DNA of 64,000 nt from Chara braunii (taxonomy: Eukaryota; Plantae; Charophyceae). The notes under the pieces were generated by a model. The model was not told the origin of the DNA and did no database searches. It was given only the letters and a program-made list of their open reading frames with translations. A program made the position numbers and the translations under genes. Positions 1 to 64,000 of this stretch are shown in pieces. The DNA lies in NCBI GenBank assembly GCA_003427395.1, contig BFEA01000018.1:2187722-2251721 (forward strand), in the 5' to 3' direction. Position 1 is the stretch's first letter, and each line of letters starts with the position of its first letter.

Positions 1-2888
1 GAAACTACCGATCAAGTACGTAGGAGGACTTCAATCGAGAGATGGCTAAGCGTGGGGGGAGTGATGAGCATATGCATCTTTGCGGTTCTGAGCACACGTC
101 GTCAGGAACACTTCGTGGGGGTTTGTAGAATGGGCATGACGGGGTATTGCGGCTAAGGACGTAGGACCGTGATGAGGATGTATGGGGTTAGAATATTTTT
201 CGGAAAAAGCTTTGAGAAGTGCAGTTGTCGGTGTTGATGGTTCATACAGTCTCGAGCCATTTGTTTTGAGGAGGGCTTCGACATGAGAACAATGTGGGAC
301 TGACGATGAGTAGACGGGGGTAATCCGATGAGGCAGAGCGGGGGTTTTTGCAAATCAGACGCTGGAGATTGAGTAGCATAGTAGGAGATAGGAATGTAGA
401 AATTCTATGTGGGCGAAGGATGATGAGTTTTTTGAGGAATTGGGGGAGATGGCGAAGTGGGGAATATCTGGAGTTTGTTGACTTGTTGTACTCTATTGCT
501 CGGAACTTTCCTTGAAGCGAGTGTGATATCCCTTCCTCTATCGACAAATCTACCCCTCTTGCATACTTAGGATTGCATCTTGATTTGACCATCCTGTGTG
601 CATGGATTTCCTTCGCGGATTGATTGTCACAGAAGGACCATGATGATCGGTGTTGTAATTGTTTAAGGAAAACTTATCGAAAAATGGGGGGGTCAGGGAT
701 TATGCTTCATGAATGTGACAAATAATTGTTTGATACATGTGAATCTGTTGCGGTACCCTGAGGGGTGACGATTCGGAGTGCCGCACGACACTGGGGAGCA
801 GCGTTCGCGCTTATACTTACTTACACACACACACACACACACACACAGAGCAGCATTGAGAAGGGGAAAGGAGCCGCCAGACCATGAAATGGAGAGTAGG
901 TGCGGCGAGAAGGGGAGAGGAGCAGCAGGACCATCTACCGAGGAATCCCAGAGATGAGAGATCAGTAAAGTAGGAATAATGAGAAGGGGAGAGGATGAAT
1001 GCGAAAGGCATCATCAGAGATGGATTCCAGGCGAGAGAAGATTGGGAAGGTCAGGGTGTCCAGACAGGGGAGATGGGATGTGGCTCCGCAACGCACTGGT
1101 GCTACATTGGGACTTTCATAGCAGAAGTGTCGTTGGGACTCTGGGCCTCGATCCGCTACTCTTCACATGGACAAACTACAAAATAATAAAATATACCGTT
1201 GTTTTCTTGTTCTTTTTTATTTTATTTGCCCTTCTCTTGGCCCCTGGACGCGGCATGCATCCGCTTGTTGTCATCATAGTATTAAAGGGAACTCCCTTAC
1301 CAGCCACATCCATTTCCCGAGGGAAGATATGGGGCTGCACCCACCGGCAAGTGGGATACCTGCTACAGCAGGTGGGCGATACCAGCCAGACATAGGCCAG
1401 CAGCGTCAGAGACACAGAGACCATGCCATGGGGACCAATCTCTGTGGCTCCGTCCGTTCCAACATCAGCAGTCTCTGGGGGCGGCAACTGGCTACCTCTT
1501 GATGGCCTACGCCAAGTCTGTCGAGGAAGGTACATGATACCAATGGGATTGAACCCATCACCTTCTGAATGGCACTTGTGCGCCTGAGCTACCTCCACTG
1601 ACGGTTCCCGATTCGAACTACTGTAACAGGTACAACAACAACACACTGTATCACGTAACTCGTAGTTCTGGCAGTTCTTGAAGTCTTCCCAATCTGGGGG
1701 CTGGGGACCCAAGATATTCGAATCTGACGAATTTATGGTGGTCCAGGTTCCAGCAACCCTGAACTGAATTGTTGTGAGCGCCGGACCTCTCTTTCTTTTT
1801 TTCTTTTTTTTTCTTTTTTTTTTGTTGTTGTTGGACCTCTCTTTCCTGCTGCACAATGAAATGAATTGTCCGAAAAAGCGAGAAAAAGAACAAAAGTGAG
1901 GTCCGTAACCTTTCAGTCTGTGACGGCAGGCTGAACGTGCGGCGATCTTGGACTCCAACTGCAACTGCTGTGCCTCTTTGATTTTTTACGAACTTTCTGA
2001 ACCGGACGAGTTTTACCGCACGCCAGATGAACACAGGGAAGACGCCAGCATGGCACCCAGTCATCCCGCGATCCTCCGCTTTTTCCCTTCGATACGATGT
2101 CTTCCCCTACGCCTGCAGGTTCCTGCAGAGCAGCATTCACTGAGGCGGCATTTCGTGGCCGCGTTTTGTGGGTCCGGTTCGTCTGCTTGTGTGAGCACGG
2201 CTCCTCCGACTGAATGCATCCAGGAAAGTCCTGCCGTCTTCTCCCAACACAACGCGCCGCGATTATGAAATGTGTACAAGCCGTCTTTCCACTCGGATCG
2301 GATACACTCATGGATCGGATACACTCATGATGCGGGTGTGTTGTGTTCGGGGGAGGCATCGGATGCCGTTCGTCTTCTTTGCCACGAATATTTGCATGGA
2401 TCTGTCCGACAGCCATGACCAGTTCACCACAACATTCCCGAGAGGGCCTGTTATAGACCATTCCCGTCAAGCAGCAGGACGGGCGGTAGATCGCGCCAGC
2501 CGGCGCGCCCGCGAGGGCTGGACTCAGGGTCAATATAACGACGAGCTGGCGCCATCAGCGGTAATTCGATGCGCACGATCCGATCGTTTCATTCATTCAT
2601 GCTGGCCTGCAGGAAAACTGCAACCCGCAACTCGCGATCTCGTCTCTCTTCTAGCGCCCAGCGCCCAACCGCTCATACGCGTACATGTGTCTGTCGTATG
2701 TGTTCTGATCGAGCCGCCCAGCGCGCGAGTATTTGTGTGTGTGAGGATCTTTTCGTTATATGCCTCCGAGTGGTAGCTGCATTTGTGATATCGTCGTTCC
2801 TGGGTCCGATTGAGCGCTCACAACCGGCGGGCGGGGACCAGCATTTAGCATTCACAACCGGCGGGCGGGGACCAGCATTTAGCATTTA

Positions 2889-3528
2889 GGGCACGCTCAC
2901 ACTAGGTACCCAAATTCCCAAAAAAATGAGAAAATGGGAACGGCCGTTTTGAGGAAATGTGGCCCTGGCCGGTCACACTGTGTTCCCAACACGCTAAAGA
3001 CAAGGTCGCGACATCGCTCTCTGCGAGGTGCTTGTGGAGGGCGCCGGTCACACGGTGGTACCTCAAATGGGAAATGCAATTGTTCAGTTTTTACAATCTG
3101 TTTTTTCCTTTTTTTTTTTTGGGTCGTTACTGCTGGCAACGGGTGTCCATACGAACCTCTCTGCTCGTGCTCCGCGCGTCTGACCGCTCCGTGCGTGCAC
3201 CCATTTCCCCAAATTTCCTTTTCTTCAATTGATAGGCCGCTAATATCGTGGGGTTCCATTTTTTCTCCAATTTTGCACGGTAATTCAGAAAATGATTTGA
3301 GAATTTGCGGTAACCTCCGGAGGTCACCGCAAATTTCCTTCCCCCGCGGCTTCGCAGGCCGCTGACAAATGGTCACCCCTTTTGAGAATTTGGGCAGATG
3401 TTCACCATGTGTGAACTGGTCATGGCTGTCGGACAGATCCATGCAAATATTCGTGGCAAAGAAGAAGACGGCAGGGAACCCTTTTTTGGGGGGAAAATGG
3501 GGATTTGGTACCTAGTGTGAGCGTGCCC
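2889..3528. mobile_element. Non-autonomous PIF/Harbinger-type element
   Basis: TIR GGGCACGCTCACACTAGGTACC at both ends, TTA TSD; a related copy lies at 18037-18749. Confidence 0.85.
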
Positions 3529-4400
3529 TTAGGCGGGGAAAACGAGTGGCGCCGGATTTGAAAATTTCGGCGATCTGCAGATCTGCTTCGTGGAGATGCT
3601 TAGAAATCGCCGAAATGGGAGTAGTTTTTTTTTTTTTTTTTTTTTGGGCGTAGTTGAAGTGGGCGCGGTAAATACAAAAAAAGAGAAACTGAAGTGGGCG
3701 CGGTAAACACAAAAAAAACTGACGTGGGCGCGGGCCGTCTGAACCCTCGATTCGGTTTTTCCGATGAGCTTTTCTGGCGCGTGTTGAGCTTTTAGTTCGA
3801 TCTCGGCTTGCATTGATAATTTTGCTTCCTGCGAACTGCGCGCTCTTGTTGCTATCAGCGTTGGTCGCTTGGCTCTGCTCGCTCATCGCAGCGTGTTCTT
3901 AAGGAAGTGTACACGCCTTCACTGTCATCATCAAATCATTGCTTGATCTTCGCCATCTTCGCTGTCTTGTCCCGCTCTGCCTCTGCGGCTCTGTCAGTCA
4001 CTCTGTCTGTGTGTTGTCGGTCTTGCCGAAACTGAATGAGATTGCTTTGGTAGCCCCCCCGTCGCGATTCGAAATGCTCAGCTGTTTACCTCAAGCGTAA
4101 CGCGAGCTCCTCTCTCGCTCTCTCTTCTTTGCAGTATTTGATGCCCAGAGTAGGCAGATGCGTTTTCGGTTCCTCGTGGCAATGAACCAGCAAGCGGGCC
4201 GAGTTCAGAAATCACATTCCAGAAATAGCAGTCGTCGGTCGACTGTGCCATCATGAAAGCGTGATGTAGAGTGGGAGAGACGTGATAGTCGATCGTATCC
4301 ACAGTTGTCCTATCAGTGATTATGGTTCCGTCTCCAGGTTGAAGTTAGTAAGGGAGTGAGCGCAGCGAATGAGACGCGCTGTGTGATTGTGTGACTGTGT

Positions 4401-4481
<81 letters not shown>

Positions 4482-4917
4482 NNNNNNNNNNNNNNNNNNN
4501 NNNNNNNNNNNNNNNNNNNNNNNNNNNNNNNNNNNNNNNNNNNNNNNNNNNNNNNNNNNNNNNNNNNNNNNNNNNNNNNNNGGGTAGTCGAGACGAAGGT
4601 TGCTCTCCCAACGGCAGAACCTGTATCCTAGGGTAGTCGAGACGAAGGTTGCTCTCCCAACGGCAGAACCTGTATCGTAGGGTGTCGTTTGTAGAGCCCT
4701 GTCCAGTAACTTGAGCTTTGTGAACTCGGGTGGGAAATCAATTCTTGCCTACCCCCTGTTCTGCAGCGTAAGTGCGGTAAGTTTTTTGTCGTCCAGAGTT
4801 TGTCGAGCGGATTTTTCTCGATCAGTCGCCTTGACTGTTCTGTCTGATTCATCCTCGTTGCGCGGGTGCCGTTGTCCTTCTATTACATTGATTTGTTTTC
4901 ACGTAAAGAGCGCGCGG

Positions 4918-4984
4918 ATGAACAATTCAGGGTCAGGATTAACGGGGGCGCCAACGGTGAACGTCTTCGTCACCGGGCAGCCAG
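4918..4984 (+). CDS. NTPCR: NTPCR-like exon 1 (start codon to first half of Walker A)
   Basis: ATG at 4918; ...NVFVTGQP-G, phase-1 donor G|GTACGT at 4985. Confidence 0.8.
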
Positions 4985-7900
4985 GTACGTGAACTGTTCC
5001 TTGCTAATGGTCCCGGTCAGTGTGAACTTTTTTTTTTTTCTTCGTCTTCTTCTTCTTCTTCTTCTTCTTCTTCTTCTTCTTCTCGATCTCCTCCGTGCTG
5101 CTCCTTGCCCTCAGCGTCTGTGTTATTGTCGTCTTTCGTTCGAAAGAAGAAACGAGGTCGAAAATAACCTCAACTTCTCCTGACTGGTGGGTAGAAGTCG
5201 AACGCAGTCTCTCGGTACGTGCTTGGTGAATTGGGTACCCTCCAGTGGCAGAATATTCTATTATTCTATCTTGTCTGCATGTCTACACATGTGATGATAT
5301 ATATGCGCTCTGACATCTTTGTGACAATATTTAGTTGTAGCGAACTCTGCCTAGTTGTCCCCCGCTTTCGGTAAGCAGCAAGGTAAGCAAAAAAGCAGTG
5401 GCCATACACTACACTCTCGCTTCCGAACGGAATCCATTGGAGTAGCGAAAGTACATCCTCGTGTCCTTGAGAAGTCGGAACGCGCTCAACCCTCGACGCG
5501 TTTCGAGCGGCAGCATACCGGCCCTCCATTCTCTTTTTTATATATAGATATACACATATGCAGACACAAGATACAATATCTACATATAATATATGTACCT
5601 TGGACTCTGACCCAGTTATCTATTTATTTATATGCAATACATATATACAATAAATATATACAATACATATATAAAATACAGATGCTATATACGTTGGACT
5701 CTGGCCTATCTACCTATTTATTTATACATGGGATAGCGTCCTATGGAACAGTTGAAGTCATCGCCCTTCTTTCGTTTGCCCGTCTGCTTCGAATCTTTCT
5801 TTATCGGCCTGGTACAGTTACCTACCACAAAAAAAAGAGGCTGTATTCTTCTCTCAATTGCACCTTTCACAATCTATCTACCACTACTACTATTAAGCCT
5901 AGACAGGGGACCCCTGCAAGCATAGCTACCTCGAACAATTAGGGCGATGCATGTTGGCCCCCCGCCCTACGTCTCTGCTTTCGCCCCTCTCCCTTTTTTT
6001 TCTCGTTTCCCTCTTTCAGGTTATACTGATTTTTTTTTTTGTTGAATTGCTTAATTGAACATCATTTAGCAAGTCGCCATAGTCGAGATTTGAGTGTTTA
6101 TGTCGTCGTATAGGTTTATTTTGGAGTGATGACGGAAGCGCATTTTATTCTTTTTCACGATGACCCTTAGGACGCTTAATAGACAGTCGTCCGATCCATG
6201 ACTTCACAAAGACTGTCTAGATAAAACGAGGTGTTTTTTTTTTTTTTTTTTTTTTTNTTTTTTTTTGGATGTGAACCCAGATCCTTGGTCGACTACTTAT
6301 AGTGCAATGATTTTCCATTGTGATTATGATGCGAAGCAACCGTAGCTAGCTAGCTATCCTGTCTAATAGGCAAAGATGATCGTGTGTCGATGTCGGTTCA
6401 TGATGATCGAATTGTATCGTCTGTGACTGCTTGGCTGCGGTCCTTACCCTGTCTTCTCATTGTGGTTTTTAATCACTCACCACGTTGATATGAGATCCTT
6501 TTCATGTCATCGTCGTCATGTGGGAAATGCGATTACAGGTAAAAAAGCTGATGAAAAAAAGTAAAAAGAAAAAAACGAATGCAGACGAAGCATTGATTGC
6601 TAACGATCGGTGAATTTGTAGGGATGTTGGTAGCCAGCTCTGCGCTCATATGTGACCCTCATGTGATGCAGTGTCCGCGTCATCAACGCAAATACTCACC
6701 AATCTTGGCAACGGCGTTGATATGAGATCCTTTGCATGTCATCGTCGTCGTGTGGGAATTACGAGTACATACGGAGTGTCGCGTGCTAACGATCGGTGAA
6801 ATTGCAGGGATGCTGGTAGCCAGCTGTGCGCTCATATGTGACGCTGCTGTTGATGCAGTGTCCATGTCATCGACGGCTCATATGTGACCCTGCTGTTGAT
6901 GCAGTGTCCATGTCATCGACGGCAATACTCACCAATATTCCCAACGACGGTGATATGAGATCGCTTTCATGTCATCGTCGTCAGGCGGGAATTATGATCA
7001 CAGATGAAGCGTCGCTTGCTAACGATCGGTGAAGTTGTAGGGACGTTAGTAGCCAGCTTCGAGCTCATAAGTGCCCTGATTGCTACCAACTTTGAGCTCA
7101 TAAGTGACCCTGATTGCTACCAACTTTGAGCTCATAAGTGACCCTGATTGCTACCAACTTTGAGCTCATAAGTGACCCTGATTGCTACGAACTTTGAGCT
7201 CATAAGTGACCCTGATTGCTACCATCTTTGAGCTCATAAGTGACCGTGATTGCTACCAACTTTGAGGTCACAAGTGGCCGTGATTGCTACCAACTTTGAG
7301 CTCTAAGTGACCGTGATTGCTACGAGCTTTGAGCTCATAAGTGACCCTGATTGCTACCGACTTTGAGGTCATAAGTGACCCTGATTGATGCATTGTCCAC
7401 GTCATCGACGTCGATGCTTGATGACAATGCATGATGATCTCGACGGACGGCGACATCGCCGACGTCTATGTTAATGATGATACTGCTGATGATGAGGAAA
7501 CGGATGAGGGAAGGAAGGAGGAAGAGGAGAGGGGAACAGTGGAGGATGAGGATAGGGAGGAGGAGGAAGAAGAGGAGGAGATTGAGGAGGTGGTGTATGT
7601 GGGTGTGTTGGGCTTATGTCCTCGGAAGGGCTTTTTGTGTGGTTTGGATCCGATAGCAAGTGGGGACCACCTAGATCTCGGCGAATATTTAATTTTGTTG
7701 GTCTAACTGTGTCAGATTGTGAATTTGACAACAGGAGTTCAACTAACTCCCGTTATTCGTCCGTCAATCGAAATGAAACCAGTCGAAGTTAAGGAGAAAG
7801 AAAAGTAGGGGGGGGGGGGGGGGAAGAAACAAAAAAGAAAAAAGTCAAAAAAAAAAGAAAAGAAATCAGTCGACGTCGGAATGCGTGAGGAGAGTTATTC

Positions 7901-10584
7901 ATCGAGTGAATGAGGGCAATGCCTCTGCTGCAGACGTCGATTGATTCAAGCAACCACCATATAAAGAGAGTGGGTTACGTACAAGTGGCGGAATTACTTC
8001 CGGTCGTCATAAGCGATCAGTGAAGCTCGAATTGCGGCTGACGTTATGCTCATATTGATTGATTGATTGATTGATTGATTGAGTAATTGATGATTGATTG
8101 ATCAATATGAGCATGACAATGATGGGGTGCAATCAATGACGTAATAGAGTAGGTAATGTTGCGTCCGGAAGATCATGGTTGATGCCGTAGAATCGTTTTA
8201 GACGATGAGGGGGGATAATAGTATAGTGGTGTGATGGTCGTGACGGATAGGGGGTCGAGTTAGGGGCATGAGAATAATATGCAGGAAATGGTGGGAAGCA
8301 GGAAACGATGCGTTCGTGAGATCGTGATTGATGATATTGATGTTGGGGGGAGATAAGCAATATGTATGTATAGTTTTAACAGAAAGAATAGTAATGTGGT
8401 GGTTGTGAGGGACGGGGATGGGTGGGGTATATGGCAGTGAGACTGAGAAGGTGCGAATGAAAAACGATAACTACGTAGCGATGGGTGAAAACGAATCAAA
8501 AAGGGGTAAGAATGGGTAGAAAAAAGGGGCAGAAATGGTAAAAATGGGTGAACTATAGATGATTTGAAAGCCCAATCGAGCTTGGAGATGAGGTAGAACG
8601 TGTGATCATCATTGCAAAAAAAAAGAGGTAATCGGTGGAAACGATGCTTGAAAGGAGAAGGGGAGTAGGATGACGCAGAAGTGTCAGTTCTCGGATTGCA
8701 CCGTGAGTGACGACGGGTGTCAGAATGGAAAGAAGAGTAACGAGAAGGGTAGCGATGGGTAAAAACGAATGAAAATGGGTAAGAATGGGTAGAAAAGGGG
8801 CAGGAATGGTAGAAATGGGTGAACGAGAAGGGTAGCGATGGGTGAAAACGGATAAACAGGGGTAAGAATGGGCAGAAAAGGGGCAGGAATGGTAGAAATG
8901 GGTGAGCTAGAGATGGGTAAAAACGGATAAAAATGGGTAAGAATGGGTAGAAAAAGGGGCAGGAATGGTAGAAATGGGTGAACGAGAAGGGTAGCGATGG
9001 GTAAAAACTGATAAACAGGGGTAAGAATGGGCAGAAAAGGGGCAGGAATGGTAGAAATGGGTGAGCTAGAGATGGGTAAAAACGGATAAAAATGGGTAAG
9101 AATGGGTAGAAAAAGGGGCAGGAATGGTAGAAATGGGTGAACGAGAAGGGTAGCGATGGGTAAAAACTGATAAACAGGGGTAAGAATGGGCAGAAAAGGG
9201 GCAGGAATGGTAGAAATGGGTGAACTAGAGATGATTGGAAAGGCCAATCAAGCTCGGATGTAGCTGGTTTTCCCCTAATTTATTGAGGTAGAACGTGTGA
9301 TCGTCATTGCAAAAAAAAAAGGTAATGGGTGGAAAATGGGAAATGATGCTTGAAGGGAGAAGGGAAGTAGGATGGCGCAGAAGCGTCAGTTCTTCGGTTT
9401 GGCCGAGAGTGACGACAACAGAAAGAAGAATAACGAGAAGCGTGCCTAATCAGTGGGACGTAGTTAATTGGGGCGAAACGTTTAGAACGCGGAGAGTAGG
9501 TTTTATGATTTATGATTGGTTTGTAGTCTGTAATGATAGAATTAAATAAATCAAATATGAGAGAGAATCCGTTTTTTTCCCCCTTTGCAAAAGGGACGAG
9601 ATATATCACCTCCTAGCCTGTGAATCGGTAGTCCTAGGTGCTTGTGATTCTTTTTTTTTTTTTTTTTTTTTTTTTTTCTGGTTGTGATCTGGTGTGTGCC
9701 GTTCTGCTTACCCTGCAGACACACACACACACACAGAAAAAGGGAAGGACACGTACATTTCAGAGAGAGATAAATGTCTAGAAATTTGTAATTAGCGGAT
9801 GAAAAACTCCGCACTAAATTAAAAAAAAAAAAAAAAAGAAGGGAAGGAAGAATGAGAGTGATTTCGGTGAGATGTACCGAACTTATATAAATTTTTGCAG
9901 TTGCGAACTTGCGAACCATAGTCAGTTTTTTTCTGCGACCACCTGCCGGTTAACGCCCGCCTCGTGAAGCTGGAATCCTCGTGAAACTGCAGTAGTCTCT
10001 CCTTTTTCCTTCCCTTCGACGTCTTCAAAATGAGGTAAGGAGGGTGAAGGGGACGGGGGGGAGCGACCCGATACGATGTACTTGTTGGCCCCGTCCTTTT
10101 GGGGGCTTTGGTCTGGTCCTTGATTCGGGGGGCCTTTCGGTTTTCTTTTTCACACCAGTAAAATGCGTTGATGAAAAACGTAGCTGTTCGTATTAGTATT
10201 TTATGTACCAGCTGTGTCTGATTTTTAAAAATTAGTGTAGCTTTTTTTTTTTTTTTCTTTGATAGTGTAAACTTCTTTTTTTCGTCTTTTTTTTTTTTTT
10301 GTTGGGCGAGCGGCGTAACGTCGCAGAAGTCAAGGACATTGTAGATCGAGGTCGACTGATTAACACGTACCTTAGACTGAATGCAAACATGCTATTCATG
10401 TGATGATCTTGTTTGGGTTTTGTGGATGCATCACCACCTTTTCTGTTGCCTTTACGGGGGTGTGACAAATCGGTTTCCCACGAGTCACTCGTGTAGCAGT
10501 GATTTTTTTTGCGATAGTATGGTGAAGTCTCTTCAGCAACGAAGTAATAGCCAACGTGATATATATCTCTATGCATAGACCCGA

Positions 10585-10631
<47 letters not shown>

Positions 10632-13600
10632 TACCCTCTGAGAACCTCCGTATTCTGACTGGCTAATTCTGTGCTGAGGAGCACAGAGGCAAAAAGTACA
10701 AAAAGAACTGTGAACCGCTCGCTCTGGTAGTCTGGCTGGTTAATTCTTAGGTAGCGAAAGAACCGGCGCACCGTCGGAGGTGGGAAACTCCTCGGGTCTG
10801 TTGACTCTGTTATGTATTGTATTGTAAGAAAGAATGAAATTCAAATGATGTGGAATGAGGACATTGAACATTTTGAAGGTAGCACTTTTAGCAGCGCTCA
10901 AATTGGCCCACTAAAACGGGTCGTCCTTTCAATAACCTGAAGAAATTAAGAGGAAGAAACAAAATCGGAACTGAGCGCTGAGGCTGCTGTAGTGACTCTA
11001 ATGGTAAAGGCAGGCTTTGTTGTTGTTGTTGTTGTTTTTTGGCCGTCCTAACCTGGCGGGCGGGCGGGCGCACAGATTTAAGGTCTATTTTTAGTCGAGA
11101 CCTCTCTTCACTCCAGCTCGTCTGCACTCATTTCTGACTGCCGTTTTCCTTTTTTTTTTTTTTTTTGGTTCGTACGACTGTCATTTCCTGAACTTCCGTA
11201 TATGCCAAAGAAAGCGGACCTAAAAGAAAAGGAAAAGGAAGCCGAAGCTTGAGCTTTCTACGTATAGTAAAATGAGTGATACCTTTTTTTTTTTTTTTAG
11301 TGATAACTTTGATTTGATCATGGGCTCCACTACGCAAAATGACTACCACAATCATTTACAGAGAACAATGAGGATCGTGACGGTGTGGCGGAAATGGGAG
11401 TCCTCGCAGCCTACCTTGCATGGCGCTGCAGCTACCAAGTTGTGGACTAGAATGTGCGAAAACTCTTGCATGTGGTCATGTGTGTCGACTGCATACTACC
11501 GGGGTTGGAATAGGTATCGGCCGCGAAATCGACTGGGCGTACTCTTTAGTTTGTACGTCCCACGAGGGGGTCAGAGTGACGATTTGAACAGGCCCCTCAG
11601 CGTAGTAATACCAGAGAACCCCGCACCAGGGCATGGGAAAAAGATTGTTGAACGGATCATGAATTTCAATCCTGATGGAATCCAATGAATACGATAAGGT
11701 TAGGGGATCCCCCCTCTTCGACAACCCGGAAAAAAAGAGGAAAGGCTGAGGACGTTCTTAGTTCCGATGCATTGGCGTGATTTGAGAGAGAACTGCAGGT
11801 AGGCTACTGCGGAGGAGGTAGAAAAGACAATAGAGCGCAACGGTAGACTGGATAACCGTTGAGATGGGCGACTACACAACACTCTACATGCATCTGGACG
11901 CTTTCTGGACCCGATGCATTCAAAATGTTGGACTCGTCGGAATGCACCTGGTCCGTAAATCCTCCAGATGCATGTCGAGTGTTGAGTAGTGGAGCGAGGC
12001 CCTGTGTAGTATGTGGTGTCACCCCCCCGGGTCGCGGTTAAGCATCAACGACTTCCCGACAATTGATACCCTGAGGTGGTGGGGACCACCAACCACTGCC
12101 CTCAAGGTACCGGTGACGAAAATGAATGCAGAGTAACCCGCATTCGCACCAGACGGAATTCTACAGACTGCAGGTTCACACCCCCCCATTTAGCCTTTGA
12201 CCGGGGTATTCAAGGTCTTGAAAGCTCCCACGGGGATCTTTTGCCATTTTCCCAAGGCTGGGCTGGTAATGAGGACGTGTCTCACCATAGCCCTCTATAT
12301 GGGCGGGTAATGAGGACGTGTCTCACCCACTTCCCTTTTTAAAAATTTCCAATTTGGACGTGTCTCACCCACTTCCCTTTTTAAAAATTTCCAATATAAA
12401 AAGGCCCGGCTCTATTGCCCAACATACTAAAAGTGAAGTACCCAAAAAAAAAAAAAAAAAAAAAAATTTGAAGTGCATGGACGTCCGTTAAAACTGGAAC
12501 GATACAGAGAAAGATTAGCATGGCCCGTGCGCAAGGATGACACGTATAAATCGAGAAACGGTAAAAAGGAAAAGAAAAGTACATGGACCTGCTCATGGTC
12601 CGATGCATCAAGAATGCTTGAACAGTCCGAATGTATCCGGCTGACAATGCGGTCCAGATACACGCAGAAGCTTGTGTAACGGAGCCAGGCTAATAGAAGG
12701 GGTAGCTCCTAACGTAATTCGTCTTCGCCCGACTCGATCCGGATTTGAATTTATGATCTTTTTGCTAACAGTTACGTGTGCGTTCTTTTTTCTTTTTTTT
12801 CTTTTTTCTTTTTTTTTTCTGTTTTTTTAACGTGTGCGTTCCATTCAGCCACATGAACTGGGTGCGAGACGACTTCACATCGCAACACCAAGGGACATGC
12901 GGCCTCGCTCCGCTACACTCGAAATGTGCAGAACGAGAGTGAATCCGCTAGACCATGGAAAGATACGCCGCCATGAGTTTTGTCTTTTGTGCATGTCGAG
13001 AGCAGTGGAGCGAGGCCCATGGTCCACCCACATCTTCACCGTCAATGCGGCCCCGATCTTCTTGCGCAGGGGCCATGCTAATCTTCTCTGTATCGTTCTA
13101 AGGGCCAGATCCCACTGGCAAAGAGGGTTGGACGAAATGTCTGAATCTGGACGTGTTTGTGGACAGGTGCGAAAAATTGTGATTGATCTACATTTCTGCA
13201 CCTCTGCGTGGAGCACGTCCAGATTCAGACATTTTTTCCAATCCTCTTCGCCAGTGGGATCTGGCCCTAACTTTAATGAATGTCCCGAAGGACTTGGCCC
13301 CGGCTTGTGGGATTGTCTGTGTGCGCACAGTGTTTTTTTTTTTTTTTTTTTTTTTTTGTTCCCGGGCCGTGAACAGTTGGGTATAGCTTCACTGATGTTG
13401 CGGGCCTGTCATTCTCTTATTATTAAACAGCCTTTTTTATTTATTTTAGCCTGGGAATATTGACTGGCTTGCTTACTGTAGATCTGGACAATGGTCTGAA
13501 GAAGTCTGGCTATGAAGCAGAAGTATAGGAATAGGAAGAGGGAACAGACAGGCCCTCTCAGCAACTAGCTGTCAAGTAGGAGTGGTCAGCAAGGCCTGAG

Positions 13601-16345
13601 TGGAGGGGAATGCACCGCGGTTTTCTGATATTTTGGCATACGTGACCAGTTTAGGAGATTGACAATAGGTATGGCTTGCCCATTGTGACTATGATATGGT
13701 CATGATACTGAGCGTACGCGATCGTCTTTCAGTGAGGAAGAATTTCATATCCGGACTTGGTGTTGGGCTTACATCAATACCACCGGAGGTAGGAGTTTTC
13801 AACTTGGCACTTATTTCTGGACGGAATTGTGGCCAGATGCAGACAGGTCCGGCCATAAATGCGGTCAGATACATTTTACGATAGTGCTAGTGTGAGTACG
13901 CCCTAGGCTTAGGTGTTCTCACGTTAGGACTTTTTTCGACGAGTTGCCGTGATGGATAGAAAAAGAAAAACCAAGTTATCATGATTGAACTGACCGGCCC
14001 CAGGTAATTCAGAATGATTTTATTCTGGTCATCTGATTGTGGGCGTGGCGGCACGGGACACGGAACGAAAAACGAAACGAGTGGCACTGCATCTTCCTGC
14101 AGAAAATGGCCAGGTTCACGGGTTTGCTATAGATAGTAACGAGTGTATTTTGCCACCTTTCATGGGCAGATGCACTCGTTTCGTTTTCGTTTCGTGTGCT
14201 GTGCGGCGAGACCCTGTATCTGGATGTGAACTTGGGTCTAGCAACTGAGCTTGGGCCCGTTGGTAGTAGATTTCAGGATTTGTTATGGGCGATCTCCCTG
14301 GTTGCACGTGGGCCGTGCCAGCCTTCTTTGGCCCGTTCTCATACTCTGGACATGCACAAAGGACAAAAATAATGGCCGTGTATCGGAAGATTCACTCTCG
14401 TTTTGCACATGTCGAGAGTAGTGCAGCGAGGCCCATTAACGGATGTTTTTTTTTTTTTTTTAATTTTATTTTATAAATGAACCTTCCTTTTCAATTCCAG
14501 AATGCGAGAGTAGTGCAGCAAGGCCCATTAACGTTTTTTTTATCCCTTTTCAATTCCAGAATGAATAAATGAGGCTGGGGTCCTCACAGTCTACCTGGGA
14601 AAAGTTACTTCTGGGAGCATTACCCAGTTTCGCGTACCGGGGAAGTCAGCCAGAGGATCGTTCCTCTGATAAATACTCAAAAATTAGTCTAAAGGCTCAC
14701 CCTAGGCTTAGCCCCTAGCTCGGGGTAGTGGAACTCCAGGGTTCCGTAGTAACCATGGCACTCCCTCCGAACCCATCCTCCCTCTTTCTACTTTCCTCGT
14801 ACTGCGGAGGTAGAACGGAGCACCCAAGGAACAATGGAGGTGACTCATGAGTAGAGTTTGGGCCTTAACTTTTTTCTGAGCTTCAAGGTTTAGTCTTTTT
14901 TTTTTTTGGAAGGGTTTTATGAGATCGAAGAGAAGGGACGCTGGACCCGGTTTCCAGCAAGGGCTACCTCCGGGTTGTTTGTTGAGGATTCCTGGCCTTA
15001 GTGGTCTCTTTTTTTTTTTCTTTTTTTTTTTTGGAAAGATTCAAACTTTATTACAAAGCCAGTAGTCGAGGCGGGGACCTCACAATTCGACCTGGAGTTA
15101 TCCTGGCAGCCTCAGCCAGTTTCGCTTACGAGCCAAGCTCGAAGACCTACCTACTGCTAGAATGCAAGCCTTCACTACACTGCTGGAAACCGGGTCCAGC
15201 GTCCCCTACTGACTCAAAAGGACTTTCCAAAAAAGTTAAACATGAAGCTCCTGAAAAATGCCTGCAACTGCAGACCGAATTTATCAATCCTATGTTCAGT
15301 GGTCTCTTTTGATATATGAAGCTTCAGTTCTTCCCCAAAAAAAAAAAAAAAAAAAAAAAAAAACGAGCACCCAGGTATTTTAACGGATGTTCCGAGTACT
15401 AAGCGGCAAGAGATTTCATGAATTTTCTTGTTCGTCTTCTCTCGACATGAACAAAAGACAAAATAATGGCGGTGTATCTTTCGACGTCCGAGCAGAAGAT
15501 TCACTCTGGTTTTGCACATGATCTCGAGAGTAGTGCAGTGAGGCCCGTTAACGGATGTTCCGAGTAGGCGGGAAGAGATTTCGTGAATTTTCTTGTTTGT
15601 CTTCTTCGACCAGGCAAGCTTACTTACAAGAACCAGAGCCTGAAGAGAGATTATGGGCCCCGCTCCACTACTCACGAAATGTGCAAAATGAGAATGAATG
15701 TTCTGCTACCACATGGTAAGATACACCGCCATATGTTTTGTCGTTAGTGCATGCGGTGAGTAGTGGAGCAAGGAGGCCCTATGTGGTCCACGATTGACAA
15801 TGGATCAGATATGAAACTGATCGGAACAGATAAGATTAATAAATAATACACTTGATTTTGGTCAAAAGGCAGACAGAGGTATTGATTTTGTATGTGTCTT
15901 TCCTTCCCCCTATGAACATTCGTCAATGGAGATTTGGTGATTCTTAAAAAAAAAAAAAAAAAAAAAAAAAGAGATTTGGTGATTGGAATGGGATTTCATA
16001 CGATAGTGAACCGATTGCGTTCATCATTGCTTCAGTTGTCACTTCAGTTGTGCCTTTGTCGTCAGATAAAGCTACAGAATCTGCGTTCATCATCGCTTCA
16101 GTTGTCACTTCAGTTGTGCCTTTGTCGTCAGATACAGCTACGACCAGATTCTGAGCATACTTACACTAGCACTTTTTTGATTGAGCTCTGGACGTAACTG
16201 CGGGCAGATACATTCACGCCAGGGTGTATTTCCGGTCCGATACATTCGGGGAAGTTCTACCCAAGTGCGAGTATGGCCTCTTTTTTTTTTCTTTTTTTTT
16301 TCTTCAGTCGATCCAAAAACAATAAATGTCCTTCGGGACATCCGT

Positions 16346-16377
<32 letters not shown>

Positions 16378-19300
16378 GGCCCCTGCGCAAGGATGACACA
16401 CATAAATAGAGATATGGAAAGAGACACCGCCATTATTTTTGTCTTTTGTGCATGTCGAGAGTCGTGGAGACCCCCGATGGGCCCCGTGGTTAGACCCGCC
16501 GGCCTTGGAGGGTTCTCTGTACACCAGAGCCCAAGTCCCACTTGCAGCGTTGAGTTTCCTCAGCGCCTGAATCTGGATGTGTTTGTGAAGATGTGCGGTT
16601 GAGGAAACTCGATGCCATTTCTGCACATATCCACAAACATGTCCATATTCAGACGTTGAGGAAACCCAACGCTGCTGGTGGGACTTGGCCCTAGTTGCCG
16701 AGCTGGTCTCATAGTAGGAGCGCCCCTCAGCCTGGTCTTCAAAGAATCTAAAAGTCGTTCTGTGAAAAAAAAAAAAAAGCCGTTCTGGAGAATGTTGGTT
16801 TGCCGAGCTCGTCTGCATTGTGTTGAAGTAGGGCCATCGGTCTTGTCAGTGGGATCAGTGATTTCCTTACTCTTTTACCCCTGTTTACCTGAGCTTGATT
16901 ATTTATTGGGAGATTATGTTATTTGGATAGGAGATGGGACGGTGGACCCGATTTCCAGCTCAGGCCTATCTGGGTAATGGCCCCAGCCCAGTCTCTCTGG
17001 GTTCTTTGTGAGGATTCCTGGGGCCAAGTCCCACGTACCCGAATTCTCAATTTCTGACCATAGATTAGGAAGATCAGCAGTCAGAAACCAAGAATCAGCA
17101 TAAGTGGGACTTGACCCCCCCCTCTCTTGGTTTCAACTTGTTAATGAATTGTTGAGTCTTCCAAAAAAAAAGAGATGGAGAAAACTGATTGGGACAGATA
17201 CTACACTTGGTCTTAGCCAAAAGGCCGAGAAAGGTATTATGCCCTCACGTTTCAGGATGTCGTCGTCGTAGAGTGAGTGTGAAGCTCGCCACGGGAGAGG
17301 CGAGGTAGAGGGGAGGTAGAGGGGAGGTAAAGGGAAGGTAGAGGAGAGGTAGAGATTTGGCAACATTAGTAGAGAGTGACCAAAGAAAAGAAATAGGCTA
17401 AAAGCCCAAACTTTGACTGGTTATGAAATGACTGCGAAGAGGATGTAATGCTTCCTTTGGTTGAAAACCGCATCCTCTTTATTTTCCCTCCTCTTTTTTT
17501 TTTCTTTTTTTATGGTCCGATCGACCGCAGACCAGATATGAAACTGATAAGAAACAGGTACATGTGAAGTCAATTCACAATTATTTTATTCTGTTCATCT
17601 GATTGTATCTGGATTCAAACTTGGGTCTGTATTTCAACAGTTCATGGGTGTACCAACTGAGCTAGGCTCATTGGTTGTGGCGGCAATTCTGTCATGGCCT
17701 ACGCGCGCGATTTCACTTTCCTAAAATGTATCTGACTGCAATCATGGCCAGACTTGGATGCAGCTGACGGCAATCATGTACAGAGCTCGGTCAAAAAAGT
17801 CCTTGTGTGATGAGTACGCCTTCAGTGGGGCCTGCTTTTCTGGAAAAGGCTAGGAAAAGCAAAGTGAACCTCGTTTTCGTTTCGTTTCCGCATGAAGTGC
17901 TTTGAATCTCTTACTGCTGTTGTAGATCTGTGGGCTCGAGGGTGGAACAAGTGTCCATTCCATTTAGGTGTTCCTGACCACCAATACTTTTCTCAGGCAA
18001 AGTAGAGAGCACAATCCGACTGAGGGGCCCAGCTGAGGGCACGGTCACACTAGGACTTAGAATCCCAAAACACTAAAAAAATGGTCCTCGGGGCAGTCAC
18101 ACCCCAGTTGTATTCTCCCAAATTCCCTATTCGGGGTACCATTTGTCAGGGGCCTGGGAAGCCGCGGGTTATTAAGGGAATTTGTGGTAACCTCGGGAGG
18201 TTACCGCAAAATCCGTTTCTTTTTCCCAATTGGCATTGCAAAATGAAAGACAAATCGAAGTATACAATTTTGGTGGCTAAACAATTGATAAAGGGCGAAG
18301 TGGCCGCCCTAAAGAGGGGGGGGGGGGGAGAATGAACAGGAAAACATAGACAGGAAATGCGGTCTCGTGGTGTGACTGCAGCACTCGAAGAGGACCCAAA
18401 ATCCAGGCCACAGCGACCTTGTCTTTTGCGATCTGGGGAAGCAGTGTGACTGCCCTCGCCGCTATTTTCCCCAATCAGACATAACCCATTTGTCTCGGTA
18501 TTTCTTACCTTGGAAACCAAGCCAAGTTTGATTCTCAGGGAAGTACTTATGCTTGATTCTTTGTGGACCCCAGGTAGGGTGTCTACGAAAGGCCCATGCA
18601 CGAAGTTGTTGAAATATCCGGAAATCCATACCTTGTCTTTTGCGATCTGGGGAAGCAGTGTGACTGCCCTCGCCACTATTTTCCCCAGTCAGGCATTTCC
18701 GTTGTATAAGAAAAAAATGTGCTTTTTGATATGCAGTGTGAGTGTGCCCTCAGTTGGTACACCCAAGAACTGTTGAAGTACAGACCTGAGTTCAAATCCA
18801 AATGGAACTAGACGAGTGAGGACTCGGAACTAGATGAGTGATCTTCCACAATGAGGTCTACTCGAAACAGAAGCAAATTCAGATGATGAAAACGCGACTT
18901 TGCCTCACTTTCCTATGGGAATGGGAAAGGAGTCAAGGAAAGGGAAGTAATGGACTTACGTGTATCTTTCCCAGCTATTTTTTGGAGATGCGGCTCATTA
19001 ACGGCCACAGCTTCTGTGACCGGGCCGCTGTTGATAAATCTCATTGGTGGCCGTTGTTGTGTTTTGGGCCTCCAAAAGTCTCGGTGAGGGGCCCACGGCC
19101 GATGTGTGGGTGAGGTACTGGTGGTTTAAGGGGTATAGAAAAGAAAGAAGGATAAAAAGGAAAAGAAAAAGAACGAGCCTGGCTCAGTTGGTACACCCAT
19201 GAGCTGTGGAAATATGCACCCGCGCCCCTGCTCCACTTGAGGTTTAGTTCTGGTTTCAGGTATCCATGGGTAGATCTCAAAATCTCGTGGCTGCAGTGTG

Positions 19301-22155
19301 ACTCTGCTTCGAGGGAATTGGCGGTTTAAGGTATAGAGAAGGAAGGAGAAGAAAAAGAACGAAAATAAAAACACCAACGAGCCTAGCTCAGATGGTACAC
19401 CCATGTTTTGTCCAAATGCAGGCCCGCACATGGCCCCACTTGAGGAGGGTTTACTTCTGGTTTCGGGTATCCATGGGTCCCTGCAAGCTGATCGCAAAAT
19501 CTCATGGCTGCAGTGTGACGATGTTGGAAAATATTCGAAACCAGAACTGAACCTCATTAAGTGGGGCACAGCCCCCAGGTTCGAATCCAGTTACAACCAG
19601 ATGAGCAGAATTAAAATAACTTTGAATTGCATGGTGCAGGTCAGTTCACTTATTAAAAAAAAAAAAAAAGTCAAAACAAAGCCAAAATGATGCATTGGCG
19701 GTTCCCTTTATTTGTGGCGCGCACAGGGAATCCGCCTTGGCAAATAGAGCCTCGGAGGTAGTGGTGGTATAAATAATCACATTTTCCTATTCTGTATTGT
19801 TAGAAGAGGATTGCCCAGGGGAAAAAATAAAAATAAAAAATAAAAAATTATTGCCTAGCCCATGTGGCTGAATGGTACACGTGAACTGTTGGTAAACAGA
19901 ACTGAGTTTAAATGCTGACAGAGTCAGGTGACTAACGCTGAATTGGCTGCCCGTGCAGCGGAGAGGCCTAGCTCAGCAGGCAAGGCACACAAGTTGCATT
20001 CAGGAGGTCATGGGTTCAGTTTCCATAGGCCTCCGGTAGGTGCCTGGGCTTGCTTGGTGTGCTACGAGATGCCCAGTTAGCTCCCCAGGCCAACCTTAAC
20101 AGGACTTTGGTGGGGTTGGCCTCAGGTAGGTGCCTGGGCTTGCTTGGTGTGTTACGGGATGCCCCGTTGGCTCCCCAGGCCAACATTAACAGGACTTTGG
20201 TGGGGTTATGTAAAATGGGGTGGAAAGGGGAGGTGCAGCAATTGGCTATAGTGACTGGGTGTATTTGGGTGAAGAAGGTAGCACTGCTGGCGTTCTTACG
20301 CTGGCAACACCTGCCCCGTCCCACATTGGTGTGCTGAGGGGCTTGAAAAGTTATGCTCTCGTGCCAACATTGTGGTGCAAACCCACCAATGTACGGGTTG
20401 ATGGGTGTTCCTCAGTAGTGTCCATGCGGTAGACAGGTGAAGAGAGCAGAAATCAAAGAAGGGAAGAGTGATCGTAGAGTCAGAGAATTGCCCGGCCAGT
20501 TCAATGAAGATTCCTCCAAGCTGTTGCGGCCTCTTTTTTTCTAAAGAAAAGGAAAAGAAATAATTGTGGACGCGGCATGTTATGAAAACCTAAAGGCAAA
20601 AAAAAACACGCGCCGACAAAGAAACCATGCGCCAATGGGCGATTCCGGTCAAAAATATGCGTTTTTTTTTTTTTTCTTTTCCCTAAAGAAAAGGAAAAGA
20701 AATAATGGTGGACGCGGCATGTTATGAAAACCTAAAGGCAAAAGAGAACACGCGCAGGCAAAGGAACCACGCGCCAACGGCTGATTTCGGTCCAAAGTAT
20801 CCGTTGGTTTTTGTTTTTCGTTTTTTTTGTTTTCCCGTCTGCACCACGGCCGACCCCTGTAAATATGACACCTGGTCTGACACCACGGCCATCACATAAA
20901 CGTAGTTACCCAAAAGGAAAAATAAGTGGACGTACTTACCCCAAAGGAAAAATAAGTGGCGTCGCTGGATCACTCGCCTTACCGCTTTTCCTCATGAGCG
21001 GTCCAGCAAGGGCCAAGATCAGGATCTGTTCCTCGACAGGAGTGTGTACCCTATTTAGCCATGATGCATGTAGGTTCCTTATTTGATCTGCCCCTTTTTC
21101 TGCCGGAACAAATATATATTGGCCCGCCTGTGTTTGGAAATCCCTGAGATAGTCCTGTCAGCGTACATCTACCTGCACAATTCACATGGACAGGTGCAGA
21201 TCGTGCATCTTTCTGTGTGCATCGTGCAGGTACATTTGTAGAGGCAGAGTCAGGGGACTTATAAGATGAGCACTTCGTTGTTTTTTTTTTTTTTTTTTTT
21301 TTTTCAGCTAGCATTCCCTTTTCCGTGGGGCTATGGGCCTTGTTCCACTTCTCCCTAGATAGGGAACTCGGTGTGTTCTTACCATTTTTGAAACAGCCTA
21401 AGAATCAATACTTGGGATGCTGGACCCGGTTTCCAGCAGGTGCAGCTCCCCACCAACAGACGGAGCCTTCACCTGAGGGACCACTTGAGGGAGATGCTCT
21501 TATCACTCTCCCAAGTGTCGCCCTCTCCAGAAGTTCAAAAAAAACAAAAAACAAAAAGTCACAGAACCGATGATCTCTCCACCAATCACTAAAAGAGGGA
21601 AATCAGTGCTTCCGACATGCACATGACCAGACACCGCCAATGACACAAACGGATGTGGTTTTGGTGAGTGCTGTGAAGCAGCCCTCAGGAGAGTAGTTTT
21701 GTGGCTTTGCCTGATCTTGCCCAAATATGCGGTATATTGACTCAACGAGCGCCTAGACAGCCCGTCTGCGGGTCACCAAATTGGTGAAGGGTAAAAGACG
21801 AGCCCATCTAGATATTTGGTCTGGACTGGTCTGACACTCACCAATTCAGTGGTGGCTCCATTCGACCCACCAAACTCTGACAGCTGCAGGCGGGAATGGC
21901 TGGAAGTTTGACGAGTCCTCACCAAATGCCATTTCCACTTGTGAATGGGTTTTCCTCTGCCCCCCACCCAAAAAAAAAATTGTGAGTGATGCTTTGAGGC
22001 CCTATGCCTCACCCTTTTCCCTGGGCCTATGTTCCACGAGCAAGGGTTTAGGTTTGAATCCTTAGTTTGGTATAGGCTGAACAACACATGATTGCCATTC
22101 GATCTGACACATCTGGTGGGCAGACCATGAGGGTTTAGAAAAACATCCAAACCCG

Positions 22156-22187
<32 letters not shown>

Positions 22188-25100
22188 CAAAAAATCTAAA
22201 GGCTGCCACGTTCTCAAACTGTCCTTGGTAATGTGTCTAAACAAAGCTGTGGTTGGTGTGTCAGTGGGCCGATCCTCTCTGTACTTCAATCATGATCCTT
22301 GGTCAGACAACTGTCTCTTGTTGGTCATGACTCTGAAGAAAGCTGTAATTAGTGTGCAGCTGTCAGATCCCCTCTGTAGTTCAATTGTCATAGCTGGTCG
22401 GACAACTGTCCTCTTTTGTTTCGAAACGTTATTTTCCCCTTCTCTTTTTCTTGACAGCCTATATTGCTGACGTTCCGATGGCAACCTGTCCATGGCTCCC
22501 ATTCTGCAGTCTATCATGGATGCTGGTTGTGAGAATTGGCCTTCCGGTTAGATATAGAGATATAGATTCTTACTATGCAGACAGACCCTGGGGAGGAATG
22601 GTGTGCTGCTGGTATCATTATGAGATAGCACGTGATTCTGCAGGTGACGGCTGATGCTAAGTGTCCACGCAATTCCATAGGCGACAGATGATGTTAAGTG
22701 TGTGTGTTGGGAGAAGTACCGAAGTAGCCTGCCCGAATTTGGTAATCCTTGAAGAACTCCTGTCAGCGTATACCTGCATGATGCAGATGGGCACGTGCAG
22801 ATCATGTGCCTTTCAGTGTTTGTCATGCAGGTAATTTTTGACAGGTGGGGGATTCCTAAAAGTTAGGGGCTACCCTCGTTCCCCGCCCCTCTCTCTCTCT
22901 CTCTGTTTTCTCTCGTTTCCCCCAAGCCTACATTGTTCTCTGGGTACCACCTCCTGCTAGTGCTATGGCGTGCTATTCCGGTCTGAATCTGATCCTTTTT
23001 CGAACCCAGTTTTTCACAATGCTTGTTTTTTTTGCTGGCAGTTGCTCCGATGCCTTTGTCAAAGTGCATTTTAATGTCTATCCATCCGGGTAAAGTTGTG
23101 CACCTGGCCGTTTGCCTGTCCAGGTGCAGTCTGACAGGAATTTGAGCGATGTAAAGAGGCATGGGAGCAAATATCTTTTCCTAGAAAGAATGTGAACCGA
23201 TGCTGCTGGGAGTTCTTTTTTATTGAACTTTTCAAATCTTAGGAGTCATATGGTAGGGTAGGCAGCGGTTGATGGAGGCTGGGCCCTTTCTTGTCTTGCC
23301 TTTGCTCCTTTTCTTTTCCTTTTCTTTTTGCATTTCCATTCATCAGGTCGTACACACGAATGCCTCGCTCGCTGCAATGCTTGTCTGAAAATGTACTCTG
23401 ATGTCTGCACATACAGGTACAGGCACCTGGACATTCTCCTGTCCGGACATATTCTAACGGGCTCTGTAGGAGATAAGGAAAAGTAAAGAGGCATTAATAC
23501 AGCAAACATCTCTTTGCGAAAAGAATGCACACCTGCCCTGTTGGTTCTCTTTTTTTCCTGTTTGAAGTTTGAACTCATCGGTTAACACGGGGCCAGTACA
23601 GGCTTGGCCTACCGGATCAAAAGGGCTGGCAATGGCCCGTAGGCCTTTGTCCCCCTGATGCTTGGAATGTGAGTGGTGGGAAAAGTTGCTGATTGGGGAA
23701 ACAGAGGGCTGGGATGTATTGGTGGTTCAAAACCCCAGTACATTTGAGCCTCTTTTGTACGAGGGGATTCCCCCTGCGCACCAAGCTTTGCCAAAATGGC
23801 AGCATGGCATTTTTGTTTTTTTCATTTTGGCCGGTGCCACCAGGATTTTGGTGTGGTTGCCCCGACCCTCTGAATTTCTTGGAGAGAGCCTCTGATTGTT
23901 CTCAAGTTGCCTGGGGCCATGTACTGGTGGTTTAAACCACAAGTACAAGACCCCAGCCTTGCAGTTCGAAACCTGTTGCCACAAGAAAACTAGGCCGAAA
24001 CGTCAAACGCTGGGCCCGCAGTTGATAAATTCAATCGGCGGCCACGCTTTCGTTTCGGGCCTCCAGAATTTGAGGTGTCAGACCCACGGCCCAGGTGCCC
24101 ATGCACTGGTTGGTGCTATAGTTTTCATATTGTGTTGCAGTGTGGATGCTATTCCATAGGCTGCACACATTAGGCATACTGTAGCGCAGTGCGGGCTGCT
24201 ATTCCCATAGGCTGCACACATTGGGCCTACTGCTCTTGTGCGGACTGGGTTTGTTAGCAGACTGGGGTTCATTGCTGATCACCATGCTTGAGGACGTAGA
24301 GGAGGTGGTGAGAGGGGCAAGAACACTCTGAATCGCAGCGTTGGGGGCAGGGGGTAGAGGGGGAAGATTAGGCACTTGGGCCTGTTGCAAATCTACAATT
24401 TCCTTCATCGAGTTGTAGAACTTGTCTGCCCTCCTGGCCAATTTGTTCCGCACCTTGAACTTCATCAAAAAGCTTGGCGATCTGGCTGGTATCGTCTTCA
24501 AGAGAGTGGACCCAGGCTAAGGCACCAAAGATGGAGGCTCCTGGCACTGCTCTCTGCTCAGCTCAGGGACAGTCTTTAAGATGGGCTCTTGGGCGATAAG
24601 GTCCGCTCTCTTTCGGTTCTCCTCCTCCTCCTCCTCCCGCTGCAACACTTCCCATAAAAGAATCTATATTCCGGTTTGTCCGCGTCATCACCAACGTCCA
24701 TTTGCTCTTTCCATTGTGCTGCAGTCATTGCCATGCTGGACCCACTGTTAGTAGCAGGCTGGTCAGAGAGGTTCCAATCGGAAAAAGGATTCGATAAGAC
24801 TCTCAAGAGGGGCATTGTTCTCTCTTCTCTCTCACGAGATGTCAATCGCCGTTTGCGGCATGGACTGCCAGGGTCATTTTGAACTTAAATGAAAAGTGGA
24901 CTATATCCCTAACCAACTGAGTTATAGGCCCATACTTGGAAAAACTTGAGATATCGTTATTGAACTGACTGGCTTTAGGTAATTCAGAGTTTGAATTTCA
25001 TTCATCTATTTCTGTCTGCACTCGAACTCAGGTCTCTCCAACAGTGAATGGGTGTACCAACTGTGCTAGGCTGGTTGGTCTTCAGCCCCTTCGGAGTATC

Positions 25101-28100
25101 GCTCCAATGGCCAAGCTGCTGGCTATTTCAGCAGTTCTTGTGTGTAGCAACTGAACTAGCCCTGAGGGTCTCCAGCCCCTTCTAAATATCATTCCAATGG
25201 CCAAGCAGCCTGCATTTCCCAATATCCTGGACTGGGTCAGTTGGTGGTCTTAATGATCCTCATTTTGGTGCCCTGTGTATGTCTGAAACTTCTTCAGTGT
25301 TCTACAGTGAGTAGTGTTCCGAATGGGCTGCATTCTGGCATTATCTCGTCAGACATCTGTCCATGCCTCTGAACTTCTAGAGGGCGGGACCGTGGTATTC
25401 CCTATTTCAGATCCTGGGATGCCTCTTCTTTTCCGGAACCATACAGTTTAGGCCTGTTGCATAGGACTAGTTACCTGTTGGCTTACTGGATAGTGGGATG
25501 TATGATCCCCTGACTTGGATGTGCTTGTGGGCCATTCCTTCCCGGAATGAGCCAATTCGACTATTATCTACTTCTTCTATGTACTTCTACTATCCTTATA
25601 AAATCAGCAAACCGGTCACATGTGATGGGCCCACGCGAGACTCTGCCCTGTGTTGGGAAAGGGTGCGGGACAGGAGCGGGTGCCGCTCGGGAAGTTAGGA
25701 ATCTTTGGGCGGGCAGCCTGTGTGAACATGCGTGTTCGAATTCAAGTACATAGGCTTCATTGGGCGGTGTAGCTACAGCATAGGGCCCCATTCCATACTC
25801 TCCACATGCACAAAAAGACAACATGGCCGTGTACCGTTCCATGCTCTAGCGGAGGATTCAGGGCCCTCGCGCCACCAACATCGAAAATGAAAATTTCGGT
25901 ATCTCCTCATTACCACACAGAGTGTCGAGGCGGATGGTGTGGAAAACCATTGACATCTGTCAAAGAGAAGGATTCGACATGAGTAGAAGACGCCCGCCTG
26001 CTATGGCCCAAAATTTGACACCCCCAGTGGGAGGTAGTGAAACCAGGGCCGTTTTCGACGGCTCAGCGTTGATGGAAGCATGTCTTGTTTGAAATCCCAG
26101 CGTCCGGCCTCGACATCCCTTGCATTCGAATTAGTTGTGTGGCAAAGGCGGGTATTTGTGGAGAAGACCAATGTCAAAAAATGCCAAGGAAGGCCCCCCC
26201 AGTTTGCCACTCGATTGCCTTCCTCCCTCAGCAAATCCCCAGACCTCTCTACAAGGCCTCACACTCCTGCCATTTGCAGGTTACAAGGCAATGCCCCAGC
26301 TTGGCAGTTTGGAGTAGTGGAGTGAGGCACTTTTTTGTCGCCCACTTTTAGGCGTGCTGTTGTGCCGCGCTCCAGTACTCTCCCAATGTGCAAAGTGGCT
26401 CACACAGCTGGCAGGTGTTCGGCGTGAGGGGGCCTCGCTCTCCTCGCCCCACTATTCTCAAAATGTGCAAAAAGGGAATGAATCTTCCGCTAGAATATGG
26501 GAAGATGAACAGCAATGTTTTTCGTTGTTGGTGCATGTAGTGAGTGTAGAGTGGCGAATGAAGGCCGTCGACGCAACTCTCCACATGCATGGTGATTTTG
26601 ATGCGACTCTCTACATGCACGAGACAGGAAAATATAGCGGTGCATCTTTCCATGTTCTAGCGGAGGATTCGTTTTCATTTTGCGCATTTGGAGAGTAGCA
26701 AAGTGGCGAATCAAGGCCGTCAACGCAATTCTCGACATGCATGGTGATTTCGATGCGACTCTCAACATGCACGAGACACGAAAATATAGCGGTNCATCTT
26801 TTCATGTTCTAGCGGAGGATTCGTTTTCATTTTGCGCATTTGGCAGAGCCAGGCCCTGCGTTTGCACTCTCCAAACGTGCAAGATGAAAATGAACCTCCT
26901 GTAGAACATGGAGAAGATACACTGCCATTTTTTTTGTCTTTTGTACATGTGGTGAGTAGTGGAGCGACGCCGTAGTTTCTTTTTTTTATTTTTACTTTTT
27001 GAAGGTCCATGTCATGGTAGAGGGTGGATGCTAGGCCTCAGGAGTTGTCTGTTGTCATACTCAACCAGTGAGGGGATCGGATGGATTGTGACTACCCCAA
27101 GGACAGTCTTGTCCAAGGGGTGTCATTCGTGACCTGTTATATCCTAATCTTATCGCAAGTCGAGCCCTACAGCGGTGCGACCTCTGACCTCGCTATCTAG
27201 ACCTAGACCTACACCAACCGGGCGTCGAAGACACTTCCCCCTGGACGTTACTATAGGGACACCATGAATCTCGAGGACGACCCGGATACAGGAGGGGTCA
27301 CGGACATACATGGTTATTCCCCCCCTGTATCAGATCGTGCAGACGCTATGGGTGGCGAAGCCACCTTTCTACATCCATGCGACAACCCTCCCCCCCCTCT
27401 GTCCAAGATGACACCCTACCTAGAAGCCCTTCCCCAGACTCACGCCCCAGTCGACCCCTTCGTCGGAACTAGACGGACACCAACCTGAATGAAGCACAGG
27501 CCATCATGAGATCAACTTGAAGCCCGCTCGTGGGAATTGTATGTGCCTAACAGCCAACCACTGCCACTAGAGGCTTTTTTTTTTTTTTTTTAATGCATGT
27601 CATCCCTGCTCAGGGCCATGCTAATCTTCACTGTATCGTTCCAATTTTAACGGCTGTCCAAAGGACTTTCCCGACCTTTCCAAGAGAAGCGACATGCACA
27701 ATAAACAAAAATATTGCAGTGTATGAATCCTCTGCTAGAACATGGAAAGATGAATTGTCATTTTTTTTTTGTCTTTTGTCCATGTGGGGAGTTCCACTAC
27801 TGTCCAGATGCGCAAAAGACAAAATTTGAGGTGTAGGAATCCTCTGCTAGAACATGGAAAGATGCATTGTCATTTTTTTTGTCTTCTATGCATGTGGGGA
27901 GTAGTGGAGCGAGGCCCTGTTGCTCACACATAGGGCCTCGCTGCACTACTCTAGACTCTCAAAGTTTCGAGAGTGGGTTGTCGCTGCACTTACTCTCAGG
28001 GCCTCACCACACCACTCTCGAATCTCGAAAATTCGTGAGTCGGGCACGGCCACACAGCATCGCTTGAAAAAAAAACTCGAAACTGTTCGAGAGCTGTCAG

Positions 28101-30781
28101 AAAGGCGTTTTCGAGTGCCCTCTCGAAACGATGTTTTCGCCCAGCCTGCAGCGTTGGAGTTTCCTTGATACCGCCCCTCTGCGCTCGAGTTCGACGTCCA
28201 TTTCGAGAGTTGTCAGGCCGTTTTTCGTGATGCTGCCCGTCCGCGCTAGAGTTCGTCCATTTCGAGAGGCCGGTCTAGTGTGCTATGTGGCGAAGGGCCA
28301 TTTTCTCTCGAAAACCGGCCTCTCGAAAAATCCTGACAGCTCTCGAATATTTTCGAGATTCGAGAGTGGTGTGGCGAGGCCCTCAATCGGGTAACTCTTG
28401 GAACCCGATCGAGAGCTGTCAGAAGGCACGCTGTAATGCCACGCTCGAAACGTCGAGAGTCGCCCGCCTGCAAAACACAAATTCGCAAGTGTGCTCGGGA
28501 GTTGCCCGCGGACCGGCTCGTTTTTCGAGAGTGGGTCTCCTATCCTGGCGGCCAGACCAGCCTGGCGTTGTCCCGTAGCTAGTAGTACAGGTCTTCTGTC
28601 GAGTCCAACGACGCCCGGGGTTTTGAGAGTGCATCTAGTGTAACATGTTCTGCAGTAAGTGCAGCACTGCCAGGTATTTCGAGAGTCTCAACTCTATGAC
28701 AACGCTAGGCGAACTCTCGAAATATTTTGAGAGTCCAGAGTAGTGCACCGAGGCCCATAATCGAGTTTGAAATCCGAATCCAATATATGCCTCGCAGCGT
28801 TGCCACGGCGGGTTTGCTTGTTATGCTCAATTTTAATATGGTCAGATTTGATGGATTAAGTGTGATGTGATTGATCTGCACTGGTGTGTCCCAAGCGATG
28901 CACAGACATATCAAGCGTTCGAATCCGCTTGGATACCTGTTCAACAAACGCAAGAGTTCAAATCCATGTGGATTCCTGTGCACAGAATGACAAGGACTCC
29001 GGATTCCTGTGCAGGAAATGACAAGGACACCGCGTGGATTGTAATTTGTGGGGGCTGATTTTTAGGTTCAGGCCCTGCTGCCACGGGGAGGTCATTTTCT
29101 GTTGTCCTTTCTTGTGCCGTTTTCTGGGCTTCCAATTTCTAATCATTTGCATCTGACATCAATGACCTCGAGGAAGATGCCACTGAAACGGAAATCTTCT
29201 CAAGGCGCCGCTACAGAATGGCTGTTCATCATTGATTTATAATTCCATATCGTCTAGAGAGTGTGTTCCCAACCGGATGAGACGGATGGTTGCAGAAATG
29301 GGTTGGGACAACCCGTGACATCCTCAGGTCTCGAGCAGTTGACCTTCTAGTTAGCAGTCTTTGGCGTGTAGAGCTCTGCCCTGGCGAGGTGCAGAGCTTT
29401 AGAGAACGTAAAAAAGTGGGGCCACATGTTACAAGCCCAACGGACGAGGGATTCATTAGTATTGTCACGTGCATTTCCACAGTCGAAAGAAAAAAGAAAA
29501 AACCTGAGTAAATTGGAAGGAAGTTGCTTGGCTATATCACAGGAAAAGGAGGCTACTGATGTCATCATCAGCCTATAACCTGGACACGCGCATAGTCGTG
29601 AGTTGTGCGCAACTGGTCTACATGATGTCGCCTGACCCGCCAGTGCGAGAACGAAGTTCAGTGCACTCACAGAATCTGACTGCTGTTAATGTACATGTTG
29701 AGGTGGGTGAATAGTAGAATACCACTGAATAGGGTATTTCATTAATGCGATGAAACAGCAGAGGATGGATAATATCTTAAACCGCTAGTACATGGCCCCA
29801 GCCTTGCAGAAAGTTTTTGTCGCCACAAGCAAAACTCGGAGGCGCCGCGCGGCCAGGCCCGCAGTTGAAAAAAAAAATTGGCGGCCTCCGAAGTGGTGCG
29901 GGTTTCATGCTGACACCCAGGGGCCTATATGTGGTGTACTGGTGCTTTAAACCGCCAATACCTTTCTCATATGTGGGCTGCGGGCCTGACTTTGCCCTGT
30001 GCACCACAGAAAGACTGAGCAATGCGGATGTATGTGGTGGCCGCCGCCAGTCGTTTCGCGGTGGCCCTGCCCTTCCGTGTTAACCGCTGCGCTTTTGTTT
30101 TTCAATGTTTTTCAAGCGGGGAAAGGTACTGGTGGTTTCAATAGTCCTATGCTTGTCCCATGAAGCAGCGCAGAATAAGGATGATCTCTGAAATAGTCCT
30201 ATATAAATGCCATGAAGCAGCAGAGGAAGGATAACCTTGTAAATTCTAAGCACCAAGTCAACCTGGTGCCTTTTTTTTTTCAATAAACCAGTCAGTACAT
30301 GTTATCTGTGCGCACAGGTACAGCAGTAGTTTCGGTTATCAGTGAACCTCATGCACCTGGTCTGTGCACAAGTACAACTGCAGTAGTTCCCCTTCGTGAA
30401 TGGCCTGCATGCGAGAGAACTGGAAAACGTTATGGAAATATATGGAAAAGAAAGTGCCTCACGGCATAGAATTGCACACTGAGGTGTGTGAAAGAACTGG
30501 AACAGGGGTTGACTTTTTTCTCCCCTTTCGTAGTGCCACAAATCATCACAAACAATCGATAAAACAAAAAGATACAGTTAGGTGTGTCGTATTCGTTATA
30601 CACTGTATACAGTGTATACACTTAAAACAAGCATGACTGTGCCAGACTGTTTCGTCGGACTTTCACCGACTCATCAGGAGGTTGAACCCTGACAGTCTGC
30701 CCAGGAAGCATTTGAGTGATGGAAGGACTCACCACATCGCTCAGAGTTAGTGATACCCCTGAGAAAAGTGGTCGACTCTGG

Positions 30782-30819
<38 letters not shown>

Positions 30820-32764
30820 ACACCACGTGACTACAAGATGTGCAGTGGTGTAGGTTTTACGGAGTACCGGCCATTTTTCTTGGATGAGTCTTGATGAAAA
30901 AAGCGGAGGATGTCCTGTGTGTCAGTGTTTCTTTGATACCGGTGTTAGACTTCAGTTGTTTTCAGTGTCCATGAAAGCCAAGGCCGTCAGTGGAAGCTGT
31001 CAGGCTCATAAGGAGAGATGATGCCAATGAAAGAAAGCAATGGAGGGAGTACCCCTCCTAGAACTTCAACAGAAGGGGCAGTACAAGGTCCTAGCTGGCC
31101 GCAAAATCTTGTACTGTCATTTCAATTGATTGCCATCATCTTGTTACTGAAATTTCAATATTCTTGTTTTTGCTCTCCTTTTACGCTAGCAGTCTGATGT
31201 ACCTGTCACTGTAGAATCATGGAGGAGTTTCTCTCCATCCCCCACCCACCACCCCTCGCCCAAGCGCCCCCTCCCCCCGTGCCTTTATTTTTTGAAATGC
31301 GAACCATGTGTTCATTCTTGAGAGACTGTGCTAAATGTTCTCTTTACGATTTTATAATTTTTATTGGGTTTCCCGTTCGGATAGTTCGTTTTATTTCTAA
31401 TAACCACCAGAGGAAGGGCATCAGCACACCACTCACGAAATGAAAAACATTGCGAGCGCATCTTCCTGCAGAAGGTGGCTGTATTCATGCGAGTTCTCGC
31501 AGCAGGCAGCTGTGTTCATCAGTTACTATTCATAGCAATGGATGTTTTTTGGCAACTTCTGCGGGAAGATGCACTGGCGTTGTTTTTCGTTTCGTGAGTG
31601 GTGTGGCGGGACCCGAAGTCACGGTTCTCTCTGTGTTTTTTGCGACTTCCTCAACTGCATTGGCATTGAAGATTCCTGGTCGTTGCGATGTTCCTCGACT
31701 GCGAAGTGGGGTTGCCAGTTCACGAAAGAATCAGACTGAAAGTGTGGAGGATGCCAATCCCTCTGATCTCTCAGGAATTTCCTTTCCTTCCCATGTTTAT
31801 CTAACTCAGTGAGCTCTATATAGTTCTCAAGGCCCTGTGCGACACGCACTTGGACCTATTATCGTCTACATGTGGCTAGGGGTTGCACTGGACAGTTAGA
31901 GGCTTATTGCATCTGTCAGGGGAGGGCACAATGGTGCCACTCACCCTGGACCTGCAACTGTTCCCACTGTAGAACAGAGCTGGTTCTCGGTGCCACTGTC
32001 AGCATTCATACCCCTACTTGCTGTCGGTAAGAGCTTGGCATGTGGCTATTGGACACTGCTGGCAGCAGCTGGGTTCAGCTGAGGCTCCGATCGATTCTGG
32101 GGATATCATCTGTTGGTAAGTTGGGGCGATGCCCCTGAGAGGATCTGATAGCAAGCGGGGGCTGATGCCGTTGAGTGCTGTATGAGCAAAGGATTAGCAA
32201 AAAATCAAGCCAAAAAAGAAAACAGAAAAAGAAGTCACAGCTGATCCTGCGAACTCTCTCTTGCTAGTTTCTTTTTCTCTTTTTTGTCGTTTCTTTTCCT
32301 TCTTCTTCCTCTTCTTCTTTTTATTTCATTTAGCTTCTCCCCTGAAGTCTCAGCTCAGTCTCTCTGAACTTTGTATCACTACGGATTGCTTCTTAGGACC
32401 AGGATGTACCAGGTGGTTCCTCCAGTTGGTTGAGAGTCTTGAGACTCTTGAGAGGTGATTAAATGTGTAGACCCCCTGAAATTTCGCATGACCGTTGATT
32501 ACTTGTGTAATGAGCCCCTAGCAGAAGGAAGCTTGGTGAACGAGAACCCAAGCACGTCACTGCTTGGCTATGTAGGCCCGACCTGCCTGCCAGAAGTGAC
32601 AACCCTTCAAGGGAAATCCCAGATTTTGAGAGTGGAAGGGGTCCAGGTACAAAGAGAATGGTCCAGGTAAAATGGCAGCCACCCTTTTACGATGAGTATG
32701 GGGCCCCTTGTCAGCAGTCCCATCCAATCTTTTTGTACTGTGCGAGACTCGTCATGCTAGATAA

Positions 32765-32801
<37 letters not shown>

Positions 32802-35800
32802 NTTTTTTTTTTTTTTTAAATTTAATTCAGCTACATTCTTCTCTCAATTTCACCTCACACTACCTATACCTACCATTACTCCTAATTATAGTCATACAGG
32901 GAACCCCGAAGCAGCCAGAACCGTGTTCACGAGAGAACATGCAGGGGCTGCTCCCGACCTGCAGGTGGGCGATACCAGCCAGAGGACAGCCGGTAGCATC
33001 AGGGACCATGCCAACAGGACCAACCCCTGTGCCTCCCCTCAGGTCCCCCTCCCTACGAACATCAGCAGACTCTGCTCAATGCCGATCGGGGGATCCAGTG
33101 GTCTATCTCTAGGTGGCGGGCGTCACGCATGCCCAGTTAGTTACGCACCTATTTCCAAAAAAGCTTTTTTTGGAATTGAGGTGACGTCATGTTCTGGAAG
33201 CCGGCCGCCACAAGTTGGTTAAACCACCAGTCCCTCCAAGCCTCTTTTTCCCTACCCGGATTTTCTGCTCCGTGCCAAAAAAAAGAAAACAAACGGTTCT
33301 AGACTTCTAATGCAGAATATTTTCTATATTTTCTATATTTTCTTTTTGTAGACTGAGCACCTGTTAACCCACTGTATGGAAACAAAATATCTGCGAAAGG
33401 CACTGGTGGTTTGAATGGGAACCCCCCCTTGTTCAGCCTGTAGGTTTTTGGATTGGTGGATTGGTGGCAAGTTTAGCTTAAAAAATGTTTTGTCAACTTT
33501 TGGGGGGTTTTGTTTTAGAAGCGGGATGAGGAAACACTGAAAAATTAGGTCTATGTTAACCACTTGGATCCTCGAATCCACTTGCCAGCCAAATACTCAC
33601 CGTCTCTCCTCTTCATTTCCCACTTCTTTCCTCCCTAGGGGATGATGGTTTGCCACTGGTAGACTGGCTTGATATAATGTATTATGAATTTATAATCCCA
33701 TTGACCTATTCTTTCATTATTCTGACTTAATATTTTTACGAGGGCCCACTTTCACTGCTTCTCTCCTGCCCAGAAGACGCCAAGCCGGTTGCCAGAGGCT
33801 CCCAGCCTTGGTTTTCCCAATGCGGACTTCTCATGCCCCTAACAAACCGGACTCACGGCGGTGTGCGATCTGCGTTGTACCGCCAGCTTTTTTCTTTCTT
33901 TCTCATTTATTTATCAAAGAAGATTAAAAATGAATTAAGTTTTTCTTGTTTTCCTTGTTTTTTTTTTGTGACGATATATATATATATCGTCATATATATA
34001 TATTGTGACGATATATATATAGAGGGTTCAGCCTCCTGATGAGTCGGTGAAACTCCGACGAAACAGTTTGTCACAGCCCCTCGTTTGTTGTCCTCTCGTC
34101 ACAAACAGAACTGCCCGGTAAACCGTAGGCAGAGAGAGAGAAGAGGACAACAAATGAGGGGCTGTGACAAACTGTTTCGTCGGAGTTTTCACCGACTCAT
34201 CAGGAGGCTGAACCCTCAACAGTCTGCAGAATCCCCTCACTGATATATATAGATATATATATATTTGACGATATATATGACGATATATATATCTATATAT
34301 ATATATGCCTAGGGTTTACCGGTCAGTTCTGTTTGTGACGATATATATACGCCCGGGCCATGCTAATCTTCTCTGTATCAAACATATGGACCATTTCTCG
34401 ATTTATGCGTGTAATGGGCACACCGACCTCTTCCATGGGCCTGTCTTAACCAGAAGGGGTAGACAAGGAGGTTGCACTTCCCACGTACGGGTTTGGCGGG
34501 CACTTGCTCAATTCATTCGGCCGCCAAAAAATAGTTTTGGCAATGTACATTTCACCGTTTTAACATGGAGGCCGTGCTTTCAGTGTACCAGCCAGCAGCA
34601 GTCAAGTCAGTACATGACCTCCGGGTTAACCCGCGCTACAGTAAAATTGGCCTGCTAGCAGTGGTGGTTTTTAACTTTTTGGATTCACCAGACGTCTTCC
34701 ACCTCAACATGTCCGAAGTCTGAACGGGCATTGTGGCACAGGTTGTTTCGGCAGTGTACACCTCGTTTGCCTGAAAGGGACCGTTCATCGCAGGTTGAAG
34801 GCTGGTTTAGCTGAGGCAAGGCAGTCACACAGCCGGCAAGAGTGAGAAGGGCACAGTGCGATCGGATCACTGTTTCCCACTCACGAGTTCTTGATCAGGC
34901 CTTAGCGAAGATGAATTTGCTGACCAGCGGGTCTGATCTGACCAGAGCTATGAATATGTAAGATTGGTGCTATGGGCCTTTGCTCTTGAAGTTTTAAACT
35001 GTGCGTTTCAGTTGCTGTGGTAGCAGAGCCCAAAGAGGGGCTAAGATGGGAGAAACACATACCATTTGGGCTTTGAAGTTTTGAACTGCTCGGTAATGTG
35101 CACCGTAGATTGTATAAGAGAAATCACATCTGGTAGCTTGCGAGCTGAAGCTCCCATCAAGGGTAGTGGTAGTGCGGCTTTTTCTAAAGTCTGGCCAAAG
35201 CAGTAGTGGTGTGCGAGCTAAGCATTGCTTTCTAACCCTGCCTGCCTGATTCTGGTTCAGTCTGCTCCTTCCTCTGCAGGAAGGAATGACCAGGCTGTTA
35301 TAGGGACACCAGCCCCTCCTCCCATTCGAAACTTCCAAACGGAACATATCAGAGGGCAGTCTCCGTAACGACATGGAGAAGGGGACACAGATGGTGGTCC
35401 CTGATTGGGCTAGCCATTAATGATCCTATGGTCCAGCTGATGATGTCGAATAACCATCTGCTGCTGCTGGGGATGTAGGTCCGTGCAATGCACATACTAT
35501 CCTATTTTTGGTAGGGAGTTGATTACGTGTGATGGAGATTGTCCAGGAATCCCCTGTTGTCATCACGACGACTGCTGTGCTTGCAATCAGCCATCTGATA
35601 TTCAGTGTGCGGCTAAGAAGTCCAGCGCTTTTGTCTGACTGGATGTGATTGCAATGCACCCATGGTCGATTTGATGATGCCGGCTCATCATCTGGCTTGT
35701 GCAGACGAACGGGTTGGTGGAATGCACAAGCAATTCTTTTTTGGAGACAGGAGTTGGGAAATTGTGGCAGCGATCGCACATGAAACCACCCTCATTATCA

Positions 35801-37337
35801 CCACCACCAATGCTCTTGTTCTCAGAAGCATCTGGTATTCGATATGTGGCTGAGAGATGAGATGAGGTGCAACACTTACGAATCCCGCCGCAAAATAGGA
35901 GGAGATGGGGAGTGCTCGCCATCATTAAGGCTGTTGTGGTGGAGGTACTGCTGTGCAACCCTTGGGAGTCCTGACACGTCGTACCAGCAAAGTGCTTATC
36001 ATGATGATTAGAGCTGTGGTTTTCAAAGGGCAGTTATTGCAAACGTGGTTTTGCAACTTTGCTATTGTTTCTGGCCCTGTCTGCCTTTTCATCTCTTTCC
36101 GCCTTTTCGTACTGCTCTCGTTTCTGCTCCTCCTTCCGTCCTTCCCGACCTCTTCCACTTGTGATGAACACTCCATTACTCCTGAAAATTTCACACTAGT
36201 GAGGTGTTGAAATACAGACCGTGTTCAAATCCGGATGCAACCAGATGACCCGAATGAAGTCATTCTGAATTACCTGCACCGAACAAAAGCATTCTGAATC
36301 ACCTGGGTCTGTCAGTTCAATGATAAATCTCAAGGCGGTTGCCCTTTTTACTTCTTTTTTTTCTTTTTTTCTTTTTTTCAGTTCAGAGAAGGAACATGTA
36401 TCGGCTTTGTGTTCATGATCCGTGGTGCTGTCGGTTCAGGCTGAAGAAGCACTTTGCTTTTTGATATGATGATGGGAGAATGAATTGCGTGCAACAATGA
36501 TTTAGCCAACGTTTCTCACTTTCTAAAGGGCACTTTCTAAAGGGCCTCGCCACACGCCACATGAAACGCAAACGAAACGAGTCCATCTGCCCAAGGAAGG
36601 TGGCAAAATACACTCGTTACTATTTATAGCAAACCGATGAACCTGGCCATTTTCTGGCTGAAGATGCACTCCGTTTCGTTTTTCATTTCGTGTGCCGTGC
36701 AGCGACACCGAAAGTCTTCTCCGACATATGTTTGTAACGCCTCTTTCGTTTCATGTCTGGTAACTGGCCACTTTTTTTTTTTTTCCTAATTAAGCTCCAG
36801 AGGGACTTTTCGTGGCAGTGTAGTGTGGCTGTAACGTCTCCTCTAGATTTATTTGTGAGCTATACCAATTGTGCCAGGTGTCAACTTTCTGCTACTGCGA
36901 GACCCTCAACTCGGGCATAAATCTTTTGTCGCATGAAATTCATTTCGTTTCCTGAACGGGCGTGGCGAAATCAGACTAGATATAATCGATGGCGCTCTGC
37001 TTTAGGGACTCACAGCCATGCAATCCGTGATAAGGTCACATCAGAAACTTGGTCGAAGAGCTTGTCACGGAATCACCCCTTCTTTCCGGATAATCATTAC
37101 AAGCACTTTGCATCACTCAATTGTTTGCCCTTTCTGTAGAAAAGCCCGAACAAGTGGAGGTGAGGAACTTGCAAGATTGAAGGCAAGAGCTACCGATCAG
37201 GACCGCCTGACAGCTCCCCCCCTCCCCCTCTCTGTCCTCTTGTACTCTCTCTCTCTCTCTCTCTCTCCCCCCNNNNNNNNNNNNNNNNNNNNNNNNNNNN
37301 NNNNNNNNNNNNNNNNNNNNNNNNNNNNNNNNNNNNN

Positions 37338-37374
<37 letters not shown>

Positions 37375-39069
37375 GGTGTGTGTGTGTATCCATCTCTCTT
37401 TCTCCCGGTCTTCTCCCCCTCCCAACGGCTGCCCACAGCATATGGGCTCAACCTGAGAGCAGCCTTGTGTTGAATGGTGTAGTGCTTTGGATAGCTAGGC
37501 GGGGCACTGGCGGTTTAATGAACGTACAGCAGTGTCATGTCTGCTGGTTGTAGAAGTGAGTTGCTCCTGTGGGTTGTGGGTGGAGCAGGATAATGCCTCC
37601 GAAAGAAAAGGTGGAGTCTACAGCAACATCCTGCCTGTTGCCTGTTTCAAAGCAGATCCTAGTGTACCTGGCCGGTAGAGAGGGGGTAATGGGCGTCACT
37701 CCACCACTCTCGATTTGCTCTTTCTTGAGTGGTACTCTGCTCACCTTACTCTCGTTTGAAAGCTCTTGAATGTTGCTCAAGAGCTGTCAAAAAGATCCCT
37801 TCAAGTTGGCTGTCTCCTGTTCACTCGAGTCAGGCTGCGCTCAAAACTCAAGGGACCGGCATCGGTTTTCGAGAGTCTGCTGCACGTTGAGACCGAGCTG
37901 TGAAGTTCTCTCTTTCCATGCTGACTCTTGATTCATTCTTGATTTTCGGGTCGAATCAAGAGTGGTTGAGTGAGGCCCAATGCCTCGGAAAGAAGGGTGG
38001 AGGCCGTTTTCCGTTGTTTTGCTCGCCGCCAAAACTTTGCTTCTCGATCTCTGTATCCTATATGCCAATCAGATGCAAAATTAAGATCGCCTTATCCAGG
38101 TTTCCTGATTAAGGTTGAAGGCCTGTCTGGAGTGATTGCTCAACTGTCGAGCATAAGTTTAGCTACACAGGCCTGCAGTTTGTTTGTTGGCGTTTTTTTT
38201 TTTTTTTTTTGGGGGGGGGGGGGGGGGAAGGAGGGGGGGGGGAACGGCCAGTCCTTTTGTTATATACGTTGGCCTCTTGTTGGAGGGGTGAATGGGTTAT
38301 GCTCACCCCACAGTATCCATCAGTAGAAAGCCTGGTATTCTCTCTCCCACCCTCCGCCCCCTTTTTTTTTTCCCCCTTTGATGCTGTGGCTTCAAATTCA
38401 CGGCTTCAGAACGCTGTTGGAAGGCACATTTCACATTTGCCTGGAGCGTCATTTTGTAGCCACCACTTCTTCTTTTTTCCAGTGAAGCGAAGCGTCTGGG
38501 GCAAGAGGTCACACTAGCAGAAACTGCTGAATCTGGGCACAAAAGCAGTTCAATCTCGATTTTCTGCACCTTTCCACAACCACGTCCAGATTCAGGCATC
38601 AATCCAATCCCTCTCTGTGCGGGGGACCTCTCCGCTGAGATGCACTTGAATTGAGGTGTCTGCTGGGCCCAGGAATTGTTTGCCTCTTCGCAGGAATTCG
38701 GGCGGGCTCAAGAATATAAGTAGCAGCAAAATGAAATCATAGGATAGTATTGTGGATTCGGACCGATGGATTGGGATGAAATTTTCGTTGGATTCCTCCC
38801 GAGTCTTCCGTCTTATTATGGATTCAGTGGCCCTTCGAGATCATTTGGGGTTGCCTTACCAATCAATGTAGGAGCAGTGAGAAGGCAAGTCTTGTTTTTT
38901 TTTTCCCCTTTTCTTTTAGTCTGGCTAGGGAGAAGGTGTTGGGATGTTCGGATCCAGATCTGGATGTCTGAGCCGGAGAACCTTATGCTTTCAATGGCCC
39001 TTTGAGAATCATTTGACATCGCCTTGGCAGTATGGCTAGGTGTTACGGCAGGCCCCTTGAGAATCTTTT

Positions 39070-39103
<34 letters not shown>

Positions 39104-39799
39104 TTAATCCTTAATGTGGCTTAGGTTTACACGCCGCCCTTGAGAATCTTTTTTTTTTTTTTTTTTTTTTTGTTACAGCAGGCGTTGGGATGTTCGGATC
39201 CAGATCTGGATATCTGGGCCGGACAACGTGTTTGTCAGAGGGTGTGCACCACAGAAGCTTTTCCTTTTCTTCCAATTTTTTAAGGAGGGCGATGGCGTTG
39301 AGATATCATCATTGAACTGGCCCTTTGAGATAATTTGAGGTTCTTTTCGTTTTTGCTTGAGATCATTTGAGGTTGCTGTACCAACGTAGTCGCAGTGAAA
39401 AGGGTGGTCTTATTTTCTTTTCTTTTTTTAGATTAAAAATTTTTAACTTTTTTTTTTTTGCTAGGTGTTCGCCAGGTGTTGGAATTTTCGCATCCACATC
39501 TGGATGTCTGGGCCAGACAACCAGCCAGGAACATGTTTGTCAGGATGTGCGAAATTGGAAGTCTCGACAAAGACGATTCCAGGACCCCTTGGAGTGTGAA
39601 CACTTTCGACAACCCCTTTTGACGGCCCACTTTCACCCCATCCGAACCCCTGGGACTGTGAACATGGTTTCTGCGAACGGACTCGTGTTTGGGTTCCATT
39701 GAACATGTACTGTATAACCTTTCTGGTTCTGACTGGACGCGACTTCTCCATGTGGCATTTATAACTTGTCCGGGTCTCTGACCAGGTTGCCTAGGACCT

Positions 39800-39852
<53 letters not shown>

Positions 39853-41122
39853 CGTGCGCACGTGCGCGCCCCCCTCTTCTTTAGGAACAGGCTCTCCACC
39901 TTCCCCCCACCCTTATGCTCAGTGCCGCCCCACATAGCACACCCCTAGCTTCTCGATTAACGTTTGAGGGAGAAACACCACTCCCTCTTCTCTCCATTCT
40001 GGCCCCTCCGTTGCCCTTCATAGCCTCGCACGAAACCTGAGGAATGATGCTTGATTTGGTTAGACTTGGGATGTCGGCTAGTTTAGGAATGTGCACAATG
40101 ATCCGGTCTAGTGGTGTTTCTCGACAACAATCGATGAAGGCAGTCTGAAAGCATGTGAGGTCCAACTTGCAATCTTCGCTCTTGGGACCAATCAGTACTT
40201 GAAACGGAAGAGTTCAATCAACTTCAATGTCTCCAATCGGAATGGGCCACATAGGTATGAAAGCAGCGGTTACTATCCTTATTGGGGTGTGATGGCCGTG
40301 TAAATGAGGTGGGTGTGGTGGCCCTCTGAATGAGGTGGGCAATAGGAATTGGAAAACAACTGTGAGTTGGACCTCACCTCCGCCATGGATTGTTTGTGGG
40401 CCCAGTTCTGGGTCAGTGAAGCCCCTGATAAATGTCTGTGAAAGCCTCCCATTTCTTGTTCTTCTCGCCCTTTCTAGCTGTGTGCAGTTCGTGGCTACGT
40501 GGGCCCACAATTTACAATGCATCACAGAAACGGAGCAACGGATCGCAGAAACGGAGCACCGGACCTTCTCAGATATTGGTGGTTTAAATAGACCACTTGA
40601 TGGCTTGCAATCATAGAAATGGAGCATCTCTCGAAAGAGCAAAAAGAAAGCAATGGAGCGTTTCTTCGTCCAGTTATAGGAAAGTGTGTCCTTTCTGTGG
40701 TGGCCCCCTTTTTGCAGACCGGACTGTTTAATGGGGGGCTTGGGTCAGGTTGTAAGAAGTTCCCTGAATCATCCCAAGTTTTCATCAATCGTCAATGTAT
40801 TCCAATTATAAGGGACGCTGGGCCCGGTTCCCAGCACATGCTGGATTGGAGCATTCTAGAAAAGGGGAAAAAAAAATGAAAAATATATAAAAAAGGTTGT
40901 AACTTGTAAAGCCTCCTTGTTGCTAGGAGGATATACAAACTGGGTAGTGAGGGGTCCTACCATCTTAAACCACGAGTGCTTGGCGTATGTATCGGTTGTG
41001 GGCCCTTGTCGTATTTGCACTGCGCCTCCTCGGGACCCCGCCTGCAGGTCCTACCATGCCGGGCAGCCGGCTGTGTGTGTTCAGGCACAAAATTCATGCC
41101 CGACGGAAAGAACTACCCAACT

Positions 41123-41161
<39 letters not shown>

Positions 41162-44100
41162 GGGTTTGCGTGCTCGCTGAACTTCAATTCAAATTTCTTC
41201 TGTCAGAAAGGAAAAGACATGGGGCAAGAGGCAAACTGCTCTTGGCTAAAAATAGATCAAGTGCAATGCATCTGTTCTGATCAGTTTAATATCCAATCTG
41301 GGGTCCATCTGATGACATATATATATTTTTATTTTTTTTTTATAAATAAAATAAAATGATACTGCTTTTCACCATGTGTTGTGGTCTGTCCTTGAATTTC
41401 GGATGGACACCAACAGCTCATATATAAACATGTGGAAAATTGTTCCCCCCATATGGATGGGAACTGCTTATATATAAACTATTATAAAGTTATAAACATG
41501 TGAAATTGTTTCCACAATATGCTTTCTAGCAAATTAGCAATAACAATGGCAAGAAATGGCAAGACGATGCATTTGTACAATTTGGGAACGTAGAAAGTTT
41601 GCATATAATCTGGTGTTTGCCATCTGTCTAATGTAAGAGAAATTTATTAGACTTGTAGAGTATCAATAGTCTCAAATTCAAATTTAATCTGTTTCCAAAC
41701 TTCACAAGCAGCAGCTAATTCAGGACTTCATCCACTTGGTAGCCTCTCGAATAATTTCATTACCTTCACGAGCTAAATCTCTTCGCTCATTGCGTGCTTG
41801 TACGCAAGCTTCCAAAGCTACTCGGTTAGCTACATCTCCTGGAGCATTTCCCCAAGGATGACCTGAAGTACCTCCTCCAAATTGTAATATGTACAATTTT
41901 GGGAATGTCGAAAGTTTGCATCTTATCTGGTGTTTGTCATCTATCTAATGTAAAAGAGAATTCAATGGGACTGGGAGTGGGGTAGCTATCTGATTTATGA
42001 GTTTGGTAGACTGACCATCCTTGCTTCTCTGTCTCCGTTGCGGCTCGGATCGATCTGTGCATTGATGCATTTGATGGTGGATGTCACACTGCACGTCACT
42101 TCATGACAAGTCCAGGCGTTGGCAAGACCTCGTAAGCACCCACACTCTCTTCTTGTCGAACCAAACACCCCTATAAGCAGGAGCCAAATCTCTTCTTGTT
42201 GTTGTTTTAATGATTTTTATTTTTATTTTTTTTTGGAAACTATGCGGGAGTCACAAAAAGAGTTTGAAAATGCACTTCGGAGGGGAAAAAAAAAAAAAAC
42301 AGTTTCAAATAGCACTACGGGCAATGTATACAAGCTAGCTTTGGTCAGGTAGGGTTGCGTGGGTGTGTGTGTTGTGTTCGGGAACTTCGGGGGAATGCCA
42401 AAATTTCAAACTGTTTTTGTGACTGTACCCCTTTTTCTTTTTAATTTTAAATGATTTTTGACAACTGGCAGGAGCCAAATCTCACCTGCAGTAAGTGTGT
42501 TTGCTGCATGTTCTCCCTCCGCCCGCCCTTCTCCTAACACATGCACACACACTCCCTCCCTTCTCAGAATACATGCTCACAGGCTCCCTCCCTTCCCACC
42601 ATCCCCCCTTTCGTCTGCTTCAAGTCGGTGATGGTGGAGCAGTTGATATTGAGATCGTAAGGCAGTCGAGTTTCTTTGTTCCGTGTGCAAACAGATGCCG
42701 TCTCAAGTGTTTGCATACTGTAGGTCTCTTCTGCCTGACTTTTTGGTCTGTCACAGGAAGAGGGGTCAATATTTCCTTGAGGGCTGGCTGTGCGCAGGGT
42801 GGGGGCAGGTAGGGATTTGTCATGAACGGAATAGGGGTTTTGTCGTGAAATGGTGAGAACGGGCACCTTGTTGATTTTATCCGTATGGGCCCGCGTAAAA
42901 TCAACCCCAAAACGGCAATACTATGAAGATTTCACCTGGGCCAAGTGACGAACGGACAGGTTCCTTGCACCTTGGCCCATACCTCGGCACATTTGGGTAG
43001 AGTTGGTTGTCGTAATGTCTGCCGTGTCTGGGCTGGAATCTTTTTTTTTTTCTTCTTCTTTTTTTTTTTTGGGAGAACTCTCTTATTATGAAGCTGGAAA
43101 CCGGGTGTAGCGTCCCTTGAAGGAATTTACTCACCCAATACTGCTCTCTCGGTTATGGGTGCGAGATCTTGCGTCACAAGGAATCATGCCAATAAGATTA
43201 CAAAATAACAAAAAAGTAAAAGTGACAAAGATGAAAGGAAAAAATCGTTGTTTAACTGCTGGTACTGATTCCTTCCTCACCGACTGACCTGGGGCAAGGA
43301 GGTCCCGCTAGAAAAAAGAGGATTGCATTGTAACACCCGAATCTGGACGTGTTTGCAAAGAGGTGCAGAAAAGTGGTTATTATTTGTCTGCTTTTCTGCA
43401 GCGCTGCTTAAAACACATCCAGATTCAGGCACACACAATCCAATCCTCTTTTTGCTAGTGGGATCTGGCCCCTGGACTTCTGATTTGATGGAAGGGTGGA
43501 TTTTGTACTTGGGCAAAATTTGCAAAGGTTCAAGTGGATCTGGACTGGGGCTAATTTTGTCCCTCACCGTTTACATTTTTAATCCGTCCTTCGCTGTTTA
43601 CATATTTTAATTTTAATCGGGTTTCTCCATTTGTTGTCGGTTTACAACTTTACGTGTTCTTTTCTTTTCGAAAGAGCGATGGCCTTTAGATATCGTCATC
43701 GAACTGACCGGCCCATCGAATTGACCGGCCCCACGCAATTCAGAATTTCAGAATGATTTTATAATGATTTTATTATGTTCAGCTGACAGTATCTGGATTC
43801 GAACTTGCGTCTGTATTTCAACAGTCCATGGGTGTACCAACTGAGCTCGGTGCATTGATTAGGTCTTTCTGATTTCGGTTCGCCTCTTTCGTACATGTAA
43901 CAGGCTTATGTCTCTTTGTGACTATCGGCGTCGCCACACCGTTGTCGAAACGGAAAGAGAACAAATGCATCATCTTCCGCAGAAATTCATAAGATGCATC
44001 CGCATCCGTTGCTATTCGTAGTAACGGATGCATCTTGCCCTTCGCTGTGGGAAGATGCATTCGTTCTTTTTTTCGTTTCGACAGTGGTGTGGCAACACCC

Positions 44101-45893
44101 TATGTTGCTCTGATGGTTCTACCTATCACCATTGGTTGTTGACGGCTTACGAATAATTAATAATTAATAACTATATTAATGTCTGGACTCTGGATTGTTT
44201 TTGTCTGTGCTTCAGATTAGTTTTAAATGTTGCGAAAAAGCTACCGCAGCATGCAATCGCAGGCTTTTACACAGTTGAAGCGAAAGCAGAAGGAACGGGG
44301 GAGCGATTAGGGCTGGATGTCGGTACGTATGTGTACATCGCCCAGGAGCTGCTCTGTGATTTCATGCCCAATTTGGCAGGTTTTTTTTCTTTTCTTTTCT
44401 TTTCTTTGCCGTGAGTTATTATCATGATTAGGCTGGACCTGGAAGCCGGACCAGGACAAGTCCAGATGTCTGGCCGGACCTGTGTCTAGACGGCTCCAGA
44501 CGGTCCGGATTGAAAAAAAACACGTCTTTTTAGTAAAAGAAACGGTTTTATTTATTTTTCCTTGTATTTGGCTATGAATTTCGAGATGGTCCGCAGCCAA
44601 AAGATTTTTGCATGCAATGCTGCACAAGCGCAACGTAACTTTTTTTGTTTTCTTTTTTTCTCGGGGGGGGGGGGGGGGGATGGATCTGGACACCAGACCT
44701 GGACACCCAGACCCAGACTGTCTATGCTGGTCCGGACGTCTGAATCAACTGCGTCAATCCGGTTAATTCTGCGAGTTGCTTCCTCTAATCTTGGCTCGGA
44801 GTCTTACTCTAACGAGTGTTTTTTTTATTATTATTATTTTATTATTATTTTTTTTTTTGTTACTTCACATGCGGGAAAAGCCTACGTAACAAGGTCATAA
44901 GAGCATCCTCGTTAAACAGGCCCCAGCGTCGAAGGCCCCATCTATTGGTGGAGAGCTACACCTGCTGGAAACCGGGTCCAGCGTCCCTATACAAAGATGT
45001 GTTGTGTATCAGCTGGGAATCGGGCCCAGTGTCCCTATGTAGTGATGTGTGGATATGTCCTACCGTGCATCCAGTATTGTCTGTATATGTTGAAGAATCG
45101 TTCTTACAATCAACAATAGGGTAACCTAAGTGCCTCTTCACCCTTTAAATAGGGCGTCAGGGCCTATAGGCTGGGCATATAGGCCGCTCTTCACCCTTTA
45201 GGCCGCTCTTCACCCTTTAAATAGGGCGACAAGAAATGGCGTCAGGACCTATAGGCCGGGAAGTACTGTGATGTCTTTCATTCCTCCCTTCCTTCCTTCC
45301 TTCCATTCATTCATTCATACTATAGGCCGGGCAGCACCACTCAGCAAATGTGAAAAAGACAAGAAATGGCAGGTGATCTTTTGGTCTAGGGGGAGATCCT
45401 TTCTCACATTTTTCACATCCAGACTGTCCGGGCCTCGATGTCTGGATGCTTTCCTGCTGTCCCAACAAAATTAGAATTTTAAAATACTTTAAAATTTAAA
45501 TACGTGACATTACGTGTATTATATTATATTATTTAATTTATTTTGGAGATTTCGATATGGAGCATTGCAACACCGTACAACAATTTTGTTTTCCAGAAGT
45601 TTTTTTTTATTTTAAAATTTAAAATTCATTTGTTATTTTGCGCTGTGGCTACCCGGGGTTCCGGTTGGCCAGGCAGGTTTGTGTTTGGGTGCACTGTAAA
45701 CTAGAAACAGAAGTTAGTTATTTAAGTTAATTTAACTTATTTTGGTAGGGGCACCCCTTGTCCTGACCAAATGGGATGCCCAGGTTGATCCGACTCTTGA
45801 CTTTCCTGATCTGACCAGTCGGAGTGTCTGGGGTAACCAAACTCACGATGCACTGAAATGAGGGCGCCAAAGATGCCAACACTTTTGTATGTG

Positions 45894-45935
<42 letters not shown>

Positions 45936-46808
45936 ATGTTGATGCAGGAGAGCTCTGACGGTCATTGGAATGTCTGGAATCCGTCATGCGAAATCAGTCT
46001 GTCATGTCTAGCCTCCTGGCATTGAGCTGTGTGACCTTCCTGCTGGAAGGTGTCCAGTACCATCCACCCATTGCCACGGCAGGGTGCAGTCCCAATGGGA
46101 CTCTCTGTGAATCGTCATGGGCCATCTACCCTCTTGCAAACATTGGGAGAGGATTGCAGGTCCCTGTTTCTTTTTTCTCCCTTCTCTTTGTTTCTTCTCT
46201 TTTTTTTTAATTATGACATTTATGAATTTTATGTACCATTTCTCGATTTATGCTTGTCATCCTTGAAAGCGCAGGGGCCATGGTAATCTTCTCTGCATCG
46301 TTCCATTTTTAACACTTGTCCCAAAGGATGCAGGTCCCTGTTTCTATTCTCCGAGGTTCATTTTTTTTTTTCTTGGTCTAAGTATCGGGGTAATTTTTGC
46401 CAAAGGCTCTGAGATTCATTTTCTAAACTAGTGCCTGGTGCATGAATCTGTTGCCAGTGACACTCAATGGAGAGACGGCTCCGCTGTGCCGGCTACGGCG
46501 AGGGTGTGGTCCCAAGGTATGTTTTTTTTATATGTTGTTCTCACACTCTGGCTGTCCTTCGTTCTCTCTTCTCACTGCTACCTTCATCTCTCTATATGCC
46601 TCTCTCCCTCCTTATCCACTATTCTTAGGCTGTGGTCAGATGAACTATGGTCCTTCGAATTCAGTTCTGAGTTCACCGACATCCATCCCTTGCACCTCCC
46701 CCCACGTTCCTCTGTTTCGCATGCTGGCTTGCTTTTCTTGTACTGGTAGTCTCCCTCTTGTTTTTATCCTCCCTTCTCTTCTTCTCTTGTAACCTGAGTC
46801 ACATGCAT

Positions 46809-46858
<50 letters not shown>

Positions 46859-47722
46859 TGTGTGTGTGTGTGTGTCTCTGTGTGTGTGTGTGTGTGGNNN
46901 NNNNNNNNNNNNNNNNNNNNNNNNNNNNNNNNNNNNNNNNNNNNNNNNNNNNNNNNNNNNNNNNNNNNNNNNNNNNNNNNNNNNNNNNNNNNNNNNNNNN
47001 NNNNNNNNNNNNNNNNNNNNNNNNNNNNNNNNNNNNNNNNNNNNNNNNNNNNNNNNNNNNNNNNNNNNNNNNNNNNNNNNNNNNNNNNNNNNNNNNNNNN
47101 NNNNNNNNNNNNNNNNNNNNNNNNNNNNNNNNNNNNNNNNNNNNNNNNNNNNNNNNNNNNNNNNNNNNNNNNNNNNNNNNNNNNNNNNNNNNNNNNNNNN
47201 NNNNNNNNNNNNNNNNNNNNNNNNNNNNNNNNNNNNNNNNNNNNNNNNNNNNNNNNNNNNNNNNNNNNNNNNNNNNNNNNNNNNNNNNNNNNNNNNNNNN
47301 NNNNNNNNNNNNNNNNNNNNNNNNNNNNNNNNNNNNNNNNNNNNNNNNNNNNNNNNNNNNNNNNNNNNNNNNNNNNNNNNNNNNNNNNNNNNNNNNNNNN
47401 NNNNNNNNNNNNNNNNNNNNNNNNNNNNNNNNNNNNNNNNNNNNNNNNNNNNNNNNNNNNNNNNNNNNNNNNNNNNNNNNNNNNNNNNNNNNNNNNNNNN
47501 NNNNNNNNNNNNNNNNNNNNNNNNNNNNNNNNNNNNNNNNNNNNNNNNNNNNNNNNNNNNNNNNNNNNNNNNNNNNNNNNNNNNNNNNNNNNNNNNNNNN
47601 NNNNNNNNNNNNNNNNNNNNNNNNNNNNNNNNNNNNNNNNNNNNNNNNNNNNNNNNNNNNNNNNNNNNNNNNNNNNNNNNNNNNNNNNNNNNNNNNNNNN
47701 NNNNNNNNNNNNNNNNNNNNNN

Positions 47723-47799
<77 letters not shown>

Positions 47800-50700
47800 G
47801 TGTGTGTGAATGGCGATTGTCAAAGGTAATAACAGTCTCATACTCTCTTCTTCCGCAATTGTGAACAGGTCGGCAAGTACTATGTAGCACTGGATGATTT
47901 TGAGAGGGTGGTACTTCCAACCCTTACTCCGCGGGAAAATGTGAAATTGCATGTGATAGACGAGGTGAGTTTGGTTGCAGATGGCCTTTCCCTGCAGTTT
48001 ACAAATTGGCTGTTATTGGGGCCTGCATGAATCTTAATCGAGAGTTTTGAGTTATTTTAAATATCTTTGGGATTCCATGTTTTTTTGTGAGCAGGATAGA
48101 CTAGTGCAATGCGAAGCTGAAAACAATTCAAAGGGCGTGTAGGAAGAAAAGCTGAATGTACGCTCGCGACATACCATCAGGATGCAATCACCGAGTAGTC
48201 GAACTTGAAACTACACAGTACACAAGTACAAAGTACGTCTCAAAATTGACGAAGATTGACATGAAGATTCTGAAGAACATCGAATCAGGTTATCGCCTCT
48301 GTCCACACACCCTGTGAGATAGAACATACTCTGAAGGATTTTCCTGTATGACATTTTTGGTACAGTACTCTGGAACTTTGCTCGGTCTCGGGACGGGATG
48401 TGGAAGTTCAGCGCCGACTTGTTAGGAGGAAAGTAGGCTTTGCTAGTTCTGTATATATGTGGTTAACTTTTTACTACCAGTTTGTCGACCTCTTCTGCAA
48501 ACCGTGTCGGGTAGTTCAGTCCGAGACTGACTTCTTTTTTTTTTTTCCTTTTCTTTTTTTCTTTTTGCATGGAACTTCCGAGTCTTTTGTCGGAAAGTTG
48601 GGAGGTTCCTGGGTGAGCGGCGAAGAAGGCGAAAGAAACGAGAATCGTGTCGAACTGGAGGCCGGGTTGTGCTTACTCTCCGGTATACTTCTTCTACACA
48701 AAAGTTAAAAAAGTTGTCTGCCTGATGTCCAGGCATGAAGCCGTGCACTCTCCAAGAAGGTTGTTTTGTGGAGAGTTTTCCAAAGGACCACCGTCCACAA
48801 ACCGCCGTTCACAGGCGGGGGGGAAGAACCCAAAACACTCGCCACAACGTGCATCGACGGTGTGGTGAGCCGTCTGACACGGTTTTCATCCGCTAAGATT
48901 GGCAAATTGACACGGAGGGTGTTGTTCTTAATTGTCAATCTTTCCCGTCAACGCGGCTTTTCCAATCTTAATTGTCAATCTTTCCCGTCAACACAGTTTT
49001 TCCAGTCTTAATTTTCAATCTTTCCTGTCAACGCGTTTTTTCCAATCTTAATTGTCAATCTTTCCCGTCAACACGGTTTTTCCGAGCTGGGTCAACTGGC
49101 TTTGTGTTTGTTTCTCACCTCTGTTTCTCACTTCAATCAAGCATTCATAATTATTTTATAAGTTAAAACATTTTCCAATTACTTTTTTATATAAAATTCA
49201 AAATTTTAGATTCAATTCTCTTATTGTTAAGATTCTCCTTTTTTTTTTTTTCTGGCTTGCGACTGTCTGCAGGTGGGAAGAATGGGCCTGTGTAGCCAAA
49301 AGTTCACGGAAGCTGTACTGAATTTATTGTCGTCACCATCGGCTGTGGTGAGTAGTTTCGTCGGAAGGACCTTAAACTCGGGTCTTTATTTTTTCAACAG
49401 TTCGGGGGGTGTTCAAACTGAGCTAGGCCAGTTGGTCAGATGCACGTTTTATGCTACAGTAACCGCCTTCACCCGAATAGAACGCTTGGTAATTATCGCC
49501 GTATCTGGGCTGAAAGTTGTGCCGAACACAGCTATAATGACTGGCGTTATATTCGGTTATATTCGGGTGAAGAAGGTAGCTCCTAGGTCTCTTCTTCGTA
49601 GTGCTACGGCCACACCACACTGGTGGTATATATATTGTGCTTGGAAGGCATGAACCTGGTTGCAAAAAATGGCCAGGTTTGTGCTTTTATAGCATGAATA
49701 AACATGGCACCAGCGGATGCAGGCCCTAAGTTACAGATGTCAAATTCATGCATTGGTAGTGCGCTTTCAAGGAGTCTTAGGGCCTCGCTCCACTACTCTC
49801 CAAAATGTGCAAAATGATAATGACTCTTCCGCTGGAACATGGAAAGATACACCGCGGCCATATTTTTTCCCTTTTGTGCATGTGGAGAGTAGGGGCGCGA
49901 GGCCCTTAAACCACCAGTACTTCACCCATACATCAGCCACGACAAAAAATGGACCCATAACGCTTCCACTTCAATGAATTCAGACCGGTTCCGCCAACCG
50001 TTCAGCCCAATGTGTCGCTCCTCGTATGAGTACTGTTGGTTTAAGTAGCATGAGCACTGAGTTGCAAAAGATACTTTTTTTTTTTTTTTTTTTTTCAAAG
50101 TTCTGCATTTACAGAGTTTCCGAACTTCGAGCATGGTCTTTCTTGTAAAAAACAAAACAAAACAAAAAACAAAAAATGTTTGAAAAACACAACAAAACAC
50201 TTTCAGAGTTTTAACTGCCAGTGCGGCAGTTAGTAGACCGGGTGTTTTCAACTTTTCGCCATGGGAGCGGCATGGGTAACAGATGTACCACAAAGGGCCT
50301 CGCCACACTACAGTCTTCCCCCGAATACGACGTACGGTCATTATAGCTGAATTTGGTGTATCTTTCAGTCTAAATTCAGCTCCATAATGACGGTACATTG
50401 TATTCGGGGGAAGACTGTAGTTACTCATGCGAGCATTGCGAGGTGAAAATGCCGTGTGCATGTTCACACAGGAGGTGGAAATACATTAACTGCTGGGGAA
50501 GACCGTTTCTTTGTGTTGCACGTGAAAAGCATATGCATATATAACACTCATTTGAGTAGTATATGTATGCAGAGCGCTCGTTCGAGTAGCATATGCATGC
50601 ATGGCACTCAGTGAAGTTGTGATGTACGTAGAAAATTGTAATACCACCAGGCGAGAAAAATTAAGAAAATTGATGATACAAATCTATCAAATGAATGGCT

Positions 50701-52369
50701 GTATTTAAAGTACATTAAAACTGTTTTATTGAGTATTCTTTTTTGTCAAAATTTGTGAACTTAGTCTGACTTTTTATCGCGTTTATTTGTTTGTTTTTTA
50801 CTTAAGTTGTTATTTTCATTGGTTCATATTCAGTTTGTTCAATTTAGCTTTCTTAGCACTATGCCATCGTATGAGCAACGGAATTCGACATTTATTGTGG
50901 GATTTAGGGCACAGCGTAGATTTATCTTGGGGAGTAGTATGGAGTACTCACACTAGGACATTTTTGACTCAGCTTTGGACGTGATTGCAGTGAGATGAAT
51001 GCCGTTCTGTATGTAGTTGGGCTCAGAACTTCGGCAGATAGCTGAGCATGCCCTGAGTACTTGCACATACCTGGGCTTTCGGTGGGGGAAAAAAAAAAAG
51101 AAAAAAAAAAAAGTTATGGCTCCCGTCCAAAGGGAGTGCCGCCGGAGGCTTACGATTACGTCCATGTCTTTCATGTTTTTTCAACTTTTTTGGTAATTAC
51201 TAATACGCCTTATGTCACCTTTTTTTTTTTTTTTTTTTGCTGAGTTCACTTCTTTTGCTCTTGTGCTTTTGCCTGTCTCTCCTTTTCCTCTTTTCTCCCC
51301 CTCTTCCACTTCCTCCTCTTCTTCATTTTTCCTATTTCCAATTTTTCATCTCATTGGTTCCTGTTGGCTCATGAGGAAGTGCTTGACGCTGCCTCGCCTT
51401 GCATCGTTTTTTCGGATTCTGTCGCCTTGAAGAAGATTGGACGTATTTGTGTGCAACGCATTCGGAGGAGTTCGACCGCTTAGCCGCTGAGTTGGGTGCT
51501 CGCCGTACGAAACCTGTCAGAGTTTTCTAAACCTGACAGAACAGAACCTGACAGTTTTGGTTGACTGCGGAGGTGTTATCAAACAACCCTGCTAAAGCTT
51601 ATCGGCCGGCCGCGGCACCGAGTCTCGCATCTGCAATGGTCCACGTTAGTGTTTCTGCATCGCGAAGCGTGAGACGTCCAATGTAAAATTCTGACGCACG
51701 ANNNNNNNNNNNNNNNNNNNNNNNNNNNNNNNNNNNNNNNNNNNNNNNNNNNNNNNNNNNNNNNNNNNNNNNNNNNNNNNNNNNNNNNNNNNNNNNNNNN
51801 NNNNNNNNNNNNNNNNNNNNNNNNNNNNNNNNNNNNNNNNNNNNNNNNNNNNNNNNNNNNNNNNNNNNNNNNNNNNNNNNNNNNNNNNNNNNNNNNNNNN
51901 NNNNNNNNNNNNNNNNNNNNNNNNNNNNNNNNNNNNNNNNNNNNNNNNNNNNNNNNNNNNNNNNNNNNNNNNNNNNNNNNNNNNNNNNNNNNNNNNNNNN
52001 NNNNNNNNNNNNNNNNNNNNNNNNNNNNNNNNNNNNNNNNNNNNNNNNNNNNNNNNNNNNNNNNNNNNNNNNNNNNNNNNNNNNNNNNNNNNNNNNNNNN
52101 NNNNNNNNNNNNNNNNNNNNNNNNNNNNNNNNNNNNNNNNNNNNNNNNNNNNNNNNNNNNNNNNNNNNNNNNNNNNNNNNNNNNNNNNNNNNNNNNNNNN
52201 NNNNNNNNNNNNNNNNNNNNNNNNNNNNNNNNNNNNNNNNNNNNNNNNNNNNNNNNNNNNNNNNNNNNNNNNNNNNNNNNNNNNNNNNNNNNNNNNNNNN
52301 NNNNNNNNNNNNNNNNNNNNNNNNNNNNNNNNNNNNNNNNNNNNNNNNNNNNNNNNNNNNNNNNNNNNN

Positions 52370-52408
<39 letters not shown>

Positions 52409-52614
52409 CAAAATCAACACAGCCCCTGCTATTCTGAGGAGTGTCATTCCGGTTGCTTATCACTGGGAAGCATGCGTTTGTACAAGCAAGGAGGGGGAAA
52501 AGACAAGAGAAGAGAGGCAGTCTTGCCCTTGTGGCACGAGCCGCCTAAGCAAGTGGGGGTGGCTGCGGATCGTTCCACCATCAACCCATGGCCCTGATGA
52601 GCTCCTACTTCCAA

Positions 52615-52645
<31 letters not shown>

Positions 52646-61338: not shown

Positions 61339-61536
61339 TTTTTTTTTTTCATCCTTCCAAAGGTTCACCTACTGAAACCTTGTTACGGGTTCTCCGTCCT
61401 CTTAATGATCAGGTTCAATGAACTTCTCACAGCAGCCAGCCCTAGCGGCAAACTCCTGAGATCACCCTGAGCCACAGGGGCACCTACTAAGCTTGAGTCG
61501 TCAGCTCGCGCTGATCACGTCCCTGCCTTTCGTACA
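61339..61536 (-). pseudogene. Polyadenylated 18S rRNA 3'-end retrocopy with an inverted 5' segment
   Basis: 61351-~61450 is the reverse complement of the 18S 3' end (ATCCTTCC..AGGTTCACCTAC.GAAACCTTGTTACG) next to a T-run; 61483-61536 is sense 18S (TCAGCTCGCG..ACGTCCCTGCC..GTACA). Confidence 0.9.
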
Positions 61537-64000
61537 GAGGTGGTCGCCCCGCGACCGACGACCTTTATATTCCCTCTGCAATGTTGGCCAAGCTAGATGG
61601 ACTGATCTTGGGGAGATTATATATGTGGGGTGTCCCCTTCTCTCATCCAAATTCGATGAATTTCATTGGCTGATGTTGGCCCTTTTGTTTTTTTTTTTGA
61701 CAAATGAACGAATAAAATGGTATTATACAAGCTGGTGATGTGGTGCCATAAAATGTGGTATTAACAGTAATTTAATACCGTATTATGAATTGTGGTATTT
61801 AATGTAACCTCCACGAATAGGCCCCTCCAAGATATTTTGACAAAAAAAAAAAAAAAAAAAAAAAAAAAACACTTAAAAGAAAAACACTGCTGTGTTATAT
61901 TTTGTGTAATGATATTCTATTATAATTATAATCATCGACTTCTTAATCTCCTAGTTCTTAAGTAAGAGTAAAATATAACTTAAAATTTTAAATATTACAA
62001 AAACATATTAGTAATTATTAGTTTCTAAAAGTAGGAAAAAAAATTGAAAGGAACCTAGGACTGAGGCTAGGAGTGTATATTTGTATAATGTATTAAATTA
62101 TTTATTTATTTATTTATTTGAATGTATTAAATTATTAATGTGTGTATGACATTTTCGGGCCTCGCTCCACTCTTGACCAAATGTGCAAATTGAGAATGAA
62201 ATCTTCCGCTAGAGCCTGGAAGCGTACACCACCATGATATTTTTTTGTCTTTTGTGCATGTTGTGAATGGGTGGAGCGCGGCGCTTCCTTTGACGAATTG
62301 TATGCGGCAAGTGGATATAAACAAACTACCCCGAACAAAGCTTTTTTCGTTTCTTTTTCTGTTGTTTTTTTTTTACCCTGACCACAGCTTTCTGATCATA
62401 AGCACCTCTCCTCCCCTTTGGGTGAATTTTCTTAGGGCATACTTGCACTAGGAGATTTTTTGGTTGAGCTGAGCTCTGGACCTGATTGGAGCCAGATGCA
62501 TCCGGGTCGTGTCCATAATTCTCAAGTCGGGTACATTTCCTCGAAACTGCTAGTGTGAGTAGGGCCGTAGGATGGTAACATCCTTAGGCGGAGACGGGAT
62601 AGCGACAGTTGCAGGCGACTCATGTCAGCAATCCAACTGGTGTCCACCTCATCTTCTTCTTCTTCGTCTTCTTCTTCTTCTTCTTCTTTTTTTTTTTTTT
62701 TTTTGTTCCCGATCGTCTGTACGGATATAACTGGCTAGTTCATCTGCCAGCTGCGATGCGGGCAGTCATATGCATCACACAACAGGCCGGGCTTCGATCG
62801 GTAGACAGCGGCAGTTATGAATCTGTCTCCACCATTGGACTCAATCGACAGCCAGTTAAGATTGGACAAGTGGTTTTGCGGTTTTATGGGCAAGTTGGCA
62901 GCAGGCAGGCTCCAGTCAAATGGCAACAGGCTGACATTACAGTTTTTCAGCAGTTGGTTCACCGGACAAGTAGGGATGCTACGACNNNNNNNNNNNNNNN
63001 NNNNNNNNNNNNNNNNNNNNNNNNNNNNNNNNNNNNNNNNNNNNNNNNNNNNNNNNNNNNNNNNNNNNNNNNNNNNNNNNNNNNNNNNNNNNNNNNNNNN
63101 NNNNNNNNNNNNNNNNNNNNNNNNNNNNNNNNNNNNNNNNNNNNNNNNNNNNNNNNNNNNNNNNNNNNNNNNNNNNNNNNNNNNNNNNNNNNNNNNNNNN
63201 NNNNNNNNNNNNNNNNNNNNNNNNNNNNNNNNNNNNNNNNNNNNNNNNNNNNNNNNNNNNNNNNNNNNNNNNNNNNNNNNNNNNNNNNNNNNNNNNNNNN
63301 NNNNNNNNNNNNNNNNNNNNNNNNNNNNNNNNNNNNNNNNNNNNNNNNNNNNNNNNNNNNNNNNNNNNNNNNNNNNNNNNNNNNNNNNNNNNNNNNNNNN
63401 NNNNNNNNNNNNNNNNNNNNNNNNNNNNNNNNNNNNNNNNNNNNNNNNNNNNNNNNNNNNNNNNNNNNNNNNNNNNNNNNNNNNNNNNNNNNNNNNNNNN
63501 NNNNNNNNNNNNNNNNNNNNNNNNNNNNNNNNNNNNNNNNNNNNNNNNNNNNNNNNNNNNNNNNNNNNNNNNNNNNNNNNNNNNNNNNNNNNNNNNNNNN
63601 NNNNNNNNNNNNNNNNNNNNNNNNNNNNNNNNNNNNNNNNNNNNNNNNNNNNNNNNNNNNNNNNNNNNNNNNNNNNNNNNNNNNNNNNNNNNNNNNNNNN
63701 NNNNNTTTTTTTTTCGTGTGTGTGTGTGATTTCTGAAATTCCTTTTTTTTTGTTGGATTCGAACTCAGGTCTGTATTTCAACAGTTCATCGGTGTATCGA
63801 ATTATCAGCTAAGCTAGGCTTGCTGGTAAATCCCCCTATTTACCTTCTTCTACCAACAGTCCCTGTACATAGAACGGCCGGTCATTATCGCTGTATCTAG
63901 ACCAAAGTTGGCCCAAATACAGCTATATTCGGAAGAAGACGGTAGCCCTGTCAGAATATCATTCATCTGTCCTTGGGGGTTATATGTCTGATACTCCCCC

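Follow-up and report, generated by a model that had tools for sequence, protein, structure and literature searches.

The 64,000-nt window of the Chara braunii genome (the whole stretch of DNA that was analysed) quite probably holds copies of a retroelement that is very abundant, transcribed and non-coding, has a canonical type III hammerhead ribozyme in its RNA and spreads by Penelope-like (Chlamys-type) retroposition. An earlier note on this DNA had described a dispersed hammerhead family in a plant genome and had assigned it to type I with a non-canonical four-helix junction. The family call, as non-coding retroelement copies, was borne out; the fold was not, and the host is a plant in the broad sense only, Chara braunii being a streptophyte alga. 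The core with its stem II (CTGATGAGTCGG-loop-CCGACGAAA) was detected at the three sites already proposed, 34036(+), 34203(-) and 30677(-), compared with 0.00 expected from 100 shuffles of the window. Full-length alignments to RF00008 were obtained in a search of the whole window for (i) 34225 to 34169(-), at 45.9 bits and E 7.4e-7; and (ii) 30698 to 30644(-), at 48.1 bits and E 1.7e-7, the latter being the top hammerhead score of the window. Both complete hammerheads score 0.4-2.6 bits below the RF00008 gathering threshold of 48.5 bits, a curation cut-off that does not imply a structural feature, and despite the sub-threshold bits these E-values are far beyond chance in a 64-kb search. Overlapping matches from other families of the hammerhead clan scored lower and were dropped. 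The conserved core is complete in the copies at 34203(-) and 30677(-), including C3 U4 G5 A6 N7 G8 A9, G12 A13 A14, the A15.1-U16.1 and G10.1-C11.1 pairs, and H17. The 30677 copy, previously regarded as damaged, has the best score; its cleavage triplet is the canonical GUC, its stem III is a perfect helix of 8 bp, and its sole defect is the loss of 1 nt, which leaves A.C as the outermost pair of stem I. The 34036(+) copy, credited in the earlier note with an intact core, does have that core, but the 5′ strand of stem III and the cleavage site are missing (29.6 bits with RF00008), which makes it incapable of cis cleavage. A fourth match, to CTGATGA..GAAAC at 60439, was rejected: no hammerhead model matched there at E<=1, and a pattern this loose would turn up 0.38 times per window by chance. 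A metagenome scan for the core plus stem II returned loci L001-L016 (n = 16), which were also set aside as unrelated hammerheads with stem II alone in common and added no copies of the family.

The copies and fragments of the element in the window were found to be distributed as follows:
34096..34244 (-), complete element copy of 149 nt, made up of 5′ leader, hammerhead, (TC)n stretch and 3′ tail (ending GTGACGA)
34022..34095 (+), inverted partial copy, starting at G1.1 directly after (TA)n and running to CCTCT
34306..34341 (+), 36-nt 3′-terminal fragment ending GTGACGA, 94% complementary to 34096-34131, with (TA)n on both sides
33965..34013 (both orientations), very short 3′-end relics, TTTGTGACGA / TGACGA, inside a (TA)n nest (direct-repeat family D1)
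30582..30795 (-), (CA)n-subfamily copy of ~210 nt, with 96 nt of leader behind the (CA)n, then the hammerhead and finally a different 3′ tail, with GACACACC at its end
57310..57372 (+), 5′-truncated (CA)n-subfamily copy, starting inside stem II and ending in (CA)n, 81% to the 30677 copy over 48 nt

The sequence of the complete copy has (TA)n on its 5′ side, and its 3′ end adjoins the inverted partial copy. The two arms are 100% complementary over 34022-34052/34187-34217 and 98% over 34050-34096/34142-34188. Further short 3′-end relics lie at 34266-34284. The copy at 30582..30795 was defined by BLAST and by alignment with the 34.2-kb copy and the 57313 copy. The 3′ half of a hammerhead proposed near 57313(+) was recovered, as 57310-57372 aligns with the 30677 copy; the suggestion that it offers an alternative, short stem I gave way to its identification as a 5′-truncated member of the (CA)n subfamily, a sister subfamily whose 3′ end lies in (CA)n. 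No Pfam domain was detected in the 8 largest ORFs of the window, and neither an RT/GIY-YIG gene nor an autonomous partner is visible there.

The fold of the 34.2-kb copy was derived from the RF00008 alignment and from minimum free energy (MFE) prediction, which returned an identical structure for the hammerhead. The elements of this fold, together with the corresponding features of the 30677 copy, are:
34169..34225 (-), type III hammerhead, RF00008 match with identical MFE fold
34227-34219 / 34175-34167 (-), stem III inner helix, 9 bp
34232-34228 / 34166-34162 (-), 5x5 internal loop in stem III (MFE fold)
34239-34233 / 34161-34155 (-), stem III outer extension, UGAGGGG / CCCCUCA, 7 bp, spanning 34155..34239 (MFE fold)
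34218 (-), U17 (RF00008 alignment)
34217-34204 (-), stem I hairpin, GAGG-GUUCAG-CCUC, 4 bp
34203-34197 (-), CUGAUGA
34196-34179 (-), stem II hairpin, GUCGG/CCGAC
34178-34176 (-), GAA
34217..34218 (-), predicted self-cleavage site, after U17 of GUU (34220-34218), with the 3′ product from G 34217 (RF00008 alignment)
30644..30698 (-), type III hammerhead with GUC, RF00008 48.1 bits, stem I minus one base
30691/30690 (-), predicted cut of the 30677 copy, after GUC 30693-30691 (RF00008 alignment)

According to RF00008 model positions 1-54 and the MFE fold, stems I and II are loop-closed, stem III is open and cleavage falls 5′ of stem I. The element RNA would be organised around an open stem III of 9 bp, a 5x5 internal loop and 7 bp, with a 4-bp GAGG/CCUC hairpin as stem I, GUCGG/CCGAC as stem II and CUGAUGA..GAA as core, and would be cut after GUU or GUC immediately 5′ of stem I. 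The unconstrained MFE fold is the type III fold (-39.4 kcal/mol, z -4.4). The likeness to type III members of RF00008 extends to the full-length alignment, all conserved core bases, the closed stems I and II and the open stem III, whereas the sub-threshold scores, the 4-bp stem I, GUU in one copy and the extended stem III set these copies apart. Stem I has 4 bp only, stem III is unusually long, and GUU at the 34.2-kb copy is a weaker cleavage triplet than GUC. Loop 1 has the sequence UUCA, complementary to the UGAA of loop 2, and the two may dock with each other.

The alternative put forward in the earlier note, a type I hammerhead cut after GTC at 34168-34166 with a stem III of 3 bp, a stem I in two separate parts (CTGT/ACAG and TGAGGGG/CCCCTCA), an additional hairpin and a four-helix junction, is almost certainly wrong. 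All of the pairings on which it was built, including the GAGG..CCTC hairpin, exist in the sequence and can be drawn in that arrangement, and ACA-GUU-UGU could make a mini-hairpin. When aligned to RF00008, however, the supposedly extra hairpin is stem I of a type III hammerhead, CTGT/ACAG is stem III and TGAGGGG/CCCCTCA lengthens stem III, such that all helices are canonical and contiguous with the core. The type I arrangement needs an insertion between 2.1 and C3, which no hammerhead model allows, while RF00008 fits insertion-free; it is also less stable by 11.8 kcal/mol (-24.3 kcal/mol compared with -36.1 kcal/mol for the canonical type III fold). The site of cleavage moves as well, since the alignment places the cut upstream of the hairpin and not after the downstream GTC. 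That GTC lies across the boundary where the 3′ strand of stem III gives way to the internal loop; in the copies at 30677 and 57313, as in a large subfamily (loose ends at 34067), the triplet is GGC. Its U varies at 34071 (U>C at ~7% of DNA contig depth, plus U>G), which would be intolerable at U16.1 and therefore disfavours this triplet as the cleavage site. Finally, the 5′ end of the (+) copy matches the type III cut instead. The novelty of a four-helix hammerhead thus disappears, and the structure is a textbook type III hammerhead that had been read in the wrong register.

Variation across the family was examined in reads from public runs, comprising 14,894 DNA contig pieces and, from three RNA runs, 5.7-12.6 thousand RNA reads per run; the RNA libraries (n = 3) were oligo-dT selected. 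Variants at a frequency of at least 5% were found in loop 1, loop 2, N7 or H17, others preserve pairing in the stems of the type III fold, and the remaining ones are CpG decay. Non-CpG variation of the core is confined to N7 and H17, and H17 across the family is U, C or A, never G. Taken one by one, as unlinked changes, the family variants in stems II and III are all pair-preserving (the window itself holds three copies): U>C at 34068 and at 34071 converts G.U to G-C, G>A at 34227 converts G.U to A-U, and the variants at 34058, 34082, 34222 and 34237 yield wobble pairs.

The same reads were used to describe how the family is inserted. Reads and contigs cross 34140-34096 unbroken, and insertions share one fixed 3′ terminus (GTGACGA, then (TA)n), have variable 5′ ends and include head-to-tail and inverted copies in microsatellites. 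Of the listed tandem joints, in which the sequence goes back to an earlier position, those with TA-type letters at the junction share a single re-entry point, 34096, and come from variable starts at 34127-34241. The passages of Craig et al. 2021 (PMC8557442) on Penelope-like elements (PLEs) give 5′ truncation, partial tandems, inverted copies and microsatellite targets as hallmarks of the group, and when judged by these the present family displays a fixed 3′ end, 5′ truncation, tandems, inverted copies and microsatellites. The combination of fixed 3′ end, variable 5′ ends and (TA)n tandems fits Penelope-like retroposition rather than an LTR retrozyme. We suggest that copying would occur by target-primed reverse transcription, likeliest through a Penelope-like (Chlamys-type) RT/endonuclease.

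Type III topology is nonetheless a hallmark of plant retrozymes (Cervera et al. 2016, PMC4918200), with which the element also shares its non-coding nature and its place in the green lineage. A plant-type LTR retrozyme or a solo LTR would place type III hammerheads in 300-400 bp LTRs, accompanied by a tRNA-Met PBS, a PPT and 4-bp TSDs, with mobilisation by Ty3-gypsy elements and circular RNA. This origin is highly improbable here. Plant LTR retrozymes measure 600-1000 nt (PMC4918200), compared with a unit of 149 nt without LTRs, PBS or PPT and with 5′ truncation of the non-LTR style. Apart from (TA)n debris there are no direct repeats >=25 nt in 32500-36000, no same-strand hammerheads in 300-400 bp direct repeats were found at this locus (32500-36000), and the local pair of ribozymes is split between the two strands. 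PBS-like sites were at chance level (5 compared with 3.9 expected), none of them adjacent, and copies that keep their 3′ end fixed, have ragged 5′ ends and are flanked by microsatellite speak against LTRs as well; TSDs are unreadable because the flanks are (TA)n.

The near-perfect palindrome at the 34.2-kb locus raises a different explanation, in which 34022-34217 is itself the functional unit, either of a foldback/MITE DNA transposon or of a hairpin-RNA (siRNA/miRNA-like) locus. RNA of this palindrome folds near-perfectly (-162 kcal/mol, z -23), weak matches to miRNA models reflect the hairpin, and the (TA)n flanks could mimic TA target duplications. Such a unit is very unlikely, for the arms are unequal, pairing one complete copy with one partial inverted copy, and the miRNA matches fall far under their thresholds. 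Across the family, joints between opposite strands are rare, at 1-3 contigs each compared with 14,894 pieces, and tandem joints with the fixed 3′ end dominate. Under Penelope-like retroposition, the palindrome at 34022-34244 would instead be a local accident of nested or inverted insertion, foreign to the architecture of the family.

Evidence bearing on self-cleavage was found both in the genome and in the RNA. The 5′ end of the inverted copy at 34022 is the mirror of the base after the predicted cut, a start that would be a ~1-in-149 coincidence if the truncation point were random. In 3/3 RNA runs, the excess of sense over antisense RNA fell from ~4.5 in the tail to ~2.2 in the ribozyme and to ~1.0 upstream of the cut, while DNA depth was flat across the site. 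Together, the genomic copy starting at G1.1 and the sense-specific drop in depth across the site lend indirect support to the predicted self-cleavage. In the three oligo-dT libraries, RNA read starts were not reported to accumulate at the predicted cut, and in libraries of this type the lack of a read-end pile-up is weak evidence either way. The frequency of C17 (GUC) was 5-11% in sense reads and ~6% in DNA contigs, as against 24-35% in antisense reads; a selective loss of GUC transcripts was considered for this gap between strands and set aside as ambiguous, as whole haplotypes differ between the strands. Self-cleavage would trim the RNA, and reverse transcription of the cut RNA may give rise to copies that start at G1.1, such as the (+) arm at 34022. 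The 5′ ends at DNA joints are scattered, occurring at 34209-34216, 34184-34188 and other places, and are not all at the predicted cut.

The element may be either a dedicated non-autonomous unit or the heavily 5′-truncated 3′ tail of a Chlamys-type element. That the units are such tails of an autonomous, hammerhead-bearing Chlamys-type PLE is a possibility to which we give somewhat less than even weight; it is a sub-variant of the Penelope-like explanation and affects its novelty alone. In the passages of Craig et al. 2021 (PMC8557442) that describe them, canonical hammerheads occur in two Chlamys subclades of C. braunii, with one near the 3′ end of Chlamys-2_cBra, and 5′ truncation of PLEs is frequent; the topology of the PLE hammerhead is not stated in these passages. 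When likened by description, Chlamys-2_cBra / PLE-X and the present family share a hammerhead near the 3′ end, a bias to (CA)n/(TA)n, 5′ truncation, tandem and inverted copies, and a terminal 'tail' piece of 30-40 bp (PMC8557442, from the same descriptive passages), and differ in that the unit of 149-210 nt holds no ORF. Counter to the truncated-tail origin, the (-) copy stops 5 nt beyond the base of the long stem III, and position 34241 is where at least one further copy in the genome begins, a hint that the unit is discrete.

We also propose, tentatively and at about one chance in three, that the element is a dedicated SINE-like, Penelope-mobilised 'retrozyme' with a monomeric type III hammerhead, in which self-cleavage in vivo sets the 5′ end of many new copies. 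MRC1 of Chlamydomonas resembles it as a short, non-autonomous PLE derivative with head-to-tail insertions, and MRC1-type elements have 3′ ends in common with autonomous families; in the passages of Craig et al. 2021 (PMC8557442) on which this comparison draws, no hammerhead is mentioned for MRC1-type elements. Animal non-LTR retrozymes and PLE pLTR hammerheads are likewise short, non-coding and hammerhead-bearing retroelements, thought to be non-autonomous PLE derivatives (Cervera & de la Pena 2020, PMC7229834; preprint of Li et al. 2026, 10.64898/2026.07.22.740005). The animal retrozymes have type I hammerheads, tandem arrays and circular RNAs, whereas the hammerhead here is monomeric, of type III and long in stem III, and microsatellite separates the copies, (TA)n in the case of the tandem ones.

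Overall, with the four-helix junction gone, the remaining gain is of use, if incremental: a clear case, from the green lineage, of a hammerhead-carrying retroelement whose insertions are structured in the Penelope-like manner. If starts at G1.1 hold genome-wide, they would provide a sequence-only readout of ribozyme action in retrotransposition, which bears on the open question of the role of the hammerhead in Penelope-like elements. Were the SINE-like retrozyme to prove true, the green lineage would have its first non-LTR retrozyme, and the type III LTR retrozymes of plants would be linked to the type I retrozymes of animals, which are PLE-derived. Hammerhead activity during the PLE cycle would then also have left a footprint visible in the genome, whereas the role of the hammerhead in that cycle is called unclear in the literature.

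The hammerhead core with its stem II (CTGATGAGTCGG-loop-CCGACGAAA) was found exactly at 34036(+), 34203(-) and 30677(-), the positions given in the earlier note; these are three matches compared with none in 100 dinucleotide-preserving shuffles. The 3′ half that it had placed near 57313(+) was likewise recovered, as a piece at ~57310(+) that aligns with the 30677 copy, and every pairing that it had listed is present in the sequence. Thus, the observation was real, and the error lay in the register of the reading. A further match, CTGATGA..GAAAC at 60439-60475(+), is of a loose pattern expected 0.38 times per window, had no hammerhead model match at E ≤ 1 and is probably due to chance. Stem II is widespread and does not by itself identify the family in the window; 16 metagenomic contigs (L001-L016) carry unrelated hammerheads in which stem II is identical (GUCGG..CCGAC) and stems I and III differ.

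When the region was scanned with RF00008, the Rfam type III hammerhead model, the 34.2-kb copy spanned model positions 1 to 54 at 34225->34169 (-) with 45.9 bits (curated threshold, 48.5 bits). The following parts were assigned to this copy by the alignment:

AGACUGU and ACAGUUU (-): stem III, both strands
GAGG-GUUCAG-CCUC (-): stem I
GUCGG-loop-CCGAC (-): stem II
Between 34218 and 34217 (-), after GUU (34220-34218): predicted scissile bond

The 30677 copy, aligned in the same way, scored 48.1 bits and displayed a canonical GUC (30693-30691), a perfect 8-bp stem III and the loss of one base that leaves A.C as the outermost stem I pair. In the whole-window search, the E-values were 7.4e-7 for the 34.2-kb copy and 1.7e-7 for the 30677 copy. 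The plus-strand arm scored only 29.6 bits because it is missing the 5′ strand of stem III. Folded without constraint, 34245->34150 adopted exactly the type III fold (-39.4 kcal/mol, z -4.4), with stem III extending across a 5x5 internal loop into UGAGGGG/CCCCUCA. A type I ribozyme with an extra hairpin, cut after a downstream GTC (34168-34166), had been proposed earlier; in the full-length alignment this hairpin is stem I and the cut falls after GUU, while the GTC lies across the boundary between the end of the stem III 3′ strand and the internal loop, and both the 30677 copy and the 57313 copy have GGC at its position. By explicit scoring, the canonical fold reached -36.1 kcal/mol versus -24.3 kcal/mol for the proposed four-helix fold, and the non-canonical junction is an artefact of imposing type I topology on a type III ribozyme. 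As judged from sequence and folding models, the motif is a canonical type III hammerhead.

The copies and fragments of the family in the window were as follows:

34244->34096 (-), 149 nt: complete unit, with (TA)n on its 5′ side and a tail ending in GTGACGA
34022-34095 (+): inverted partial copy, adjoining the 3′ end of the minus-strand unit
34306-34341 (+): 3′-terminal fragment, 36 nt
Dispersed across the (TA)n nest: tiny TGACGA(TA)n relics
30795->30582 (-): sister-subfamily copy with a different tail, (CA)n-bounded
57310-57372 (+): sister-subfamily copy with a different tail, (CA)n-bounded

The minus-strand copy is regarded as a complete 149-nt unit since family reads and contigs run unbroken from the ribozyme through the (TC)n stretch to the GTGACGA-ending tail. 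The inverted arms of the 34.2-kb locus are 98-100% complementary, and RNA spanning the entire palindrome is predicted to form a hairpin of -162 kcal/mol, which is a property of this locus and not of the family. Immediately following (TA)n, the inverted partial copy starts at 34022 (G1.1), the base just past the predicted cut; a random truncation point in the 149-nt unit would fall there with a chance of roughly 1 in 149, and reverse transcription of a self-cleaved RNA up to its 5′ end would give this start. Left of the nest, 33860-33975(+) terminates in T-rich sequence and TTTGTGACGA followed by (TA)n; its 3′ terminus is that of the hammerhead unit and its body is different, and it may represent another element family sharing this 3′ end.

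Raw reads of three oligo-dT RNA-seq runs and contigs of one DNA run, all from one organism, were compared with 34022-34244 at a likeness of at least 88%. With 14,894 DNA contig pieces matching and 5.7-12.6 thousand RNA reads matching in each run, the family is very abundant and transcribed. The listed tandem joints with TA-type letters between their sides all re-enter at 34096, with departure points that vary (34127, 34147, 34149, 34184, 34188, 34209-34216, and 34241). Such a pattern, in which the 3′ end is constant, the 5′ ends are ragged and copies follow one another head to tail within (TA)n, is the hallmark of target-primed reverse transcription accompanied by 5′ truncation. Variants with a frequency of at least 5% occurred in loop 1 (34030 and 34031), in loop 2 (34050 and 34053, plus a one-base length change) and, within the core, at N7 (34040) and H17 (34218), the base before the cut, which was U, C or A and never G. 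In the type III stems, pairing is kept by U>C at 34068 and 34071 (G.U to G-C) and by G>A at 34227 (G.U to A-U), and wobble pairs arise at 34058, 34082, 34222, and 34237; the other variants at this level were paired C>T or G>A changes at CpGs, i.e., ordinary decay. This pair-preserving variation supports the type III stems, short of covariation proof, the variants being unlinked in the tables. In soil and rice-paddy metatranscriptomes (runs X18-X20), 17-39% of the stretch's sampled words were present, and therefore the family or its host is detectable in environmental RNA; this presence is compatible with a freshwater or paddy algal host.

Within 34022-34244, no site passed the test for clustered molecule starts or ends in the three oligo-dT RNA runs. 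In each of the three runs, the sense-over-antisense excess was ~4.5 for the tail, ~2.2 for the ribozyme and ~1.0 for the sequence upstream of the cut, and DNA depth was flat over the predicted cut site. This gradient is consistent with the 5′ fragment being lost once the predicted cleavage has occurred, and also with preferential expression of truncated copies. Of the sense RNA reads that cross 34188, about one third diverge at that point, and the loose ends reveal a strongly expressed dead-core variant with CTAATTAG in place of CTGATGAG (G5 and G8 changed); thus, the most expressed copies include a dead-core subfamily or locus. The C17 (GUC) variant at 34218 was present in 5-11% of sense reads, 24-35% of antisense reads and ~6% of DNA contigs, and several neighbouring variants share this skew; this points either to selective removal of GUC transcripts through cleavage or to antisense transcription of a distinct subfamily.

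A plant LTR retrozyme (Cervera et al. 2016, PMC4918200) was rejected, as LTR-like direct repeats, an adjacent PBS and a second same-strand ribozyme are absent. The structure of the unit instead matches the traits of Penelope-like elements (PLEs) described by Craig et al. 2021 (PMC8557442), namely strong truncation at the 5′ end, partial tandems, inverted copies next to each other, a terminal "tail" of 30-40 bp and an insertion bias to (CA)n, (C)n or (TA)n. According to that paper, two Chlamys subclades of Chara braunii carry canonical hammerheads, among them a 3′ hammerhead in Chlamys-2_cBra, and there are non-autonomous Chlamys elements whose 3′ ends are in common with autonomous ones. No Pfam domain was detected in the window's eight largest ORFs, and the recurrent 5′ end at ~34241-34244 hints at a discrete non-autonomous element rather than a truncated tail. 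Our literature search returned hammerhead-bearing PLEs of C. braunii and no short type III hammerhead unit of the present kind. Of the reading first proposed, the existence of a hammerhead family is confirmed and its assignment to a retroelement is broadly right, while the type I topology did not hold.

The window also contains one strong U6 match (87 bits), four weaker U6 copies and two U2 fragments, at these intervals:

16328-16439 (+): snRNA match
12473-12572 (+): snRNA match
41234-41421 (+): snRNA match
27569-27666 (-): snRNA match, a U6 copy continuing into an A-rich tail
46225-46329 (-): snRNA match
13026-13127 (-): snRNA match
17151-17237 (-): snRNA match

The U6 copy at 27569-27666 looks like a retropseudogene, and the cluster suggests that a resident reverse transcriptase made snRNA retrocopies in trans. 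Adjoining the (TA)n nest, 34353-34412(+) carries two antisense U6 pieces in swapped 5′/3′ order (GGGCCATGCTAATCTTCTCTGTATC, then ACCATTTCTCGATTTATGCGTGT).

A mechanism may be proposed on the basis of the canonical type III motif, the abundant and transcribed family, the fixed 3′ and ragged 5′ ends, the microsatellite targets and the one copy that starts at the cut site. The element RNA would fold its long stem III and self-cut 27 nt from the 5′ end, and a Penelope-like reverse transcriptase would prime on nicked (TA)n or (CA)n at the 3′ tail and copy the RNA; tandem and inverted arrangements could arise by template switching or nested insertion. Full units that keep ribozyme competence would come from uncut RNAs, and cut RNAs would yield copies that start at G1.1 and have lost the ability to self-cut.
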